Shown here: piece after piece, positions 1 to 52,601 of the stretch
Layout of the letters: the number at the start of each line of letters is the position of its first letter
How positions within the stretch are numbered: the first letter of the stretch is position 1
Assembly (NCBI GenBank): GCA_026686805.1
Contig: GCA_026686805.1_3949.1
Strand: one strand, 5' to 3'
Origin: a phage
Length of the DNA: 52,601 nucleotides
Translations under genes and position numbers: made by a program
The notes under the pieces: model-generated
Told to the model about the DNA's origin: nothing
Database searches by the model: none
Seen by the model: only the letters and a program-made list of their open reading frames with translations

Positions 1-58
1 CCAAAAACTTTATAGTTTATCTCAAGCAATAATGCTTTCCTAAACTGGAGATTCAAAA

Positions 59-589
59 ATGAACAAGTTCAAAGCTATCAACTACATTCGCTCAAATAGT
101 GTCATGTCTAAGCCTGTTAAGGATACCTACGAATTTCGTTGCAATGGTGAACACTTTGCTACCATCACCAAATCAAACAACGGGGCTTATTATATCCATC
201 GTCGTAATGTTTCTACGGTTGTAGTTTCTAACTTTATGCAAGCTGTAGCGGAACTCCTCCCGCTCTTCTTAGAAAAGTATGCCGTACAGTGTGAAAGTGT
301 TCGTGAATGCACTAAAACAGTGTTAAACGGTTATCGTATGGCTTATGAGCGCTCTTTAAAGAATCTCAATAAATACTACAAAGCACCGGAAGGTACTTCA
401 TCCACAGCCTACGGGGTAGGGGGCTTCAATGTCAGCCTTTACGAAGTGGAAGAAATCGAGCTTTATGACCATCGCCCAAATGGTTACGCTAAGACACTGG
501 GAGATGGGTTAATGCTGAATATCAAGAACTTAGAAAAAACTTTAAGAGAAATTGAAAAAGATATTGACGAGACAATCAAAAGTCTGTAA
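59..589 (+). CDS. hypothetical protein (176 aa)
   Basis: ORF from track; ATG preceded by conserved motif ctaaactggagattcaaaaATG with GGAG Shine-Dalgarno. Confidence 0.6.
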   Translation: MNKFKAINYIRSNSVMSKPVKDTYEFRCNGEHFATITKSNNGAYYIHRRNVSTVVVSNFMQAVAELLPLFLEKYAVQCESVRECTKTVLNGYRMAYERSLKNLNKYYKAPEGTSSTAYGVGGFNVSLYEVEEIELYDHRPNGYAKTLGDGLMLNIKNLEKTLREIEKDIDETIKSL

Positions 590-650
590 ATTGTCAATCA
601 ACGGGGGATAACCTCCCCCACTAAATAAAATCCTAAACTGGAGATTCAAA

Positions 651-914
651 ATGGAACACGTCGAATTGACCACACTTTTACAAATTGCAACCGACAAAGA
701 GGATGTAGCACTATTCCACCGTATTGAAAGTGATTTGTTCAATGGTGAAATCATCAAAGAGTCTTACGAAGTTGTCGGATTCAAAGATGGTAAAACATTT
801 GGATTCTTTGACCTCGACAAAGGCAACGCCGTTACAAAATATGATGTTTTATCTTGTGAGATTCTGACAAAATACAACGAAAAAAGGCTTGCAACATACG
901 CCAACATGCAGTAA
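651..914 (+). CDS. hypothetical protein (87 aa)
   Basis: ORF from track; same conserved upstream cassette (hairpin + ctaaactggagattcaaaATG). Confidence 0.55.
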   Translation: MEHVELTTLLQIATDKEDVALFHRIESDLFNGEIIKESYEVVGFKDGKTFGFFDLDKGNAVTKYDVLSCEILTKYNEKRLATYANMQ

Positions 915-979
915 ATTACTAATCAACGGGAGGTAATAACCTCCCACTAGATAAAAACCTTAAACTAGGAGATTCTAAA

Positions 980-1228
980 ATGGCTACTATCCGCGCTACT
1001 GTTAATGCTTATGGCTGCTACACTCTGGACGTTAAATTTGATATTGGTGGAACTGATGAATGCTTTTCATTAGTGAAGACAGTTATCAAGCAAGTTATCC
1101 CAGATTATAACCCTACTGATGACTTCTGGAAAGACGCTGTAAAAGAGGCATTAAACGACGAGCATCACTATCATTATTGGGGTGATTTGATTGTCTCCCT
1201 GTACTACAGCAAACAAGGTTACAACTAA
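980..1228 (+). CDS. hypothetical protein (82 aa)
   Basis: ORF from track; same conserved upstream cassette (ctaaactaggagattctaaaATG). Confidence 0.55.
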   Translation: MATIRATVNAYGCYTLDVKFDIGGTDECFSLVKTVIKQVIPDYNPTDDFWKDAVKEALNDEHHYHYWGDLIVSLYYSKQGYN

Positions 1229-1266
1229 TCGACGCAGCGGGGCTAAATAGCCCCAGATACCTTTAC

Positions 1267-1317
1267 AGCCCCTTTCTCATATGGATTCGATAGAATCTAT
1301 CTCATAGGGGCTTTTTT
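1267..1317 (+). terminator. putative intrinsic terminator after rightward early genes
   Basis: stem agcccct(1267-1273)/aggggct(1306-1312) followed by T6; the large loop contains a palindromic 20-mer; a shorter hairpin ggggctaaatagcccc lies just upstream. Confidence 0.35.
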
Positions 1318-1739
1318 ACGTCTATGTAATAGCCCCTATACAATCCTTTCCCTTCCCTTTCCAGAATCTATCCCACTGATTCGATAGAATCTATCTCGTA
1401 CCTTAAAAAGCAATAACTCTATAGGTTATTCTATAGCCCCTTATCAAATCAACTTAAATAAAGCCAATAACCCCAGAAAGGGGATTGCCCATTAAAACGC
1501 TCTATAAAGCTCTATAACAGCCTTATCAACCTAACTTAAGCAATCATATTAACCCACTCTAAAAAGCCCTTTATAGAGCTTCCCAGAGCCTTAAAAGAAT
1601 CTTATAAGGGTGAAAGCTTATAGGCTGGCTAGTATCTTGTGAATAACTAAACAATCCCCTTGATAGTCACTAAAAAGCATGTTATAGGGGCTATAAAGTT
1701 ACTTCAAAGTAACGTAAAAAAGGCTATAAAGTTACGTAA

Positions 1740-2720
1740 ATGCTAGCCCCCTTAACATTTTCTTAACAATTTCTTAACAATCCCTACATAGTTATGCTTG
1801 TTAGAGACTTGTTAGCCCCTTGTTAAATCTCTGTTAAGACCACGTAAAAGCCTTGTAAGAGTCTTTGGCATAGCCTTAAAAGCTCCTGTAAAGCCCTATA
1901 AAGAGCTATCCATACAGTTGAGGGGTAAATACTAGGAAGAGACTTAAAAGAGCTTATAAGGGGCTATAGAGAGCTTTTAAGAGGCATGTTTAGAGAATCA
2001 CTAAGAGGGAAAGGGAACGATAAGAAAGAGATAGTGACCATGTTAATAGTTTGTTAAAAAGATTAAACACTTGTTAGAAACTTGTTAATTATCTTTACAA
2101 AATAACTCTTTAAAATTAACTTGTTAGCTCTTGTTAGTCATCTGTTAAGACTCTGTAAAACCTATGTATCAACTGTTAAGAAACTGTTACACCCTTGTTA
2201 GTTCTGTTAAGAATCTATTAAGACCTCTGAAGAGATGTTAAGAGGATGTGAGAACTGTTAAGAGATTGTTAAGGATATTTTAAAATTTTGCAAAGTACTT
2301 GTAAGGGAGCTGTTAAGGGCTACCAAGCAGATATACATCTTCTACAGATATTTTTCAGTTCCTTCAAAGACCCTAAAAAATGACTTGATAGTCCTATTTT
2401 ATAAAAATTTTAAGATTCTGAATAATTACCTATACAGTCTTTTAAAAATACAGGTAGAAACAGGCTTATAAGATACCTTGTTAGTACCGTGTTAGACCTT
2501 GTGAGATAAGGTCTGTGAAGATATTCCTGTTAAGTTTGTTAAAACAGTCTATATAGAGGCTTAGTAATACCTAGTGAACACCTATAGAGGGTAACATAGC
2601 TAACATAGAGATTAAGAGGTGTATAGGAGCTTCTAAGAAGGTGTAGAGAGATGGTTAAGGTGATTGTATAGGTTGTTAAGAAGGCTTGTTAGAAGAGTGT
2701 TTAGATGGCTATTTAGAAGG
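1740..2720. repeat. array of short degenerate repeats (YTTGTTAR / CTGTTAAG / TTGTTAAG) in ~10-12 bp phase, non-coding
   Basis: seen directly, e.g. copies starting 1797,1808,1819,1831 and 2120,2130,2142,2173,2184,2195,2205,2215; no ORF of 60 aa or more in the region. Confidence 0.6.
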
Positions 2721-2880
2721 GCTATACAGAGGGCTATTAAGACCACTAGATAGATACTAAGATACTATATAGTACTATATAACTATATAGAGAGTAAGAT
2801 TAAGAAGGTTGTTAAGAAGGATAGATATTTTATTCACATATGATGGTGACCCAGAGGTTGGGACAACCGATAAAATTTTA

Positions 2881-2911
2881 TAAAAATTAAAAAGCCCCCG
2901 ATTAAGGAGGC
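2881..2911 (-). terminator. putative intrinsic terminator ending the leftward gene block
   Basis: imperfect hairpin gccccc/ggaggc followed on the minus strand by a T-rich run (A-run 2881-2893 on plus). Confidence 0.3.
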
Positions 2912-2923
2912 TCTTAAGATATT

Positions 2924-3472
2924 TTAAATCAGTGTTTCCAGAACTGTTTTTAGGGATGACTTAGTTGTCTGATAAAAATGAGTGAATCCATTGTTGTTAT
3001 CGAATATCTGCATCATGATATCATCTCCCTTGATTGGGTACACTCGGATATCATAGTGAAAACCATTAAAGACACAAGAACCACTACAGAATGAACTAAA
3101 ATCGTCTACTGAGATGTACTCTTCATGTCCTGTGATTTTTATACAAATACCTTTACTCGGTCTCTTAGGGTTGATATCTTCCATCACAGACATACTCTGT
3201 CCACCAAGAGATACCATAGTGACCACTTTACGGTTCTTCTGTCTAAAGTACATCTTAACTTTCTGCAAAGTGTCTTCATAGAACGGATAAGACCTTTCTA
3301 CAAAGATTCCTTCAAGTGGCTCTTTACCATTTTCAACTTCTCTGTTATGCCGTACTGCAAAGATAATTTGTTCGAACCAGTCAAGATTTTCTTCGGAGAG
3401 TGCTTCCCGAATATCACCCCAATCAAGGACTAGGTAGTTACCTTCAACATCTTTTAAGTTATCTTTTTCCAT
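2924..3472 (-). CDS. hypothetical protein
   Basis: track ORF 2924..3517 begins with TTG and overlaps the upstream gene; internal ATG at 3472 has a GGTGTGA RBS-like sequence and removes the overlap, so the start is uncertain. Confidence 0.45.
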   Translation of the reverse strand: MEKDNLKDVEGNYLVLDWGDIREALSEENLDWFEQIIFAVRHNREVENGKEPLEGIFVERSYPFYEDTLQKVKMYFRQKNRKVVTMVSLGGQSMSVMEDINPKRPSKGICIKITGHEEYISVDDFSSFCSGSCVFNGFHYDIRVYPIKGDDIMMQIFDNNNGFTHFYQTTKSSLKTVLETLI

Positions 3473-3485
3473 AGCTATCACACCA

Positions 3486-3950
3486 TTATCGTAAAACTTG
3501 GTAAGCTGGAACTGCAAACTTGTTGCCGTTGTTCTTAATGAGGTCTTCTTCTGTTACTAAGAATGTAATCCCACACAAGTGTGTGTATTGGCTATCATAC
3601 TCAAATATTTTAAGTAAGTATTTACCATTGTGATAAACAGATTCTACTACACCTTTTGCAACAATCTTTCCAGTCTTGAAATCTTTAAGAGGGTATACAT
3701 TACCAACTTTAGGGACTGTTTTCATCTCAGGTTCTTTTAGTTTCTCACTAACTTCTACATCACCTAGTAAGTGAGAACTCTCAAACGCTACATATTGCAT
3801 ATAAGCTTCTGAGCATTCCCAGATAAAACAATGTACAAGAATCTTAGCAGCATGTCTTGAGCAATTCAACTTATCACAAATTTCTTTGTACATTTCATCT
3901 TTAGTTGAGTTGTCAAGCATTGCTTTTCGAACTGTTTCTTTAATTTTCAT
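3486..3950 (-). CDS. hypothetical protein (154 aa)
   Basis: ORF from track, tightly packed in leftward operon. Confidence 0.5.
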   Translation of the reverse strand: MKIKETVRKAMLDNSTKDEMYKEICDKLNCSRHAAKILVHCFIWECSEAYMQYVAFESSHLLGDVEVSEKLKEPEMKTVPKVGNVYPLKDFKTGKIVAKGVVESVYHNGKYLLKIFEYDSQYTHLCGITFLVTEEDLIKNNGNKFAVPAYQVLR

Positions 3951-4362
3951 AAGCTCTCCGAATAACTCTATTAAACATCTCTAAAGTCAGCTTTCCAGAT
4001 TCTAAATGTGGCATAACAAGCTTTAAAGCTTTTTCAACATCATGCACAATATCAATTATACCTTCTTCATAGGCTTCTACGAGGATATCTTTTACACTGA
4101 TATAGCCTTCATTGATAATGATTTGCATATCAAAATCTTCTGATTGCTTGTTTAACTTACCTCTCCAATACCCATCAGCATTAAAAGATATCACTTCACA
4201 CTCTTTAAAATCCATATCATCTGCATGGAATGGAGTAATTATTGTGCATTGGATTGGGTACTCTACACCAGTGGTGTCAACATCAAAGACCTTCACAGAA
4301 GTAAGTGGTTTCTTTGTTTTAGAGCAGTAAACTGTCAATCTTTTACCAATAAGCTCTTTCAT
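3940..4362 (-). CDS. hypothetical protein (140 aa)
   Basis: ORF from track. Confidence 0.5.
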   Translation of the reverse strand: MKELIGKRLTVYCSKTKKPLTSVKVFDVDTTGVEYPIQCTIITPFHADDMDFKECEVISFNADGYWRGKLNKQSEDFDMQIIINEGYISVKDILVEAYEEGIIDIVHDVEKALKLVMPHLESGKLTLEMFNRVIRRAYEN

Positions 4363-4414
4363 TTCGCTACCTTCTAAGTTTCTACAAAGGGGCTATCAAG
4401 TAACCCCTAAGTTA

Positions 4415-4639
4415 TTACTCAGACTTTTCAGTCTTCTTATCGGATTTCTTACTAGTCTTCTTCTCAGCTTTCTGTTCAGGCTCCTTCTCAGAAGTTGCCT
4501 TAATAACCATATCAAGAAGCTCTGATAAGTCACTCTTCAGCAAAGTAACAGGCTGCTCGTTGTAGAAGTTTTTGTCAAGATAAACTTTGAACTCTTCTAT
4601 AGAAGGAAATCCAAAAATTGGTACAGGTGTCTTAATCAT
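4415..4639 (-). CDS. hypothetical protein (74 aa), Lys-rich C-terminus
   Basis: ORF from track. Confidence 0.4.
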   Translation of the reverse strand: MIKTPVPIFGFPSIEEFKVYLDKNFYNEQPVTLLKSDLSELLDMVIKATSEKEPEQKAEKKTSKKSDKKTEKSE

Positions 4640-4715
4640 TGTTTAGTCTCTCCATAGGCATCTTTTAAGATTGCCTTGTTAATCATTTCAGCGATTGCAA
4701 AACGAACACATACAG

Positions 4716-5219
4716 CTATAATTGTAGGTTGCATTCTTTACTTACCTCTTCAAGTTTAACTTCAGAGTCCTTAAGTCGTTTCTTATGAACTCTGAATCTT
4801 AGTAGTGAGATTATGATACCAGCTAAAGGAACAGCATACAAGTACCAAACATCATATATCTTTGCAGTAATCTGTGTAATAGTCAAGTCTTGAGCTATGT
4901 AGCTGATTGCTGATACGGCTAGTAATGTTGCTAAGAAGAAAACCAGTATCATAGCAATATTCAGACAACCTCTGGCATGGTATTCATGCTTAATGCACTT
5001 ATTCTTCTCTTCAACAACACTGTTGTAGTCATTTGTAAAGTCTCTGTAGAAAGCTTTCAAGTATTCTTGAGTGTAGCCTTCAAAGCAACCTGTACCATAC
5101 CAATAATCACCACCAAAATGCGCTATGATACCGGTATCCCCATTTGGTTTGGTTACTCTCAAAGAGGTGTGATGACGAGTATCTTGATAGTCTATTTTGT
5201 ATCTTTCTTCATAAATCAT
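4716..5219 (-). CDS. hypothetical membrane protein (167 aa)
   Basis: ORF from track; long hydrophobic stretch (IAMILVFFLATLLAVSAISYIAQ...AVPLAGIIISLL). Confidence 0.5.
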   Translation of the reverse strand: MIYEERYKIDYQDTRHHTSLRVTKPNGDTGIIAHFGGDYWYGTGCFEGYTQEYLKAFYRDFTNDYNSVVEEKNKCIKHEYHARGCLNIAMILVFFLATLLAVSAISYIAQDLTITQITAKIYDVWYLYAVPLAGIIISLLRFRVHKKRLKDSEVKLEEVSKECNLQL

Positions 5220-5566
5220 TTTCCAATCCCTCTCAATCGTTTATTCCACTCAAGGTCAACAAGTCTTTGCAGGACTTTCCCTCTAGGTGTTACACCTTTT
5301 AAATCTGCATCGTAGCAACGGTAAAAGTCACCTTCAGCGTGTTTACCATAGCATTTTCTGATATTCTGACTCCTACGATATTGTTCTAATAGAGACAGCT
5401 TGTAGTAATCTTCAACTGTAGTTAGTTTTTTCATTCTTTCACCGTAGTGTTTCTCTAGAAACAAAAAGGGAACTACCTCTCGATAGCTCCCATCATAATC
5501 AGTGTTGTATACTCGGTCAAGAGTATTTTTTAGGCAGTAATGCGCTACGTTTGTTACTCTCTTCAC
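5216..5566 (-). CDS. hypothetical protein (start uncertain)
   Basis: ORF from track; overlaps upstream ORF, internal Met possible. Confidence 0.4.
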   Translation of the reverse strand: MKRVTNVAHYCLKNTLDRVYNTDYDGSYREVVPFLFLEKHYGERMKKLTTVEDYYKLSLLEQYRRSQNIRKCYGKHAEGDFYRCYDADLKGVTPRGKVLQRLVDLEWNKRLRGIGK

Positions 5567-6098
5567 TCAATAGTGCGATAAATTCGTCGCCTTTACCTTT
5601 CCACGGGCTGAATGAAGGGATATGCTCACGAATAGCCTCAATAACCGTCTTAAGTGCTGTATTTTTCATCCACCAATCAGAATCTGCTGATGCCACTACG
5701 TAGTATCCACCTTCATCAGTCAGAATTGGCTCTGAGATACATGGAGAAATCAAAGTTGTGACGATTGAACCATTGTTCATGTAGTATGTACGCTTAATAA
5801 CCTTTTCAAGAAGCTTGTGAAGGTCACCGAACAGTGTTACAAGTTCTTTGTGGTCAATGTCTTTTTCGAGGCTTGCTCGATACTTCAATAGTGCAGCATC
5901 AACCTCTCTGTCATTGAATTTGAAGTACTGGACTTCATCAACAAGGCAAACACTGATATTGTTGACATTCATAGTCAACTTACAGACTTTTGCAGGAGAA
6001 TTGATACTTGGTTGAAAAAGTGCAACACAACCTTCAATGTTCCCAAAATGTTGGACTAGTGTTACTTGTGGGGTAATATTCTGTTGCTCTTCGGACAT
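5517..6098 (-). CDS. hypothetical protein (193 aa)
   Basis: ORF from track. Confidence 0.5.
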   Translation of the reverse strand: MSEEQQNITPQVTLVQHFGNIEGCVALFQPSINSPAKVCKLTMNVNNISVCLVDEVQYFKFNDREVDAALLKYRASLEKDIDHKELVTLFGDLHKLLEKVIKRTYYMNNGSIVTTLISPCISEPILTDEGGYYVVASADSDWWMKNTALKTVIEAIREHIPSFSPWKGKGDEFIALLSEESNKRSALLPKKYS

Positions 6099-6442
6099 TA
6101 TAGTTTCCTCATTAAATACTTTTTAAGTTGTGTGTTAGGTTTCTCAAAAACTTCTATAGAAGATATCTTGACAGATTCACCACGCATACCTGTGTGTTTG
6201 AATATATAGTACTCTAACATCCCTATATACTTTGCTGGTAAGTCATGTTTGACATACACCGTTACAGAATCTTCAAATTCAACAACCTTTGTACCATCTT
6301 TGTAGTTAAACTCTTTAGGATGGTTGTAGTTGTCGATGTCGTACATTAAAAAGAGTCTTTTCCGTTGCATATCAAGCTTATTGGTTAAAGACTCTTTGAT
6401 GTCTGAGAAGTTTTTATACACTATGACGTGGAGCTTACTCAT
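6098..6442 (-). CDS. hypothetical protein (114 aa)
   Basis: ORF from track. Confidence 0.5.
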   Translation of the reverse strand: MSKLHVIVYKNFSDIKESLTNKLDMQRKRLFLMYDIDNYNHPKEFNYKDGTKVVEFEDSVTVYVKHDLPAKYIGMLEYYIFKHTGMRGESVKISSIEVFEKPNTQLKKYLMRKL

Positions 6443-6728
6443 CGTTAAACTCTCTGACGAAGAAGTAGTTGACTTTATTATTACCTACCATAAGGTCAAA
6501 GCAGGTATTCTCAAAAGGTTTGTTGTAGGCATCATATGAAGTATACGTATCAGCTACTTGTTTAGTGTTGAGCTTTTTACTTGATGGATTTAAGAGGCCA
6601 CCATACAGTTTCTTGATAGCCTCTTCTACAACAGACCAGATGATTTCGTCAGTAATTTCTTCGTACAGGTCAAGTTCACGCTCTAGTGAGAAGTCACAAA
6701 TAGGGAAAATAACCTGTACTTTACTCAT
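6435..6728 (-). CDS. hypothetical protein (97 aa)
   Basis: ORF from track. Confidence 0.45.
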   Translation of the reverse strand: MSKVQVIFPICDFSLERELDLYEEITDEIIWSVVEEAIKKLYGGLLNPSSKKLNTKQVADTYTSYDAYNKPFENTCFDLMVGNNKVNYFFVREFNDE

Positions 6729-7126
6729 TAACGAATCACCTGTGAGACTTGAATTGCTTCAGTTACTGACAAGTCACCTACTTTCTCTTCTTTGATAAAG
6801 GTGAAGGTAAGTTCAACAGGCTCTCGCTCTTCTTGCTCAACTGGAACACCATTAAGCTCATCAAAGATTGATTGGGTTGTCCAATCTTCACCACCATCTG
6901 GGTAGTGGATTGCGTAAAGAGGGAACTCCCTGTCAAACCAACCAAATACAGGACAACCATCTTCATCATCTCGTACTCGATGAAGTGTGCTTCCAGACCC
7001 TGTAAACTGAAGGAATAAATCTCCGTTGCACTTGTATATTACTGCATCGGCAAAACCTATATCTTCTCGACCATCATGGCCAAACGTGTCAACTTTTACT
7101 TGGATATCTCTAACATCTTTATTCAT
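6728..7126 (-). CDS. hypothetical protein (132 aa)
   Basis: ORF from track. Confidence 0.5.
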   Translation of the reverse strand: MNKDVRDIQVKVDTFGHDGREDIGFADAVIYKCNGDLFLQFTGSGSTLHRVRDDEDGCPVFGWFDREFPLYAIHYPDGGEDWTTQSIFDELNGVPVEQEEREPVELTFTFIKEEKVGDLSVTEAIQVSQVIR

Positions 7127-7517
7127 AAAAACCTCTCTCTGCTTGTTCGATTTTTGCTCTTAAAGTTTCGCAATGATGTAGATGGTAGTTAGCTTCTTGT
7201 TCATGTGTTGCTAACTGCCTTTCCAGAACAGTTTTATAGTAACCTGCAAGTTGCTCTTTTGTCAACGGGTGTTCTGAAATAATATCAAGTCCACTTTCGC
7301 CAAGAGGGTTGAATTGTCCATGCTCATTGACATTGTAAGTCTCAAACTTGAACAGACCATTGTTCACAGACTCAATAGGCGACAGCTCAACAAGCTCTAC
7401 AGTAAACCGTGTATATACCTTGTCACCTCTTGAAACCACATTGTTTCCGACAATGCGTACAAGCGAGCCATTACGAGTGTACTTAAAAGTTCCAAAGTCA
7501 CTAGCCCAAAGTTTCAT
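7119..7517 (-). CDS. hypothetical protein (132 aa)
   Basis: ORF from track. Confidence 0.5.
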   Translation of the reverse strand: MKLWASDFGTFKYTRNGSLVRIVGNNVVSRGDKVYTRFTVELVELSPIESVNNGLFKFETYNVNEHGQFNPLGESGLDIISEHPLTKEQLAGYYKTVLERQLATHEQEANYHLHHCETLRAKIEQAERGFYE

Positions 7518-7534
7518 AGTTTTCTCCTTAGAAA

Positions 7535-7558
7535 ATAAAAAAGGCTCCCGAAGGAGCC
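7535..7558 (-). terminator. intrinsic terminator downstream of lysozyme gene
   Basis: hairpin ggctcc-cgaa-ggagcc (7543-7558) with A-run on plus strand = U-run on minus-strand transcript. Confidence 0.55.
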
Positions 7559-7568
7559 TATGAAGATA

Positions 7569-8033
7569 TTACTTTGGATATAGATTGTCAAGATAAATGG
7601 CAGCTTCCATTCTACGTCTGTTTTTCAGGCCGTTTGAAGTGACCTTCTTACCTTTTACTGTAACCTTGTTCCACCACTGCATAGCTTCTGCACAACCGAC
7701 CTTATTACCAGCATTGTGGCGCTTGATAAATGTAGAGTCCTGCATAGCTGTGATACCAATGTTGTATGTTTCACTTACAAGTGCATCAAACTCGTTCTGA
7801 GAAGTTGGAACCTTGATAGCTTTGTTCACTGCTGCAACGAACTTTTCAACATCTGCGAGAAGATACTGTTCAGCTTGTTCAGCGGTAATCTTCATACCCA
7901 TCTTAACAGGTTTTCCGTCAATACGGATTGTCCCATACCCAATTGTTGGGATTCCGGCAGAGTCTTCGTAAGCCTCTAACTTCAGACCTTCGAAGAACTT
8001 AATAGCATCTAAACCTTTTCTTGAGAGTTGCAT
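7569..8033 (-). CDS. endolysin, phage lysozyme (GH24, T4-lysozyme-like)
   Basis: N-terminal motif ...FEGLKLEAYEDSAGIPTIGYGT... matches the catalytic Glu/Asp/Thr region of GH24 lysozymes (from memory); 154 aa. Confidence 0.8.
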   Translation of the reverse strand: MQLSRKGLDAIKFFEGLKLEAYEDSAGIPTIGYGTIRIDGKPVKMGMKITAEQAEQYLLADVEKFVAAVNKAIKVPTSQNEFDALVSETYNIGITAMQDSTFIKRHNAGNKVGCAEAMQWWNKVTVKGKKVTSNGLKNRRRMEAAIYLDNLYPK

Positions 8034-8917
8034 TATGCCTCCCCTGCTGGATTAACTGTAACTGTTGCTGCATTAGATGTTACAGAGCCACCTGCGCCAG
8101 TAACTACACAGGTGTAGCTTCCTGAATCAGCAGCGGTTGCTCCTTCTTTGGTGTAGGTTGCAGTAGTTGCATCGAGGATGTCTTCCTCATCTTTCTTCCA
8201 CTGATAACCTGTTGCACCTGTTGCCACAACATTCAACGTTAAGGTCTCACCTTCATTGATTTCTTGATTGGTTGGCTGTTGAGTGATGACAGGTAGTGCG
8301 TTCACAGTCACTGTTGCTGCATCTGAGGTAACACTTGTTCCACCCTCTCCAGATACAACACAAGTGTATGAACCAGCGTCAGAAGGTGCTACTGACTGTT
8401 TTGTGTAAGTTGCAGAATTGGCACTAGGGATGTCCTCACCATCCTTTTTCCATTGATATCCAGTGGCATTAGTTGCAATAACGCTTAGGGTAAGTGTACC
8501 CCCTTCATTTACTGTTTGATTGGTTGGTTGCTGAGTGATTGATGGTGGTGTGATGACATCTTTCAACTTAGCATTCAACATTGAGAACGGCTTAACTCTT
8601 GCCAACCATTCACAGTAAATTGTGTCAACATCTTTACCATTGATGATTGCATACTGCAAATCCATGAAGAAATCAGCAGTTCTCATCTGTGCACCAACAC
8701 TGTAAAGCAATTCATCACTAAATGGAACTTTGTAGTCTGGTTTGTAGTCAAACTTCTCAACTTCTGCAATATCAGCTTCAGGCCAATATGAACTATAGGT
8801 AAGTGGTAAAATAGCCTCTTGATATGTTCTAAAATCATATCTCTTACCAGCCTTTACGTTTGCAATGAAGCCCTTCACAAACTCTTTAAAGTCTGGGTAA
8901 GTCTTTGCTTTAATCAT
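8033..8917 (-). CDS. protein with N-terminal domain paralogous to the adjacent gene plus two tandem Ig-like domains
   Basis: two ~85-aa repeats (..PSITQQPTNQTVNEGGTLTLSV.ATNATGYQWKKDGEDI...SYTCVVSGEGG..VTSDAATVTVN) typical of Ig/I-set-like folds; N-terminus aligns with ORF 8914..9285. Confidence 0.6.
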   Translation of the reverse strand: MIKAKTYPDFKEFVKGFIANVKAGKRYDFRTYQEAILPLTYSSYWPEADIAEVEKFDYKPDYKVPFSDELLYSVGAQMRTADFFMDLQYAIINGKDVDTIYCEWLARVKPFSMLNAKLKDVITPPSITQQPTNQTVNEGGTLTLSVIATNATGYQWKKDGEDIPSANSATYTKQSVAPSDAGSYTCVVSGEGGTSVTSDAATVTVNALPVITQQPTNQEINEGETLTLNVVATGATGYQWKKDEEDILDATTATYTKEGATAADSGSYTCVVTGAGGSVTSNAATVTVNPAGEA

Positions 8918-9285
8918 TTCTTTTTAGCCTCTAAATGTGCGTTTAGTCTAAAATAACCTTTGTGGTGTGGAGATACATCACCAACAACAATGCCTTTAAC
9001 CTTATAACCTTTACCAATTACATACTGAATATCCATAAGGAATCTCCCAAGACCAACAATATGGAACATTGGATATAATAGGTTCTCAGAGTCTGGAATA
9101 TTGATTTCAGGTTTGTAGGTGTGTTGTTTGCTTGTTGGTGTAATATCTTCTTCAGGCCATTTACTGAGTCTCCATGTCAAAGGTGTTGGGATAACATCAT
9201 TAAGGTTGTACCTTTCACCATTTTGCACGGAATTGATATAGGATTGTAGGAAGCAATAAAAGTCTTTTGCACTCTTAGCTTTCAT
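8914..9285 (-). CDS. hypothetical protein, paralog of the N-terminal domain of 8033..8917
   Basis: shared motifs (YxxP...FMDLQY.I..GKDV / FLMDIQYVIGKGYKV; RxxxFxxLNAxL) seen by eye. Confidence 0.5.
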   Translation of the reverse strand: MKAKSAKDFYCFLQSYINSVQNGERYNLNDVIPTPLTWRLSKWPEEDITPTSKQHTYKPEINIPDSENLLYPMFHIVGLGRFLMDIQYVIGKGYKVKGIVVGDVSPHHKGYFRLNAHLEAKKK

Positions 9286-9332
9286 TAAATATCCTTATAA
9301 ATAGTTAAAGGGGCTGATGCCCCTATTCACAC

Positions 9333-9923
9333 TTAAGCTTTGGTCTTAAGTAGGTTTTTAAGTTTTTTAAGATTCATACTCTCATCAAACTTAAAACCAA
9401 ATCCATTGACATAATCAATGAACTCGGATTTCTTACTGAGTGACAATGCGTAACTCATATCGAAGTTCTTACTTGTTTCTGCGTCTGGACTAGAGTTCAC
9501 ATCAAATGAAATTTCTGTAGGTTCTTGCTTACTTTTTCTCATATTATCAACCAACAAACATGTATAGTTTGCTGGATAGAAGTTTACACTACCATCAACG
9601 TAGCTGTACTTATTATTATGGATAAGGTTTGAAAATACCTTAAGAAATGTTTCTGAGTCGTGGCAAACAAGTTTGAATTGGCTGCTCTCTCCAAGCGCAA
9701 CTAATGAGTACGGACTTTCACTATCAAAGTCATAATTTGGATTCGATGGCGTCACTGTTACACGCATCAAGTTATTAGCGATAGTCTTCTGTTTAAAAGA
9801 ATTTTGAACATAGTGAAGACCTCTATCACACTGATTGACTAGCTCTTTAAGTAGGTCATTTGCATATGGTGAGTTAATTGATACAGAGCCATCACTATTG
9901 TAATTAAAACTTACTGTTAACAT
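9333..9923 (-). CDS. hypothetical protein (196 aa)
   Basis: ORF from track. Confidence 0.5.
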   Translation of the reverse strand: MLTVSFNYNSDGSVSINSPYANDLLKELVNQCDRGLHYVQNSFKQKTIANNLMRVTVTPSNPNYDFDSESPYSLVALGESSQFKLVCHDSETFLKVFSNLIHNNKYSYVDGSVNFYPANYTCLLVDNMRKSKQEPTEISFDVNSSPDAETSKNFDMSYALSLSKKSEFIDYVNGFGFKFDESMNLKKLKNLLKTKA

Positions 9924-10150
9924 TTTTCAGTTCTCCTGCGATTTATGATTTTGCTGCAATAGAGAAACGAAGTAAACTCACTGGAAGAAACCATTAAGTG
10001 TTGTTCACTAGATTGAGCCATTGCCCTGAAATACATTCCAGTCAAAGCATCATAGTGACTATTCTTTCCAATTGAGGTTATATAGCCATGACTCTTTGCA
10101 GTTTGATATAAATCTATAATATCTGCGATTTCTAATTGGGAACTACACAT
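9917..10150 (-). CDS. hypothetical protein (77 aa)
   Basis: ORF from track. Confidence 0.4.
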   Translation of the reverse strand: MCSSQLEIADIIDLYQTAKSHGYITSIGKNSHYDALTGMYFRAMAQSSEQHLMVSSSEFTSFLYCSKIINRRRTEKC

Positions 10151-10392
10151 AGATAATCCTCTTGTCTTCTGTAATTTTGAAAGAACAGGTACAGACCAAT
10201 TTCAGAGGATGAATAGTAGATTGACTCTACCCTTTTTGATTCCTTACAGTGATTGGTATTCTTACCTTTCTTCGGTTTATTTGATTTTCTCATTAAGTCT
10301 CCTTTGTAGAACAAGGCAGACCTACAGCTTTAAGTAAGATGGTACAGTAATCCATACAACAAGTCAAGAACTATTGCAAGTTAAAAAAGTTG

Positions 10393-10416
10393 TTGACAAA
10401 GTACTTGACAAGGTGT
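10393..10416 (+). promoter_or_regulatory. conserved element gttgacaaWgtacttgacaaggtgt with tandem TTGACA boxes (copy 1)
   Basis: near-identical copy at 52541-52565; lies in divergent intergenic region upstream of the + strand gene at 10543. Confidence 0.35.
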
Positions 10417-10542
10417 AGGCTTATAAATACTTAGAAGATTACTTAAAAGGTTCCTCTAAAAAGGCTATTTAAACAGATATCTTTCTGGATATCTATCTTT
10501 TATCTTAAAAGCCTTTTAAGAGGTCTTATAAGAGGCATACCA

Positions 10543-10914
10543 ATGAAAAACAGAACAAACAAAGGCCAGTTTAAAAAAGGCCAATCTGGAAACCCATCTG
10601 GAAGACCAAAAGGCTCTCGCAACAAAAGCTCACTTGTAAAAGCTCAACTGACCATTGACAATTCTGCTGAGTTTGCTGCAAAGTTATTTGAAGCGATTGT
10701 TACAAGGGATGCTGCTAAGCTTGCAGAGTTCGGGTTAAACACAGATGACGTAACCATCAAGAGTATGATTGAGGTCGGTAAAACTATCTTTACTCACTCA
10801 GCAGGTGAGATGAAAGCACTTGCAGCAGACACTAAGAAGACTCCTGATAATGGTGGTCAACAACAGACAGATAACAAACCAACGTTCTCTGCTGTAGCGA
10901 CTCTTAAAAAATAA
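10543..10914 (+). CDS. hypothetical protein with basic N-terminal GNPSGRPKG (AT-hook-like) motif
   Basis: ORF with AAGAGG RBS; motif KGQSGNPSGRPKGSRNK suggests nucleic-acid binding (inference). Confidence 0.55.
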   Translation: MKNRTNKGQFKKGQSGNPSGRPKGSRNKSSLVKAQLTIDNSAEFAAKLFEAIVTRDAAKLAEFGLNTDDVTIKSMIEVGKTIFTHSAGEMKALAADTKKTPDNGGQQQTDNKPTFSAVATLKK

Positions 10915-10925
10915 TTTTAAAAGGT

Positions 10926-10961
10926 GTTGACAGACTCTATAAAGTTGCTCTAAAGTCTGTC
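10926..10961 (+). promoter_or_regulatory. perfect 9-bp inverted repeat (tgacagact / agtctgtca) containing a TTGACA box, between two genes
   Basis: seen directly; hairpin 10927-10961 with 17-nt loop; could be terminator-like hairpin and/or operator/promoter. Confidence 0.3.
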
Positions 10962-10995
10962 ACATCAACAAACAAATGAGAGAAGAGAGTAAAAT

Positions 10996-12411
10996 ATGAG
11001 CGAATTATTTAAACATGCGCACCTTCATGCAGGTCGAACTGAAAATGGTGCTGTAAACCATACTTCATCAATGTCTGCTCTTGTAGACTTTTACAAAGCT
11101 GCTGGTTCAAGCCGTAGCAACGTAGAAATCTTACCAGACCTGTTCTACAAAGCTTTGCGTGAGGATGTTGATGTTGTAGTTCGTATTTTGCTTCATATGC
11201 GAGATGTACGAGAAGGTATGGGTGAGCGTAAAGCCTTCAGAACTGTTTTACTTCAAGCGATTGAAGACAAAGTTTTAGAGCCTACGCAGGTTCTTCGCAT
11301 TATGGATAAGATTGCAGAACTTGGTCGTTTTGATGACTTCAAAATCTTCGTAGGTACTCGTTTCGAGACAGATGCCTTCAAACATCTAGAAGCAGCATTA
11401 CTAGACCCTGCAACAGCAGGTTTGGCGGCTAAGTGGTTACCACGAGTCAAACCACGTCATAAGCAGTTTGTAAAACGTTTCTGCAAGTTTGCCAACTTGA
11501 GTGAGAAAGAGTACCGCACACTGTTGTCTGCACTATCTGATACAGTTGAGCAAAAAATCTCTGCTAATGAGTTTGGTAAGATTGACTACAGTAAGATTCC
11601 TTCACTTGCTGCTGCACGTTACCAAAAACTGTTTAACCGCAAAGATGGAGAACGCTACAAAGCTTACATCGAGTCCTTATCAAAGGGTGAGGCTAAGATT
11701 AATGCTGGTGCTGTTTACCCATACGATGTAATTAAATCTGTTAAGCATGGTAATGCAGATGTTGCTAATGAGCAGTGGAAAGCACTACCAAACTGGATGG
11801 CAGAGGGTGAAAACATCTTGTGTATGTCTGATGTTTCAAGCTCAATGTCTTGGGTGAATTTTGGTTCAATTACTGCTCTTGATATTGGTGTTTCACTTGC
11901 ATTGTATGTAGCAGAACGTAATACAGGTTGCTTTAAGAATGAGTTGATGGTTTATTCAACAAACCCTCACTTCATCGAACTGAGTGGTGATTTACGAAAC
12001 CGTCATCGTCAGGTGATGCGACACGTTGAATATGGCTCAACTAACTTACAAGCAGCTTTTGACCGTATTCTTGAAACAGGTAAAAGAAACAACTTGACTC
12101 AGAAAGATATGCCAAGTAAGCTTATCATCTTCTCCGATATGGAGTTCAATCAGGTTGATGGAGCTAACGGTCGTACAAACTTTGAAGCAATTCGTAGTAA
12201 GTACAAAAAAGCTGGATACGAAATGCCTCAACTGGTATTCTGGTACTTAGCAAACCGTAATGGTACTTGCGAAGTGTCTGTTAAGGATAACGGTGTAGCA
12301 ATGGTATCTGGTTTTTCTCCAGCTACTTTAAAAGCTCTGCTTGGTGGTGAGAAGTTTGACCCAATCAGTGTAATGCTCAAAGCAGTAATGATTGACCGTT
12401 ATATCTGGTAA
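10996..12411 (+). CDS. von Willebrand factor A (vWA) domain protein with MIDAS motif, N-terminal helical domain
   Basis: DxSxS MIDAS-like motif (MSDVSSSMS) followed by hydrophobic strand ...LIIFSDMEFNQ; 471 aa; RBS present. Confidence 0.55.
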   Translation: MSELFKHAHLHAGRTENGAVNHTSSMSALVDFYKAAGSSRSNVEILPDLFYKALREDVDVVVRILLHMRDVREGMGERKAFRTVLLQAIEDKVLEPTQVLRIMDKIAELGRFDDFKIFVGTRFETDAFKHLEAALLDPATAGLAAKWLPRVKPRHKQFVKRFCKFANLSEKEYRTLLSALSDTVEQKISANEFGKIDYSKIPSLAAARYQKLFNRKDGERYKAYIESLSKGEAKINAGAVYPYDVIKSVKHGNADVANEQWKALPNWMAEGENILCMSDVSSSMSWVNFGSITALDIGVSLALYVAERNTGCFKNELMVYSTNPHFIELSGDLRNRHRQVMRHVEYGSTNLQAAFDRILETGKRNNLTQKDMPSKLIIFSDMEFNQVDGANGRTNFEAIRSKYKKAGYEMPQLVFWYLANRNGTCEVSVKDNGVAMVSGFSPATLKALLGGEKFDPISVMLKAVMIDRYIW

Positions 12412-12420
12412 AAAGTTTTA

Positions 12421-12457
12421 AAAAGGGTATTGACAATGTGTTTGATACCCTTTAATA
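12421..12457 (+). promoter_or_regulatory. sigma70-like promoter TTGACA-17-TAATAT embedded in a perfect 9-bp inverted repeat, upstream of the tRNA array
   Basis: -35 ttgaca 12429-12434, 17-nt spacer, -10 taatat 12452-12457; inverted repeat aaagggtat(12421-12429)/atacccttt(12444-12452). Confidence 0.45.
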
Positions 12458-12576
12458 TGTTCTACATAGAAACGAAACGAGAGCTTTTCTAAGATACTGA
12501 AAAATATTTTAAAAAAGTTCTTGACAACCACTAAAAAATAATGTTAAAGTGGTTACATAGAGTTTGAAAAGTTTAT

Positions 12577-12653
12577 CTCTGTTTAGCTCAGCTTGGTAGA
12601 GCGTTCCGTTTGGGGCGGTAAGGCCGGAGGTTCAAGTCCTCCAACAGAGACCA
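12577..12653 (+). tRNA. tRNA-Pro (anticodon TGG)
   Basis: hand-folded cloverleaf: acceptor ctctgtt/aacagag, D-arm gctcagcttggtagagc, anticodon loop ttTGGgg, T-loop ttcaagt, CCA encoded. Confidence 0.65.
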
Positions 12654-12660
12654 AATTAAT

Positions 12661-12738
12661 GTTCCAGTAGACAAAATGGTAAAGTCACCACTCTTTCAAA
12701 GTGGATATCTGAGGGTTCAAATCCCTTCTGGAACGCCA
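12661..12738 (+). tRNA. tRNA-Glu (anticodon TTC)
   Basis: acceptor gttccag/ctggaac, anticodon stem ccact/agtgg, loop ctTTCaa, T-loop ttcaaat, CCA encoded. Confidence 0.75.
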
Positions 12739-12745
12739 GTTTTGA

Positions 12746-12817
12746 CAGAAGACCAATTACAGCAAACTTAATCTACTCATCTGACACGAAATCGGACAAA
12801 GAAGATATTTGGTCTGG
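12746..12817 (+). repeat. bipartite spacer element copy a (CAGAAGACC-nnWTWCAGCAA ... GGTCTGG)
   Basis: seen directly; 5' block 12746-12765, 3' block 12811-12817; agacc/ggtct can pair. Confidence 0.5.
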
Positions 12818-12828
12818 TCATTGAGAAT

Positions 12829-12905
12829 TGCGGGTATAGAGAAAGGGCGTCTCACATGTCTCATTAGCATGGTATCGGCAGGTTCGACTCCTGCACCCGC
12901 CTCCA
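12829..12905 (+). tRNA. tRNA with CAT anticodon (Met or Ile-lysidine type)
   Basis: anticodon stem catgt/gcatg, loop ctCATta, T-arm gcagg-ttcgact-cctgc, CCA encoded; acceptor has a mismatch at one end so boundaries +/-1. Confidence 0.6.
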
Positions 12906-12911
12906 ATTTTG

Positions 12912-12971
12912 CAGAAGACCGTATTCAGCAACAAAATACTTTTTGCGGATAAAAGAAAAAACACGGTCTGG
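12912..12971 (+). repeat. bipartite spacer element copy b
   Basis: gcagaagaccgtattcagcaa ... acacggtctgg. Confidence 0.5.
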
Positions 12972-12982
12972 CAATGTATTAA

Positions 12983-13059
12983 GGTTAGGAAGCACATAAG
13001 GTATGTGCGGTCGCCTGTTAAGCGAATGGCACAGGGTTCGAATCCCTGACTAACCGCCA
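12983..13059 (+). tRNA. tRNA-Asn (anticodon GTT)
   Basis: acceptor ggttagg/actaacc, D-stem gcac/gtgc, anticodon loop ctGTTaa, T-arm caggg-ttcgaat-ccctg, CCA encoded. Confidence 0.7.
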
Positions 13060-13067
13060 AATTAAAT

Positions 13068-13155
13068 GTGTCGTTATCCCGTAGATGGTAGCGGTGGGGA
13101 CTGTAAATCCCTTGTCATTGAGACTCGGTAGGTTCGACTCCTACACGGCACACCA
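13068..13155 (+). tRNA. tRNA-Tyr (anticodon GTA), long variable arm
   Basis: acceptor gtgtcgt/acggcac, anticodon stem gggga/tccct, loop ctGTAaa, long variable arm, T-arm gtagg-ttcgact-cctac, CCA. Confidence 0.7.
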
Positions 13156-13160
13156 ATAAA

Positions 13161-13237
13161 GGCTATGTAGTTTAACTGGAGAAAATACTCCCCTGTCACG
13201 GGAGATGATGTGAGTTCAAGTCTCATCGTAGCCGCCA
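13161..13237 (+). tRNA. tRNA-Asp (anticodon GTC)
   Basis: acceptor ggctatg/cgtagcc, anticodon stem ctccc/gggag, loop ctGTCac, T-loop ttcaagt, CCA. Confidence 0.75.
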
Positions 13238-13298
13238 ATTTTGAGAGGGCTATTTAGCCCCTCCCTTAAAGAGTTCTTACGAGTATTCTTTAAAGGAG

Positions 13299-13372
13299 CA
13301 GAAGACCAAATACAGCAAGAATGTATGAAATTTCAAGCCAATTTAATTTTGAAAATTTAAAACTTGGTCTGG
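13299..13372 (+). repeat. bipartite spacer element copy c
   Basis: agcagaagaccaaatacagcaa ... aacttggtctgg. Confidence 0.5.
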
Positions 13373-13385
13373 CTCAACAAATTTA

Positions 13386-13517
13386 CAGAAGACCGTTTAC
13401 AGCAAAACTTAAACAATCTATTTCTCCGGTAAAGAAAAGGCGAAGGTTCGATTCCTTCACTCGGCAGATGTCGAGTTGGTGTAATGGTAGCACTTAAGAT
13501 GATAAACAACGGTCTGG
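13386..13517 (+). repeat. bipartite spacer element copy d, enclosing a tRNA-like relic
   Basis: acagaagaccgtttacagcaa ... aacaacggtctgg; interior holds T-arm/acceptor-like and acceptor/D-arm-like segments. Confidence 0.5.
13442..13495 (+). other. tRNA-like relic in reversed half order (T-arm + 3' acceptor strand immediately followed by complementary 5' acceptor strand + D-arm)
   Basis: gaagg-ttcgatt-ccttc + actcggc then gtcgagt + ggtgtaatggtagcac; no complete cloverleaf can be drawn. Confidence 0.35.
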
Positions 13518-13666
13518 TAATTATCTTTGTAGATAAGTTATTAAGCTTACCTGTGAGTATGCGACCACAAAGGGTGAAAGGGTAAATTCTAGATTTAAAC
13601 CCAACAAGGCACATCGCTACAGACCTTAAGCAAGTCTGGGTAGCTTATCTACAAAGGTAATTTAAT

Positions 13667-13742
13667 GGAAGTGTAGCAGAATGGTGATGCGGCAGACTTT
13701 TAATCTGACAGGCGATGGGTTCGAATCCCTCCACTTCTACCA
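13667..13742 (+). tRNA. tRNA-Lys (anticodon TTT)
   Basis: acceptor ggaagtg/cacttct, anticodon loop ctTTTaa, T-loop ttcgaat, CCA; T-stem weak in my fold. Confidence 0.6.
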
Positions 13743-13746
13743 AAAT

Positions 13747-13823
13747 GGTTCAGTCGCAGATAAGGTAATGCAAGGGTCTCATAAGCCCTATGAATGTGGG
13801 TTCAATTCCCATCTGAACCTCCA
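13747..13823 (+). tRNA. tRNA with CAT anticodon (Met, initiator or Ile-lysidine type)
   Basis: acceptor ggttcag/ctgaacc, anticodon stem agggt/gccct, loop ctCATaa, T-loop ttcaatt, CCA. Confidence 0.7.
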
Positions 13824-13831
13824 ATTTATCG

Positions 13832-14326
13832 GTGATACTTATGATTTGTGCTAACAAAGATTGCGGAAATGAAGCCGTTAAAGGTGGAAAATTTTGCTCA
13901 CGCTCTTGTTCTGCAAAAGTGAACAACAAGAAACACCCAAAGAGAAGTCAGGAAGGCTCTTGCCATTCATGCGGAAAGGTAACGCCAAAAGCAAGAAAAT
14001 ACTGTGACGAATGTATTTCAGGTGGAGTCATGAAAAAACATAAGACCCATCATGAAAAAAGCAAAGCTAAATCACTGCACGTTAAAAAGTCTCGTGATAG
14101 ACTGAAGAAGGCTTTAGTTGATTACAAGGGTGGTTGTTGTTCAATTTGTGGTTACAATAGGTGCATAAAGGCTCTAGAGTTTCACCACTTAGACCCTAAC
14201 ACAAAAGACTTCACAGTAGGTCAAAAACACTACTCACTGGCTACAATGCAGTCTGAAGTTGATAAGTGTGTCTTGCTTTGTGCAAATTGCCATAGAGAAG
14301 TACACGAAGGGGTAACAATGCTGTGA
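13832..14326 (+). CDS. HNH homing endonuclease (Cys-rich N-terminus, C-terminal HNH motif)
   Basis: C-terminal ...CSICGYNRC...LEFHHLDPNTKDF...CVLLCANCHREVHEG = HNH signature; embedded in tRNA array; stop codon overlaps start of tRNA-Ile. Confidence 0.75.
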   Translation: MILMICANKDCGNEAVKGGKFCSRSCSAKVNNKKHPKRSQEGSCHSCGKVTPKARKYCDECISGGVMKKHKTHHEKSKAKSLHVKKSRDRLKKALVDYKGGCCSICGYNRCIKALEFHHLDPNTKDFTVGQKHYSLATMQSEVDKCVLLCANCHREVHEGVTML

Positions 14327-14395
14327 AAGCACATATGGATGTGCATTCGGCTGATAACCGAAAGGTAGAAGGTTCGAATCCTTCTCACAGTACCA
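14320..14395 (+). tRNA. tRNA-Ile (anticodon GAT)
   Basis: acceptor gctgtga/tcacagt, D-stem gcac/gtgc, anticodon stem ttcgg/ccgaa, loop ctGATaa, T-arm gaagg-ttcgaat-ccttc, CCA. Confidence 0.75.
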
Positions 14396-14410
14396 ATTTC
14401 AATAAAGTTG

Positions 14411-14439
14411 TTGACATTGAGATGCGACTACTTTATAGT
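14411..14439 (+). promoter_or_regulatory. sigma70-like promoter TTGACA-17-TATAGT inside the tRNA array
   Basis: -35 ttgaca 14411-14416, 17-nt spacer, -10 tatagt 14434-14439. Confidence 0.5.
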
Positions 14440-14445
14440 AACCTT

Positions 14446-14610
14446 AGTTTTCGTTGCGTAGCGTCTATTTTGCAAATTTAAAATAAATGCAAACGACAAT
14501 GTTTTTCTGGCAGTAGCTTGATAGGCTAAACACCAGTGAGGTCTTCCAATCCCTCATCAAAGAATTTGGCGTACTAGCCCACGGTATGATTAATAAGGTG
14601 GGCATCTTTA
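14446..14610 (+). ncRNA. candidate small structured RNA downstream of promoter (no coding potential, no tRNA fold)
   Basis: hairpins tttgca/tgcaaa and gcccac(14577-14582)/gtgggc(14598-14603) followed by atcttt; purely structural inference. Confidence 0.2.
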
Positions 14611-14643
14611 AGGGCTTTCTAAGAGAGTCTTTAAAGATAATTA

Positions 14644-14725
14644 CGGGGCGTATCTCAGCGGTCTTCTAAACCGCCGTTAACCGAGTAAGTGGAGTATGCG
14701 GGTTCGAGTCCTGCCGCCTCGACCA
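14644..14725 (+). tRNA. atypical tRNA-like gene, possible tRNA-Arg (anticodon TCT); D-arm not placeable, 23-nt region between anticodon and T arms
   Basis: acceptor cggggcg/cgcctcg, perfect anticodon arm gcggt-ctTCTaa-accgc, T-arm gcggg-ttcgagt-cctgc, CCA; geometry non-canonical. Confidence 0.35.
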
Positions 14726-14868
14726 ATTTAGTTAGCAGATTACTTAGACGACCTTATCGGGTCTCCGTGTAAGGAGGTGGTCTGTATCTCATGTTTTCCA
14801 GAACATGTAAATAATCTGAGAAGGGGCTTTACAGTGTTGAGATAATACGGTAAGCTTCGAATTATAGT

Positions 14869-14951
14869 ATGGGACGATGTTAAGACTCTAAGGCATGAGC
14901 AACGGCTTCCAACACCGTTTCAAAGGGGTTCAACTCCTCCGTCCCATGCCA
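14869..14951 (+). tRNA. atypical tRNA-like gene, possible tRNA-Trp (anticodon CCA); 7 extra nt between acceptor and D-arm
   Basis: acceptor atgggac/gtcccat (7/7), anticodon arm acggc-ttCCAac-accgt, T-loop ttcaact, CCA. Confidence 0.35.
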
Positions 14952-14964
14952 AAGTCTTATTAGG

Positions 14965-15052
14965 GGTAGGTAGCGGCTAATGGTAGCCAAACTGTCTTGA
15001 AAACAGTTGCCACTGTAGAGATACGGTGAGGGTTCGACTCCTTTACTTACCG
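14965..15052 (+). tRNA. tRNA-Ser (anticodon TGA), long variable arm
   Basis: acceptor ggtaggt/acttacc, perfect anticodon stem actgt/acagt, loop ctTGAaa, 20-nt variable arm, T-arm gaggg-ttcgact-ccttt; CCA not encoded. Confidence 0.7.
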
Positions 15053-15310
15053 CCTAATAAGATTTTAAAGCCAAGCTTCATTCGGATGTTGCTTTGGTAT
15101 CCCTCGTGTATTGTCGTACACACTGATAAAACACCTAGTAGGTGTCACGGAGAAGAGATAATATCAAGCTCTCCAAAGGTTCTAGTCACCGGATTAAACA
15201 AGACTATGCAAAGACCTTTTTAGGTCTTTTTAGAGGGCTTCTAAGGTTATTACGGCTTGTTGTGGAACCTTGTTGCTTAGGTTCTTAGAAGTTCTCTAAA
15301 AAGATTTAAT

Positions 15311-15388
15311 GGGAGATTGACGGTAATTGGTAAACCTATCTCGCTTAGAACGAGATGTTTGAGGGTTCGAATCCCTTGTCTCCTACCA
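15311..15388 (+). tRNA. tRNA with TAG anticodon (Leu by anticodon), short variable loop
   Basis: acceptor gggagat/gtctcct, perfect anticodon stem tctcg/cgaga, loop ctTAGaa, T-loop ttcgaat, CCA; class I architecture unusual for Leu. Confidence 0.55.
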
Positions 15389-15395
15389 AATTAAT

Positions 15396-15471
15396 GCAGG
15401 TGTAGCAAAATGGTTATGCGGCTGACTCTTAATCAGTAAGACGATGGGTTCAATTCCCTCCACCTGTACCA
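15396..15471 (+). tRNA. tRNA-Lys (anticodon CTT)
   Basis: acceptor gcaggtg/cacctgt, anticodon stem gctga/tcagt, loop ctCTTaa, T-loop ttcaatt, CCA. Confidence 0.65.
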
Positions 15472-15476
15472 AAAAT

Positions 15477-15552
15477 GGGGTCATAGTTTATATGGTTAAA
15501 ATTCGAGTTTTGCAAACTTGGGAACTGAGTTCAATTCTCAGTGACTCCACCA
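15477..15552 (+). tRNA. tRNA-Ala (anticodon TGC)
   Basis: acceptor ggggtca/tgactcc, anticodon stem cgagt/acttg, loop ttTGCaa, T-loop ttcaatt, CCA. Confidence 0.65.
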
Positions 15553-15558
15553 ATTAGT

Positions 15559-15633
15559 GCATCCATAGTTTAAACGGGAAAATTACAGTCTTCCAAACTG
15601 AGGTTGAGGGTTCGATTCCCTCTGGATGCTCCA
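15559..15633 (+). tRNA. tRNA-Gly (anticodon TCC)
   Basis: acceptor gcatcca/tggatgc, anticodon loop ctTCCaa, T-arm gaggg-ttcgatt-ccctc, CCA. Confidence 0.7.
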
Positions 15634-15640
15634 AATTAAT

Positions 15641-15716
15641 GCTCCTATCGTATAATTGGCTATTACGGTTGCCTTGTAAGCAACTTATCAGGGTTCGAAT
15701 CCTTGTGGGAGCACCA
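15641..15716 (+). tRNA. tRNA-Thr (anticodon TGT)
   Basis: acceptor gctccta/tgggagc, perfect anticodon stem gttgc/gcaac, loop ctTGTaa, T-loop ttcgaat, CCA. Confidence 0.75.
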
Positions 15717-15718
15717 AT

Positions 15719-15811
15719 TCAGAGGTCAAGTGAAAGACCGCTGGTGTCAACTGAAGACCGTAACAAATTCCACGGAGTTGAGTTAGCGGCACAACTTCAG
15801 ACCTCTTTCAC
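15719..15811 (+). other. structured spacer element (inverted repeat agaggtc ... gacctct, internal gaagaccgtaacaaattc block)
   Basis: seen directly; related to the CAGAAGACC-containing spacer elements; function unknown. Confidence 0.3.
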
Positions 15812-15886
15812 ACTCGCTTAGTTTATATGGTAAAACATCACCCTTACAAGATGAAGAAAAAGGTTCAAGTCCTTTAGTGAGTACCA
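15812..15886 (+). tRNA. tRNA-Val (anticodon TAC)
   Basis: acceptor actcgct/agtgagt, anticodon stem tcacc/gatga (one mismatch), loop ctTACaa, T-arm aaagg-ttcaagt-ccttt, CCA. Confidence 0.65.
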
Positions 15887-15887
15887 T

Positions 15888-15965
15888 GTTCCAGTATCCC
15901 AATTGGCAGAGGATGCAAGCTCAAACCTTGTATTAGTGACGGTTCGAATCCGTCTTGGAACACCA
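15888..15965 (+). tRNA. tRNA with CAA anticodon (Leu by anticodon), short variable loop
   Basis: acceptor gttccag/ttggaac, anticodon stem gcaag/cttgt, loop ctCAAac, T-arm gacgg-ttcgaat-ccgtc, CCA. Confidence 0.55.
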
Positions 15966-15981
15966 ATTTTAGGAGAACACT

Positions 15982-16089
15982 ATGAGCAATAAGTCAATTG
16001 CAAAAAAGTTTAGAGCGTCATACCTAAACAGACGTAAAAACAAAGTTTGTGAAAAACTGTATGGTGTTCTCGTAGGTAAGCAGGATTAG
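15982..16089 (+). CDS. possible small ORF (35 aa, basic) overlapping the 5' end of tRNA-Arg
   Basis: AGGAG RBS 6 nt upstream of ATG; below the track's 60-aa cutoff; overlap with tRNA makes it doubtful. Confidence 0.2.
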   Translation: MSNKSIAKKFRASYLNRRKNKVCEKLYGVLVGKQD

Positions 16090-16155
16090 TTCAAATGGAT
16101 AGAGCAACAGTCTACGAAGCTGTTAATAGGGGTTCGAATCCCTTATCCTGCACCA
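16080..16155 (+). tRNA. tRNA-Arg (anticodon ACG)
   Basis: acceptor gcaggat/atcctgc, D-arm gttcaaatggatagagc, anticodon stem acagt/gctgt, loop ctACGaa, T-loop ttcgaat, CCA. Confidence 0.75.
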
Positions 16156-16174
16156 ATTTAAAGAGGCTATTTAG

Positions 16175-16732
16175 ATGAGATATTTGAAGTATGCTTCATG
16201 GATTTTCTTAGCTTTGTTAGAGCCATTTGCAGCAATCTTAGCAGTTATCTTAGCACCTTTTGTAGTTCCATTCTACAGTGAGAAGAAAGGACACTTACCT
16301 TTCGGGTTCAGATGGATGGAGACATATGACAACCCAATTGATGGTGATGAAGGTCACGTTAAAAGATGGGCTAATATCAGATGGATTGGTAAACTAGGTG
16401 TCTACATGCAAAGAGTCGGATGGCTCTGGAGAAACAAAGCTTATAACTTCTCTTACCATGTATTAGGAAGAGATGTAAAAGATGTTACTAAGTGGAAAGG
16501 TAATATCAACGTAAGTTCTGACCCTGAAGATAATCAGACAGGTTATCTACTAATGTGGAACAGTAATGCTTGGGGATTATTCGCTTTTATCCCATCAATT
16601 AAAATCTTTGGTAAACAATTTTACTGGAGAATTTATATTGGATGGAAACTAAAAAGTGTTGTCCCAGAAGAAAGAGCATTCTCAAGGGAAAGAGTTATGT
16701 TGGCATTCTTTATTCATCCACTGAGAAAGTAA
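16175..16732 (+). CDS. hypothetical protein with hydrophobic N-terminus (185 aa), embedded in tRNA array
   Basis: ORF from track; N-terminal hydrophobic segment WIFLALLEPFAAILAVILAPFVVPF. Confidence 0.5.
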   Translation: MRYLKYASWIFLALLEPFAAILAVILAPFVVPFYSEKKGHLPFGFRWMETYDNPIDGDEGHVKRWANIRWIGKLGVYMQRVGWLWRNKAYNFSYHVLGRDVKDVTKWKGNINVSSDPEDNQTGYLLMWNSNAWGLFAFIPSIKIFGKQFYWRIYIGWKLKSVVPEERAFSRERVMLAFFIHPLRK

Positions 16733-16740
16733 AGATTTAA

Positions 16741-16816
16741 AGGGGATTAGTTTACAAGGTTAAAACCTCGGTCTTTGAAATCGAAGAAGTTGGTTCAATT
16801 CCAACATCCCCCGCCA
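16741..16816 (+). tRNA. tRNA-Gln (anticodon TTG)
   Basis: acceptor aggggat/atccccc (1-72 mismatch), anticodon stem tcggt/atcga, loop ctTTGaa, T-arm gttgg-ttcaatt-ccaac, CCA. Confidence 0.65.
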
Positions 16817-16818
16817 AT

Positions 16819-16897
16819 GCTCCATTACTCCAATTGGCAGAGAGGCCAGACTTAAAATCTGTGTTATGTATCGGTTCGAATCCGATATGGAGTACCA
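16819..16897 (+). tRNA. tRNA with TAA anticodon (Leu by anticodon), short variable loop
   Basis: acceptor gctccat/atggagt, anticodon stem caga/tctg, loop ctTAAaa, T-arm atcgg-ttcgaat-ccgat, CCA. Confidence 0.5.
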
Positions 16898-16902
16898 AAT
16901 TT

Positions 16903-16978
16903 AGCGGCATAGCATAACTGGCAATGCAGCAGTCTCTGAAGCTGTCTTATTAAGGTTCAAATCCTTATGCCGCTGCCA
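16903..16978 (+). tRNA. tRNA-Gln (anticodon CTG)
   Basis: acceptor agcggca/tgccgct, D-stem gcat/atgc, anticodon loop ctCTGaa (stem with two G-U pairs), T-arm taagg-ttcaaat-cctta, CCA. Confidence 0.55.
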
Positions 16979-17009
16979 CTTCTAAGGATTCTTACGAGAG
17001 TCCTTAAAT

Positions 17010-17085
17010 GTGGCCTTATCATAAACGGTAATGACCCATGCTGTGAACATGGTCTATACGGGTTCAAATCCCGTAGGTCACCCCA
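17010..17085 (+). tRNA. tRNA-His (anticodon GTG)
   Basis: acceptor gtggcct/aggtcac, perfect anticodon stem ccatg/catgg, loop ctGTGaa, T-arm acggg-ttcaaat-cccgt, CCA. Confidence 0.7.
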
Positions 17086-17091
17086 ATTTAT

Positions 17092-17167
17092 AGTCCAAGT
17101 AGCTTATATGGTTAAAGCGCGTGTCTGAAAAACATGAGAAGAGTGTTCAAATCCCACTGGACTACCA
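17092..17167 (+). tRNA. tRNA-Phe (anticodon GAA)
   Basis: acceptor (t)agtcca/tggact(a), anticodon stem cgtgt/acatg, loop ctGAAaa, T-loop ttcaaat; 5' boundary +/-1. Confidence 0.6.
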
Positions 17168-17183
17168 ATTTCAAAGGTGCTTA

Positions 17184-17918
17184 ATGAAAGAGATGACAGA
17201 ACAAGGTAAGGAGATTTTCAATCTCTTAAAAACCGGTAAAGGGTTTTCTAACCCCCTTATTACTGGTGCAGCAGTTCTCGGTGGAACCGTAGCTGCCTCT
17301 ACATCACTTGTAAGCTCTATTAGCTCTGTATCAGACCCTACAGTAAAGGATAAGCTTGTTGCTGCTGGACTTACAACAGTTCTGCTTAACAGCTTTACCA
17401 CGAGTCTGACAAGCACTACATCAACTACCAAAACACTAACAGATTACGGTCAAAAATCCATTGATGAGTTTTCATCACGTATGCAGGTAGCAAAAGGTTA
17501 TTCTAATGTTATGGGTGCAGCAGGTGAACAAGTTGGCTGTACACCATTTAGTGGTATTATGGGTGTTGCTACAGAGTATGGTCAAAAAGCTATTGATACG
17601 ATTAACAGTGCACTAGATAGTGTTAATGGTGTGTTAAGTGACTTACAAGATGCTATTGACAAAGGTCTTGATACTATTTCTGATTTAGCTGAGCAAGCTG
17701 TTAGTAAGATTAATGAAGGTATTTCAAAAATTACAGCTTATGCAGATGAAGTTGTGCAGATGATTGAAGAAGAAGCTGCTCTTATTGCAGAGTACCTTAA
17801 AACGAATATCAATGGGTTCTTAGCAGGTATCTTACCAGACTGGTTTGATGATGCTTGTAAAACTGGTGTAATTGACACTATTGCAACACCAGAAATGAAG
17901 AACGCATTACAGAAATAA
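17184..17918 (+). CDS. hypothetical Ser/Thr-rich protein (244 aa), embedded in tRNA array
   Basis: track ORF 17121..17918 overlaps tRNA-Phe; ATG at 17184 has RBS aaaggtg and clears the tRNA. Confidence 0.5.
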   Translation: MKEMTEQGKEIFNLLKTGKGFSNPLITGAAVLGGTVAASTSLVSSISSVSDPTVKDKLVAAGLTTVLLNSFTTSLTSTTSTTKTLTDYGQKSIDEFSSRMQVAKGYSNVMGAAGEQVGCTPFSGIMGVATEYGQKAIDTINSALDSVNGVLSDLQDAIDKGLDTISDLAEQAVSKINEGISKITAYADEVVQMIEEEAALIAEYLKTNINGFLAGILPDWFDDACKTGVIDTIATPEMKNALQK

Positions 17919-17920
17919 AT

Positions 17921-18013
17921 GGAAGATTAACCCTAAAAGGTAAGGGAGCAGTTTGCTAAACTGCCAGTAGCTGAGAAATCGGTGTACCAGTTCAAGTCTG
18001 GTATCTTCCTCCA
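17921..18013 (+). tRNA. tRNA-Ser (anticodon GCT), long variable arm
   Basis: acceptor ggaagat/atcttcc, perfect anticodon stem gcagt/actgc, loop ttGCTaa, ~21-nt variable arm, T-arm accag-ttcaagt-ctggt, CCA. Confidence 0.75.
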
Positions 18014-18017
18014 ATTT

Positions 18018-18093
18018 GAATCCGTGACAGAAATGGCTATGTGCCTGTCTGCAAAACAGGTTTATAAGGGTTCGAGTCCCTTCGGATTCTCCA
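18018..18093 (+). tRNA. tRNA-Cys (anticodon GCA)
   Basis: acceptor gaatccg/cggattc, perfect anticodon stem cctgt/acagg, loop ctGCAaa, T-arm aaggg-ttcgagt-ccctt, CCA. Confidence 0.75.
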
Positions 18094-18255
18094 ATTTATT
18101 TTACTCTCTCTCAATTAAAATAATAATAATGCCCTGCTATAAGTATTCTTCCTTTCGCTACCGAAGAGTATTTTTAGACAGGGCTTTTTTACAGAGTTAT
18201 ACTTTATAAGAAGCCTTATACAGTATGTCTCTGACGTACATTGTGGTTTCTCCTT

Positions 18256-18279
18256 GACGGTCTCTGTACCGTCTTTTTT
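18256..18279 (+). terminator. intrinsic terminator after tRNA array
   Basis: hairpin gacggt-ctctgt-accgtc followed by T6; a second, looser hairpin (gccctg ... cagggc + T6, 18131-18190) lies upstream. Confidence 0.5.
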
Positions 18280-18315
18280 AAGGGGAAACATGATTAACTA
18301 TTTGGAGAAAACATA

Positions 18316-18516
18316 ATGAGCGAGACCGTTTATAAAGAACTTTATGAAGCTAATAAGAAGCTAGAATTTATGCAGAATACTATCATGGCAATTGCAGACA
18401 GATTGTCTGTAGCAACAGGTATTGATATTAAAGAAGCATCTATGGATGCACTTCTTGATGCTGTTGATGCAAAGTTCGAAGTTAAGAAAGAAGAGACTGC
18501 TACAGACTCTGAATAA
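18316..18516 (+). CDS. hypothetical protein (66 aa) immediately upstream of large terminase
   Basis: ORF with GGAG RBS; position is compatible with a small terminase subunit but there is no sequence evidence. Confidence 0.4.
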   Translation: MSETVYKELYEANKKLEFMQNTIMAIADRLSVATGIDIKEASMDALLDAVDAKFEVKKEETATDSE

Positions 18517-18537
18517 TTCTATTTGCGGAGGTGCTTA

Positions 18538-20139
18538 ATGGACTTAAATGCTGTTAAGCAGAAGCGAGTGGAAGATGTTAGGAAAGTCCTAGCTGGAGAG
18601 TTGGGGCTTTCTGATGAAGTAAAAGAAATTATCAAATCATTCGGTAAAGACCCCTCTAAATTCCTTCCAACTCAAATTCTGACTTTATTAAGATACACAC
18701 CAGACCAAGTTAGACTTATCTTCAAATTGATGACTGATAAGAATTATGTAGCCCCTCAGCCGGGTTCTCAAGAGGTCTTTTTAAATACTAATGCTGACTT
18801 GGTTCTCTATGGTGGTGCTGCTGGTGCTGGTAAAACTGCTGCATTGTTAATGGATTCTTTAAGGTTTATTGAAGACCCTAACTATAATGCTGTATATTTC
18901 CGTCGAAATACAACACAGCTACAAGGTGGTTTATGGCCTGCTGCAAAGAAACTATTTGGTAAGTTTGGTGGGGTTCCTCACGAGCAGAAGATGACTATCA
19001 CATTCCCTTCTGGGGCAACTATCAAGTTTACCTATCTAGAACTTGAAAAGCACGCTGAAGGTCATCAGGGTATTGAATACTCAGCTATTTACTTTGACGA
19101 AGGTACACACTTCTCTGCTTCACAGATTTCATACCTACAAACACGTCTGCGTTCTGGTGCTGAAGGTGATTCATACATGAAGATTTCCATGAACCCAGAC
19201 AGAGACCACTTTATTTATGATTGGGTAGAACCATTCTTAGATGAAGAAGGTTATCCAGACCCTGAAAAGTGTGGTCGTATTCGTTGGTATGTAATGAATG
19301 ACGGTGTGATGGTTTCTGATTGGGAGAGAGACAAGATTCTTGAAATGTTCCCTCTTGAGATTCCTCAAACATACACCTTTATCTCTGGTACGATTGATGA
19401 TAACCCAATCCTTGACTTCTTAGAGCCTAAGTACCGTGGTAAGTTGGAAAACAACACCCCTGTAAACGTTGCAAGACTTCGTTTCGGTAACTGGAAGGCT
19501 CGTGCAGAAGGTTCAAACTATTGGCAAAGACAATGGTGTGAAATTGTTGATTCACTCCCAGAAGATGTATTCGATGTTAGAGCATGGGACTTAGCAGCAA
19601 CTTTACCATCTGAGATTAACCCTAATCCAGACTGGACAGCAGGTGTTAAGATGGGTAAATCTAAAAAAGACGGTTGCTATTATATCATTGATGTAGTAAG
19701 ATTTAGAGATAGACCCTCTGGAGTCGAAACACAAATTAATTTGACTGCTGAAAGTGACGGTAAGCGAACTGGTATTTTTATCCCTCAAGACCCAGGCGCT
19801 GCTGGTAAATCCTACGCGACATCCCTCATCAGGAAACTTGCCGAGAAAGGCTATCGTGCAAGAGCTAAACCAACAAATAAAGATAAAGTTACCCGCTTTG
19901 CGGGATTTTCTGCTGCTTCTGAAGCTGGACTTGTAAAAGTCTTAAGAGGTAGTTGGAATGAAGCTTACTTTCAAGAGCTTGAAGGCTTTTGTGGTGATGG
20001 CAAAACTAAAGATGACCAAGTGGATGCTACCAGTGATGCTTTCAACAGTCTTAACGAAGTTAAATTATTCAAGCCACCATCAATGGGTGCTCACACAGAC
20101 TTAGTGAGAGGAAACCCATATGAGGGGCTTAGACGTTGA
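18538..20139 (+). CDS. terL: terminase large subunit
   Basis: Walker A P-loop LYGGAAGAGKTAALL near N-terminus; ~530 aa; directly upstream of portal-sized gene; start moved to ATG 18538 (GGAGG RBS) from track ATG 18523. Confidence 0.8.
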   Translation: MDLNAVKQKRVEDVRKVLAGELGLSDEVKEIIKSFGKDPSKFLPTQILTLLRYTPDQVRLIFKLMTDKNYVAPQPGSQEVFLNTNADLVLYGGAAGAGKTAALLMDSLRFIEDPNYNAVYFRRNTTQLQGGLWPAAKKLFGKFGGVPHEQKMTITFPSGATIKFTYLELEKHAEGHQGIEYSAIYFDEGTHFSASQISYLQTRLRSGAEGDSYMKISMNPDRDHFIYDWVEPFLDEEGYPDPEKCGRIRWYVMNDGVMVSDWERDKILEMFPLEIPQTYTFISGTIDDNPILDFLEPKYRGKLENNTPVNVARLRFGNWKARAEGSNYWQRQWCEIVDSLPEDVFDVRAWDLAATLPSEINPNPDWTAGVKMGKSKKDGCYYIIDVVRFRDRPSGVETQINLTAESDGKRTGIFIPQDPGAAGKSYATSLIRKLAEKGYRARAKPTNKDKVTRFAGFSAASEAGLVKVLRGSWNEAYFQELEGFCGDGKTKDDQVDATSDAFNSLNEVKLFKPPSMGAHTDLVRGNPYEGLRR

Positions 20140-20155
20140 TAGCTAGGTGAGAAGA

Positions 20156-21622
20156 ATGGCAGATATTACAGAAACACAAGAAAGCTTACCACCATTTAGA
20201 ATGGGTGAAGTAGGTTCTTTGGGTCTGAAGGTTAAGAATGGAAGAATCTATGAAGAACCTCGTCAGGCACTAAGGTTCCCTGAAAGTATTAAAACTTTCC
20301 AATTAATGATGCGTGACCCTGCTGTAGCAGCATCTGTAAATATTATTAAGATGTTTGTCAGAAAAGTCAACTGGAGATTCGTACCTCCAAAGGGAAAAGA
20401 GCAAGACCCTAAAATGCTTGAAAGAGCAGACTTCTTTAATTCTTTAATGGATGACATGGAGCATGATTGGGCAGATTTTATTAATTCTGTAATGTCATTC
20501 TGCACTTATGGGTTCTGTGTTAACGAGAAAGTTTATAAGAAGCGTCAGGGTAAAAAAGGAAAGTACCAGTCAAAATTTGATGATGGTCTAATTGGATGGG
20601 CTAAATTACCAATCAGAAACCAATCAACACTTGATAAGTGGTATTTTGACGAAGACTTTAGAAAAGTTACTGGTGTTAGACAGAATCTGAGAAATGTTTC
20701 ACATATTGCTGGAGCAATTAATCTCGGAGAAAGACCACTAACAAGAAAACTTCCACGAGCTAAATTCATGCTGTTCAAGTATGACGATGAATATGGAAAT
20801 CCAGAAGGTCGTTCACCATTACTTAATGCTTATGTACCGTGGAAGTATAAAGTTCAGATTGAAGAGTATGAAGCTGTTGGTGTTTCAAGAGACTTGGTAG
20901 GTATGCCAAAGATTGGTTTGCCACCAGATTATCTTGATGAAAATGCAGAACCTGAAAAGAAAGCTTTCGTACAATACTGCAAGACTGTTGTTAATGATAT
21001 GATTGCTAACGACAGAGCAGGTTTAATCTGGCCTAGATATATTGACCCAGACACTAAAGAGGATATTTTTGAGTTCTCATTAGTTTCTAGACAGGGTGCT
21101 AAAGCATACGATACAGGTTCTATTATTGACAGATATTCCAAGCAGATTATGATGGCATTTATGTCAGATGTTCTTGCTATGGGTCAGTCAAAATACGGTT
21201 CATTCTCTCTTGCAGATTCTAAGACAAGCTTACTAGCAATGTCAGTAGATATTCTGCTTAAGCAGATTAAGAACGTAATTAACCGTGATTTAGTTGCACA
21301 GACTTATGCTCTTAATATGTGGGATGATGAAGAACACGTACAAATTACATATGATGATATCGAAACTCCAGACCTTGAAGCAATTGGTTCTTATATTCAG
21401 AAAACTGTTGCAGTAGGTGCTTTGGAAGTTGACAAAGAACTATCTAACAAACTTAGAGAGCATATTGGTCTTCCTCCTGCTGATGAATCTCAGCCAGTAT
21501 CTGAAAAGCTTTCTCCAAATAGTCAAAGCCGCTCAGGAGATGGTTATAAGACCGCTGGAGAAGGTACTGCAAAGACACCTTCAGCAAAAGACCCAAGCAC
21601 AGCAAATAAGGCAAATAAATAA
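20156..21622 (+). CDS. portal protein (putative)
   Basis: ~490-aa ORF immediately after large terminase (synteny); track ORF begins with GTG at 20147, ATG at 20156 has AGGTGAGAAG RBS. Confidence 0.6.
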   Translation: MADITETQESLPPFRMGEVGSLGLKVKNGRIYEEPRQALRFPESIKTFQLMMRDPAVAASVNIIKMFVRKVNWRFVPPKGKEQDPKMLERADFFNSLMDDMEHDWADFINSVMSFCTYGFCVNEKVYKKRQGKKGKYQSKFDDGLIGWAKLPIRNQSTLDKWYFDEDFRKVTGVRQNLRNVSHIAGAINLGERPLTRKLPRAKFMLFKYDDEYGNPEGRSPLLNAYVPWKYKVQIEEYEAVGVSRDLVGMPKIGLPPDYLDENAEPEKKAFVQYCKTVVNDMIANDRAGLIWPRYIDPDTKEDIFEFSLVSRQGAKAYDTGSIIDRYSKQIMMAFMSDVLAMGQSKYGSFSLADSKTSLLAMSVDILLKQIKNVINRDLVAQTYALNMWDDEEHVQITYDDIETPDLEAIGSYIQKTVAVGALEVDKELSNKLREHIGLPPADESQPVSEKLSPNSQSRSGDGYKTAGEGTAKTPSAKDPSTANKANK

Positions 21623-22122
21623 TGGCTGAAGTTATCTCTATTTCAAATGCTACACGAGTGCATTCGTATAGAGGTGTTCTTATTATCACTGACAAATTAT
21701 CTGTAGAGGCTGGCTCAAGGGTCAGCCTTTCAGGTTATGTAAGTGATGGTGAAACCTCTGACGTTTTCACTATTTGCAGGTTACTTGATGCTCCAATGAG
21801 TGGAAAACCGTTTATTTCAGGAAATTGTAGTGAAATTGTTAAAATTCCATTTGACAGTTCATGCCTTTTGGGTGTAAAGTTATATAACTGCGAGAATAAA
21901 CGTATCAATGTTAATAGCATTGAAGCCGCTTTCATTACCCTCGACACTGCATTTCAATCTCCAATGACAGTTAATAAAGAAACAAACAGACTTGAATACA
22001 TTTTTTCACAAAATGATTACAAAGTACTTGTCAAAGGCAAAGTATATGATATGATTGTAAATGTGGTAGATGAATCTGGTAACCATTCAACAGTCCTTAA
22101 ACAAAAAGTAAGGTTTAATTAA
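21622..22122 (+). CDS. hypothetical protein (166 aa), head module
   Basis: ORF from track, overlapping stop/start with portal. Confidence 0.5.
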   Translation: MAEVISISNATRVHSYRGVLIITDKLSVEAGSRVSLSGYVSDGETSDVFTICRLLDAPMSGKPFISGNCSEIVKIPFDSSCLLGVKLYNCENKRINVNSIEAAFITLDTAFQSPMTVNKETNRLEYIFSQNDYKVLVKGKVYDMIVNVVDESGNHSTVLKQKVRFN

Positions 22123-22454
22123 TGGGAACATTAACTATTGATGGTAAGAATAAAATCCTCGCCACGCTAACCCCAACGACTATTATTTTACACAATGTAG
22201 ACCCAACGGCAGACCCTACAGCAAATAAGGTTACTCAGCCAGTGGCTATTTATTTTTCTGAACCGGATAACGGCTTAATTGCCTCAGAAGACACAGTTAA
22301 TATTACTGTTCCAGCTTCTGCAACGGTCTCACACTATAGCTTGTGGGATGCTAACGATAAATGCGTGGCAACTGGTGCTCTTAGCAAACCTCAATTCTTT
22401 GCTGAAGAAGGTATCTATGTTATCTCTTCAGTCTCTGTAGATTTAAACAAATAG
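22122..22454 (+). CDS. hypothetical protein (110 aa), head module
   Basis: ORF from track. Confidence 0.5.
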   Translation: MGTLTIDGKNKILATLTPTTIILHNVDPTADPTANKVTQPVAIYFSEPDNGLIASEDTVNITVPASATVSHYSLWDANDKCVATGALSKPQFFAEEGIYVISSVSVDLNK

Positions 22455-22465
22455 GGTGAGTAAAA

Positions 22466-23812
22466 ATGAGTTCGAATATCTTCAGACTTGCTGATAGATT
22501 ATTCAACCAACCTTTACTAGCCACTGAATCATTAGCTCACTCAGCAGCAACTTATGTGAATAACAGATTGCTGGGTGATGTCCAAGCAGCAGTAAACTTT
22601 GATAAACCCAAAGGTGACGCAAGAAGTCTTTTAAAAGTAAAAGATGACATTGCTATTATCCCTATTATGGGTGGTTTAACTCATCGTATGACGTTCATTG
22701 ATGCAATGTGTACAGGTGGATTAAGCTCTTATGAGGGTTTACGTAGAGGCTTTGACGAAGCTTTAGCAGATGAGTCAATCAAGACTATTGTTCTGCATAT
22801 TGATTCTGGTGGTGGTGAAGCTTCAGGTTGCTTTGAATTAGCACGTCACATTATGGCTTCAAGAGGCCAAAAGAAAATTATTGCTTATGTAGATGAGTTC
22901 GCTTGTTCCGCTGCATACGCTCTTGCATCTTCTGCTGAAGAAATTATTGCATCACCAGATGCAGATGTTGGTTCTATTGGTGTAATTATGGTTCATCAGG
23001 AATTAACTAAGGCATTTGAAAAGAATGGCGTAACAATTAACGTCATCAAAGCTGGTGAGTTTAAAGGTATGGGTTCACCATTCCAAGCACTCTCAGAAGA
23101 AAGCAAAGAAAGACTTCAAAAGAGAATTAATGATACCTACGCAACCTTTACAGGTTTTGTAGCTGAATCACGTAATCTCTCTGAAGAAGCTGTAAAGAAT
23201 ACTGAGGCGAATGTTTATTCTGCTCAGGAAGCTCTTGAACTTGGTTTAATTAACTCAATCATGTCTCAAGATGATTTCTTAAATTACTTACAAGGTTCTG
23301 AAGAGGCTCCTGTAAGTTTAAACGTTAACAATTCAGGTGAAGAAATGACTGAACAAGAAAAGCAAGAACTAGAGGCTTTGCGTCTTCAGGTTGCTCAAAT
23401 GAAAGCCAAAGAACAGGAAGCTGCTTTGTCAGATTTGACTAATAAGATTTCTGCTTCTGCTGAAGCTTTTGGATTTGATGCAAAAGAAGCTGCAACGACT
23501 ATTTTAGGTGCTGGTCTTGATAACCCTCTGAGTGTTCTGTTTATGAATGCTATGGAAGGTGCTAACCAGAAACTTAATGAAACTATCGCGTCCCATGCTT
23601 CTGCAATGGAAGAAAAAGAATCAGAAATTACCAAGCTGAAAGAAACTGCTGGTGCTGTTCTTGAGCATTCTAATGCTATGGAAGAAATGGGTAATAACGG
23701 TGAAGCTGATTTGGTTGAAGAAGAAAAAGAACCAGCTAAGAATGCTTCCGAAGACACCGCTGAACAACGCAAACTGGCTCTCCAGAATGCTCTAAAATCT
23801 CTTATCAAATAA
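22466..23812 (+). CDS. prohead protease, S49 (SppA/ClpP-like) family, with Ala/Glu-rich scaffold-like C-terminal half
   Basis: motifs IVLHIDSGGGEASG and ...AYVDEFACSAAYALASSA... resemble S49 peptidase core; C-terminal half low-complexity helical. Confidence 0.65.
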   Translation: MSSNIFRLADRLFNQPLLATESLAHSAATYVNNRLLGDVQAAVNFDKPKGDARSLLKVKDDIAIIPIMGGLTHRMTFIDAMCTGGLSSYEGLRRGFDEALADESIKTIVLHIDSGGGEASGCFELARHIMASRGQKKIIAYVDEFACSAAYALASSAEEIIASPDADVGSIGVIMVHQELTKAFEKNGVTINVIKAGEFKGMGSPFQALSEESKERLQKRINDTYATFTGFVAESRNLSEEAVKNTEANVYSAQEALELGLINSIMSQDDFLNYLQGSEEAPVSLNVNNSGEEMTEQEKQELEALRLQVAQMKAKEQEAALSDLTNKISASAEAFGFDAKEAATTILGAGLDNPLSVLFMNAMEGANQKLNETIASHASAMEEKESEITKLKETAGAVLEHSNAMEEMGNNGEADLVEEEKEPAKNASEDTAEQRKLALQNALKSLIK

Positions 23813-23823
23813 GGAACACAATA

Positions 23824-24201
23824 ATGGCATATCAAGGTTTTACTAAGTTAGGTAACAGAGAACCTCTGAATGATATCATTCTTTGGGAACAGGTTACACC
23901 AACAGGCCACTCTCGTAAAGAGTATACCCCACAGGCATCTACAGAGTATCGTGTAGGTGAAGTTCTGAAAGCAGACGGTACTAAGGTACAAGCGGGAGAA
24001 GAATCTCAAGCAGACTCTGTATGTATCGTTAATTTCTACGCAGACCTGCAACTGTCTTACCACGGTCAGTTGAAAGTTGTTGGTATTTACCGCGACGCAG
24101 AGCTAAAAGACATGCTTACTCTTGAATCAAGCGTTGACGCTGATGCAGTCAAGACAGCTCTGGCTGCTAAAGGTATTGATTTCGTACCAACTGGCCTGTA
24201 A
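23824..24201 (+). CDS. hypothetical head protein (125 aa; possible decoration protein)
   Basis: ORF between protease and capsid genes; position only. Confidence 0.4.
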   Translation: MAYQGFTKLGNREPLNDIILWEQVTPTGHSRKEYTPQASTEYRVGEVLKADGTKVQAGEESQADSVCIVNFYADLQLSYHGQLKVVGIYRDAELKDMLTLESSVDADAVKTALAAKGIDFVPTGL

Positions 24202-24234
24202 TAACAATAATAAGACATTCTGGAGAATTTTACA

Positions 24235-25341
24235 ATGTTGACTAATTCTGAAAAAAGCAGATTTTTCCTTGCTGACCTGACTGGTGAAGTCCAGTCTATC
24301 CCAAATACTTATGGGTATATTTCCAACTTAGGTCTGTTCCGTTCAGCACCAATCACCCAAACTACTTTCCTTATGGACTTGACTGATTGGGATGTTAGCT
24401 TGCTTGATGCGGTAGACCGTGATAGCCGTAAAGCAGAGACTAGCGCACCTGAGCGTGTTCGTCAAATCAGCTTCCCAATGATGTACTTCAAAGAAGTTGA
24501 AAGCATTACTCCTGATGAAATTCAGGGTGTACGTCAGCCAGGCACTGCAAACGAACTGACTACTGAAGCTGTAGTACGTGCTAAGAAGCTGATGAAGATT
24601 CGTACCAAGTTCGATATTACTCGTGAGTTCCTGTTTATGCAAGCTCTGAAGGGTAAAGTTGTTGATGCTCGTGGTACTCTGTATGCTGACCTGTACAAGC
24701 AGTTCGACGTTGAGAAGAAGACTGTTTACTTCGACCTTGACAACCCTAATGCTGACATCGACGCTTCTATTGAAGAACTGCGTATGCACATGGAAGACGA
24801 AGCTAAGACTGGCACTGTAATCAACGGTGAAGAAATTCACGTAGTTGTTGACCGCTTATTCTTCAGCAAACTGGTTAAGCATCCTAAGATTCGTGACGCT
24901 TATCTTGCACAACAGACTCCACTGGCTTGGCAACAGATTACTGGTTCTCTGAGAACTGGTGGCACTGACGGCGTTCAGGCTCACATGAACACTTTCTACT
25001 ACGGTGGTGTTAAGTTTGTCCAGTACAACGGTAAGTTCAAAGACAAGCGTGGTAAGGTTCACACTCTGGTGAGCATTGATAGCGTAGCGGCAACTGTTGG
25101 TGTCGGTCATGCTTTCCCTAACGTTTCTATGCTGGGCGAAGCAAACAACATCTTCGAAGTGGCATATGGTCCATGTCCTAAGATGGGTTATGCCAATACA
25201 CTTGGTCAGGAACTGTACGTATTCGAATACGAAAAAGACCGTGACGAAGGTATTGACTTTGAAGCTCACTCTTACATGCTGCCATACTGCACACGTCCTC
25301 AGTTGTTGGTAGACGTTCGTTCTGACGCTAAACCAGACTAA
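24235..25341 (+). CDS. major capsid protein (putative)
   Basis: 368-aa ORF following protease/scaffold gene with strong RBS region; assignment by synteny. Confidence 0.55.
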   Translation: MLTNSEKSRFFLADLTGEVQSIPNTYGYISNLGLFRSAPITQTTFLMDLTDWDVSLLDAVDRDSRKAETSAPERVRQISFPMMYFKEVESITPDEIQGVRQPGTANELTTEAVVRAKKLMKIRTKFDITREFLFMQALKGKVVDARGTLYADLYKQFDVEKKTVYFDLDNPNADIDASIEELRMHMEDEAKTGTVINGEEIHVVVDRLFFSKLVKHPKIRDAYLAQQTPLAWQQITGSLRTGGTDGVQAHMNTFYYGGVKFVQYNGKFKDKRGKVHTLVSIDSVAATVGVGHAFPNVSMLGEANNIFEVAYGPCPKMGYANTLGQELYVFEYEKDRDEGIDFEAHSYMLPYCTRPQLLVDVRSDAKPD

Positions 25342-25362
25342 TATTCTTAAGGAGGGTTATGA

Positions 25363-25812
25363 ATGTGTTATACAGGCGACCCAGCCAATAACCCTCTTGA
25401 TAGAGTAAGAATCCTCTGCACAGACACCAATAATGATGAAATTCTTATTGAACAGTCTGTGCTAGAGTGGTTCTATCTAGAATCTGGAAAGGATGAAAAG
25501 AAAGCAGCCATCAAAGCTCTTAAATATTTACTCTTTCAAGTAGCCAAGATGGGAGATGAGAAGGTTGGTGGTGTTTATTTACGTAACTCTTCCAGATTCA
25601 AATCTCTGAAAGCTGTTTATGACGACCTTGTTAAAAGCTCTGTTTCAGGACTACCCTATGCAGGTGGTATTAATCAGTGTGATATTGATATGCGTCGTCA
25701 GAATCCTTGCTCTGTCAAGAAATACACAGAATATGGTGATGCTGCCAGATACGAAGGCAGAGATTACTGCAACCGTGTTAATGGCGTATTTATTATCGAG
25801 CGAGATGAATAA
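25363..25812 (+). CDS. hypothetical protein (head-tail joining region)
   Basis: ORF with AGGAGGG RBS. Confidence 0.5.
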   Translation: MCYTGDPANNPLDRVRILCTDTNNDEILIEQSVLEWFYLESGKDEKKAAIKALKYLLFQVAKMGDEKVGGVYLRNSSRFKSLKAVYDDLVKSSVSGLPYAGGINQCDIDMRRQNPCSVKKYTEYGDAARYEGRDYCNRVNGVFIIERDE

Positions 25813-26294
25813 TGGTTAAAAGGGTTATTCACCCCGCTAGAGCAAAATTAGTCGGGGCTATGAAGAACTTGCAAACGGCTAATGCTCAAGTTGGGTATTT
25901 TCAAGAACAAGGTCAACATAGCTCTGGTTTTTCTTATCCTGCTTTAATGTATTTACAAGAAGTTATTGGGGTTCCTTCAGCTTCTGGTAAAGTATATCGT
26001 AGGTTGTTTGAAATCACTATGATGCTAAACAAACAGACCTTGTTAGAGCAGACTAAGAAGAATCTATATAAGCAACTTAGCAGTCTCAACACAGACCCTT
26101 CAAATACCTTAGAAGCATTTGCAAAGAATGCTCAAAAGGCAATTAAAAGAGGTTTTGGTAATTCTGCTATCCTCCCTCCTAACGCACCTTCCACAGTCAA
26201 GAAAAAAGGCTTTAATGCACCTCTTGTTGAGACAGGTGACTTAAGAGATAACCTTGCTTATAAAATTTCTACTAAGAAGGGTATTAAGAAATGA
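25812..26294 (+). CDS. hypothetical protein (head-tail joining region)
   Basis: ORF from track, start overlaps preceding stop. Confidence 0.45.
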   Translation: MVKRVIHPARAKLVGAMKNLQTANAQVGYFQEQGQHSSGFSYPALMYLQEVIGVPSASGKVYRRLFEITMMLNKQTLLEQTKKNLYKQLSSLNTDPSNTLEAFAKNAQKAIKRGFGNSAILPPNAPSTVKKKGFNAPLVETGDLRDNLAYKISTKKGIKK

Positions 26295-26692
26295 GACTCT
26301 TAAACAGACACAGCTTTGTAGTAAAGCGTAAAGTCTCTGAAGACGGTTATTACAATGATGATGGTGATTGGGTAGCTTCACAAGATATTGTAGAGGTTAA
26401 CTGCAAAGGTAATATCCAGCCATATATCAAAGGTTCTGTAAAGAATGGTACACAGATTGCTTTACCGGAAGGTATCAGGCTTACCGATACAAGAATCCTG
26501 TATACTACATATAAACTTAGAACTTCAGATGATGTAGAGTGGAATGAGTCTGACATTGTTATGATTGATGGCCATGAGTATGAAGTATTTATGACTATGG
26601 ATTGGTCACAACAATTAGCCCATACGTCCCATTATGAATATATCATTATTAGAAGGGATAAAATGAATGCAGTTAGAAACAGCAGAACTTGA
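26291..26692 (+). CDS. hypothetical protein (head-tail joining region)
   Basis: ORF from track. Confidence 0.45.
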   Translation: MRLLNRHSFVVKRKVSEDGYYNDDGDWVASQDIVEVNCKGNIQPYIKGSVKNGTQIALPEGIRLTDTRILYTTYKLRTSDDVEWNESDIVMIDGHEYEVFMTMDWSQQLAHTSHYEYIIIRRDKMNAVRNSRT

Positions 26693-27266
26693 AAAAGGTC
26701 TAGTTAGAACCTTAGTGGATGTTATTGGTCACAGACTAGCTCGTGATAAAAATAATAGACCAAACGTAATTAGAGCTTACCCTTCTGATAACTCAAATGA
26801 CAAAGGTTTAAAACCTGACCAGCCATTTATTACCGTATATTGTCAAGATGCTGCAACACCTTATGGTTGGGTTCTTGATAAGTTTGTTGAGGATGATGTA
26901 GTTTGCTACAGAATTGCTTTTCAGATTCCTGTACTAATTACGGTGAATGGTAAAGGTGCTCACAGCATCATGCTTGAGCTTAAACAACGATTAGAGATGA
27001 GTTCAGTCAGGGATTTAATTCTTGAAGAGACAGGAGCTACAGTTTTAGACACTGGAGCTATCCCAAATGACTATACTTATCTTAATACAGATTTCGAAAA
27101 TTCTGCGCCTCTTGTTGTAACTCTTGTAAAAAATTCAGTCCTGAAAGATGAACGTGGAGGTATTATTGAACGTGTCATTGTTGATGGTGAATTAGTTTAC
27201 GAAGAAGGACAAGAGCCACCAGAATATACTATCCATCTAGATGTAGACTCCAAAGGGGTAAAATAA
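26667..27266 (+). CDS. hypothetical protein (head-tail joining region)
   Basis: ORF from track. Confidence 0.45.
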   Translation: MQLETAELEKGLVRTLVDVIGHRLARDKNNRPNVIRAYPSDNSNDKGLKPDQPFITVYCQDAATPYGWVLDKFVEDDVVCYRIAFQIPVLITVNGKGAHSIMLELKQRLEMSSVRDLILEETGATVLDTGAIPNDYTYLNTDFENSAPLVVTLVKNSVLKDERGGIIERVIVDGELVYEEGQEPPEYTIHLDVDSKGVK

Positions 27267-28619
27267 ATGTGGAATCCAATTGTTAATGTAGATATTACAT
27301 TGAACACCGCAGGAACTACAAGAGAAGGTTTTGGGCTGCCACTATTTTTAGCTTCAACAGATAACTTTGAAGAAAGAGTCCGTGGTTACACTTCCTTAAC
27401 TGAAGTTGCTGAAGATTTCGATGAAAACTCTGCTGCATATAAGGCTGCTAAACAACTTTGGAGTCAGACTCCTAAAGTAACTCAGCTTTATATTGGTAGA
27501 CGTGCTATGCAGTACACTGTATCAATTCCTGATGAGGTTACTGAGAGCACTGATTATTCTTTAACTGTAGCTGTTAGTGGTGGAGTTTCTCAGCCATTCC
27601 AGTACACTTCACAGTCAGAAGATACTGCTGAGAAGGTGTTACAGCAGCTTAAAACACAGATTGAAGCAGAACCTTCTGTAAAAGACCTTGTTACCGTTAA
27701 TGTAACTGGTTCTGGCGGTTCAGCAACAATGGTAATTACCAAAGCTGGTGACAATGACTTCGTGAAGGTGACTTCTACAGCACAAACAGTATCAATTGCA
27801 AGTACTACTGCTGACACAGCATCGACTGCTCTGGCAGCTATTGAAGCTTACTCAACTGACTGGTATTTCATTGCAGCAGAAGACAGAACTCAACAGTTTG
27901 TCTTAGCAATGGCTTCTGAGATTCAAGCTCGTAAGAAAATTTTCTTTACAGCTAACTCTGATGTAACAGCCCTACAAGGTACAGAATTAGCTAGTGCAAA
28001 TGATGTTCCAGCACAGCTTGCTAAGAGTCAGTACACTCGTACCGTTTGCTTGTGGCATCACACAGCAGCAGAAGACTATCCAGAAATGGCATACATTGCT
28101 TATGGTGCTCCGTATGATGCAGGTTCAATTGCTTGGGGTAATGCACAGTTAACTGGCGTAGCTGCTTCTCTACAGCCATCTAATCAGAGACCTCTGACGA
28201 GTATTCAGAAGTCAGCTTTAGATGCACGTCACTGTAACTTTATTGACCTTGATGGTGGTGTTCCAGTGGTTCGTAGAGGGATTACTTCTGGTGGGGAATG
28301 GATTGATATCATCCGTGGTGTTGACTGGTTAGAATCAGACCTGAAAACTTCTCTGAGAGACTTGCTAATTAACCAGAAGGGTGGTAAGATTACTTATGAT
28401 GATACTGGTATTACCCGTATTCGTCAAGTCATTGAAACCTCTCTGCAAAGAGCAGTCAACAGAAACTTCCTGTCATCTTACACAGTTAATGTTCCTAAAG
28501 CCTCTCAAGTTGCTTTGGCAGACAAGAAAGCTCGTATCCTGAAAGACGTTACCTTCTCAGGTATCTTAGCAGGGGCTATCTTGGATGTTGACTTGAAAGG
28601 TACAGTGGCTTACGAATAA
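27267..28619 (+). CDS. tail sheath protein (putative)
   Basis: 450-aa ORF directly upstream of a ~150-aa tube-sized gene, chaperones and tape measure (canonical contractile-tail order). Confidence 0.5.
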   Translation: MWNPIVNVDITLNTAGTTREGFGLPLFLASTDNFEERVRGYTSLTEVAEDFDENSAAYKAAKQLWSQTPKVTQLYIGRRAMQYTVSIPDEVTESTDYSLTVAVSGGVSQPFQYTSQSEDTAEKVLQQLKTQIEAEPSVKDLVTVNVTGSGGSATMVITKAGDNDFVKVTSTAQTVSIASTTADTASTALAAIEAYSTDWYFIAAEDRTQQFVLAMASEIQARKKIFFTANSDVTALQGTELASANDVPAQLAKSQYTRTVCLWHHTAAEDYPEMAYIAYGAPYDAGSIAWGNAQLTGVAASLQPSNQRPLTSIQKSALDARHCNFIDLDGGVPVVRRGITSGGEWIDIIRGVDWLESDLKTSLRDLLINQKGGKITYDDTGITRIRQVIETSLQRAVNRNFLSSYTVNVPKASQVALADKKARILKDVTFSGILAGAILDVDLKGTVAYE

Positions 28620-28634
28620 TAGAGGTAAATTGGA

Positions 28635-29081
28635 ATGGCTATGTATCAGCAATATTCCCCTAAAGACGTTGTGTGTAGCTGGAATGGTATTGCCATTGAA
28701 GGCTTTGCCCCAGACTCATTCTTACGTCTACAGAGAACATCACCACTTGTGACACCAGTTGTAGGTGCGGGTGGTCAAGTTGCTCTGACAAGAAATGCAG
28801 ACAAGACAGGCACTATTGAGATTGAGCTAATGCAGACTTCTCTCTCTAACCAGATGCTTTCTGCAATTCAAGCTAAACAAGACAATATGGAACTTGAAGA
28901 AGATATCTCTTCTAACTTCGTAATCTACGACCCATCAGGCTCTGTTCTGGCAACTGGTATTAATGCTTGGTTGCAGGAATTACCGCAGATTGAACTTGGT
29001 CGTGACCAGAACTCTAAAACTTGGATTTTTGGTTGTGAGAAGCTAGACTACACTTCTACAATTCCAGCGTCAAGTGTTTAA
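28635..29081 (+). CDS. tail tube protein (putative)
   Basis: 148-aa ORF between sheath-sized gene and terminator; synteny. Confidence 0.5.
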   Translation: MAMYQQYSPKDVVCSWNGIAIEGFAPDSFLRLQRTSPLVTPVVGAGGQVALTRNADKTGTIEIELMQTSLSNQMLSAIQAKQDNMELEEDISSNFVIYDPSGSVLATGINAWLQELPQIELGRDQNSKTWIFGCEKLDYTSTIPASSV

Positions 29082-29093
29082 TAAATCCTATAA

Positions 29094-29126
29094 GGGGGAG
29101 ACTTTAAAAGGTCTTCCCCTTTTTTG
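29094..29126 (+). terminator. intrinsic terminator after tube gene
   Basis: hairpin gggggagac...gtcttcccc followed by tttttgtttctttt. Confidence 0.55.
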
Positions 29127-29154
29127 TTTCTTTTAAAAGTATTAAGGAATCACA

Positions 29155-29553
29155 ATGAAAACAGAATCTAGAGTAATTAATGGTAAGAAAGTAAATATCG
29201 TTCTGCTTGGGGCAAGAGATGGTATTAAGATGTCTATGAAGTTGGGTAAAATTGTTGTTCCAACCTTTGCACAGATGCTGTCAAGTCTGACTGATAAAGA
29301 CAAGAAAGAAGCTCCAATGGTTCCATTTAAAGAACTTGTTGAAGCTTGTTTTGACAGAATTGAAGAAATTAACCTTGAAGAAATGGCTACATTACTATTT
29401 CAAGGGGCAACTGTCGATGACTTCCCACTTAATATTGATACGTACTTCCAAGCAAACTACGGTGAGTTTATTGATTACTTAGCATTTGCGCTGGAGGCAA
29501 ACTTCGGAAGTTTTTTCGAAGCAAGCATTTTCAAAAGCCTAACTTCTCAGTAA
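29155..29553 (+). CDS. tail assembly chaperone (putative)
   Basis: 132-aa acidic ORF immediately upstream of tape measure gene. Confidence 0.45.
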   Translation: MKTESRVINGKKVNIVLLGARDGIKMSMKLGKIVVPTFAQMLSSLTDKDKKEAPMVPFKELVEACFDRIEEINLEEMATLLFQGATVDDFPLNIDTYFQANYGEFIDYLAFALEANFGSFFEASIFKSLTSQ

Positions 29554-29555
29554 AC

Positions 29556-29794
29556 ATGGGTAACACTCTACAGACACCACTAACTGATGCTGCTGTAGAG
29601 GCAACCTATGAAGAAGCAGACGAGATGAAATTTGTGCTTGCTATTTATGGTATGGAAGGGTGTAAAGAAACACTTGACCAACTCTTTGCTATGACATTCT
29701 CTGATTTATTATCATTGAGACAATTTCTTGAGATTCAGAGGTCGTATAAAGAGGAAATTGCTTACAACGAACTTAGAAGAGCAGGAAAAATGTA

Positions 29795-29795
<1 letters not shown>
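29556..29795 (+). CDS. hypothetical protein (79 aa; possible second chaperone)
   Basis: ORF from track. Confidence 0.4.
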
Positions 29796-35179
<5,384 letters not shown>

Positions 35180-35180
<1 letters not shown>

Positions 35181-36649
35181 TGGCAGGATTAACTACAACA
35201 GGATTACAAACTCTAAGATATCAGGAAATTTTTGATAATATCAAATCAAGACTTCTTAGAGATATTTCACCAAACCTTGACGTTTCTGAAGATAGCCAAT
35301 TAGGTCTCTTCCTAGCTTCAATTGCAAGGTCTTTAGCAGATACACATGAGATTCTATCAGAAATCTATGACGGCGGGACAATTGACAAGGCTGAAGGATT
35401 TAACCTTGATGATATTACAGCTTTGAATGCTGTATACAGATATGTTGCTCAGGCAACAAGGGGTCAGGTTGAGTTCACTGGAACAACTGGTGCTACCATC
35501 TCTTCAACAACAAGATTGAGAAGTACTGCTGGAAATATCTTTTATCCAGTTAACAATATTACCCTTACCCCATCATATTGTGTTGAAGCTGTTCTTGAAG
35601 TTAACTCTTTACGAACTGATGCAGATTATGTTATTATTATTGATAACATTATTTTCTCATATAAACCAACCTCATCAGACACAATTACCACACTACTAAC
35701 TAAATTAGCAGAGGCTATTAATGGTGGTATTGTAGCAAAAGCAGAAGTTATCAATGATGGAGCCTCATTAAGAATCTATAAAGACGAGGGTGATATCATT
35801 GCAAGAACAAACCCTATGGTTGTTACTGCGACAACGTTTCTGACCTTTACAAAGATTACAACTATCTCAGATGTAGTGGCTGAAGAGGTTGGTGCTATTC
35901 CTGCTTTAGCTGGGACTCTTATTGAGATTGAGACAACTGTTGATGGTCTTGACAGCATCTATAACAGGTATGACTTAACAACTGGTAGAAACGAAGAAAC
36001 TGACACAGAACTTAGACAGAGATATTTAGAATCCTTAGCAGTTACTGGTGTAGGGACTTTGGATGCAATTGTAGCTGCTGTTAAAAGAGTTCAAGGGGTC
36101 TCAGATGCTTCAGGTGTTGAAAATGATACTGAAGAGACGGACTCAGAAGGTCTTCCACCAAAATCTTTTAAGATTGTCGTAGTTGGTGGTCAAAATGATA
36201 ATGTTGCTCAAGCAATCTGGGATACAAAACCTGCTGGTATTAGGGCTTATGGCTCAATTTTTGGTACAGCCCATGATTTAGGTGGTTTAGCACATAATAT
36301 TTATTTTAGCAGACCAACACCAAAATACGCATTTGTTAAAGTCTCTTACTCTTTATATGACGAAGAGAGCTTGACAATCCCTGAAGAGGATATCAGAGAC
36401 AGTATTGTACAAGGTATTAATGCCTACGGAAGAACTCTTAAGGTTGGTAATGACGTTATCCCTAACAGAATCTACGGATATATCTATGACGTAATTAAAG
36501 GTATTGAGATTAACGAGGTTAAAGTAGCCTTATCAAACAGCCAATCAGTTCCACCTAGTGACGGACAATATACTACAGCAAGAATTACTGTTGACGGTGA
36601 CCAATATACTGTTTGGGAAAGCAGCCAGTATACCATCACTAAGGAGTAA
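35180..36649 (+). CDS. baseplate J-like protein (putative)
   Basis: 489-aa ORF in baseplate cluster; synteny. Confidence 0.45.
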
Positions 36650-36651
36650 CA

Positions 36652-37506
36652 ATGTTTGAAAAGATTGATAGTGTTTATTATAAAACACTTGATGAAAGAA
36701 CTGTAACACAGTTTAAAGATAAGTTTATCTATACAAGCATCTTGAAAGCAATCACTGATGAGCTACAAACCTTAGAAGATGTTTGCTGGCAAATGCACAC
36801 AGAGAGGAATATTAGGACGTCAGTAGGCCAACAACTTGATAATATTGGCTCACTGATTAAAGTTCCTAGACCTTTAGGTGCTGATGATGAAACATATAGA
36901 GCTATGCTTTATATCCAAATCTTCCTAAGACGTTCTGACACTACTCCAACATTCTTGCAAAAAGCAATTATGACATTGTATGGTGCAACTTTCTCTCAGA
37001 TTTTTGAGCATATTACCCCTAAGACTGGTGGTATCGTTATCCGTATTAACACCAGAAGAAGCGTTCTTGATGCTGCATATACACTGTCAAAGATTTCTGC
37101 AACAACCACTGGTTCCGCTGTTATCTTAAGAGATGTTACTTTAAATGGGACTGCTTGGACACCTGTAGAGGTTGCTGATTCATCACTTGCTATTGTTGAT
37201 GATAAAGAGAACTGGTTTGTAACTGATGCTAACAGAGGTCTGGTCACAAATAACACTGGCGGCTCTCTGGAGTCCAACCTAGTAGGGAGTCTTGCAGATG
37301 CTGGTGTTATTGATGGTTACTTTAAGGTTGACAGAACAGCAAACTCGCAGAGCGATGATTATATGACTGTAGATAGGTCTAATAATAGCGGCTATTTCAT
37401 TGCTGGTAAAGAAGCTATTGCAGGTAGTGCATATGGAATCATGGCTGAGGTTGCACAAATTGTCAAAGGCAGAAAAGATAAATCACAACAAGAAGGAAAT
37501 TCTTAA
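36652..37506 (+). CDS. baseplate/tail protein (gpI-like, putative)
   Basis: 284-aa ORF following J-like gene. Confidence 0.4.
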
Positions 37507-37808
37507 TGGCAGTTTTAAATTGGTCTACAAATGAAGTAGATACTGATGGTAATCAGTTAAAAGTTTTACCACCACCGGAAGTTCAAGAGACAGGTCTTTT
37601 AAAGGGTGAGCCTATGGGTAGACAGTGGTTCAACTATATTATCAACTACCTGCTGAATAAAGTAAATGGCACTGTTGGTGAAGTTCGTTCATATGCAACT
37701 GAGCAACCAGATTTAGTGGCTAATGGCTGGAACCTCATTAAGTCTGAGACAGGGACTGCATCAACAAGTACAAGAAACCTTTACACATATGAATATGTAG
37801 GAGCTTAA
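37506..37808 (+). CDS. hypothetical tail protein (100 aa)
   Basis: ORF from track. Confidence 0.4.
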
Positions 37809-37810
37809 TA

Positions 37811-38986
37811 ATGGCAGTAGGTGAAATTCAAATTAGTGCCTTGCCACAAGCGGCCTTACCAATCGATTTGAGTGATATCTTCCACCTTAAGCAAGGTGTT
37901 GAGGATAAAAGATGTACGCTTGAGCAGTTGTTAGCACCTCACACATCTTTGAGGAATAACCCTCATGGTGTAACTAAATCACAAGTAGGTCTTGATAATG
38001 TTATTAACTCTCTTCAATTAGTTGCAGCTAATAACTTGTCAGACATTGTAAATGTTGCTGAGGCAAGAGCAAATCTACAAATTATGTCGTCAGAGGAAGT
38101 GAATAACTTAATTCAGCAACATATTGACGATAAAAGCAACCCACACAACACAACGAAAGCACAGGTTGGTTTAAGTAATGTTCAGAACTGGACAACATCT
38201 AATCTGTACAATGAAGATGCTGATAAGTATGCTACAGCGAGAGCAGTGAATAATCTATACAAAGCTATCCAAGCATCATATCCAGTGGGTACTATTCATC
38301 TATCTGTTAACTCTGCTAACCCATCCACTTACTTGCTTTGTGGAGGTACTTGGGAGTTAGTTTCTAAAGGTAGAGCACTAGTTGGTTATGATACAGATTC
38401 TAGACCTGTTGGTTCAACGTTTGGTTCTCAGACTGTAGCATTAACAAATAATAATTTACCAGCGCATACTCACTCTATCTATCTAACAGGTGGTGGTCAT
38501 ACACACTCTGCAAGTGTATCTATCTCTAGTTTTGATTATGGTTCAAAAAGTACATCAACTTTTGATTACGGTACAAAAACGACTAATAGTGCTGGTGCTC
38601 ACACTCACACGTTTAGTGGCACAACAAGTAATGCTGGTAACCACAACCATAGAGTCCCTATGAGGGGTAATGATAGGGGTGGCACAAACGCTATTACTGC
38701 ATCTGCTGATGCTGGTGTTGGTAATGCTATGTATACTGATTTAGCTGGTGCTCACACCCATAGCTTCTCAGGTACAACTGCATCATCTGGTGCTCATAGC
38801 CATACTGTCGCAATTGGTGCTCACAGCCACACTGTTAATATTGGTTCGCACAGTCATACAGGCACTGTTACTGTTTCTAGCTCTGAGCACACACACTCAG
38901 GGACATCTGGTTCTGTTGGTGGTGGTCAAGCTTTCAGTGTTGAGCAGCCATCTTTTGTAGTGTATGTGTGGCAGAGAACAGCTTAA
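37811..38986 (+). CDS. tail fiber protein with multiple HxH repeats
   Basis: C-terminal half contains repeated HTHS/HSHT/HNHR motifs and ends ...QAFSVEQPSFVVYVWQRTA, paralogous to the C-terminus of the next gene. Confidence 0.65.
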   Translation: MAVGEIQISALPQAALPIDLSDIFHLKQGVEDKRCTLEQLLAPHTSLRNNPHGVTKSQVGLDNVINSLQLVAANNLSDIVNVAEARANLQIMSSEEVNNLIQQHIDDKSNPHNTTKAQVGLSNVQNWTTSNLYNEDADKYATARAVNNLYKAIQASYPVGTIHLSVNSANPSTYLLCGGTWELVSKGRALVGYDTDSRPVGSTFGSQTVALTNNNLPAHTHSIYLTGGGHTHSASVSISSFDYGSKSTSTFDYGTKTTNSAGAHTHTFSGTTSNAGNHNHRVPMRGNDRGGTNAITASADAGVGNAMYTDLAGAHTHSFSGTTASSGAHSHTVAIGAHSHTVNIGSHSHTGTVTVSSSEHTHSGTSGSVGGGQAFSVEQPSFVVYVWQRTA

Positions 38987-38996
38987 TTTCTTTACA

Positions 38997-39018
38997 GGGG
39001 CTATAAAGCCCCTTTTAA
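38997..39018 (+). terminator. hairpin between the two tail fiber genes
   Basis: aggggc-tataaa-gcccct followed by ttttaag (short U tract). Confidence 0.3.
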
Positions 39019-39032
39019 GAGGAAAATTCATA

Positions 39033-41582
39033 ATGGCAGATTACAAATTGAGTCAATTAAACTCAATCGACACAATTCGTTCAGAAGACCTATTGCACAT
39101 CAGAGTTAAGAAAAGACCTGAAATGTTGGGTGATGAAGACCGCAGAATGACCTATCAAGACTTCTTAGCTTCCTTCAAACTAGAAAGGTTTGTTCAGATT
39201 GCTGGAAGTAATATGACTGGGGATTTAGGTATTGTCAAGTTACTTTATGGTGGTAAGGCAGTATTTGACCCTACAGGTTCTTCTGAAATTACTATTGGGG
39301 ATGTTTTAAAGACTTTTAAACTTAATGCAAATGGTCTTAAACTAACTATTGCAGATGCTTCAAGGTCAGCAACTGTTTATCATACTCTGAATAAGCCAAG
39401 TCCTAATGAGCTTGGTATGAGAACTAATGAAGAGAATGACGCAAGATATGCAAGACTTGCTATCACAAACACATTCTCTGGAACTCAAAATATTCAAGGT
39501 GATGCTAACTTACTTCGCCTTAGAAACCAAAATGCAAATAATGCACAATACATCGAAGGTGTAAACCTAGATGGTTCGGCTAGATGGTGGGTTGGTATTG
39601 GTAGTAATGGCTCTGATGAAGTAAAGCTGTACAATAACAAATACAACTCAGCCTTGACTGTTGCAAGTAATGTCTCTGTTAATAAGTCTTTAGCAATCAC
39701 TGGTCAAGTTCAACCTTCAGATTTCTCTAACTTAGATGCTAGATACTTCACTCAGACAGTTGCTAATCAGAGATTTGCACAGTTAGCTGCTAATAATAAT
39801 TTCACGGGCACTAACACGTTTAGTAGAAATCTAACCATCATTAGTGACAGTGCTGCTTTAAGGTTGAAAAATGCAACAGCTAGCTCACTATTCATTCAGG
39901 GTGTTGACTCTCAGAACACTAACAGGTGGTATGTAGGGAACGGGGATAACACAGCCTCTGTGCTGCTACACAACTATGTACACGGTTCAAATATCAGGCT
40001 TGATAATGGCTATATCTCAGTCAACCAGAACTTCAGAATCACTGGTCAAATTCAACCTTCGGATTGGACTAATATTGACTCTAGATATATTCCGGCAGCA
40101 ACATTAAGTACGATTGCAAGGACTAATGCACAAAATACTTTTAATGGTGTACAGAAAGTTGTTACGGATAATGAAGCCCTAATTGTGAAAAACTCTACTC
40201 AGAACAGACCATTGTATATCCGTGGTGTGGACACTGCTAATGTGTCAAGGTGGTGGGTAGGTGTTGGTGGGGCAGATACTAATGATGTAACCCTAAATAA
40301 CAGTTATTCTGGAACCCAATTGGTTCTCGGGAATACAACATCATACATTAACAAAACATTGACTATTGCTGGACAAGTTCAACCTTCAGATTTCTCTAAC
40401 TTAGATGCTAGATACTTTACGCAAAGTGCTAGTGATAGTAGATACCTAAGAATCAGAAGCACTAGCTTCAATGTGGGAAACACTGATAAGTGGGCTAAAA
40501 TTGCCACTGTTGTGATGCCACAATCAGCATCCACTGCTGTTATTGAGGTATTTGGTGGGTCAGGTTTTAATATTAATACACCAAACCAAGCAGGTAAATG
40601 TGAAATTGTTCTGCGAACTTCAAATAACAATCCAAAGGGCTTAAATGTTGTTGCTTGGAGAACATCAGAGAACACCATTATCAGGGATATTGGTTATGTG
40701 AATACTTCTGGAGACACCTATGATATTTACTATCTTGCTGGTACGTATCAAAACAGCACAACGACAAGGGTTCAGTCTTCTAGTAATGCAAGTGTACAGT
40801 TGTTTGAAGTCCCACAGACATTTGATGATGCTCCACAAGGTATTGTGAAGGGTACAATTGCAAAATACTACACAAGTTTGCAAAAACCAACCCCTTCAGA
40901 TATTGGTGCATACACTAAAGCAGAAACTGACCAGAAGATTGCAGAAGCAATTAGTGACTCTACAGACCTGAATAAAATCTATCCAGTAGGTATTGTGACG
41001 TGGTTTAACAGTAATGTCAACCCTAATACAGCACTTCCTGGGTTAACTTGGACGTACCTGAACAATGGTGTTGGTAGAACTATTAGAATTGCAGCAGCAA
41101 ACGGTTCAGATGTTGCTACAACTGGTGGTTCAGACTCTGTAACGTTGTCTGTTGGTAACTTACCTTCACACACGCACAGCTTCTCTGCTACTACTTCATC
41201 ATTTGACTATGGTACTAAGACTTCTAGCACAACTGGTAACCACAACCACAACAGAGGTACTATGGAGATTACTGGTTCATTTGGTTACTTCAGAAGTGAC
41301 GCTAGTAGCTTCTACACAGCAAGTGGTGCATTCTACCTCGGTAGTCAGGCAGGTTCTAAAGGGTATACTGGTAACAACTTTACTAATGGTATCCCTGTCA
41401 ACTTCAACGCATCAAGAAACTGGTCTGGTGTAACGAATACAACAGGTAACCACAGCCACACTGTTGGTATTGGTGCTCACAGCCACACAGTTAGCGGTAA
41501 CACAGGTGGTACTGGTTCTGGTTCAGCATTTAGTGTTACTAACCAGTTCTATAAGTTAATGGCTTGGGTAAGAACTGCTTAA
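39033..41582 (+). CDS. tail fiber protein with three internal tandem repeats and HxH-rich C-terminus
   Basis: start set at ATG 39033 (AAGAGGAAA RBS) instead of track 38964; three ~100-aa repeats each ending ..ITGQVQPSDFSNLDARY..; C-terminus ...GNHSHTVGIGAHSHTV...SAFSVTNQFYKLMAWVRTA. Confidence 0.7.
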   Translation: MADYKLSQLNSIDTIRSEDLLHIRVKKRPEMLGDEDRRMTYQDFLASFKLERFVQIAGSNMTGDLGIVKLLYGGKAVFDPTGSSEITIGDVLKTFKLNANGLKLTIADASRSATVYHTLNKPSPNELGMRTNEENDARYARLAITNTFSGTQNIQGDANLLRLRNQNANNAQYIEGVNLDGSARWWVGIGSNGSDEVKLYNNKYNSALTVASNVSVNKSLAITGQVQPSDFSNLDARYFTQTVANQRFAQLAANNNFTGTNTFSRNLTIISDSAALRLKNATASSLFIQGVDSQNTNRWYVGNGDNTASVLLHNYVHGSNIRLDNGYISVNQNFRITGQIQPSDWTNIDSRYIPAATLSTIARTNAQNTFNGVQKVVTDNEALIVKNSTQNRPLYIRGVDTANVSRWWVGVGGADTNDVTLNNSYSGTQLVLGNTTSYINKTLTIAGQVQPSDFSNLDARYFTQSASDSRYLRIRSTSFNVGNTDKWAKIATVVMPQSASTAVIEVFGGSGFNINTPNQAGKCEIVLRTSNNNPKGLNVVAWRTSENTIIRDIGYVNTSGDTYDIYYLAGTYQNSTTTRVQSSSNASVQLFEVPQTFDDAPQGIVKGTIAKYYTSLQKPTPSDIGAYTKAETDQKIAEAISDSTDLNKIYPVGIVTWFNSNVNPNTALPGLTWTYLNNGVGRTIRIAAANGSDVATTGGSDSVTLSVGNLPSHTHSFSATTSSFDYGTKTSSTTGNHNHNRGTMEITGSFGYFRSDASSFYTASGAFYLGSQAGSKGYTGNNFTNGIPVNFNASRNWSGVTNTTGNHSHTVGIGAHSHTVSGNTGGTGSGSAFSVTNQFYKLMAWVRTA

Positions 41583-41661
41583 TCCCTTGTTGACTGATTG
41601 TTAAGATGGTGTTAATATTCTTTATGGGTATTCTCACCATCTTGGCTGATGAGGTGATTAA

Positions 41662-41856
41662 ATGCCTACAATCCTAGCAATTCTTCTAAAAAATCTAGGT
41701 AGCTTCTTCTGGAAACTCATTTTATCCCTTCTAAGTGAATACATGATTGAGAAAGTGTTCTTTAAGCTTGCAAGATACCTTGCGAGTAAAACAGACACAC
41801 CTATTGATGATGAGTTCGTAGATAACTTAGAGAAAGCTTTTAAAGGGGAGAAATAA
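41662..41856 (+). CDS. small protein with hydrophobic N-terminus (64 aa)
   Basis: ORF with GAGGTGA RBS. Confidence 0.45.
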   Translation: MPTILAILLKNLGSFFWKLILSLLSEYMIEKVFFKLARYLASKTDTPIDDEFVDNLEKAFKGEK

Positions 41857-42228
41857 ATGAAGTGGCTAGAGGAAGCTTTTAAAAATAATATTGGTGCAAT
41901 TGTAGTTGGTATTTTTAGTGTTATCGGGATGTATACCACTATGCAAGTTTCAAGTGGTAAGCAAGAAGTGTCTGTCACAACAAAGTTACAGCAGCTAGAT
42001 AATTATTCCAAAAGTAACTATTCAGCTATTCGTGATTTACAGTCTGACATGAGACTGATTCAGCTAGGGATGGAGAACCAGAAAGTCCAGTTAGAGAATG
42101 TTAAGGGTGAGAATGCAAAACTTACCAAAACTCTTGATAAATTCTCTGACAGTGTGAACAATCTGGCTCAATCAGTATCAGCCTTGCAAGCTATTACTGA
42201 AAAGAACACAAAGAATACTGAAAAATAA
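41857..42228 (+). CDS. membrane-anchored coiled-coil protein (123 aa)
   Basis: N-terminal TM-like segment IGAIVVGIFSVIGMYTTMQV then heptad-like helical region; GGGGAG RBS. Confidence 0.45.
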   Translation: MKWLEEAFKNNIGAIVVGIFSVIGMYTTMQVSSGKQEVSVTTKLQQLDNYSKSNYSAIRDLQSDMRLIQLGMENQKVQLENVKGENAKLTKTLDKFSDSVNNLAQSVSALQAITEKNTKNTEK

Positions 42229-42234
42229 AATTTA

Positions 42235-42262
42235 AGGCTCCTTTTTACGGGAGCCTTTTTGT
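42235..42262. terminator. bidirectional intrinsic terminator between convergent gene blocks
   Basis: hairpin ggctcc-tttttacg-ggagcc flanked by A-run upstream and tttttgttttt downstream. Confidence 0.6.
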
Positions 42263-42264
42263 TT

Positions 42265-43164
42265 TTACTTGCCTACTGACAGAGGTGCTTCAATCTTTCC
42301 TGCATGTTGGTAGTTGTAAATGCCACCAATAAAATCACTTGCAGTAAGGTGTTTTAGGTCACTTAGTGTGTTAAGTGGTACACCAATCTCAAAAGTAGGT
42401 GCATGGAACTCTTCATTGTTCATCAGTTCATAAACCTGCTTCATATGGTTCTGATAAATCTGGGTATCCCCAAAGACACCTATCAAGTACCGTGGAGTGT
42501 ATCCAGTCATCTTACAAAGAACTTCTAAGATGAAACCATAAGACGCAATGTTAAATGGAAGTCCTAAAAAGGTGTCTACAGAACGCTGATACCATTGCAA
42601 ATCCACTTCACCTTCATTAGTGATATAAATCTGAAACAGAACATGACAAGGTGCTAAAGCCATTGAGTTTGCTGCAATATCTGCTGCATTCCAAGCATTA
42701 ACAAGCATGTAACGGTCTGTGATATCACCCTTCATCTTCGTTACTAAGGTCTCTAGTTGGTCTACAACACAACCATTATGACCTTCAAAGTTTCTCCACT
42801 GAACCCCATAGATTCTCCCACCTGCATCATCTAACCAATCTTGTTCAGAAGAATAATTAGAGCTTAACCAGCGTTTAAAATCATCTGACCAGATAGTCCA
42901 GCGTTCCCCATCATTTTCACCCCAAGTACGGTAACGGAGTTCACCCAGCTTATTCTCACCATTCAGGAACCATAAAGCTTCCCCAATAACTTGCCGTGTA
43001 AACACCTGTTTAGATGTTAAAAGCGGGAAACCAGTTCGCATATCAAAACGAAACTGAGGTGGAGCAAAAGCAGAGATGACATCTCCAGTTCGTGTGGTAC
43101 GCAGTTCACCGACTGATAAAACATGGTTCAGGATATTTTTGTAACTCAAATCAGCTTGTGACAT
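42265..43164 (-). CDS. thyA: thymidylate synthase
   Basis: conserved ThyA motifs: ...LAPCHVLFQ... (active-site Cys) and ...QRSVDTFLGLPFNIASY...; 299 aa. Confidence 0.9.
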   Translation of the reverse strand: MSQADLSYKNILNHVLSVGELRTTRTGDVISAFAPPQFRFDMRTGFPLLTSKQVFTRQVIGEALWFLNGENKLGELRYRTWGENDGERWTIWSDDFKRWLSSNYSSEQDWLDDAGGRIYGVQWRNFEGHNGCVVDQLETLVTKMKGDITDRYMLVNAWNAADIAANSMALAPCHVLFQIYITNEGEVDLQWYQRSVDTFLGLPFNIASYGFILEVLCKMTGYTPRYLIGVFGDTQIYQNHMKQVYELMNNEEFHAPTFEIGVPLNTLSDLKHLTASDFIGGIYNYQHAGKIEAPLSVGK

Positions 43165-43165
43165 A

Positions 43166-43711
43166 TTAAAAGTGTCCTTTTACTTGTGGAACATAAATTT
43201 CAAAGGTTGCTTTACCATCTTCTGAAAGTCTTGACTGAACCTTTGCAAATACACGGTTATCATACAGCTTATCGAAGAAGTTTTCAAAAGGTAAATGCAC
43301 AGTGGCCTCTTCAGTCACTTTATGGAAGACTGTGTGGAACACTACATCAGCATACGGTAAAGCACTGACAAGAATACCTGCACCACCAATTACAAAAACA
43401 TCTTCATCAATAGAGCTATCAAGATACTTCAAAAATGCTCCAAAGGACTCTTTACTGGCCTTAGCATACATTACATCATCTTTGTCAAAATCTATACCTA
43501 AATATGGCACAGAATTTGTTAAGATAAGGTTTTCACGGTCAGGTAAAGGCTTACTACCCAGAGTCTTAAAAGTCTCATTACCCATGACTACTAAATTTCC
43601 TTTAGTGAGTCTCTTAAACTCTTGCATGTCCTGTTTATGTCTAGGCCACGGCATACCAGTTGGAGTACCGAACTCCCCATGTTCACCACTTGCAAAGATT
43701 AATTTAATCAT
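43166..43711 (-). CDS. folA: dihydrofolate reductase
   Basis: DHFR motifs: MIKLIFA..GEFG..GMPW, VVMGNETFKTLGSKPLPDRENLILT, VFVIGGAGI; adjacent to thyA. Confidence 0.85.
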   Translation of the reverse strand: MIKLIFASGEHGEFGTPTGMPWPRHKQDMQEFKRLTKGNLVVMGNETFKTLGSKPLPDRENLILTNSVPYLGIDFDKDDVMYAKASKESFGAFLKYLDSSIDEDVFVIGGAGILVSALPYADVVFHTVFHKVTEEATVHLPFENFFDKLYDNRVFAKVQSRLSEDGKATFEIYVPQVKGHF

Positions 43712-43968
43712 TTTGTAAATCCTTTCTTAATGAACCAGTTGATAACATTCTTCACAGCTTTATTGCTATGGTAGATTAAGTGTGGTGTAGGTTGGTATGA
43801 ACCATAAGCCCAGAAAGCAATGATTTCATTGCACTCTGTACACCTTGTACTCTCTTCAGCAATATGACCGTTGACTATTTCACTTACCTCACCTTGTAAG
43901 TCTGTACATCCACAATGTGGACATCGGATAGGTGTTCCATCAGACTCATAGCAGTGTTCAATTTCCAT
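43708..43968 (-). CDS. zinc-ribbon protein (86 aa)
   Basis: two Cys pairs CPHCGC ... CTECNE. Confidence 0.5.
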   Translation of the reverse strand: MEIEHCYESDGTPIRCPHCGCTDLQGEVSEIVNGHIAEESTRCTECNEIIAFWAYGSYQPTPHLIYHSNKAVKNVINWFIKKGFTK

Positions 43969-44484
43969 TTACTTAACCTCAAAAACTGGCTCAAGAACCA
44001 ATATAAAGTCTACACAGTCATCTTCTTCATCCAGAATACCATCAAAGTTCTTAGGAACGAAGTCGAAGAGACTCATAACAAAACAGTCAGAAGTGACCTT
44101 GATAGTTCCTCCCATGTTCTCTACAGTTAACACTGTACGACTTTCTTTTACCTCCCTCAGAAGATTACCCACAAAGTCATCTAAGAAGTACTTCATCAAT
44201 GACTTAAAACCTTTAGGATAATCTGTACCAGAGTATGTTTCAATCTGTGGTACAAGCTTAACATTTATACTAGTCTTTGTTAAGAACGTTTTAGAGAACA
44301 TACTATCAGGTAACTTACAAACAGTCTTTCCAGTACCTTCATGTTCAATCTCAACAAAACCAGCTTCATCGCCACATGTAACTATTTTAAAAGATGCTTC
44401 ATTTTCATACTGTGAAGCCATAAACTTTTTAAGCATCTCCTTAAGGAAATCTGCATGAGCATCTTGTAAGTAGACATCAATCAT
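43969..44484 (-). CDS. hypothetical protein (171 aa)
   Basis: ORF from track. Confidence 0.5.
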   Translation of the reverse strand: MIDVYLQDAHADFLKEMLKKFMASQYENEASFKIVTCGDEAGFVEIEHEGTGKTVCKLPDSMFSKTFLTKTSINVKLVPQIETYSGTDYPKGFKSLMKYFLDDFVGNLLREVKESRTVLTVENMGGTIKVTSDCFVMSLFDFVPKNFDGILDEEDDCVDFILVLEPVFEVK

Positions 44485-44497
44485 AGTTAATCACCTA

Positions 44498-44857
44498 TTA
44501 TGGGAACAGACACTTAATGTCATCGTTTTTGAAAACAAAACTTGTGTAGTTGTGACCATCAACATCCAACCAAACAGCCTGAACATCTACACCATCAAGA
44601 TTCTGGTAAAGCTCTTTGATGAAGTGGTCTTTCACAATCTGACTGCTAGTTGTTTCCAGCTTAATGTTCGAGATTGCTGAACCTACAGCCATATAGCCCA
44701 TGACACGTTTCTTCTCAGTATGCTTAATCTTACCATCTTTGTAAGCCATAATGAGATTGGAAAGAATTTTTACACCATAATACTTTTCAAGGTGAGTAGG
44801 TACACCATAAAAACCTAATGCGAAGTTTTCAGAGTGGATAATGTTTTCACGTTTCAT
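44498..44857 (-). CDS. hypothetical protein (119 aa)
   Basis: ORF from track. Confidence 0.5.
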   Translation of the reverse strand: MKRENIIHSENFALGFYGVPTHLEKYYGVKILSNLIMAYKDGKIKHTEKKRVMGYMAVGSAISNIKLETTSSQIVKDHFIKELYQNLDGVDVQAVWLDVDGHNYTSFVFKNDDIKCLFP

Positions 44858-44858
44858 A

Positions 44859-45188
44859 TTAATCTGCCAACCTTAAATTAAAATTAACACCAAATTTTTC
44901 ACATACTTCCAACATATACTCAAGGGAAACATTCCCAGTGAGGTGGATTATGTTGGATACACGAGCCTGAGAGATACCACAAATTTTAGCAACTTGCTCT
45001 TGAGAAAGACCTCTGGATTTAATCTCTCTCTTAAAACGATGTGCAACGAAGTCTCTCATTTCATCTACATCCATTGGACAAATATAACTCTCCATTTCAG
45101 CCTCTCTATCAGCCTCCCAATCATCTTGTGGGGCATAGGGGTCAAAAACCTCATTCATCTTTCTTCTTCCGTTTGCGTGAAGTGTCAA
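44859..45188 (-). CDS. helix-turn-helix DNA-binding protein
   Basis: C-terminal HTH-like segment RGLSQEQVAKICGISQARVSNI. Confidence 0.5.
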   Translation of the reverse strand: MTLHANGRRKMNEVFDPYAPQDDWEADREAEMESYICPMDVDEMRDFVAHRFKREIKSRGLSQEQVAKICGISQARVSNIIHLTGNVSLEYMLEVCEKFGVNFNLRLAD

Positions 45189-45363
45189 TTAATGAATCTA
45201 TGTTTGTAGCCCTAACCTTTTCACGTTCATCGTTAAGATAATCATCAAGAGCCTTTTCAATTTGTGAATCATCTTGACAGATGACTGTAAAGACTGTAAA
45301 GCCGTCTGTATCGTCAATTATCTTACCATAACCGCTTCTGGGATGTAACTTTTTAAGAGACAT
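45151..45363 (-). CDS. hypothetical protein (70 aa)
   Basis: ORF from track; overlaps neighbour. Confidence 0.35.
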   Translation of the reverse strand: MSLKKLHPRSGYGKIIDDTDGFTVFTVICQDDSQIEKALDDYLNDEREKVRATNIDSLIDTSRKRKKKDE

Positions 45364-45364
45364 A

Positions 45365-45748
45365 TTAGATACCTGTGCAGCTTCTGTTTTCTAAGAAATA
45401 TTCAACACCGTACATAGCTTTTTGCATCAAATCTTCTTTAAACTGGATACGATGGTTGAGCATAGCCTGTACATCAATATCATCATGGTGCTTCTCTTTA
45501 ATATTTGCAGATTGCAGGAAATACTCTGCAAGAACACGATACTGGTAGTCAGTCACCTTATCGGTCATCTCTGTCAAAGACTCTTCAGAGATTGGTTTAA
45601 GTAGCTCACCTTTAGATAGAGCAACACCTTTAACAATCTGGCAAGTGTCTTCTGGAACACCTGATAAGTCCACATTTGGGAGTTCTGTTGCATTGACTGG
45701 TAAATTCATTGCCATAACCATTGCAGCAGCTAATAAAATCTTTTTCAT
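45365..45748 (-). CDS. secreted/periplasmic protein with signal peptide
   Basis: N-terminus MKKILLAAAMVMAMNLPVNA looks like a Sec signal peptide. Confidence 0.5.
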   Translation of the reverse strand: MKKILLAAAMVMAMNLPVNATELPNVDLSGVPEDTCQIVKGVALSKGELLKPISEESLTEMTDKVTDYQYRVLAEYFLQSANIKEKHHDDIDVQAMLNHRIQFKEDLMQKAMYGVEYFLENRSCTGI

Positions 45749-46029
45749 AATGACCTCAAAGTTATATTAAATTTTGTATTACATTGAGTATAAAAATAAG
45801 CTATAACACCTGACTTGTCAACAGATTTTATAGCTTATTTGGCAGATTTTTTATAAGGCTACTGCCATCCTTCCATACCAGACTACACCATGCCAGACCA
45901 GACTTCACATCACCTTACCGTGCAATACATGACTTAAAACCCTTTTAGAAGACTCTTAAGTGATGCTGGTGAGTACCCGTTGGTTTATGCTGCTCAGTAT
46001 ACTCACCATATTTTCTATGTCAACAACTT

Positions 46030-46176
46030 TTATATAAAAGCCCTGATAGCTATATGTGTTGCAAAACAGAAGATTGTGAACAAGAAACCCATTGCAAAGG
46101 ATGTGTTCAAAAGCTTACTTGTGATGTAAGATAACACAAAGATAACTAATGCAAACAGAATGATTGTACTTAACAT
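46030..46176 (-). CDS. possible small hydrophobic protein (48 aa)
   Basis: hand-translated ORF (MLSTIILFALVIFVLSYITSKLLNTSFAMGFLFTIFCFATHIAIRAFI) below the track's cutoff; weak RBS. Confidence 0.25.
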   Translation of the reverse strand: MLSTIILFALVIFVLSYITSKLLNTSFAMGFLFTIFCFATHIAIRAFI

Positions 46177-46179
46177 AGT

Positions 46180-47283
46180 TTACTCATAATCCCTAATAAC
46201 TAGCCCGACAGGGAACTGTAAAGAACCCTTACGAGTCATCTTCTGGAACTGAACCGTTAAAGGCTTCCCGATAAACTCTTCAGGATGTTCAGCAAGATAC
46301 TTTTTCTTCTCATGAGTAGTCTTCCATGAGACATCTACAAAGACGTTAGGAAGAGTCTCTACAACGAACTTACCGTGACCACGTTTATCAGTCTTGACAC
46401 CAGTCACTTTAAACTCTTCAGTGTGCATCTTCTTGTGCTTAATCAAGAAGTATGAACGGTGACAACACTCATAGAAAGATTCTTCAGAGATTGAACGGTA
46501 CATTGCACCTTCAAACTGAGCTTCAACCCACTTATCATGGGCTTCATCAAACTCTTCCCAAGAATTTACACGACGAGACTTAACAGGAACAACTTTACAG
46601 CCGTCTCTGAAGTCATTCAATGGTGAAGTCTCAATAATATCTCTACGCTCAGGCCACGTCTTAGTACTGTCACAGATATCATACCAGTAAAACTTGAGTA
46701 GATGTCGGTCAGGATTGTCTTCATTTTTAATCATGGAGACAATATCTTCTAAGTCCAACCCATGAGCATAGATTTCACCATCAAATTCATCAACATCTTT
46801 ATGGAGCCTCAACATTGCCATAATGTCAGGTATTAGCTCAGTAGGAATTTTATAAATAGTGTTCTCACGAGAATATGCTGTAAATACACTACCAATACTT
46901 AAGTGTCTTGAAATTCTACAACGTACACCATCCAGTTTCGGTTGAGCATCAGCAGGGAACTTCAGATACTTTGCATGACTAACCTTTGCAGCATCATGAG
47001 CAAGCTGTACACCTACCTTCTCAGTATTCTGTGCAGACTCTTTTGTGTAAGCATAACCTTTACGGTCAACTTGCTTTTTATACTTAGCAGTAACTTCAAA
47101 GAGAGCTTGCTGTTCAGCGTTACGCTCATTCTTTTTACCGATGTTCTTAGGCTCTGCTGTGTACTCTTCAAACATCATCTTGCCATTTTCTTTACCGTAG
47201 GTTGTAATAACTTTGTCACCTACAGCAACGCATGACCAGACGTTAAAAGAGCCGTCTTTATTTTGTTTGTACAGAATTGTCAT
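46180..47283 (-). CDS. ATP-dependent DNA ligase
   Basis: adenylation motif I KLDGVR; motif III-like FDGEIYAHG; EGAMYRS; LIKHK; start set at second ATG (47283, AGAGGA RBS) rather than track start 47319. Confidence 0.75.
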   Translation of the reverse strand: MTILYKQNKDGSFNVWSCVAVGDKVITTYGKENGKMMFEEYTAEPKNIGKKNERNAEQQALFEVTAKYKKQVDRKGYAYTKESAQNTEKVGVQLAHDAAKVSHAKYLKFPADAQPKLDGVRCRISRHLSIGSVFTAYSRENTIYKIPTELIPDIMAMLRLHKDVDEFDGEIYAHGLDLEDIVSMIKNEDNPDRHLLKFYWYDICDSTKTWPERRDIIETSPLNDFRDGCKVVPVKSRRVNSWEEFDEAHDKWVEAQFEGAMYRSISEESFYECCHRSYFLIKHKKMHTEEFKVTGVKTDKRGHGKFVVETLPNVFVDVSWKTTHEKKKYLAEHPEEFIGKPLTVQFQKMTRKGSLQFPVGLVIRDYE

Positions 47284-47284
47284 T

Positions 47285-47476
47285 TTATTCCTCTGAGTGA
47301 TACCAAGTGTTGCAAGCATTACATGCGTAAAGCTCTAAGTCATTTTTATCTGGTTTATGGAAACAGTTTGCTCCGCAGTGGCAACGAAACGGCTTTCCAC
47401 CAACTGTCAGGATGAAGGATTGAACCTTTCCATCAGGGGTCCGTACAGCATTTTTATGCTTATCTTCTTTGTTCAT
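47285..47476 (-). CDS. small Cys-rich zinc-ribbon protein (63 aa), paralog of 47801..48004
   Basis: shared pattern KNAV.T.DG...FIL.V.GK.FRC.CG.NCFHKPD...L..Y.CN.C. Confidence 0.5.
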   Translation of the reverse strand: MNKEDKHKNAVRTPDGKVQSFILTVGGKPFRCHCGANCFHKPDKNDLELYACNACNTWYHSEE

Positions 47477-47555
47477 TTATCTCTTGCCTCACAAGCTATG
47501 CAGCCTTTTGAGTAGAAGGAGTGCCAAGCATGTCCACCAAAGTCTTCTTTGGTAA

Positions 47556-47804
47556 TTAAATTGAATTTATAGCTTCCATGTGTTTTCCGTAGAAATCTAA
47601 ACATTTTTCATCTTGCTCCTTTATGTAACTATCATAAAATTCAGGTGATTCTGGTCTTTCACCAAAGGAAATAACCTTCAGGTAGTACTTACCATATGTG
47701 GAGCTGTCTAACCAAGAATCAAATAGTAATTTCTTAGTATTAGTCTTTGGAGGGATTACCAAGCTTTTCTCATACAATTCCTTCATCTCTTGAGTTATCT
47801 TCAT
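47556..47804 (-). CDS. hypothetical protein (82 aa)
   Basis: ORF from track. Confidence 0.45.
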   Translation of the reverse strand: MKITQEMKELYEKSLVIPPKTNTKKLLFDSWLDSSTYGKYYLKVISFGERPESPEFYDSYIKEQDEKCLDFYGKHMEAINSI

Positions 47805-48004
47805 TGCATACCCTTAATCTTACCTAAGAACCTTACACCACAATTATTACACTCGTATATGTCTAAATTTGTGTTATCAGGTTTATGAAAACAGTTTGAC
47901 CCACAACGACACCGGAATAGCTTACCATCAACACGAAGAATGAATGTTTCAAGCTCACCATCTTCTGTAAGAACTGCGTTCTTAAATTTATTATCTTTAC
48001 CCAT
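47801..48004 (-). CDS. small Cys-rich zinc-ribbon protein (67 aa), paralog of 47285..47476
   Basis: see paralog. Confidence 0.5.
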   Translation of the reverse strand: MGKDNKFKNAVLTEDGELETFILRVDGKLFRCRCGSNCFHKPDNTNLDIYECNNCGVRFLGKIKGMQ

Positions 48005-48160
48005 TTGTACTCTCGCCTGTGTCAGATTTCATATAAGACCTATCACTACGTCTTTTAATGAAATGTACAACGCATTTCGGTGTATCTTTTGCATCTTTGA
48101 TGTGCAACCTTTCGAAACTACGCACTGTGAAGGTTGCATCTGTCATTGTTTGCTTAGATT

Positions 48161-48418
48161 TCATTTTCTCTTACCTCCAATCTCTACATCAATAACTTGA
48201 ACATCACCAGCAACATCAAAATTATGAATGATGCTCTCCACAGTGTAAGTCCAACCATCAATGCGAACCAACTCACCTTCTCGTGGGACTATTGGGTTAC
48301 GTTGAGCTACGGTTGTAGTGGAGTGAACAACATCATAACAATAGATGTAGTTTACTAAGACTTCCATCGCGAAAACCTCACTCAATAACCGTAGTGTGTG
48401 ATTGTCCATTTTTGCCAT
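48161..48418 (-). CDS. hypothetical protein (start uncertain)
   Basis: ORF from track; overlaps upstream lipoprotein ORF by 41 nt. Confidence 0.4.
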   Translation of the reverse strand: MAKMDNHTLRLLSEVFAMEVLVNYIYCYDVVHSTTTVAQRNPIVPREGELVRIDGWTYTVESIIHNFDVAGDVQVIDVEIGGKRK

Positions 48419-48635
48419 AGTTGTAAGATGTTGTTGTTTGAGAATTTGGACATCTTACAACAACAATATCTCTGCTTATAGCATCACCATTGAGTTTGTA
48501 GATTTTGCAGTCTTGCATCTCTGGAGGGAGGCTGTAAGAAGCATCTTTGTTTTCATAAGATGGGTTGCAGCCAGATAGAAAAATTACTCCAAGTGCAACC
48601 ATTGCTTTCACACAAATCTTAACCTTATTGTTCAC
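48378..48635 (-). CDS. putative lipoprotein
   Basis: signal peptide ending in lipobox-like LSGC (..MVALGVIFLSGCNPS..). Confidence 0.45.
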   Translation of the reverse strand: MNNKVKICVKAMVALGVIFLSGCNPSYENKDASYSLPPEMQDCKIYKLNGDAISRDIVVVRCPNSQTTTSYNYGKNGQSHTTVIE

Positions 48636-48767
48636 GATAGTCTATCTCTCTGTATGTTTTTAAATAGTGAGTGATGAGTTCTGGTAATTCACTACGTTTA
48701 ACGTTTGAACGAAGAAGTGTCCAGTCAAAACCTTTACCAACCCTTCCCCAGAGGCTGTACATTTTCT

Positions 48768-49001
48768 TCATAGCAACTCCAGAATATCAATACGTTCGCC
48801 TTTGAGTACTCCAGTACGGTCTTTTGCAATCTTACCGTCAACGATAAGGATGTGTGTAGACCTTAAAGCGTCGTTGTTAAAGGTTTTTACGAACTTGCTA
48901 GGCATGACTACAATGGACATCTCCTGAATTAACTCTGGAGTGTAGCAGTTATCATGAAGTTGCTGAATAACGTCTGCAAGTGTCATTTTTGATGTCTCCA
49001 A
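48768..49001 (-). CDS. hypothetical protein (77 aa)
   Basis: ORF from track. Confidence 0.4.
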   Translation of the reverse strand: METSKMTLADVIQQLHDNCYTPELIQEMSIVVMPSKFVKTFNNDALRSTHILIVDGKIAKDRTGVLKGERIDILELL

Positions 49002-49198
49002 TATTCAATATCTACAAGTTCTTGTGCAACACTTTTAAGGTTACTTTTAAGGAAAACTTTCTCACCACCAGGCAGGGAAGTGTTATCAATGAGTCTATTC
49101 ATTCTCTCAAACAACTTCTGCTTACGGTTCTTGATAGTTTCCTTTGAAGCACCTTTCATCATTGCTGCATGGGTTCTTCCACGGTGGCTCATAATCAC
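48983..49198 (-). CDS. hypothetical protein (71 aa)
   Basis: ORF from track. Confidence 0.4.
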   Translation of the reverse strand: MIMSHRGRTHAAMMKGASKETIKNRKQKLFERMNRLIDNTSLPGGEKVFLKSNLKSVAQELVDIEYWRHQK

Positions 49199-49243
49199 TC
49201 CTATATAAGATACAGTATAAGGTACTCTTCCATGAGCACCTTG

Positions 49244-49810
49244 TCAACTTAGTTTTGCAAACTCTCCGTGGAGTTTTACAGCAGCTTCACAGTAAGCTTT
49301 ATGGGCTTCTTCAGGTGTGTCATAGTAGCCTAATGACATCTTTTTACCTTTATAGCTTATTTGCGCAAACCACCTACCAGACTTCTTCTTCAGGCTTACA
49401 CCCTTATAGCCTGATTTATTGGTGGATAGTTTGCTTTTATTCCAAGCACTTTGGTAGTCATCTGCTTCTCTTAAGTTTACAATCCTGTTATCAAGGGAGT
49501 CTCCATTAATGTGGTCAATAACACCTTTCGGTAACCTACCATACACGTACAGCCATGCGAGTCTGTGTGCTTTATGTGCTTTCTTGTCAAAATAGATAGT
49601 AATCTGCTTATGACCAGTTGAGTCAATCTGGATGCTCCCCGCTACCTGTCCTGCGTACTTACTATTAAAGACTTTAACAGCCCTTGAGTCACCCTCTCTA
49701 CGAAGCCAAGTAAAGACCCCTGTTTCGGGGTCATAGTGTAGTAGCTCCTTTAAACGTTCTTGTGTAATCATTTTGTCACCATTAATGCACTTCCAACCAC
49801 GATTTACCAA
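49244..49810 (-). CDS. HNH homing endonuclease with C-terminal AP2-type DNA-binding domain
   Basis: HNH core ...KAHRLAWLYVYGRLPKGVIDHINGDSLDNRIVNLREA..; AP2-like ...GYKGVS...GRWFAQISYKGKKMSLGYYDTPEEAHKAY..; track start overlaps the polymerase 3' end, alternative ATG at 49771. Confidence 0.7.
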   Translation of the reverse strand: MVNRGWKCINGDKMITQERLKELLHYDPETGVFTWLRREGDSRAVKVFNSKYAGQVAGSIQIDSTGHKQITIYFDKKAHKAHRLAWLYVYGRLPKGVIDHINGDSLDNRIVNLREADDYQSAWNKSKLSTNKSGYKGVSLKKKSGRWFAQISYKGKKMSLGYYDTPEEAHKAYCEAAVKLHGEFAKLS

Positions 49811-52481
49811 CCTTACCAGTACCAGTTACCAGTGTTTCACTCTTTAGTCCTAAGTTCTTAGAGGCTTGCCCGTAATACCAATCAGTGACAGCCTTCACCT
49901 CTGCCGTCATACTTTCTGGGCATTCCCAACTCGTCTCGTCGTGATAGGAGCACAATAAACGAGCACCTATAGCTGGTTTGCGACCGTTCAACTTCATCAA
50001 ACCTTCGTCAATCATACGACGGCAAGCAAGGTTAATTGCCTCGTTCTGAATCTGACTTTCCGAACCCATGAGCAAATAATTCAACAACTTATGTGGAGAT
50101 TTACACCACAACCAAGCTCCAGCAACCTTTACAAAACCCCCTTTAGAGATTGCAGCAGTCTTACCAAACACCTCTTCAAGTGCCTTTTTAGTTGCTTTGT
50201 AGTCAGCTTCCAAGTCATCTAGCAGCTTCTTAATTTTAGGCAAACGAATAAAGTAAGTCTGTTTAGTCAGTGCACCTTCCTGAGTAGTTGCAGCTTTAAT
50301 CGTCTTAGCAAACTTCTCATCACCTGCACCGAACAGCAGTGCATAGATACCATTCTTAGCTTTTTTACGACCCTTACTAATCTCATGGAGAAGATTCTCA
50401 TCCTGAGTGGCTCGACAAGTCAAGATATCCTGCTCATCATTCAAGCTAAAGTAAATACTGTTCAGTGTGTGTGCATCAGTCCCTGAATAGACAACGTACA
50501 GGTCATTCTCAGAGTCATAGCGGAGGTACTTATCAATCTCTGGGTTGAGGTACTCATCAAAGTGTTTGCAGTAATAGCGTCCATCTTCTTGACGAATAAA
50601 CTCAATCTCTTCTTTACCTTGCGTTACCGCTTTGGTGAAGTCTTTGTCACCCATAAAGTTACAAAGAAGAACTAGCTGGGCTGAGTTCATATCTACAGAG
50701 ACGACGTTAGTACCTTCTTCACAAATCCACACTGCCCTCATTGGTTCCCCATAGACAGCAGCACCAGACGGTACGTTTACAATACCATATTGTGTCATAC
50801 GCCCAGTTGAAGTACCAAATACCATTGCACCAGCACTAAGGCGACCATCTGGACGAATCTGGTTTAACCAACCTTTTTCATCATCCTTTGAGTTCTCAAT
50901 GGTTCTGCGTCGGTGCATCAAAGTATAGTATTTAGCAATCTTCTGTCCAAGCTCACCTTCAATCGTATCATAAGAAGATTCAGTAAGTTTTGGTGAAGTA
51001 CGGATTAAGCAAGGTTCAAGCAAATCCGTGTACTTCTTCACAGACCAGTTATGTTCAATGTACTGGACACCTTCATGTTCAACATAACTCAAGCCACACC
51101 GTTCAACCATCTCCTGCCACTTAGGATGCTTTGTAATCATCTTTTTGTTGTCTTTGAAACGACAAACTTTGACAGGGCGACCATCTGAGTCTTTCTTGTA
51201 GTTCCAGTCATCTGGAATCCAACCAACTGACTTCAAGTAGTCTTTAACAACTGCTACCTGAGTCATACGAGAAACTTCAAACTCAATTGGTGTATATGGT
51301 GCATCAATCAATCCTGTGTAGCGACTTGACTCAAGTTCAAAGTGGTTAACAACATGGCTGTTATAGTACTTCACAGTTTTAACAGTTTTTACTGGCTTCC
51401 AGTCTTTGCATTTCTTACCAATCTTTGCATTCAACTCGTTGCAAATTGCACGAGCATCCTTCATTGCTACAAAACCTTCCTTGTACTCTTCACCAGTTAC
51501 AGAGTTGGTTGGTGTGTAGCAATTTCTCTTTTCAATGTTAAAAATCTTTGTAGTTGGCTTACCAAATGGCTTGATTTCGTATGTCTGCATCTCACCGTTA
51601 CGCACCTGTTGACGATACTTTGTCTTAGGATACTTGGTAATTCTCTTCAGTCCATCTGCATGACCAAATGTTTCAACATACTCATTCCAAGCTTTTGCAA
51701 ACTCTTCTCCAGTGACTTTACCTTTGGTCTTAATAGTTGGAGGAAGGTGTGGTTCAACCTCTGAAGCAAGCTCATTAGTCAACTTGTCAAGTTCCTTTAC
51801 ATGGAACTCCATAAGCTCTTTATCAGCTTTCCAACCATTGATAGCTTGTTGGCTCATCCAGAAAGATGTCTCTTTAGCTCGCATGTAAGTTTCATAAGTG
51901 TCTATACCACACTTCTTAAGCTTGAGATACTCGTTATCAAGTGCCCGTTTAGTTTTGGCGTTAATACGGATATCTTCTACAACACGAGTGAAGATTTCTG
52001 CATTCCACACACCCCAATGTTCAATCTCTGGTTTACGAACACCAACACGAGCACCCCATGCAGCCAAACCATGAGCACCTTTATAACCCTTTGGAGTTGG
52101 TCTATCCATCCACTGAACACGAGACTGGATAAGAGAGTCCTGAAAGAAATTACTCCACGGCTTACATTTTGGATTATCAAAGTTCCATAAATCCGGTGCA
52201 ATGTGATTGAAAACCCACCAGTCATAACCGAGACCATTATGGATACAAAGTCGTTTTGCCTTCAACGCAAACTCAATACCTTCACGTAAACCACCCTTAA
52301 TGTACTTAGTGTACTTGTGGCCGAGGATAGGCTCATCTGTGAAGACCCATACAGGTGGCTCTTCATCGTCAGATTTATAGTCTGCAAAAGCCATTACGTG
52401 AACTTTAGTGAACTCAAGGAGTAAACCATCAGTTTCTGTATCACCAACTAAATGTAAGTTTTTAAAATCTACGTTTTCCAT
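49782..52481 (-). CDS. DNA polymerase, family A (Pol I-like) with 3'-5' exonuclease domain
   Basis: exo motif I LVGDTETDGL near N-terminus; polymerase motifs VSVDMNSAQLVLL (A-like), RKKAKNGIYALLFGAG (B-like), CSYHDETSWE (C-like); start set at ATG 52481 (GAGGGAG RBS) rather than track 52511. Confidence 0.8.
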   Translation of the reverse strand: MENVDFKNLHLVGDTETDGLLLEFTKVHVMAFADYKSDDEEPPVWVFTDEPILGHKYTKYIKGGLREGIEFALKAKRLCIHNGLGYDWWVFNHIAPDLWNFDNPKCKPWSNFFQDSLIQSRVQWMDRPTPKGYKGAHGLAAWGARVGVRKPEIEHWGVWNAEIFTRVVEDIRINAKTKRALDNEYLKLKKCGIDTYETYMRAKETSFWMSQQAINGWKADKELMEFHVKELDKLTNELASEVEPHLPPTIKTKGKVTGEEFAKAWNEYVETFGHADGLKRITKYPKTKYRQQVRNGEMQTYEIKPFGKPTTKIFNIEKRNCYTPTNSVTGEEYKEGFVAMKDARAICNELNAKIGKKCKDWKPVKTVKTVKYYNSHVVNHFELESSRYTGLIDAPYTPIEFEVSRMTQVAVVKDYLKSVGWIPDDWNYKKDSDGRPVKVCRFKDNKKMITKHPKWQEMVERCGLSYVEHEGVQYIEHNWSVKKYTDLLEPCLIRTSPKLTESSYDTIEGELGQKIAKYYTLMHRRRTIENSKDDEKGWLNQIRPDGRLSAGAMVFGTSTGRMTQYGIVNVPSGAAVYGEPMRAVWICEEGTNVVSVDMNSAQLVLLCNFMGDKDFTKAVTQGKEEIEFIRQEDGRYYCKHFDEYLNPEIDKYLRYDSENDLYVVYSGTDAHTLNSIYFSLNDEQDILTCRATQDENLLHEISKGRKKAKNGIYALLFGAGDEKFAKTIKAATTQEGALTKQTYFIRLPKIKKLLDDLEADYKATKKALEEVFGKTAAISKGGFVKVAGAWLWCKSPHKLLNYLLMGSESQIQNEAINLACRRMIDEGLMKLNGRKPAIGARLLCSYHDETSWECPESMTAEVKAVTDWYYGQASKNLGLKSETLVTGTGKVGKSWLEVH

Positions 52482-52540
52482 TTTTACTCCCTCTAAAATC
52501 ATTAACCTCATACATTACTGCAAAAAATTATAAAAAGCAA

Positions 52541-52565
52541 GTTGACAATGTACTTGACAAGGTGT
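52541..52565 (+). promoter_or_regulatory. conserved element gttgacaaWgtacttgacaaggtgt with tandem TTGACA boxes (copy 2)
   Basis: near-identical to 10392-10416; upstream of polymerase start in a divergent region. Confidence 0.35.
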
Positions 52566-52601
52566 TAATCTTTGCGAAGTGGGTTTTTACTTAAAAGGTT
52601 A

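What the first reader, a model, noticed from the sequence alone, without database searches (positions are those of the whole stretch)
37811..41582. Two tail fiber genes with HxH-repeat-rich tips, shared C-terminal module and an internal triplication
Both proteins end with blocks of HTHS/HSHT/HNHN repeats and a shared tail (...AFSV..Q........W.RTA). The second gene has three ~100-aa tandem repeats, including a near-identical ~45-bp DNA repeat at about 39690-39760 and 40360-40430. HxH arrays are known to coordinate iron in T4 gp37-type fiber tips. Duplicated tips and recombinogenic repeats suggest host-range switching by module exchange.
Basis: partly seen in the sequence, partly recalled or inferred. 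Interest (0 to 1): 0.55.

Follow-up and report, generated by a model that had tools for sequence, protein, structure and literature searches.

The report
Known Felixounavirus short and long tail fibers
These are the short and long tail-fiber genes of a Felix O1-like phage closest to phages isolated on E. coli O157; both end in a T4 gp37-type histidine/metal needle tip, an architecture already published for this genus, and comparison with relatives shows the long fiber is a patchwork of swappable cassettes joined at conserved linkers.

Summary
ORF 37811-38986 (391 aa) and ORF 39033-41582 (849 aa) are the short (STF) and long (LTF) tail fibers of a Felixounavirus. The locus is ~98% identical to phage wV8, and the proteins are 76% and 60-70% identical to Bas63 gp26 and gp27, whose cryo-EM structure was published in 2025.

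Both end in a collar-needle-head tip homologous to T4 gp37 (PDB 2XGF, E = 1.8e-26 and 5.8e-7). They carry 9 and 4 HxH motifs, and those histidines are nearly invariant in 71 and 120 homologs. The "triplication" is three Pfam PF20744 / T7-gp17-like beta-helix domains.

The 44-nt exact repeat encodes the conserved linker QVQPSDFSNLDARY.

My addition concerns mosaicism among 118 LTF homologs. The three repeat cores, a mid beta-sandwich domain and the head behave as discrete alleles that reassort independently at the conserved linkers and His boxes. There are 72 haplotypes, and every segment pair passes the four-gamete test.

Variants include a one-repeat deletion and a duplication (R1 = R3). The head block is also 88.7% DNA-identical to part of a T-even-like gp37. 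Head type tracks the isolation host.

Metal identity and receptor are inferred, not shown. Interest is low to moderate.

The parts
37506..37808 (+). LTF-platform protein (100 aa), the attachment point of the long fiber on the baseplate
   Evidence: 87% identical over 100 aa to Bas63 gp25, which the cryo-EM paper identifies as the T4 gp9-like LTF platform.
37811..38986 (+). Short tail fiber (STF, P1, 391 aa); ortholog of wV8 gp82 and Bas63 gp26
   Evidence: 76% identical over its full length to Bas63 gp26; phrog_2097 tail fiber, E = 5.8e-139; wV8 annotation.
37811..38215 (+). STF N-terminal baseplate-binding and shaft part (aa 1-135), with two NPHxxTKxQVGLxNV motifs
   Evidence: The N-terminal segments N1 (aa 1-40) and N2 (aa 41-135) are 75-100% identical in the closer relatives (P0001-P0042) and 30-85% in more distant orthologs. 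Bas63 STF binds wedge-2 domain D2 by its N-terminus.
38216..38455 (+). STF collar domain (aa 136-215)
   Evidence: Pfam Gp10_C PF21939, 67.6 bits against a cut-off of 27; aligns to the collar of T4 gp37 in 2XGF and to T4 gp10.
38456..38659 (+). STF ascending needle strand with 4 HxH motifs (H219/221, H230/232, H264/266, H278/280)
38660..38746 (+). STF head (distal tip, aa 284-312), hypervariable
   Evidence: 0-31% identity in most orthologs while the flanks stay conserved. The window's type occurs in 62 phage records, mainly Escherichia and Shigella phages.
38747..38983 (+). STF descending needle strand with 5 HxH motifs (315-362) and the C-terminal tail AFSV...W.RTA
38997..39016 (+). Intergenic hairpin GGGGCT-ATAA-AGCCCC followed by TTTT, then the RBS AAGAGG (39017-39022) of the LTF gene
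   Evidence: Read directly from the sequence. Annotated as a rho-independent terminator in wV8. Not called by the consensus scan because the T run has only 4 bases.
39033..41582 (+). Long tail fiber (LTF, P2, 849 aa); ortholog of wV8 gp83 and Bas63 gp27
   Evidence: phrog_4277, 1354 bits. The N-terminal 143 aa are 93.7% identical to Bas63 gp27.
39033..39461 (+). LTF conserved N-terminal part (aa 1-143, baseplate-binding domain)
   Evidence: A single allele class; minimum 87% pairwise identity among 118 homologs; present in 253 phage records.
39462..39680 (+). Repeat 1 variable core (aa 144-216), a beta-helix domain
   Evidence: PF20744; 11 allele classes; breakpoints.
39681..39788 (+). Linker 1 (aa 217-252), conserved and helical; contains the 44-nt exact repeat 39705-39748
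   Evidence: One allele class; helices at 228-231 and 241-249 in the AF2 model; exact repeat.
39789..40040 (+). Repeat 2 variable core (aa 253-336); the cassette in which this phage differs from wV8
   Evidence: Window versus wV8 DNA drops to ~50% identity only in about 39780-40050, with ~83-92% over 40050-40320 and about 95% overall. 13 allele classes. Matches T7 gp17 residues 368-442, E = 1.7e-6.
40041..40133 (+). Linker 2 (aa 337-367)
   Evidence: It forms the left junction of the one-unit deletion in P0158.
40134..40370 (+). Repeat 3 variable core (aa 368-446)
   Evidence: 18 allele classes. Core types are exchanged with position 1 but never with position 2.
40371..40472 (+). Linker 3 (aa 447-480); contains the second copy of the 44-nt repeat (40374-40417)
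40473..40859 (+). Mid domain (aa 481-609), a beta-sandwich; replaceable cassette
40860..41168 (+). LTF pre-collar helix and collar domain (aa 610-712), conserved
   Evidence: One allele class; aligns with the P1 collar; Gp10_C scores 24.3 bits, just under the cut-off of 27.
41169..41252 (+). LTF ascending needle strand with 2 HxH motifs (H713/715, H737/739)
   Evidence: All four His are invariant in 120 of 120 homologs.
41253..41441 (+). LTF head (aa 741-803), the presumed receptor-binding tip; O157/STEC-associated type
   Evidence: 18 allele classes. All 12 phage records with a 100%-identical head come from E. coli O157:H7 hosts. The block 41202-41485 is 88.7% DNA-identical to gp37 of Mosigvirus ZQ3.
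41442..41579 (+). LTF descending needle strand with 2 HxH motifs (H807/809, H816/818) and the C-terminal tail AFSV...W.RTA
   Evidence: His conserved in 118 of 120 homologs; the other two proteins are truncated. One allele class.

Best explanation
The region encodes the two receptor-binding fibers of a Felixounavirus (Felix O1 / wV8 group): a short fiber (391 aa) and a long fiber (849 aa).

By homology, each is a homotrimer anchored to the baseplate by a conserved N-terminus. Each ends in a T4 gp37-type tip. In that tip the chain forms a collar, runs out along a needle, forms a small head that contacts the receptor, and runs back. The needle is therefore six-stranded, and its core is held by stacked metal ions, each bound by an HxH motif from each of the three chains. 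That predicts 9 metal sites in the short fiber and 4 in the long one.

The long fiber's shaft consists of three T7-gp17/PF20744-type beta-helix domains separated by short conserved helical linkers. These are followed by a tailspike-C-terminus-like beta-sandwich and then the tip.

Across the genus the gene evolves by homologous recombination at conserved segments: the N-terminus, the three linkers, the collar and the His boxes. This recombination swaps, deletes or duplicates the variable blocks between them, namely three repeat cores, the mid domain and the head. The result is many combinations.

The head block, and probably others, sets host specificity, with LPS the likely receptor in this genus.

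Status of each step. Shown here: homology, histidine conservation, mosaic structure, breakpoints, and the association of head type with isolation host. Inferred: trimer and metal geometry, the identity of the metal, the receptor, and the idea that swaps change host range.
For: Identity of the genes:
- The locus is ~97.8% identical to wV8, where both genes are annotated as tail fibers.
- P1 is 76% identical to Bas63 gp26. P2 is 60.6% (aa 1-472) and 70% (aa 610-849) identical to Bas63 gp27. The upstream 100-aa ORF is 87% identical to the gp25 platform.
- Bas63 cryo-EM places these proteins as STF and LTF, each with a collar/HxH-needle/head tip.

The tip:
- P1 146-362 matches 2XGF with E = 1.8e-26, and P2 707-828 with E = 5.8e-7.
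- P1 carries Gp10_C at 67.6 bits.
- T4 gp37 has seven Fe sites, and its histidines are essential (PMC6957217).
- The LTF HxH histidines are invariant in 118-120 of 120 homologs, while the head between them falls to 6-20% identity.
- Among STF orthologs, 58 of 72 (P1 included) have 9 HxH motifs, and the His positions are mostly conserved in 66-71 of 71.

The shaft:
- PF20744 hits three times, 265 bits.
- T7 gp17 matches by sequence (E = 1.7e-6) and by fold (Foldseek E = 2e-5).
- The AF2 model gives pLDDT around 75-89 for the repeat cores and mid domain, with helices in the linkers.

Recombination:
- The segment identity table and residue-level profiles show sharp switches between ~97-100% and ~50% identity exactly at the linkers.
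- Allele classes number 11, 13, 18, 4 and 18 for R1, R2, R3, mid and head. The N-terminus, linker 1, collar and descending needle have one class each; linkers 2 and 3 have three and four classes.
- All 10 segment pairs pass the four-gamete test, and 118 proteins give 72 haplotypes.
- The pattern also holds among isolate genomes: wV8-type differs from the window only in R2; HY02 shares the window's R2 and head but not R1, R3 or mid; KEP1 differs in both R1 and R2.
- P0158 lacks exactly 327 nt (window 40047-40373), with the junction NQNFRITG|QVQPSDFSNLD inside the linkers.
- P0161 has R1 and R3 cores that are 100% identical. Cross-position sharing of core types occurs only between R1 and R3, the positions whose downstream linkers share the 44-nt exact repeat.
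- The head block 41202-41485 is 88.7% DNA-identical to gp37 of Mosigvirus ZQ3, and the block is bounded by HxH boxes.

Host association:
- All 12 records with a 100%-identical head come from O157:H7 hosts.
- Only 1 of the 61 records with this head family is a Salmonella phage, and that match is partial.
- By contrast, 71 of the 253 records carrying the conserved LTF N-terminus are Salmonella phages.

Precedent: recombination at conserved motifs swaps adhesin specificity in T-even fibers (Tetart 1996 and 1998, as cited in PMC3157838).
Against: - No trimer could be modelled. The monomer AF2 model has pLDDT < 50 over the whole tip (aa 613-849), so neither metal-site geometry nor the metal can be assessed. 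T4 gp12, for instance, uses zinc; that is from my own knowledge.
- P2's collar hit to Gp10_C (24.3 bits) is below Pfam's cut-off of 27.
- No gp38-like chaperone, which T4 gp37 needs for folding, was found in the window (tblastn E >= 2). Folding of these tips may therefore differ from T4. Only 52.6 kb of a ~88-kb genome is visible.
- The host association rests on recorded isolation hosts of related, non-independent phages.
- Many of the panel proteins come from metagenome or read-archive assemblies, where chimeric joins at conserved linkers are possible. The one-repeat deletion is known from a single contig at 6.7x coverage. Linkers 2 and 3 share only 10 nt of exact identity in the window, so collapse by the assembler is unlikely.
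- Nothing here shows that the shaft cassettes affect host range.
Confidence: 0.88

Rival explanations
1. Only the head domains set specificity. The three shaft repeats and the mid domain are inert spacers, and their allelic diversity is neutral: old divergence carried along by recombination, with no effect on host range.
For: In T4 the receptor contacts map to the tip of gp37. The Bas63 authors treat the beta-helix repeats as rod elements and call their variability unexpected. Head type alone already tracks the isolation host.
Against: The cores fall into discrete classes at ~40-55% identity inside proteins that are otherwise 93-100% identical, and the classes reassort freely. That pattern is more typical of balanced or diversifying alleles than of drift. 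The mid domain has a tailspike-C-terminal, lectin-like fold and is exchanged with prophage fibers. None of this is a functional test.
Confidence: 0.4
2. The apparent cassette shuffling is largely an artefact. Metagenome and read-archive assemblies of mixed Felixounavirus populations could join strain variants at the conserved linkers.
For: Most panel proteins come from Logan or ENA assemblies. The linkers are long, conserved stretches where assembly graphs can cross. The two-repeat variant is a single contig at 6.7x coverage.
Against: The same discordant patterns occur among cultured, completely sequenced isolates. wV8 and the O157 typing phages differ from the window only in R2. HY02 has the window's R2 and head but different R1, R3 and mid. 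KEP1 differs in both R1 and R2. Bas63 carries the alternative mid domain. The ZQ3 gp37 head block comes from an isolate genome.
Confidence: 0.07
3. The HxH arrays do not bind iron. They bind another metal such as zinc, or they act only as a conserved structural or recombination motif.
For: Metal identity cannot be read from sequence. T4 gp12, a relative with the same collar fold, binds zinc (my own knowledge). The His boxes coincide with recombination junctions, so DNA-level conservation could partly serve recombination.
Against: There is direct sequence homology to the gp37 needle, in which seven Fe ions are bound by the equivalent HxH motifs and His-to-Ala changes are lethal. Both His of nearly every motif are invariant at protein level across very divergent heads, as expected for ligands.
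Confidence: 0.15
4. The two genes are recent duplicates that give the phage two alternative adhesins for switching between hosts, which is the reader's 'duplicated tips' reading.
For: Both tips share the same domain order and C-terminal tail. Both heads are hypervariable.
Against: The shared module is only 32% identical. The proteins occupy different baseplate sites in Bas63: the STF sits on wedge 2 and the LTF on the gp25 platform. Both genes are present in the relatives whose loci were examined here (wV8, GEC_vB_B1, Bas63 and contig L002) and are reported in VpaE1. They look like an old, fixed pair with distinct roles, analogous to long and short fibers in T4.
Confidence: 0.1

Closest known systems
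Bas63 (Escherichia phage JohannRWettstein) STF gp26 and LTF gp27, cryo-EM (Sci Adv 2025, PMC12609058)
   Same: Same genus and the same gene order: wedge 2, wedge 1, platform, STF, LTF. P1 is 76% identical to gp26. P2 is 60-70% identical to gp27 outside the mid domain. Both phages have gp37-like collar/HxH-needle/head tips and three PF20744 repeats.
   Different: The window's STF has 9 HxH motifs against 7 in Bas63, and its LTF has 4 against 6. The window's LTF carries a 129-aa beta-sandwich mid domain where Bas63 has an unrelated ~86-aa domain. The head types also differ.
wV8 gp82/gp83 and the E. coli O157 typing phages
   Same: About 98% DNA identity across the locus. The LTF head and the STF head are identical.
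   Different: The repeat-2 core (about 39780-40050) is only ~50% identical at DNA level, which indicates a cassette replacement.
T4 gp37 receptor-binding tip (PDB 2XGF)
   Same: Collar, ascending HxH strand, head, descending HxH strand; significant sequence homology. Some Felixounavirus LTFs even carry a head nearly identical to that of T4 (P0203).
   Different: The tip sits on much shorter single-protein fibers rather than on the gp34-35-36-37 assembly. The number of HxH motifs differs (9 and 4 against 7). The window's LTF head (63 aa) is not the T4 type. No gp38-like chaperone gene was detected in the window.
T7 gp17 C-terminal region (PDB 4A0T) / Pfam PF20744 gp37_trimer
   Same: Each LTF repeat core is homologous to the T7 gp17 domain covering residues 368-442. 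I know this as the pyramid domain. It is followed, as in T7, by a short helical connector and then a beta-sandwich.
T-even distal tail-fiber locus plasticity (Tetart et al. 1996, 1998; Trojet et al. 2011, PMC3157838)
   Same: Recombination within or next to conserved motifs swaps hypervariable specificity segments. Duplication of small fiber domains is also seen.
   Different: Here the conserved anchors include helical inter-domain linkers in the shaft, and the swapped units are whole beta-helix domains as well as the head. There is no separate gp38 adhesin.

Membership tests
T4 gp37-type receptor-binding tip (collar-needle-head, PDB 2XGF) | Significant sequence homology to gp37 residues 785-1026, spanning collar, ascending needle, head position and descending needle | tested here: met
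   P1 146-362 aligns to 2XGF 18-227 with E = 1.8e-26. P2 707-828 aligns to 2XGF 101-218 with E = 5.8e-7.
T4 gp37-type receptor-binding tip (collar-needle-head, PDB 2XGF) | Collar domain of the gp10/gp12/gp37 fold (Pfam PF21939 Gp10_C) | tested here: met
   P1 scores 67.6 bits against a cut-off of 27. P2 scores 24.3 bits, just under the cut-off, but its collar aligns with the P1 collar by BLASTP, E = 7e-17.
T4 gp37-type receptor-binding tip (collar-needle-head, PDB 2XGF) | HxH motifs on both the outgoing and returning strands, flanking a variable head, and conserved among homologs | tested here: met
   P1 has 4 + 5 motifs and P2 has 2 + 2. The LTF His are invariant in 118-120 of 120 homologs. 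The STF His are mostly conserved in 66-71 of 71.
T4 gp37-type receptor-binding tip (collar-needle-head, PDB 2XGF) | Trimeric six-stranded needle with octahedral metal sites formed by six His; iron as the metal | not testable with these tools
   Only monomer AF2 was available, and the tip scored pLDDT < 50.
T4 gp37-type receptor-binding tip (collar-needle-head, PDB 2XGF) | Dedicated gp38-type folding chaperone encoded next to the fiber gene | tested here: not met
   tblastn with the gp38-like protein of Mosigvirus ZQ3 against the whole window gives E >= 2. The two downstream ORFs belong to PHROG families of unknown function. Only 52.6 kb of the ~88-kb genome is visible, and this feature is an accessory, not part of the fold.
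Felixounavirus STF/LTF pair (Bas63 gp26/gp27) | Orthology to the cryo-EM-assigned proteins | tested here: met
   P1 is 76% identical to gp26 over the full length. P2 is 60.6% and 70% identical to gp27 over aa 1-472 and 610-849. The platform ORF is 87% identical to gp25.
Felixounavirus STF/LTF pair (Bas63 gp26/gp27) | Gene order: baseplate wedge 2, wedge 1, LTF platform, STF, LTF | tested here: met
   Window ORFs of 489, 284, 100, 391 and 849 aa. The same order is seen in wV8, Bas63 and contig L002.
Felixounavirus STF/LTF pair (Bas63 gp26/gp27) | Physical presence as trimeric fibers on the baseplate of this phage | not testable with these tools
   Inferred from Bas63 cryo-EM and from the VpaE1 virion proteome, in which the corresponding fiber protein gp75 was among the identified structural proteins.
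Pfam PF20744 (gp37_trimer) / T7 gp17 beta-helix domain repeats | Pfam score above the gathering threshold, in multiple copies | tested here: met
   265.1 bits against a cut-off of 21.7, in three stretches. An HMM built from the three units finds exactly three copies in P2 and three in Bas63 gp27.
Pfam PF20744 (gp37_trimer) / T7 gp17 beta-helix domain repeats | Sequence and fold similarity to the solved T7 gp17 371-553 structure | tested here: met
   phmmer E = 1.7e-6 against 4A0T. Foldseek E = 2e-5, although the model's overall pTM is low (0.27).

The most novel reading that the evidence does not exclude
The long fiber may not be a passive rod carrying a single adhesin. It may be a multi-site, combinatorial host-recognition device. 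In this reading, the three beta-helix cores and the lectin-like mid beta-sandwich are additional glycan-contacting, or otherwise selected, surfaces. They would be kept as deeply diverged alleles and reassorted independently through conserved helical linkers that act as built-in recombination joints. Host range would then be set by a five-locus 'haplotype' within one gene. The 44-nt identity between linkers 1 and 3 would also permit copy-number change and movement of cassettes between positions.
Probability: 0.2. Interest if true: 0.55.

Novelty: already known. Interest (0 to 1): 0.3.

Why it matters
Felix O1-type phages are used for Salmonella diagnostics, O157 phage typing and biocontrol, so it helps to know which fiber segment sets specificity.

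The finding as stated adds nothing to what the wV8, VpaE1 and Bas63 papers report. Those papers already describe two fibers with gp37-like HxH tips and variable regions.

The comparative map made here has practical value for engineering. It gives residue-level boundaries of five exchangeable blocks: R1 144-216, R2 253-336, R3 368-446, mid 481-609 and head 741-803. It also names the conserved joints where natural recombinants are viable. Those joints are the obvious places to cut when designing chimeric fibers.

It also qualifies a statement in the Bas63 paper, which found no variation in repeat number among 18 ICTV species. In a wider sample there is at least one natural one-repeat deletion and one internal duplication.

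Tried and rejected
- The mechanical ORF start at 38964 for the long fiber. Rejected in favour of 39033, on the basis of the RBS, the hairpin and the annotations of relatives.
- Self-BLAST of P1 and P2 returned only the identity hit. The repeats were characterised instead with the repeat finder, Pfam, MAFFT and an HMM.
- Single-linkage clustering of whole repeat units at 80% identity chained R1 types together through the conserved linkers. I redid it on the cores alone with average linkage.
- A sequence search of the mid domain against PDB sequences gave nothing significant; the best hit had E = 0.21. Only the fold comparison identified it.
- The third homolog search, with the mid domain alone, returned just 16 proteins, mostly partial Salmonella prophage fibers. 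The alignment used for the model was therefore shallow.
- The consensus terminator scan did not call the intergenic hairpin that wV8 annotates as a terminator.
- The primary 2XGF paper (PMC2996694) is not held in the library. The iron and HxH facts are taken from PMC6957217 and PMC12609058 instead.
- Tandem Repeats Finder sees only the short 27-nt GAHSHTV repeat and not the ~330-nt units, which are too diverged for it.

Full report
**What is there**

The window is part of a Felixounavirus genome. Over 37500-41700 it is ~97.8% identical to Escherichia phage wV8 and to the E. coli O157 typing phages, and 241 phage records match the locus.

ORF 37811-38986 encodes a 391-aa protein (P1). It corresponds to wV8 gene 82, annotated "tail fiber protein ... 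GP37".

The second gene's mechanical ORF starts at 38964. The real start is ATG 39033 (MADYKL...). That start follows the hairpin GGGGCT-ATAA-AGCCCC-TTTT (38997-39016) and an AAGAGG ribosome-binding site, and it matches the wV8 annotation. It encodes 849 aa (P2), equivalent to wV8 gene 83.

Upstream lie baseplate genes of 489, 284 and 100 aa.

Direct comparison with Bas63, the Felixounavirus whose virion was solved by cryo-EM in 2025, gives these identities:
- the 100-aa ORF is 87% identical to gp25, the T4 gp9-like platform for the long fiber;
- P1 is 76% identical to gp26, the short tail fiber (STF, 430 A);
- P2 is 60.6% (aa 1-472) and 70% (aa 610-849) identical to gp27, the long tail fiber (LTF, 630 A).

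The fiber assignments come from the paper itself.

**Checking the observation**

- HxH motifs. P1 has nine between aa 219 and 362, and 24 of its 391 residues are His. P2 has four, at 713, 737, 807 and 816.
- Shared tail. The two proteins end AFSVEQPSFVVYVWQRTA and AFSVTNQFYKLMAWVRTA.
- Shared module. It is far larger than the tail: P1 136-342 against P2 623-820 is 32% identical, E = 7e-17.
- Three repeats. Three direct copies start at 39679, 40021 and 40348, with periods of 342 and 327 nt. The units are 38-43% identical as protein.
- DNA repeat. The "near-identical ~45-bp repeat" is an exact 44-nt match, 39705-39748 = 40374-40417. In 200 codon shuffles the longest repeat averaged 11.5 nt and never exceeded 15.

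**What the parts are**

*The tips.* P1 residues 146-362 align to the crystal structure of the T4 gp37 receptor-binding tip (2XGF) with E = 1.8e-26. The alignment runs through the collar, the outgoing HxH strand, the head position and the returning HxH strand. P2 707-828 aligns to the same structure with E = 5.8e-7. P1 carries the Pfam collar domain Gp10_C at 67.6 bits; P2 scores 24.3 bits, just under the cut-off of 27.

In T4, seven iron atoms are coordinated along the needle by these histidines, and replacing the histidines is lethal (PMC6957217). The Bas63 paper describes the same collar-needle-head tip with HxH motifs on both of its fibers, seven on the STF and six on the LTF. I confirmed those counts on the sequences. 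The window's fibers have nine and four, so the predicted number of metal sites differs within the genus.

*The triplication.* It corresponds to three copies of Pfam PF20744 ("gp37 trimerization region"), 265 bits. The second copy matches the T7 gp17 fiber, residues 368-442, with E = 1.7e-6. The AF2 model matches 4A0T by Foldseek with E = 2e-5, and T4 gp34 more weakly. An HMM built from the three units finds exactly three copies, both in P2 and in Bas63 gp27.

In the monomer AF2 model the repeat cores (pLDDT about 80-89) are beta-rich. The segments between them contain short helices, consistent with the "triple alpha helix and turn" connectors described for Bas63.

In 120 LTF homologs, all eight tip histidines are conserved in 118-120 sequences; the two exceptions are truncated proteins. 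Meanwhile the head between them drops to 6-20% identity.

In 71 STF orthologs:
- the His of motifs 1, 2 and 8 are invariant (71 of 71);
- motifs 4, 5 and 7 are conserved in 66-70 of 71;
- motifs 3, 6 and 9 vary, partly through indels.

Of the 72 STF sequences (P1 included), 58 have exactly nine HxH motifs. The test is passed.

**Module exchange**

This is where the tools add something. I aligned the 120 best LTF homologs and scored identity to the window's protein segment by segment. The N-terminus, collar and descending needle are 67-100% identical everywhere and mostly above 90%. The three repeat cores, the mid domain and the head take discrete values, about 97-100% or about 50% or lower, and they do so in independent combinations.

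Residue-level profiles show sharp switches at the linkers. The variable cores are R1 144-216, R2 253-336 and R3 368-446. The conserved linkers are 217-252, 337-367 and 447-480, with the motif I[TA]GQ[VI]QPSD[FW][ST]N[LI]D[AS]RY.

Clustering the cores at 75% identity gives the following allele classes:

| Segment | Allele classes |
|---|---|
| R1 core | 11 |
| R2 core | 13 |
| R3 core | 18 |
| Mid domain | 4 |
| Head | 18 |
| N-terminus, linker 1, collar, descending needle | 1 each |
| Linker 2, linker 3 | 3 and 4 |

All ten pairs of variable segments show all four allele combinations, and 118 proteins give 72 five-segment haplotypes.

The pattern is not just an assembly artefact, because it holds among cultured isolates:
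- wV8 and the typing phages differ from the window only in the R2 core. DNA identity is ~50% over about 39780-40050, ~83-92% over 40050-40320 and about 95% overall.
- HY02 has the window's R2 and head but different R1, R3 and mid.
- KEP1 differs in both R1 and R2.

**Further variants**

- Mid-domain replacement. Fifteen of the 120 homologs (788-790 aa), and Bas63 itself, have the 129-aa mid domain replaced by an unrelated ~86-aa domain, with both flanks conserved.
- Mid domain elsewhere. The window-type mid domain also occurs at 43-51% identity in Salmonella prophage tail fibers.
- One-repeat deletion. One LTF (P0158, 740 aa) lies in a normal Felixounavirus baseplate and fiber context on a 23-kb contig. 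It lacks exactly 327 nt (window 40047-40373), which is one repeat unit. The junction NQNFRITG|QVQPSDFSNLD lies within linkers 2 and 3.
- Internal duplication. One LTF (P0161) has R1 and R3 cores that are 100% identical.
- Movement between positions. Core types are shared across positions only between 1 and 3: all 163 cross-position pairs at >= 80% identity are R1-R3, and none involve R2. These are the two positions followed by the identical linker DNA.
- Lineage dependence. The exact linker-1/linker-3 repeat is 44 nt in the window, 32 nt in wV8, 47 nt in the deletion variant and only 13 nt in the Salmonella phage GEC_vB_B1.

The Bas63 paper found no variation in repeat number among 18 ICTV species. 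The wider sample contains at least these exceptions.

**Exchange across phage families**

The window's head block (41202-41485, 284 nt) is 88.7% identical at DNA level to part of gp37 of Mosigvirus vB_EcoM-ZQ3, a Tevenvirinae phage. The shared block runs from TGNHNHNRG to GIGAHSH, so it is bounded by His boxes. Other Felixounavirus LTFs carry a head almost identical to that of T4 gp37 itself (P0203).

This matches the T-even picture of recombination at conserved motifs swapping adhesin specificity (Tetart 1996 and 1998, as cited in PMC3157838).

**Host association**

The conserved LTF N-terminus is found in 253 phage records, including 119 named Escherichia, 71 Salmonella and 23 Shigella.

The window's head family is found in only 61 records: 36 Escherichia, 20 Shigella and 1 Salmonella, the last a partial match.
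- All 12 records with a 100%-identical head were isolated on E. coli O157:H7.
- The 83-86% variants come from phages isolated on STEC hosts (O157, O111, O103) or on hosts recorded only as E. coli.
- The 55-67% variants are mostly Shigella phages, with some Escherichia and Citrobacter phages.

The STF head shows a similar but looser pattern.

This is a correlation among related phages with recorded isolation hosts, not a demonstration. The receptor is probably LPS, as reported for this genus, but I did not test that.

**What could not be established**

- No trimer modelling was possible. The monomer model of the tip is unreliable (pLDDT < 50 over aa 613-849), so metal-site geometry and metal identity remain inferences from homology.
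- No gp38-like chaperone is encoded in the window. The two small downstream ORFs belong to PHROG families of unknown function; one is annotated "holin" in a relative. How these gp37-like tips fold is open.
- Whether the shaft cassettes or the mid domain influence host range is unknown.

**Comparison with what is known, and verdict**

The two-fiber arrangement, the gp37 homology of both C-termini and the variable middle of the long fiber were reported for VpaE1 in 2015. The collar-needle-head tips with HxH motifs, the beta-helix repeats and the variability of tips and repeats were reported for Bas63 in 2025. The proteins themselves are 92-96% identical to database entries.

The finding is therefore correct but already known. 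The cassette map, the deletion and duplication variants, and the DNA-level head sharing with a T-even-like phage are useful refinements of a familiar theme, phage fiber mosaicism. They are not a new kind of system.

Noticed in passing
window 41662-41856 and 41857-42228 (+): Two small ORFs (64 and 123 aa) lie directly after the long-fiber gene, each with a hydrophobic N-terminal segment. They belong to PHROGs 402 and 4038, both of unknown function. The homolog of the 123-aa ORF is annotated 'holin' in phage GEC_vB_B1, and it has a very weak Rz-like spanin hit (E = 0.009). These are lysis or membrane proteins rather than a fiber chaperone.
   Followed up: partly
window 42234-42257 (both strands): A bidirectional terminator-like hairpin (AAGGCTCC...GGAGCCTT, with T runs on both strands) sits where the + strand structural genes meet the - strand thymidylate synthase and DHFR genes (42265-43711). 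The GC skew changes sign at the same place.
   Followed up: no
window 38997-39016: A hairpin plus TTTT lies between the short- and long-fiber genes. It is annotated as a rho-independent terminator in wV8 but falls below the consensus scan's threshold. It might lower long-fiber transcription relative to the short fiber. Bas63 cryo-EM reported partial LTF occupancy.
   Followed up: partly
window 37958-38008 and 38138-38191 (P1 aa 50-66 and 110-127): The motif NPHxxTKxQVGLxNVxN occurs twice in the short-fiber shaft. This part of the protein (around aa 82-152) is hit by many otherwise unrelated PHROG tail-protein families, so it looks like a widespread short fiber motif.
   Followed up: no
GenBank GU169904.1 (Staphylococcus phage SA1), 84219-84647: A 147-kb record named as a Staphylococcus phage contains a Felixounavirus long-fiber N-terminus that is 93.7% identical to the window's. 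Records named Campylobacter also match the locus. These are probably mixed or contaminated records.
   Followed up: no
L004 (Mosigvirus vB_EcoM-ZQ3, MW630116.1) 1229-4369; also PQ349265.1 (CJY920): Two ~170-kb phages carry the window-type long-fiber head, at 90% and 71% protein identity. In ZQ3, a Tevenvirinae, the match lies in gp37, which is followed by a 183-aa protein that I took to be gp38-like; the Felixounavirus window has no counterpart to it.
   Followed up: partly
P0203 and P0213 (Felixounavirus LTF homologs): Their head segment (…[35 protein letters not shown]…) is almost identical to the T4 gp37 head that binds OmpC and LPS. This suggests that some Felixounaviruses may use a T4-like receptor.
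   Followed up: no

Follow-up and report, generated by a model that had tools for sequence, protein, structure and literature searches.

Two small genes follow the tail-fibre genes in the stretch of phage DNA analysed here (52,601 nt, the window), and the first-pass annotation of this sequence had placed the endolysin gene at a distance of about 34 kb on the opposite strand, where it was indeed found. This arrangement raises the question of whether the lysis genes of the phage are dispersed, with the two small proteins among them, or whether the pair has another role such as fibre assembly. The window belongs to a wV8-like Felixounavirus, i.e., a Felix O1-like phage. Both small ORFs, here called X and Y, are present directly downstream of the 872-aa tail fibre, as had been noted from the sequence, and the features relevant to their function are the following:

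7569-8033, minus strand: GH24 endolysin, 154 aa (Pfam Phage_lysozyme, 6.6e-41; phrog_7 endolysin, 3.7e-58)
38964-41582, plus strand: long tail-fibre gene, 872 aa, the ORF directly upstream of X
41590-41618, plus strand: sigma-70-like promoter motif between the tail-fibre gene and X, TTGACT-17-TAATAT, its -10 hexamer preceded by TG (consensus match only)
41603-41643, plus strand: 9-bp inverted repeat, AAGATGGTG (41603-41611) and CACCATCTT (41635-41643), ahead of the ribosome-binding site of X
41662-41856, plus strand: X, 64-aa ORF of the PM2 P18 (gp l) family, putative accessory lysis factor
41857-42228, plus strand: Y, 123-aa ORF, predicted bitopic, orthologue of Felix O1 gp79, phrog_4038, candidate holin
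41887-41949, plus strand: transmembrane domain (TMD) of Y predicted from hydropathy, residues ~11-31
41974-42222, plus strand: long helix/coiled coil of Y predicted by AF2, residues 40-122
42234-42267, plus strand: predicted intrinsic bidirectional terminator, 9-bp stem and T-run, ending the tail-fibre/X/Y transcription unit

The ATG of Y abuts the TAA stop codon of X directly, and each gene is preceded by a Shine-Dalgarno-like sequence (GAGGTG at 41651-41656 for X; AAGGGGAG at 41842-41849 for Y). The tail-fibre gene as annotated in wV8 starts at a position corresponding to ~39033 of the window. The terminator after Y, whose stem-loop and T-run occupy 42234-42257, is given as a Rho-independent terminator in the annotation of wV8 and Meda, and the convergent td and frd genes lie beyond it. 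Upstream of X, the 9-bp inverted repeat is conserved in JN01, JLBYU28, Meda, and Sf14. The TTGACT-17-TAATAT sequence is kept in Felixounavirus and Mooglevirus, and sigma-70-like matches in this intergenic region show no enrichment over shuffles; such a motif is not obviously a late signal, an observation that weighs against a lysis module. X and Y are conserved across Ounavirinae genera, with the order X, Y, and terminator kept in Felixounavirus, Mooglevirus, Kolesnikvirus, and Hafnia phages. Because of this conservation, and because synonymous codon changes are in great excess over non-synonymous changes relative to Sf14 (21:5 in X and 50:12 in Y), X and Y are real genes under purifying selection.

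X provides a link to a studied lysis system. It matches phrog_402 with an E-value of 1.4e-22, as does PM2 gp l (8.2e-14), and BLASTP aligns the two proteins with 38% identity over 42 aa (36.6 bits). An HMM of the X family matches PM2 gp l at 3.4e-6. The Pfam family PF26925 (Phage_PM2_Gpl) is precomputed on near-identical cluster representatives of X and is carried by all 23 close and 120 distant relatives of X among those listed; a direct Pfam/NCBIfam scan of X gave no family match, the Pfam set scanned being one without the PF26925 model. A degenerate DNA pattern for the family returned true family members in 31 of 31 matches, a metagenome scan yielded three loci, and a Foldseek search of the X model against BFVD returned family members alone. 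Sequence similarity places X in the PM2 P18 (gp l) family, defined by PF26925 and phrog_402. This link is new, and all records call X "hypothetical." Two papers name PM2 P17 as the holin and P18, the founding member of the family, as needed for outer-membrane disruption (PMC6356626; PMC9502842), a role known from PM2 only; the PM2 lysis genes k and l were described by Krupovic et al. 2007, as cited in both papers.

The AF2 model of X comprises three helices (residues 2-23, 26-44, and 47-61; mean pLDDT 83.7). The N-terminus is hydrophobic, in keeping with the first-pass annotation, with a Kyte-Doolittle 19-residue mean of 1.56 that falls under the threshold of 1.6 used. Charges in helix 1 are conserved family-wide (position 10, 94% K/R; position 18, 92% K/R; E26, 98%), so that helix 1 is better described as amphipathic than as a canonical TMD. 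X has neither a signal peptide nor a lipobox and fits the traits of the P18 family, whose members are small (~50-75 aa), helical, and without a canonical TMD or signal peptide. PM2 P18 is likewise described as lacking a TMD. Judging from the model, X is probably an amphipathic three-helix protein without true membrane-protein character. The "membrane-type" label previously given to the 64-aa protein is therefore doubtful, in view of the conserved helix-1 charges and the TMD-less PM2 P18.

The genes that surround X in other phages associate it with lysis functions. In six of seven look-ups of distant homologues, an endolysin Pfam domain occurs directly upstream of X (Phage_lysozyme in three, Peptidase_M15_3 in two, and Peptidase_M15_4 in one). 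Viral contigs with X add endolysins of the GH24, GH108 + PG_binding_3, M15_3, and M15_4 types, and in a Vibrio phage a lysozyme-like gene is followed by X. The presence of four unrelated endolysin families beside X is a mosaic pattern typical of lysis cassettes. Proteins of phrog_3108 (SLT-like) and phrog_1501 (DUF5675) also lie upstream of X at some loci; their identity as endolysins was unconfirmed and they were left uncounted. In PM2 the gene order is k (P17) and then l (P18), and in Krischvirus ECD7 it is gp37, X, and t, where t matches Phage_holin_T at 5e-61. Resembling Y and PM2 P17 in build, single-TMD coiled-coil proteins of 90-130 aa adjoin X at 11 loci, three of which have an endolysin within the same gene run. 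Placement of X-family genes in lysis cassettes thus holds in relatives; in the window, X adjoins Y only. Some podophages show a different setting (7-11, Privateervirus, Lahexavirus, and SU10-like phages), with X among head/tail genes and no endolysin nearby, and this setting speaks against a lysis module.

In Krischvirus, 7-11-like phages, Ss1, LAh_6, and a Plesiomonas myophage, X has tail or tail-fibre genes in its vicinity, and X and Y directly follow two tail-fibre genes in all Ounavirinae. This placement could mean that one or both proteins serve in tail-fibre assembly or are minor constituents of the virion, comparable to T4 gp38, gp57A, or fibritin-like coiled coils, and the authors of the Sf14 study noted no encoded Mu-type fibre chaperone. 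Furthermore, mass spectrometry of an Sf14 particle preparation revealed gp55, a Y orthologue with 90% identity, an observation that fits a virion role and tells against a lysis module. The Sf14 sample was pelleted by centrifugation and TCA-precipitated, with no CsCl purification, and a putative assembly chaperone was present in it as well; at this low stringency, carry-over of membrane fragments is plausible. In the CsCl-based virion proteomes of Felix O1 and VpaE1, neither X nor Y is reported (for VpaE1, the absence of gp76 and gp77 is taken from the wording of the paper's main text). Occurrence in virions, which the first-pass annotation had named along with a missing lysis phenotype as grounds for refutation, is accordingly seen in part: the Y orthologue is present in the Sf14 preparation, and the two CsCl proteomes list neither protein. 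Searches of X and Y against chaperone families (Caudo_TAP and the T4 gp38/gp57A types) gave no match. Even where the tail fibres of the phages have strongly diverged, X and Y keep an identity of 98-100%, and such near-invariance counts against co-evolution with the fibre tip. X is also present in tailless PM2, and it stands beside endolysins in phages that have no adjacent fibre gene. Overall, we find a role in the fibre or virion quite improbable.

Small membrane proteins or lipoproteins are encoded beside receptor-binding genes in T5-like and T1-like phages. X and Y, as small hydrophobic proteins in a similar position and with a sigma-70-like promoter motif upstream, could by this token act on membranes in another capacity, such as superinfection exclusion or receptor masking. 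However, neither protein has a lipobox or signal peptide, and both stay invariant in sequence where the fibres differ. Links of the X family to endolysins and holins recur in unrelated phages, and reviews give the PM2 member of the family a lysis function. A role of this kind strikes us as very improbable.

Y combines one moderately hydrophobic segment (residues 11-31; Kyte-Doolittle 19-residue mean 1.62, which is marginal) with a single long helix at residues 40-122 in the AF2 model (~83-90 residues, pLDDT >90), and the helix has a heptad signal (p ~0.04 vs. shuffles). The TM-like segment followed by a coiled coil that had been read from the sequence of the 123-aa protein was thereby borne out. 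Its C-terminus is hydrophilic and charged (KNTKNTEK). The charges that flank the segment are about neutral and leave the topology ambiguous; this ambiguity and the marginal hydrophobicity of the TMD are points against a lysis module. In size and shape Y fits the holins, small proteins that have one or more TMDs and end in a hydrophilic, charged stretch. It matches phrog_4038 at 1.7e-71, and an exhaustive HMMER search with Y gave 6 matches among 1.84 billion representatives, indicating a very narrow family. Narrow families are usual for holins. In Pfam and NCBIfam, Y had no holin match and gave sub-threshold coiled-coil noise only (DivIC, SMC). Its match to the phrog_1296 holin was non-significant (E = 0.062), it did not match phrog_32586 (the PM2 P17/gp k family), and BLASTP against P17 was non-significant. 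BLASTP and hhalign comparisons of Y with the T4-type holin T, PM2 P17, and Y-like proteins from other phages were non-significant, and homology to any of these was rejected; what they share with Y is the architecture alone. The lack of significant similarity between Y and any holin family, P17, or T counts against a lysis module; it does not disqualify Y, given how many mutually unrelated holin families exist.

Y adjoins the P18-family X, away from the endolysin and spanins, and its slot is that of t in Krischvirus and of P17 in PM2. Many GenBank records give Y as "holin" or "putative holin," and such putative annotations, already widespread, were made on bioinformatic grounds only (the TMD). 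Y, as Felix O1 gp79, was among the holin candidates of Whichard 2010. The curators of Meda left Y as "hypothetical" and reported having identified no holin. We regard Y as the likeliest candidate for a holin at the inner membrane.

The first-pass annotation had likened Y to either a holin or an i-spanin. The holin-like traits stand, and the i-spanin half of the comparison is undercut by the failure to find a partner lipoprotein ORF. No conserved lipoprotein ORF is embedded in, overlaps, or adjoins Y or the Y-like genes, in a scan that recovered the o-spanin of Meda. The sole candidate is a 30-aa, TTG-start, lipobox-like ORF at 41906-41998 with 8 residues before the Cys, which is broken by a stop codon in Sf14 and absent from Hafnia and all Y-like genes. 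Close relatives (Meda and others) encode a separate, complete, overlapped i-/o-spanin pair, and Y has no similarity to the i-spanin of these relatives. The embedded ORF that had been suggested as a check on the i-spanin reading is thus missing in conserved form, and Y as a canonical i-spanin was rejected.

A less canonical version would make Y an i-spanin-like inner-membrane protein with a periplasmic coil, which together with X forms an outer-membrane-disruption system where X takes the place of the o-spanin lipoprotein. In that case the true holin would be encoded elsewhere, e.g., by one of the other Felix O1 candidates or by the 2-TMD protein at 4716-5219. An N-terminal TMD followed by a long helix is found in i-spanins, and weak matches to the Rz-like spanin phrog_739 were obtained with Y (E = 0.009) and its Hafnia homologue (2e-7), matches that also weigh against a lysis module. 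In addition, the RRK-rich N-terminus of P0269, a distant homologue of Y, is suggestive of an N-in, C-out topology, and the X family is tied to outer-membrane disruption in PM2. In contrast, the flanking charges of most Y-like proteins point to a C-in topology, X lacks a signal peptide, and the PM2 protein at the equivalent position, P17, is reported as a holin. Together with the absence of a conserved lipoprotein ORF in a scan with a positive Meda control, the broken lipobox-like ORF in Sf14, and the complete spanin pair already encoded in close relatives, these points make an i-spanin-like Y unlikely.

Between the two possibilities raised at the outset, comparative evidence favors dispersed lysis genes and disfavors a fibre role, since X is a P18 homologue, its family is linked to endolysins and holins, Y occupies a holin slot, and scattering of lysis genes is known in Felix O1-like phages. 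In these phages such scattering has already been reported, and no other holin has been established; in Meda, Meda_090 is annotated as the endolysin. We consider it reasonably probable that X and Y constitute a lysis module of two genes, located at the 3′ end of the late tail-fibre unit, apart from the endolysin and spanins. Both genes of such a module would be expressed late. Y, as a putative holin, would permeabilize the inner membrane and release the soluble GH24 endolysin, and X, a small, amphipathic, helical protein made in the cytoplasm, would act late in lysis. By analogy with PM2, X may act on the outer membrane, here alongside the spanins, whose i-/o-spanin pair would be physically separate from the module and outside the window. 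Since Felix-like and T4-like phages already have canonical spanins, an outer-membrane role for X would be redundant there, a further point against the module.

More generally, and more tentatively, P18-type (PF26925) proteins might be a widespread third component of Gram-negative lysis cassettes, usually placed after the endolysin and accompanied by single-TMD coiled-coil holins, with Y as the Felix O1 holin. If so, P18-type proteins would not be peculiar to a marine corticovirus and would coexist with canonical spanins in Felix O1-like and RB49-like phages, where they could provide a second, spanin-independent route of outer-membrane disruption or a holin-accessory role. Among phages used in diagnosis and biocontrol Felix O1 is a classic, and to our knowledge its holin has never been identified; the annotations of Y conflict between "holin" and "hypothetical." P18 is the only experimentally studied member of the X family, and the link to it lends independent comparative support to the locus as the missing part of the lysis system. 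The two-gene hypothesis is directly testable in E. coli and Salmonella, with their easy genetics. It also raises the question of why spanin-bearing phages keep a P18-type factor, and the annotation of several hundred phage genomes would improve.

Compared with known systems, the locus resembles PM2 k/l in three respects: X is a sequence homologue of P18 by PHROG, Pfam, and BLASTP (38% over 42 aa), the pair ends the late operon after receptor-binding (spike/fibre) genes in both phages, and the partner protein (Y; P17) is small and has a single TMD at the N-terminus, after which comes an amphipathic/coiled helix. However, at 123 aa Y has over twice the length of P17 (53 aa) and no detectable similarity to it, the gene order is inverted (X-Y here, k-l in PM2), and X has ~13 extra N-terminal residues. 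Moreover, PM2 is on the list of spanin-less phages whereas Felix-like phages have a canonical spanin pair, and the phage of the window has a soluble GH24 endolysin. With lambda Rz/Rz1-type i-spanins, Y shares an N-terminal TMD and coiled coil and the weak Rz-like PHROG matches; unlike them, it has no cognate o-spanin gene, and a bona fide pair occurs elsewhere in relatives. Y is orthologous to Felix O1 gp79 and 97-100% identical in most Felixounavirus records, from which our reading differs in the link to a P18-family neighbor, found in none of the annotations examined. From the T4-type gp37-(gp38)-t arrangement, the locus differs in that Y has neither homology to T nor a Phage_holin_T domain, and in that T has a globular periplasmic domain whereas Y is predicted to have a single long helix. 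Y and the class III holin T both combine a single TMD with a large non-membrane domain, the holin or its candidate is last in the tail-fibre operon and tens of kb from the endolysin (e in T4), and in Krischvirus ECD7 the X homologue lies exactly between gp37 and t.

The two small genes considered here, X and Y, are present as ORFs of 64 and 123 aa at 41662-42228, as the first-pass annotation had reported, and its distance of about 34 kb to an endolysin on the other strand was likewise correct:

41662-41856, plus strand: X, 64-aa ORF
41857-42228, plus strand: Y, 123-aa ORF
42234-42257: terminator (9-bp stem and T-run), 3′ of Y
7569-8033, minus strand: endolysin (Phage_lysozyme, 6.6e-41; phrog_7, 3.7e-58)

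The stop codon of X directly abuts the ATG of Y, and a Shine-Dalgarno-like sequence precedes each gene. Region 38900-43800 resembles genomes of Felixounavirus: it matches 260 records, the best being Escherichia phage wV8 and the O157 typing phages (96.5% identity), and annotated relatives all show one order: short tail fibre, long tail fibre, 64-aa gene, 123-aa gene, terminator, and convergent thymidylate synthase and dihydrofolate reductase genes. Relative to Mooglevirus Sf14, synonymous codon differences far outnumber non-synonymous ones in both X (21:5) and Y (50:12), indicating that these are real genes under purifying selection.

Two further features of the locus were recorded. A sigma-70-like motif (TTGACT-17-TAATAT, 41590-41618), its -10 hexamer preceded by TG, and a 9-bp inverted repeat (arms 41603-41611 and 41635-41643) lie in the intergenic region between the tail fibre and X (41583-41661); this region is near-invariant in Felixounavirus and Mooglevirus, and a Hafnia phage has a terminator-like hairpin instead. 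Called mechanically, the long tail-fibre ORF begins at 38964, within the end of the preceding fibre gene (37811-38986); the wV8 annotation puts the start at the equivalent of about 39033 in the window, 3′ of an annotated terminator.

Felix O1 was described as having no holin-lysin cassette, with gp79 as one of five possible holins (Whichard et al., 2010); gp79, two genes past the tail fibre gp77, is the orthologue of Y. Genome announcements describe the lysis genes of Felix O1-like phages as scattered; a "putative holin" is named in that of Moogle, and no holin was identified in that of Meda. Across 261 phage records the label of Y varies between "holin" or "putative holin" and "hypothetical protein", while X is "hypothetical" in essentially all records listed, with one exception (putative L-fuculose phosphate aldolase). 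Both the scattering of the lysis genes and the "putative holin" label of Y are therefore already in the literature and GenBank, and the core idea of the first-pass annotation is not new. Our literature search for experimental work on X or Y found none. In relatives, a canonical overlapped i-/o-spanin pair lies near rIIB (81153-81663 in Meda, the counterpart position being outside the window); it has been catalogued for Felix01, WV8, and JH2 (Kongari et al., 2018), and i-spanin homologues are present in 402 phage records.

Membership of X in the family of P18 (gp l), a lysis protein of corticovirus PM2, is well supported by sequence comparison. X matches phrog_402 (1.4e-22), as does the 51-aa gp l encoded in the PM2 genome (8.2e-14); gp l aligns with residues 19-60 of X (38% identity, 36.6 bits), an HMM of the X family also retrieves it, and database relatives of X carry the precomputed Pfam PF26925, Phage_PM2_Gpl. 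In PM2, P17 (gp k) represents a distinct holin class that depolarises and permeabilises the cytoplasmic membrane, and disruption of the outer membrane requires P18 (Krupovic et al., 2007, as summarised in PMC6356626 and PMC9502842). The shared family therefore places X in the sole small-protein lysis family of this type for which there is genetics. An AlphaFold2 model of X, built from a 65-sequence alignment, predicts helices at 2-23, 26-44, and 47-61 (mean pLDDT 83.7). Since K/R is near-invariant at positions 10 and 18 of the first helix, which is followed by E26, X appears to be an amphipathic helical protein; the hydrophobic N-terminus noted in the initial "membrane-type" description stands, but a canonical transmembrane protein is not indicated.

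The neighborhoods of X in distant phages also point toward lysis. A degenerate DNA pattern of the family core retrieved 31 viral contigs, all of which encode true family members, and seven more homologues were placed on assembled contigs. In six of these seven look-ups the gene immediately upstream of X encodes an endolysin (three Phage_lysozyme, two Peptidase_M15_3, one Peptidase_M15_4); the viral contigs add GH24, GH108 with PG_binding_3, M15_3, and M15_4 types, and a Vibrio phage has a lysozyme-like gene followed by X. In two cases SLT-like and DUF5675 proteins occur upstream, whose identity as endolysins was not confirmed. Recurrently, X is directly adjoined by a gene whose 90-130-aa product combines a single TMD with a coiled coil, either 3′ (contigs L025-27 and L071) or 5′ (L032, L035, L040, L043, L056, and L057); the TMD lies at the C-terminus in L051 and L070. 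Endolysin, TMD-coil protein, and X form one gene run in L057, L025, and L071. In PM2, k precedes l, and gp k consists of an N-terminal TMD and, after it, a short amphipathic helix; in the T4-like Krischvirus ECD7, the X homologue follows gp37 (distal tail fibre) and precedes t, whose product matches Phage_holin_T (5e-61). A holin thus adjoins X both in PM2, with experimental support, and in Krischvirus, as a T4 holin homologue; in Ounavirinae Y takes that place. Podophages of the 7-11, Privateervirus, Lahexavirus, and SU10 types depart from these patterns, X lying there between head and adaptor/tail genes.

Two other arrangements were seen among these contigs. In L025 (4521-4685) and L071 (4410-4544), unrelated marine or metagenomic phages, the run of endolysin, X, and Y-like gene is followed by a very lysine-rich ORF of 44-54 aa (MPKKKNGEAAKKKKGG…, MVVFAKKKIDPADKGKKKK…), which might be a further cationic lysis peptide. 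In one clade of X homologues, on high-GC prophage-like contigs (L042, 1735-2447; L049, 7609-7860), the gene stands alone on its strand, with small holin-like multi-TMD proteins nearby on the opposite strand.

The TM-like segment and coiled coil initially described in Y were borne out. Residues 11-31 form a single moderately hydrophobic segment (Kyte-Doolittle mean 1.62), a heptad signal is present, and AlphaFold2 predicts two helices, 3-32 and 40-122, joined by a short linker of low confidence; the second is continuous, with pLDDT >90. Such an architecture also recalls an i-spanin, for which the first-pass annotation had proposed a search for an embedded lipoprotein ORF. A scan for lipobox ORFs covered all frames of Y, its orthologues, and seven Y-like genes together with the 350 nt 3′ of each, and recovered the Meda o-spanin as positive control. 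The sole candidate, a TTG-start ORF of 30 aa in the +1 frame (41906-41998, plus strand; MVFLVLSG/CIPLC…), is broken by a stop codon in Sf14 and missing from the Hafnia phage and all Y-like genes; its Cys follows only eight residues, and we regard it as a chance ORF rather than an embedded o-spanin. Nor does Y resemble the relatives' own i-spanin. Weak matches to "Rz-like spanin" PHROGs (0.009 for Y, 2e-7 for the Hafnia homologue) are treated as a caveat and may reflect shared TMD-plus-coil composition, and we consider a non-canonical spanin-like X-Y system unlikely. The Y family is tiny, with six matches among 1.84 billion representatives in an exhaustive HMMER search, including a distant member (P0269) with an RRK-rich N-terminus. 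Charge bias favors neither membrane orientation of Y. Elsewhere in the window, a 167-aa protein with two C-terminal TMDs (4716-5219, minus strand; phrog_4343; "putative membrane protein" in Meda) shares the strand of the endolysin at a distance of 2.3 kb and could rival Y as holin.

A role in fibre assembly or in the virion seems improbable, although the syntenic Y orthologue of Sf14 (gp55, "Holin or lysozyme"; 90% identity) was detected in particles by mass spectrometry, as the Sf14 cryo-EM paper reports. That sample was pelleted and TCA-precipitated rather than gradient-purified, and also contained a putative assembly chaperone. In contrast, gp78 and gp79 are absent from the CsCl-based Felix O1 proteome, and the main text on VpaE1 adds only gp54, gp58, and gp68 to the Felix O1 protein set, the X and Y orthologues there being gp76 and gp77. 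The presence in virions that would have spoken against lysis is thus reported, for Y, in one sample that was not gradient-purified, and the other two sources list neither protein. Moreover, phages with markedly different long tail fibres share X and Y at 98-100% identity, which argues against a fibre-specific chaperone or receptor-linked exclusion. Any other role for the pair is very improbable.

Three other genes in the window were noted. An 85-aa ORF (48378-48635, minus strand) has a lipoprotein-type signal (…VALGVIFLSG/C…), no Pfam match, and no adjacent i-spanin-like gene that we noticed; it could be an orphan lipoprotein, e.g., for superinfection exclusion. Directly upstream of the endolysin, in a shared operon, a 294-aa protein (8033-8917, minus strand; "tail protein" in Meda) has two near-identical, apparently Ig-like repeats and may be the counterpart of the Hoc-like decoration protein gp20 of Sf14. 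A 185-aa ORF (16175-16732, plus strand) has a strongly hydrophobic N-terminus; the corresponding stretch of Meda has tRNA genes.

The best-supported reading is that X and Y probably constitute a lysis module of two genes that closes the late transcription unit of the tail fibres, so that of the two possibilities originally raised, dispersed lysis genes are favored over a fibre or virion role. X would be a P18-family accessory lysis factor and Y a bitopic membrane protein, most likely a holin, with the endolysin and spanins encoded elsewhere. We infer the holin function of Y, and likewise an action of X on the outer membrane; in a phage already having spanins, a P18-type factor poses a modest mechanistic puzzle. 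In no annotation or paper examined is X assigned to the P18 family, or that family described as having, among tailed phages, a wide linkage to endolysins and single-TMD coiled-coil proteins, which extends to phages also carrying spanins; with the family link, the question of the Felix O1 holin becomes amenable to direct testing. The X-Y layout matches that of T4 and Krischvirus, and in PM2, as here, the lysis genes follow the receptor-binding genes.

Follow-up and report, generated by a model that had tools for sequence, protein, structure and literature searches.

Two short Cys-rich open reading frames that resemble each other flank an unrelated small gene in a phage DNA stretch of 52,601 nt (hereafter the window). 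The locus raises the question of whether these ORFs are real paralogous genes, how one phage came to carry both, and what proteins of this size might do between a DNA polymerase and a DNA ligase.

The locus and its operon

We searched a 3.3-kb stretch around the locus and observed matches in 260 phage records at 80-99% identity, nearly all of them Felix O1-like (Ounavirinae, Felixounavirus) phages of Escherichia, Salmonella and Shigella. By these matches the window is a Felixounavirus sequence. The two ORFs, which we call Zn1 and Zn2, were found at the coordinates given in the initial annotation, both on the minus strand (Table 1). The replication-region location that it proposed also held, since both lie in the polymerase-HNH-...-ligase operon of this phage, within a run that leads from DNA polymerase through an HNH/AP2 endonuclease and several small ORFs to an ATP-dependent DNA ligase. 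Along this run the order is 85 aa, 55 aa, Zn2, 82 aa, 43 aa, Zn1 and ligase.

Table 1. Features of the polymerase-ligase run in the window
Feature	Position	Strand	Remark
DNA polymerase	49782..52511	-	first gene of the run
HNH/AP2 endonuclease	49244..49810	-	second gene of the run
55-aa ORF immediately upstream of Zn2	47997..48164	-	within the hypervariable slot
Zn2, 67-aa paralog, upstream copy	47801..48004	-	PHROG 5768 match; 56% identical to Zn1
17-mer AACTGTTTTCATAAACC in Zn2	47880..47896	-	upstream crossover partner (proposed)
82-aa gene, PHROG 32421, function unassigned	47556..47804	-	enclosed by Zn1 and Zn2
43-aa ORF, PHROG 20095 partial match (E 1.5e-14)	47473..47604	-	annotated in EC6
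Zn1, 63-aa Cys4 zinc-ribbon protein (predicted), PHROG 5768	47285..47476	-	usual slot directly upstream of ligase
17-mer AACTGTTTCCATAAACC in Zn1, codons N-C-F-H-K-P	47352..47368	-	downstream crossover partner (proposed)
ATP-dependent DNA ligase, 367 aa from the ATG at 47283	46180..47283	-	last operon gene; annotated DNA ligase in relatives

Neighbouring genes in the run abut or overlap by 4-8 nt. Zn2 ends in an ATGA overlap with the start codon of the 82-aa gene, the 43-aa ORF overlaps the 3' end of the 82-aa gene and also the Zn1 start (by 4 nt), and the Zn1 stop codon TAA (47287..47285) is one base away from the ligase ATG. The ligase Shine-Dalgarno sequence, GAGGA, sits within the last codons of Zn1. 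When the run from polymerase to ligase was scanned, no promoter-like or terminator-like site was prominent inside it, while a strong sigma-70-like site was seen after the ligase (46023..45996). Zn1 and Zn2 are thus predicted to be co-transcribed with the DNA polymerase and the ligase.

Zn1 and Zn2 are diverged paralogs and maintained genes

We compared the two proteins by BLASTP and observed 33/59 identities (56%) and 75% positives, with no gaps and an E value of 2e-26. This gapless alignment reproduced the residue pattern that had first drawn attention to the pair, and the similarity is far beyond chance. Both proteins also matched the PHROG 5768 profile end-to-end, Zn1 with an E value of 1.6e-40 (residues 1-63 of the 66-position profile) and Zn2 with 1.9e-33. 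The claim that they are diverged paralogs was therefore confirmed. The gene between them is indeed an unrelated small one (the 82-aa gene), and the initial annotation had omitted the 43-aa ORF that overlaps it.

The dN/dS ratio among close alleles was 0-0.17 for Zn1 and 0.14-0.42 for Zn2. This purifying selection establishes both as real and maintained coding genes. Synonymous divergence between Zn1 and Zn2 was saturated, indicating that the split is old. The small size of the ORFs is the one point in favour of a chance resemblance, or of ORFs that are not genes at all; however, this reading is refuted, with a negligible probability, by the E value of the alignment, by hundreds of homologs, by purifying selection and by the Shine-Dalgarno sequences and coupled starts of the Zn ORFs.

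A phage family of predicted Cys4 zinc ribbons

Single-sequence, word-indexed protein searches returned 5-6 close relatives, and the family became visible only by an exhaustive profile search. Among 1.84 billion representatives, this search retrieved 464 clusters (at 50% identity) at E<=1e-3, of which 108 were at E<=1e-10. PHROG 5768 is a large, phage-restricted family of putative single-domain Cys4 (C-x-C...C-x-x-C) zinc-ribbon proteins, with the consensus G-K-x-F-R-C-x-C-G-C-N-V-F-H-K-P-D...L-Y-x-C-N-x-C-G..Y.GE.

We examined conservation in 151 representatives of the family. C32, C52 and C55 were present in 100%, C34 and N53 in 99%, N37 and F39 in 97%, P42 in 93%, G27 in 90% and H40 in 87%. 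Zn1 and Zn2 both carry C-x-C ... C-N-x-C along with G27, N37, F39 and P42. Of the 151, 106 have a third Cys at position 36, 16 have it at position 38 (the Felix type, to which Zn1 and Zn2 belong) and 4 have it at both positions. The remaining 25 lack it, so it is not an obligatory ligand, and the simplest prediction for the metal site is C32/C34/C52/C55. We also considered an Fe-S cluster or another metal site formed by the third Cys and His40, and dismissed it on the same 25 representatives and on the 87% conservation of His40.

An AlphaFold model built from an 11-sequence alignment was poor (pLDDT 61), and a 101-sequence alignment was used instead. This gave an all-beta model with a pLDDT of 89. 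With the four invariant Cys residues, the model agrees with the earlier description of small, Cys-rich proteins of the zinc-ribbon type. As modelled, the domain resembles generic Cys4 ribbons (the C-terminal ribbons of TFIIS, Rpb9 and TFS4, RpoP, and the ribosomal eL43 type) in having four Cys in two putative knuckles of a small all-beta domain. However, the first knuckle of this family has the spacing C-x-C in place of C-x-x-C and leads into a family-specific motif, G-C-N-V-F-H-K-P-D, and the N-terminus carries an additional hairpin.

Scans of Zn1, Zn2 and the 82-aa protein against Pfam, NCBIfam and PADLOC gave no match at or near threshold. A PDB sequence search with two profiles gave only spurious matches to C2H2 linkers, of the H-K-P...Y-x-C-x-x-C type; the single sub-threshold match was to a C2H2 finger protein (E 9e-4), with no domain passing alone. 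Literature searches on the PHROG identifier, on Felix O1 with ligase and zinc, and on Felixounavirus with zinc returned nothing relevant. Fold searches with the AlphaFold model gave no significant structural match, and the weak best matches were TFS4 and Rpb9. Another reading is a transcription factor, a ribbon of the TFIIS, Rpb9 or TFS4-like kind that would bind host RNA polymerase and redirect it. For a transcription ribbon of the TFIIS/Rpb9 type, neither the profile nor the fold match was significant for Zn1 or Zn2, and we regard such a role as very unlikely.

Three known identities were also evaluated. An HNH (beta-beta-alpha metal) nuclease was considered for its similar order of C..C-G, h-H-x-P and L-x-L-x-C-x-x-C, and was excluded: there was no HNH Pfam match at E<=1, no helix is seen in the model, and only 8 residues follow C55. 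Zn1 and Zn2 are not themselves ATP-dependent DNA ligases, being 63 and 67 aa long with no Pfam ligase match and no K-x-D-G. Some homologs of 60-70 aa in GenBank are named 'DNA ligase', and we traced this label to 'DNA ligase [Salmonella phage BPS17W1]' via pVOG 1487; the name is an annotation carry-over. As for Lar/Ral (PF14354), the Lar_restr_allev profile did not match Zn1 or Zn2 at E<=1.

Many relatives are longer than Zn1 and Zn2. Among 243 retrieved relatives, 94 (about 40%) have at least 88 aa, and all 94 match PHROG 5768, mostly as a C-terminal module behind heterogeneous N-terminal extensions. The known N-terminal domains, with one case each, were Lar-like, Tad2-like, NUDIX, dATP/dGTP pyrophosphohydrolase, RyR, DUF2934 and DUF7128. 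In the relative P0019, the Lar domain stands apart at the N-terminus (residues 3-61).

An optional cassette in a variable slot

We estimated the distribution of the family among relatives by tblastn. It was found in 235 phage records at 245 places in total, so that two copies per genome are rare. The hosts of the family were Ounavirinae, Stephanstirmvirinae, some Erwinia phages, and Microbacterium and Arthrobacter phages. By identity bands, about 90 records have a pure type-1 gene, and the Zn1 protein is 100% identical in wV8, EC6, pSJ21 and others. Full-length type-2 copies (86-91% identical to Zn2) were seen in 10 records. The nine type-2 carriers listed, namely EC6 (two records), DE17, BPS17W1 (two records), BPS15S6, BPS17S6, pSJ21 and KEP2, have two matching places each. 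Shigella phage vB_SflM_004 also has two matching places; its locus looks like a chimeric assembly and was left out.

The 82-aa gene was found by tblastn at >=90% identity in only 9 records, which are the Zn2-carrying phages, and the gene order in EC6 is the same as in the window (Zn2, 82, 43, Zn1, ligase). Since the 82-aa gene co-occurs with Zn2 in this way, Zn2 and the 82-aa gene (with the 43-aa ORF where examined) form an optional cassette, carried by about 10 of the 235 records. The Zn genes of the window do not depart in kind from the rest of PHROG 5768; the window only has two members in tandem.

The surroundings of the Zn gene vary as well. Pr103Blw, fjerdesal and LMP34 have the 55-aa ORF, whereas Felix O1 and garuso lack it. 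In Pr103Blw and CL1 the Zn gene is separated from the ligase by inserted HNH genes, and in Kolesnikvirus the Zn gene is placed after rIIA/rIIB. Upstream of its ligase, phage L27 has a 48%-identical homolog of the 82-aa protein and an 81%-identical 43-aa ORF, and the Zn gene is absent. When the complete L27 genome was searched in six frames with the family profile, nothing was found at E<=10, while the same search gave exactly two matches in the window. The C-terminal 27 aa of the 43-aa ORF are conserved beside the ligase in L27 and in Mooglevirus phages. The named categories of the tblastn organism summary (four others were unnamed) held no Citrobacter (Mooglevirus) record, although Mooglevirus has the ligase. 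Since L27 has no family member, the Zn gene is dispensable. The slot upstream of the ligase is hypervariable, and the gene is accessory rather than an obligatory ligase partner.

Hybrid genes and the history of the tandem copies

We aligned single-copy genes with Zn1 and Zn2 at the nucleotide level, and observed that Felix O1 ORF210 and the genes of fjerdesal, LMP34, SP116 and MBP4696116 are Zn2(5')::Zn1(3') hybrids. The 5' 116 nt of these genes were 94-98% identical to Zn2 and 63-66% to Zn1, while the 3' part was 95-97% identical to Zn1 and about 55% to Zn2. At sites that differ between Zn1 and Zn2, fjerdesal was Zn2-like at 41/41 in the 5' part and Zn1-like at 32/33 in the 3' part (Fisher p 4e-20). 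For Felix O1 the p value was 4e-15, and the range across hybrids was 1e-13 to 4e-20. The switch point lies within the conserved AACTGTTTYCATAAACC (47896..47880 in Zn2, 47368..47352 in Zn1).

By tblastn, 84 records fell in the band of 60-80% identity to Zn2 and 103 in the band of 60-80% to Zn1. Judged by identity band, the hybrid is present in roughly 85-100 records. Among the Felixounavirus tblastn records we saw neither a reciprocal N1::C2 gene nor a full type-2 gene in single copy.

These hybrids indicate that Zn1 and Zn2 behave as direct repeats. A crossover in the shared 17 bp (the N-C-F-H-K-P codons), either intramolecular or unequal, would delete 528 bp in frame and leave an N2::C1 gene beside the ligase. 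The polarity of the hybrids, N2::C1 without the reciprocal, together with parsimony, favours deletion from the tandem state as their source. The same hybrid could also have come from one founder recombination between two co-infecting phages. A T/C site in the 17-mer does not support a claim of independent crossovers, since the site is polymorphic among Zn2 alleles too.

Other junctions were also seen. In Pr103Blw, a type-1 body follows an upstream flank of Zn2 type, which comprises the 55-aa gene and the first two codons. At the ligase-adjacent position, Suspvirus SUSP2 has a type-1 gene, while Suspvirus SUSP1 has a type-2 C-terminal half (78% nucleotide identity to the 3' part of Zn2). The SUSP1 and SUSP2 pattern indicates that the two types also behave as old alternative alleles of a single ligase-adjacent gene. 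The tandem state may therefore have come from the joining of two alleles and not from duplication in place. Thus, of the earlier description of the genes as duplicated, the paralogy stands, while a duplication in place has to be qualified.

Neighbours, fusions and possible functions

In Felixounavirus and Suspvirus the Zn gene lies directly upstream of the ligase, and this adjacency is kept despite 50% protein divergence. An unrelated phage locus from IMG/VR (L068) has a family member of 166 aa, then one intervening gene's distance downstream an ATP-dependent ligase with only 24% identity to the ligase of the window, and a Cas4-like nuclease 2.5 kb further on. In lambdoid prophages of Pseudomonas aeruginosa and Cupriavidus, the gene belongs to the early-left operon, where it has the cI repressor on one side and Erf or RecT, YqaJ and SSB on the other. 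The 643-aa gp62 of Microbacterium phage Marcie carries a PHROG 5768 domain at residues 475-524 (42.8 bits); its N-terminus matches exonuclease PHROG 1674 and Cas4-type PHROG 1706, which makes gp62 a fusion to a Cas4/RecB-like exonuclease, and a RecA-like recombinase is encoded one gene away. Elsewhere, in other large phages, the family gene is found within arrays of small unknown genes, and the neighbours are uninformative.

A Pfam scan of 150 same-strand neighbour proteins from about 34 diverse loci gave, as raw counts without a background control, SSB and cI-type Peptidase_S24 as the commonest matches (6 each), followed by HNH_3 (5) and Sipho_Gp157 (3). YqaJ, AAA_24, PNKP phosphatase and ATP-dependent ligase were seen twice each, and RecT, RNA ligase, RNase H and RadC once each. 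Genes for replication and recombination abound in early phage regions as a rule, and we gave these associations modest weight. The strongest item is the gp62 fusion, in which both parts are in the same polypeptide.

Zn1 and Zn2 have no catalytic motif. The ligase, exonuclease and SSB neighbours and the Cas4-like exonuclease fusion point to a small non-catalytic module, stabilised by zinc, with a binding or adaptor role in transactions at phage DNA ends and nicks. The Zn protein would recruit or modulate the ligase, recombination exonucleases or SSB on DNA. This assignment is tentative, and we give it somewhat less than an even chance. Against it, no homology to any characterised protein was found. 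With a net charge of +1 to +2 by sequence count, the proteins are only weakly basic, which gives little reason to expect strong DNA binding. Every small gene of the operon shares the tight coupling to the ligase, so this coupling is weak evidence, and the HNH insertions in Pr103Blw and CL1 and the placement after rIIB in Kolesnikvirus speak against a ligase link. For the whole account, that is, the recombination history together with the DNA-transaction module, we estimate a probability of about 0.5.

A narrower form of the ligase link is that the Zn protein is a dedicated subunit or cofactor of the phage ATP-dependent ligase, supplying a DNA-binding or nick-sensing finger that the minimal 367-aa enzyme lacks. 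Cellular DNA ligases with zinc fingers are known, such as the Cys4 finger of the NAD+-dependent LigA and the PARP-like finger of Lig3. By analogy, a zinc module would here too be tied to a nick-sealing enzyme, with Zn1 as a separate and translationally coupled gene. The single nucleotide between the Zn1 stop and the ligase ATG, the ligase Shine-Dalgarno sequence inside Zn1, the adjacency conserved in Felixounavirus and Suspvirus, and the independent co-occurrence with a distant ligase in L068 are all consistent with such a cofactor. However, no homology to the LigA and Lig3 fingers was detected, and Zn1 is outside the ligase polypeptide. L27 has an orthologous ligase with no Zn gene, Mooglevirus has a ligase and no Zn match among the organisms named by tblastn, and for most family members the phage or prophage has no ligase in the vicinity of the gene. 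In Pr103Blw and CL1, HNH genes part the two, and the 'DNA ligase' label on the small ORF goes back to BPS17W1. Since ligases occur without the gene and the gene without ligases, a dedicated ligase cofactor is unlikely, and we give it only a slight chance.

The main rival to a role in DNA transactions is counter-defence or host takeover, the latter suggested by the initial annotation, in which the ribbon would bind and neutralise a host protein, e.g. a component of restriction or defence, or a nuclease such as RecBCD. Lambda Gam, P22 Abc2 and T7 gp5.9 neutralise host proteins and are encoded beside phage recombination or replication genes, and Ral, Gam and Abc of lambda and P22 lie in the early-left operon between cI and the recombination genes. 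Like Gam, Abc1/Abc2 and Ral/Lar, the Zn gene is small, early, dispensable and, in prophages, beside Erf/RecT-exonuclease-SSB genes, and one relative is fused to a Lar-like domain. The prophage position between cI and Erf or RecT in Pseudomonas and Cupriavidus fits such a role. So do the variable copy number and exchange between phages of a dispensable gene, its usual setting in arrays of small unknown genes, and the single fusions to Lar-like, Tad2-like, NUDIX and dATP/dGTP pyrophosphohydrolase domains.

However, there is no sequence relationship to Gam, Abc, Ral or Lar (the Pfam Lar model included), neither PADLOC nor the anti-defence Pfam models matched Zn1 or Zn2, and no known regulator family matched them either. 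Each anti-defence fusion is a lone case, with the Tad2-like and Lar matches only in the N-terminal extensions. The alleles are under purifying and not diversifying selection, and the core motif is highly conserved in phages of both Proteobacteria and Actinobacteria, a pattern more in keeping with a universal ligand than with a fast-evolving defence target. The Cas4-like exonuclease fusion is also hard to reconcile with a pure inhibitor. We therefore consider counter-defence rather unlikely, and retain the DNA-transaction module as the preferred reading.

A bolder extension of the DNA-transaction module is that the PHROG 5768 domain is a portable zinc ribbon, previously unrecognised, that targets DNA nicks or DNA ends either as a free protein or fused to an enzyme. 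We consider this improbable. If true, the ribbon would direct minimal ligases, Cas4/RecB-like and YqaJ exonucleases, and SSB-coated intermediates in replication-coupled recombination, and the two diverged copies would serve two different partners.

Significance of the locus and the family

Zn1 and Zn2 are two copies of an ordinary phage accessory gene already placed in an uncharacterised PHROG family, to which Felix O1 ORF210 (the hybrid) and wV8 gp098 also belong; the wV8 and EC6 proteins are 100% identical to Zn1. The 'DNA ligase' name on GenBank proteins of 60-70 aa is flagged here as a mis-annotation. A large and sharply conserved family that lacks a model in both Pfam and NCBIfam, PHROG 5768 recurs beside or fused to DNA-joining and recombination enzymes, and all this makes it a reasonable biochemical target. 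The locus is a clean natural example in which tandem paralogs would drive the loss of a cassette and create functional hybrid genes, and the type phage Felix O1 itself carries such a hybrid.

Coding and translational features at the ligase junction

We observed that GAGGA, the Shine-Dalgarno sequence of the ligase gene, sits within the final codons (..S-E-E-stop) of Zn1, the 63-aa zinc-ribbon gene directly upstream. In the Felix O1-type alleles, where a single hybrid gene joins the 5' part of Zn2 (the paralog of Zn1) to the 3' part of Zn1, the Zn1 stop codon is out of frame, and the Zn ORF therefore runs on for 9 extra codons (..EVKNDNPIQTK), giving a 26-nt overlap with the ligase start. The region's best match to a sigma-70-like promoter (TTGACA, 16-nt spacer, TATACT; 11/12) was found just downstream of the ligase, and the next transcription unit on the minus strand probably begins from this predicted promoter.

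The 82-aa gene that precedes Zn1 shares its last 49 nt with a 43-aa ORF, which also overlaps the Zn1 start by 4 nt. The C-terminal 27 residues of this ORF, ITKEDFGGHAWHSFYSKGCIACEARDK, are conserved directly upstream of the ligase in other phages: L27 has a counterpart with 81% identity, and Mooglevirus phages keep these residues at 63-70% identity. The ORF probably represents either a genuine small gene or what is left of a gene.

In some relatives, the Zn gene and the ligase are separated by a 176-186-aa gene inserted precisely at their junction. As judged by its size and position, the inserted gene of Pr103Blw and CL1 is probably a homing endonuclease.

Coordinates of features in the window and in related loci
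Feature	Sequence	Position	Strand
tRNA cluster	window	12577..18093	+
Sigma-70-like site	window	46023..45996	-
Zn1/ligase junction with the ligase Shine-Dalgarno sequence	window	47281..47300	
43-aa ORF	window	47473..47604	-
HNH/AP2 endonuclease	window	49244..49810	-
DNA polymerase (single 909-aa ORF)	window	49782..52511	-
Zn ORF labelled 'DNA ligase'	pSJ21 (L001)	3302..3505	
Region of the split polymerase annotation	pSJ21 (L001)	5122..6141	
Inserted gene	Pr103Blw (L002)	2758..3318	
Zn ORF extension and ligase start	Felix O1 (L004)	2186..2219	
Zn ORF labelled 'DNA ligase'	fjerdesal (L012)	701..919	
Inserted gene	CL1 (L015)	895..1425	
gp62 (643 aa)	Microbacterium phage Marcie (L027)	1564..3495	

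The polymerase region and database records

The HNH/AP2 endonuclease gene lies downstream of the polymerase gene, and its start overlaps the polymerase end by 29 nt. The polymerase is one ORF in the window. The annotations of pSJ21, EC6 and L27 divide it into two CDS separated by a gap, a layout suggestive of an intervening element or a frameshift at this place. The window also carries a cluster of 25 tRNA genes.

In several GenBank records of relatives, the 63-72-aa zinc-ribbon ORF is named 'DNA ligase'. The fjerdesal record gives the source of this label as 'DNA ligase [Salmonella phage BPS17W1]', via pVOG 1487. No ligase domain is present in the zinc-ribbon protein.

Felix O1-like sequence of the Zn1/Zn2 region was also present in GU169904.1, MG065664.1 and MG065668.1, which bear the names 'Staphylococcus phage SA1' and 'Campylobacter phage A126/A132'; these are likely to be mislabelled or contaminated entries.

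A zinc ribbon fused to a Cas4/RecB-like exonuclease

Marcie gp62, annotated as 'hypothetical protein', has a Cas4/RecB-like exonuclease (PHROG 1674 and 1706) at its N-terminus and, in the same polypeptide, the PHROG 5768 zinc ribbon of Zn1 and Zn2 at residues 475-524. The locus also encodes a RecA-like recombinase, one gene upstream of gp62.

Follow-up and report, generated by a model that had tools for sequence, protein, structure and literature searches.

Immediately downstream of the family-A DNA polymerase gene in a Felix O1-like (Felixounavirus) genome segment lies an open reading frame that very probably is a free-standing homing endonuclease gene, whose product joins an I-HmuI-like nuclease module of the HNH (His-Me finger) type to a C-terminal AP2 domain. 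The segment, 52,601 nucleotides of phage DNA (contig GCA_026686805.1_3949.1), is referred to here as the window. A first-pass annotation had placed the endonuclease reading frame directly after the polymerase gene, and both genes are indeed found there on the minus strand (Table 1). The gene is of an ordinary, already annotated type, with near-identical genes described as HNH homing endonucleases. For the window alone, our analysis upholds a routine annotation and puts right a spurious gene overlap. Comparison with relatives revealed that the last 300 nucleotides of the polymerase gene derive from another genus-level lineage; the endonuclease gene thus flags a recombination boundary that lies within an essential gene. 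The locus is a clean natural example of a homing endonuclease gene at such a boundary.

Table 1 Features of the polymerase-endonuclease locus and of the other HNH gene in the window
Feature	Position	Strand	Description
Family-A DNA polymerase CDS	49782..52481	minus	899 aa plus TAA stop (49784-49782); Pfam DNA_pol_A
Polymerase 3'-terminal ~300 nt	49785..50090	minus	Co-conversion-type tract; ancestry shared with endonuclease gene, from dS
Polymerase-endonuclease gap	49772..49781	minus	10 nt, TGGTGACAAA; contains GGTGA Shine-Dalgarno-like motif
HNH-AP2 gene, probable free-standing homing endonuclease	49244..49771	minus	175 aa plus TGA stop; Pfam HNH_3 and AP2, PHROG 99
Hairpin GACCCC-N6-GGGGTC	49715..49732	minus	Endonuclease codons 14-19; stem invariant in all slot alleles
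HNH_3 nuclease core	49463..49573	minus	aa 67-103; Pfam, 44-sequence alignment, I-HmuI fold match
AP2 DNA-binding domain	49265..49414	minus	aa 120-169; Pfam AP2, phmmer, Foldseek; three-stranded sheet plus helix
Endonuclease last 25 codons	49247..49321	minus	DTPEEAHKAYCEAAVKLHGEFAKLS; near-identical, also as DNA, in each of the four allele groups
Conserved spacer upstream of next gene	49193..49247	minus	Starts with TTGACA (49247-49242); right-hand cassette boundary
Next gene, Felix01p174-like	48983..49192	minus	69 aa, unknown function; PHROG 5180; right flank of slot
Second free-standing HNH gene	13832..14326	plus	Inside tRNA cluster; PHROG 2255 'HNH endonuclease' (3.8e-37); no Pfam match

Gene boundaries and domain architecture

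The polymerase frame extends over 49782..52511 in the list of open reading frames; the start at ATG 52481 (MENVDF...) agrees with the 2700-nt CDS annotated in relatives. The protein matches Pfam DNA_pol_A with 54 bits (cut-off 34.3) and shares 99.5% amino acid identity with the wV8-type polymerase. The longest form of the endonuclease frame, 49244..49810, begins at a TTG codon. The first-pass annotation had raised a possible overlap of the two genes, which would amount to 29 nt and requires the start at TTG 49810. We rejected this start because ATG 49771 is conserved and is the annotated start in relatives. This ATG lies 10 nt past the polymerase TAA, behind the Shine-Dalgarno-like motif; the N-termini of all allelic relatives align with it, and the gene of phage SP22 (~97% identical, 528-nt CDS) is annotated from the equivalent position. 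The two genes are therefore adjacent, and the overlap is an artefact of the upstream in-frame TTG. Phages SUSP1 and SUSP2 have the same polymerase-endonuclease junction as the window. SP22, dune, and other phages carry the gene at 96-98% nucleotide identity under the name 'HNH homing endonuclease', and the best match in IMG/VR is 95%.

The gene is free-standing, having its own ATG and stop and lying outside any Rfam intron in the window. Rfam searches of the window detected no group I intron, tRNAs being the sole matches, so the window polymerase gene is intron-less. These Rfam results, and the reading frame of the endonuclease, which differs from that of the polymerase, led us to reject a location of the gene within a group I intron or an intein. 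At its other end, the endonuclease TGA stop (49246-49244) is overlapped by the TTGACA of the downstream spacer, and this spacer is kept with or without the endonuclease gene across 265 phage records. We considered the TTGACA-led spacer as a sigma-70 promoter and rejected it: the promoter scan made no call there because the -10 element is weak. TTGACA occurs once within the window, and the element is therefore named merely a conserved spacer.

Profile searches support both domains at scores far beyond chance, as the first-pass reading of an HNH core plus an AP2-like DNA-binding domain had proposed. Pfam HNH_3 (PF13392) matches with 56.4 bits (cut-off 24.8, E 2.2e-15), Pfam AP2 (PF00847) with 47.7 bits (cut-off 33.3, E 1.9e-12), and PHROG 99 'HNH endonuclease' with an E value of 5.5e-74. 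The catalytic histidine in a D-H dipeptide and the conserved asparagines of the beta-beta-alpha-metal motif are present (IDHINGDSLDNRIVNLR). In an alignment of 44 homologues, D86, H87, N99, and N111 do not vary, and conservation of N108 is at least 90%. A survey at E<=1e-5 returned 7603 homologues; Pfam HNH_3 was found in all of the best 120 of these, and AP2 also in about two-thirds.

An AlphaFold model of the endonuclease (pLDDT 91.9) has I-HmuI (1u3e) as its best Foldseek match in the PDB (E 9.7e-4, probability 1.00, ~18% sequence identity); the global rmsd to 1u3e is high because the arrangement of the domains differs. A sequence-only search of the PDB returned AP2 matches alone and none for HNH, so that the relationship to I-HmuI is visible only through the predicted structure. 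AP2 is a DNA-binding domain of plant transcription factors. The AP2 part of the model consists of strands 125-128, 133-140, and 143-150 and helix 153-171, and it superimposes on AtERF1 (1gcc) with an rmsd of 1.2 Å across 51 columns (Foldseek, predicted model). WRI1 (3.8e-7), TEM1, and ERF096 are its phmmer matches.

Slot occupancy and mosaicism of the polymerase 3' end

The gene is not present at this position in all relatives. Among the 265 GenBank phage records, 155 contain the endonuclease gene and about 110 have an empty slot, in which the polymerase stop is followed by a 61-nt spacer and the next gene; wV8, O157 typing phage 12, and EcSzw-2 are examples. In occupied genomes the gene is inserted exactly between the polymerase stop and TTGACA, with junctions that are identical across genomes. 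Compared with the empty spacer, the occupied allele has the spacer bases TTAGTA replaced. Of 14 empty loci, 11 have a CTT leucine codon at the end of the polymerase gene; all 22 occupied loci lack it.

The first-pass annotation had proposed comparing the polymerase 3' region with that of endonuclease-less relatives. That comparison uncovered, besides presence and absence of the gene, a different ancestry of the polymerase end. Between the window and SUSP1, dS is 0.99 for polymerase nucleotides 1-2400, 0.14 for the last 300 nt, and 0.125 for the endonuclease gene. Relative to the wV8-type polymerase the values are reversed, with 0.20 in the upstream part and 1.04 in the last 300 nt. The dS profile switches about 300 nt before the stop, and downstream of the switch it agrees with the value for the endonuclease gene. 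Suspvirus-like sequence thus covers the endonuclease gene together with the final ~300 nt of the polymerase; the remainder of the polymerase is not Suspvirus-like. The gene and the polymerase end form a tract of the co-conversion type, which supports mobility of the gene. The gene is missing from ~40% of relatives and moved jointly with the final ~300 bases of the polymerase, as is typical of a homing endonuclease.

One endonuclease-less contig, L009, matches the window polymerase tract from -300 to -22; the tract and the endonuclease gene are therefore separable. In the last 21 nt of the polymerase, the window differs from the otherwise matching L009 at seven synonymous positions, and the breakpoints between allele groups fall within the last ~12-21 nt. 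Ordinary homologous recombination between co-infecting phages, with no nuclease involved, could also account for the presence/absence pattern and the mosaicism.

It is extremely improbable that the gene is an inactive relic, a homing endonuclease that has lost its cutting activity, is decaying, and is carried passively. Homing-cycle theory, as outlined in PMC1654191, predicts such decay after fixation. The slot, however, is not fixed in the population, none of the 22 occupied loci examined has a truncated reading frame, the catalytic residues are conserved, and dN/dS is far below 1.

Proposed homing and its target

Among A-type alleles dN/dS ranges from 0.13 to 0.19. This low ratio and the intact catalytic residues argue for an enzyme that is probably active, and purifying selection is equally compatible with an active selfish nuclease and with a domesticated function. 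Cleavage activity, the kind of cut (nick or double-strand break), and the exact target are inferred. In the homing model, the endonuclease gene would be transcribed together with the polymerase gene, and its translation would start at its own ATG behind the Shine-Dalgarno motif. During mixed infection the enzyme would nick or cut the matching locus in the genome of an endonuclease-less relative. Repair by recombination off the carrier genome would then copy the gene, along with a variable stretch of the polymerase 3' end, into the recipient.

From the positions at which sequences differ, the target is predicted to span the last ~7 polymerase codons and the polymerase-spacer junction. Candidate differences that would shield a carrier genome from its own enzyme are the seven synonymous changes relative to L009 and the replaced TTAGTA bases. 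The first-pass idea that the polymerase sequence itself is the target survives in part: terminal codons plus spacer are indicated, not a conserved catalytic motif of the polymerase. Our literature search found no report of cleavage, nicking, or homing by any Felixounavirus HNH-AP2 enzyme. Felixounaviruses are in wide use for biocontrol of Salmonella and E. coli and for typing. With many sequenced isolates for each state of the slot, they are convenient for measuring homing, competition between alleles, and effects on polymerase evolution.

A different target has to be weighed. Some relatives harbor a group I intron 555 nt before the polymerase stop (Rfam RF00028, 62 bits), and in a collaborative form of homing, such as has been proposed for pairs of a free-standing endonuclease and an intron, the endonuclease would cut intron-less polymerase genes at codon 714/715 (~50339/50340 in the window), mobilizing an ORF-less intron together with itself. 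All three ORF-less introns sampled (pSJ21, NS7, BPS17W1) are accompanied by a downstream HNH-AP2 gene, which is missing from four of the five genomes whose intron has an internal Endonuclease_7 ORF; this is a small sample, whose genomes are not phylogenetically independent. A split polymerase occurs together with an A' allele (87-88% identical) in many GenBank phages, and Barth et al. (PMC10448857) discuss arrangements of free-standing endonucleases with introns. We consider this reading very unlikely for the window. Its polymerase has no intron, and its intron-site sequence shows no differences from endonuclease-less, intron-less phages within 24 nt and only 1-3 within +/-45 nt. With the site essentially the same in the window, an enzyme aimed there would cut its own genome. 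The co-conversion-type tract, moreover, ends ~300 nt from the polymerase stop and does not reach the intron site at -558. The intron insertion site was accordingly rejected as a target of the window allele, the site being the same in endonuclease-less genomes. Our literature search found no paper joining 'Felixounavirus' and 'group I intron'.

Domestication of the protein is slightly more credible, and we still regard it as unlikely. The product would serve, for example, as a regulator that binds the TTGACA-led spacer or as a nuclease directed against competing phages or host DNA, and the patchy distribution would reflect ordinary gain and loss. The dN/dS of 0.13-0.19, a slot occupancy of 58%, the stop codon embedded in the conserved TTGACA element, a nucleotide-conserved hairpin in the 5' coding region, and the role of AP2 in plant transcription factors all fit this explanation. 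On the other hand, the HNH catalytic residues are intact, four divergent alleles swap at one site between conserved recombination arms, recombination breakpoints lie close around the gene, and many viable relatives have no gene in the slot. TTGACA, which such a regulator would bind, occurs only once in the window and was not called by the sigma-70 scan.

Allele groups and related systems

At least four divergent groups of HNH-AP2 alleles, with 40-58% amino acid identity, occupy the one slot. The middle of the gene, comprising the nuclease core and the AP2 sheet, is only 39-58% identical between groups at the nucleotide level. Both ends of the gene, by contrast, are conserved in their DNA sequence, at the 5' end over the first ~25 codons. 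The final alignment block is 100% identical in nucleotides, and the last 25 codons are a putative shared 3' homology arm. RNA folding of the polymerase-endonuclease junction gave a z-score of -1.24, which is not significant; the minimum-energy fold includes the conserved hairpin.

It is possible, though doubtful, that the site behind the polymerase gene in Ounavirinae is a multi-allelic locus for cassette exchange and not one of simple insertion. An allele would then oust its competitors by targeting the polymerase termini specific to them. The two arms (the first ~25 codons with the hairpin, and the last 25 codons plus the spacer) and the hairpin would be selected cis-elements that serve cassette swapping or throttled expression. 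In some lineages the cassette might also cooperate with the ORF-less polymerase intron.

HNH-AP2 homing endonucleases have been described from phages, cyanobacteria, and ciliates (Magnani, Sjolander and Hake 2004, as cited in PMC10448857). The window enzyme is a member of this family, with the same N-terminal HNH_3 and C-terminal AP2 and the same phage lineage. The family reportedly includes proteins of Felix O1 and RB49, and to our knowledge no target has been mapped for any of its Felixounavirus enzymes. I-HmuI, I-HmuII, and I-BasI are intron-encoded HNH nicking enzymes, and their introns lie within DNA polymerase genes of the Bacillus phages SPO1, SP82, and Bastille. The window enzyme resembles this group in its HNH core, its elongated multi-module mode of DNA binding, and its tie to a phage DNA polymerase gene. 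It differs in being free-standing downstream of the polymerase and in ending with AP2, whereas the I-HmuI group resides inside group I introns and ends with a helix-turn-helix.

T4 MobE, as described in PMC2790892, is encoded by a free-standing HNH gene next to nrdB, and its activity was shown experimentally. As with MobE and other T-even enzymes in that account, an HNH gene here lies between conserved genes, and its product would cut the neighboring gene in endonuclease-less relatives and drag flanking DNA along. In contrast to MobE, the window enzyme has other DNA-binding modules, its host gene is the polymerase and not nrdB, and its activity is presumed from sequence.

IPA-HNH genes, a related class that combines HNH with AP2, are enriched beside DNA polymerase genes (29% of them have this position) and mark boundaries of genetic exchange (PMC10448857). 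The study, which also treats 'HEG-islands' of ICP1-like phages, describes cognate endonuclease genes that are interchangeable at one location (Barth et al. 2023, PMC10448857). The window enzyme likewise combines HNH and AP2 beside the polymerase, at an exchange boundary, with alleles interchangeable in one slot. Unlike IPA-HNH, whose nuclease is too divergent for Pfam HNH_3 (PMC10448857), it matches HNH_3 strongly. Barth et al. make no mention of Felix O1-like phages (PMC10448857).

Six HNH endonuclease genes have been reported in Felix O1 (PMC3185647). Using tblastn (E<=1e-3), we found no paralogue of the HNH-AP2 protein in the window besides itself. The window does contain a second free-standing HNH gene, as the first-pass annotation had noted; it matches a different profile family (PHROG 2255) and is unrelated to the HNH-AP2 gene.

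The endonuclease gene and its junction with the polymerase gene

The first-pass annotation placed an HNH-AP2 homing endonuclease gene directly downstream of the family-A DNA polymerase gene. This was confirmed by the positions of the two ORFs, arranged in tandem on the minus strand, and by matches of the downstream ORF to Pfam HNH_3 (56.4 bits; cut-off 24.8), Pfam AP2 (47.7 bits; cut-off 33.3) and PHROG 99 'HNH endonuclease' (5.5e-74). Homing endonucleases that combine HNH with an AP2 domain have been established as a family (Magnani et al. 2004, cited through PMC10448857); the window's gene is a textbook case, and it has already been annotated in near-identical genomes. A megablast search with positions 48800–52601 (G+C ~39–42%) matched 261 phage records. 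Nearly all belong to Felixounavirus or elsewhere in Ounavirinae, the Felix O1-like myoviruses infecting Escherichia, Salmonella, Shigella and Citrobacter. The top matches, ~96% identical along the entire 3.8 kb, are Escherichia phages SP22, dune and JohannRWettstein, which contain the same gene pair annotated as 'DNA polymerase' and 'HNH homing endonuclease'. Our literature search found no description of the enzymology of this endonuclease. Related HNH-AP2 genes have a DNA polymerase gene as neighbour in 29% of cases, and they are markers of genetic-exchange boundaries (Barth et al., PMC10448857). Felix O1 was reported to lack introns and to have six HNH endonuclease genes (PMC3185647), HNH endonuclease regions vary among Felixounavirus genomes (PMC9951933), and the Felixounavirus nrdD gene is split by an endonuclease gene (PMC4837284).

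Alignment of 44 homologues revealed that D86, H87, N99, and N111 are invariant and N108 nearly so, all within IDHINGDSLDNRIVNLR. The AlphaFold model is confident (pLDDT 91.9, pTM 0.80), and its closest PDB match, with E 9.7e-4 and prob 1.00, is I-HmuI (1u3e), the HNH homing endonuclease encoded in the DNA polymerase intron of phage SPO1. At the C-terminus, the sheet and helix can be superimposed on the AP2 domain of AtERF1 (1.2 Å); WRI1, TEM1, and ERF096 were already found by sequence search alone. The homologue family comprises 7603 proteins at E<=1e-5; among the best 120 of these, all contain HNH_3 and about two-thirds contain AP2 as well.

The possible overlap of the two genes did not hold. 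The junction reads ...GAA GTG CAT TAA TGGTGACAAA ATG ATT ACA CAA..., with a GGTGA motif in the gap. The genes abut without overlap because this ATG lies 10 nt past the polymerase stop, is aligned with the N-terminus in all allelic relatives, and begins the endonuclease CDS (528 nt) annotated in SP22. An overlap of 29 nt requires a TTG start, which the conserved ATG and the SP22 annotation rule out. The polymerase most likely starts at ATG 52481 (MENVDF..., 899 aa), the right-hand limit in the first-pass annotation, which yields the length annotated in relatives. The window does contain a second free-standing HNH gene, as had been claimed; it lies between tRNA genes of a 24-tRNA cluster (12577–18090). 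A Pfam search with this ORF returned no match, and no sequence relationship to the HNH-AP2 endonuclease was found.

Features of the polymerase-endonuclease region, the second HNH gene, and polymerase inserts in relatives
Feature	Position	Strand	Description
Polymerase ORF	49782..52511	minus	909 aa; Pfam DNA_pol_A match
Endonuclease ORF from TTG	49244..49810	minus	188 aa
Hairpin GACCCC-N6-GGGGTC, then TTTACTT	49715-49732	minus	Inside endonuclease ORF; D-P-x-x-G-V codons
Conserved 55-nt spacer before next gene	49193-49247	minus	Contains TTGACA
Second free-standing HNH endonuclease ORF	13832-14326	plus	164 aa; Cys-rich; PHROG 2255 'HNH endonuclease' at 3.8e-37
Polymerase inserts in relatives (collected loci L005, L006, L007)	L005:3086-3369; L006:3083-3387; L007:~3056-3863		ORF-less or with Endonuclease_7-family ORF

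A variably occupied slot downstream of the polymerase gene

We assembled 37 loci containing the polymerase 3' end from GenBank and IMG/VR. In fourteen, no gene follows the polymerase, and a 61-nt spacer (TTAGTATTGACAAGGTGCTCATGGAAGAGTACCTTATACTGTATCTTGTATAGGAGG...) separates its stop codon from the ATG of the next gene. The endonuclease gene of occupied genomes lies exactly between the polymerase stop and TTGACA, in which its TGA stop is embedded (window 49246–49244 within 49247–49242). A 129-nt census probe, consisting of the endonuclease gene's final 75 nt and the spacer, matched in its entirety in 155 of 265 phage records, and therefore ~58% of sequenced relatives are occupied. The gene is missing from the slot in ~110 of the 265 records, which match the spacer portion only and have nothing annotated there. 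Full-length copies of the window's own allele type are present in 58 records. The 55-nt spacer before the next gene occurs once in the window and is 92–100% conserved across most of the 265 records. Within it, an imperfect inverted repeat (CCTTATAC...GTATAGG) lies shortly before the AGGAG ribosome-binding site.

Slot occupants fall into at least four allele groups, all of which retain the HNH motif and AP2 domain. Group A includes the window and the Suspvirus phages SUSP1 and SUSP2 (95% amino acid identity), with sub-groups at 87% (A') and 75%; group B is ~55% identical to A, and groups C and D stand at ~50%. The window's protein is 36–49% identical to homologues from unrelated phages, which are about as similar to it as groups B–D. 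Nucleotide identity between groups is 39–58% mid-gene, 60–84% in the first 25 codons, and 71–100% in the last 35 codons; the final 25 residues, DTPEEAHKAYCEAAxKLHGEFAKLS, are almost invariant. Because the middles are divergent, the ends are conserved, and every Ounavirinae homologue recovered adjoins the polymerase on its downstream side, the slot appears to behave as a cassette whose arms are conserved. Barth et al. (PMC10448857) give a similar account of cognate endonuclease genes that are interchangeable at one location. An exception to the downstream position occurs in two distant relatives, 84.5-kb Ounavirinae contigs (L028, L029) with a polymerase only ~63% identical, where an HNH-AP2 homologue (38–40% identity) lies immediately upstream of the polymerase (positions 722–1177).

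Across four allele groups, 21 of 21 slot endonuclease genes have an identical hairpin stem, four synonymous third positions included, and the loop varies. HNH-AP2 homologues from unrelated phages have variable codons here and have lost the stem. The hairpin, which was flagged by a terminator scan, may act in attenuation or expression control, or may be a hotspot for conversion.

One metagenome, IMG/VR 3300045988, contains coexisting Felixounavirus contigs with an empty slot, with B-, C-, and D-type genes, and with an intron-containing polymerase (L009, L012, L013, L016, L019, L020, L022, L023, L026, L030, L033, L036). It is a natural population where homing and competition between alleles may be under way.

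Recombination tract and putative target site

Ungapped comparison of the 2700-nt polymerase gene revealed a mosaic. Counting back from the stop codon, the window differs from endonuclease-less, wV8-type polymerases by 1–8 nt per 100 up to ~-300 and by 15–17 per 100 thereafter. Against SUSP1 and SUSP2, which carry the same endonuclease allele, it differs by 7–21 per 100 upstream and 2–5 per 100 in the last 300 nt. Values of dS between the window and SUSP1 are 0.99 for the first 2400 nt of the polymerase, 0.14 for the last 300 nt, and 0.125 for the endonuclease gene; between the window and wV8-type phages, dS is 0.20 upstream and then 1.04. These reversed profiles show a recent history common to the endonuclease gene and the 3'-terminal ~300 nt of the polymerase (~49785–50090), distinct from that of the rest of the polymerase. 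Such a tract is what homing co-conversion would be expected to produce. The downstream limit lies within the spacer, since the next genes differ. A dN/dS of 0.13–0.19 indicates purifying selection on the endonuclease gene, which led us to reject a decaying relic. Judged from sequence comparison, presence and absence at the slot, the several alleles, the co-conversion-type tract, and purifying selection support the first-pass reading of the gene as a homing endonuclease.

From ~-85 to -22, contig L009, which lacks the endonuclease gene, matches the window polymerase exactly; between -300 and -85 it has six differences. Seven of the last 21 nt differ, all synonymously (TCG/AGC, TTG/CTT, GTG/GTA, CAT/CAC). 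A C-type carrier, L001, switches at the same place, and L019 and L020, B- and C-type carriers with a common upstream tract, diverge only from ~-15. The CTT Leu codon near the polymerase end is present in 11 of 14 empty loci and 0 of 22 occupied loci; empty sites typically have CAC-TAA/TGA and then TTAGT(A/G). The repeated breakpoints and the allele-specific codons among the last ~7 polymerase codons suggest that recognition or cleavage spans the polymerase terminus and spacer. Insertion of the endonuclease gene would destroy this putative target in carriers.

Polymerase introns in relatives

Together with the allele-cassette structure and the conserved hairpin, a possible interplay with the polymerase intron of relatives is the only aspect that might repay more work. 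Some relatives have a polymerase split 555 nt before the stop, which GenBank annotates as two 'DNA polymerase' CDSs. The insert in pSJ21 and NS7 is a group I intron (Rfam RF00028, ~62 bits); EC6 has a ~800-nt insert at the same position with an Endonuclease_7 ORF (Pfam 5.9e-20), and all inserts have the same 3' end. A literature search pairing 'Felixounavirus' with 'group I intron' found no paper. The pairing of a free-standing HNH-AP2 gene with an ORF-less polymerase intron resembles collaborative homing. Indeed, the downstream HNH-AP2 gene accompanies ORF-less introns in 3 of 3 loci and is missing in 4 of 5 with an internal ORF, a small, non-independent sample. However, this explanation fails for the window because its polymerase lacks the intron (the insertion site, ~50339/50340, is empty), phages with neither endonuclease nor intron have essentially the same sequence around the site, and the conversion tract ends short of the site.

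A second, much more divergent polymerase 3' allele, spanning the last ~1000 nt, was observed in five loci (L008, L025, L026, L027, L031), where it accompanies A', C, and D endonuclease alleles. From ~-1000 it has 14–49 mismatches per 100 nt, and its last 185 amino acids are ~76–79% identical to those of the window. Silent changes are dense around the intron insertion site; the allele may be resistant to the intron endonuclease or may reflect a longer conversion tract.
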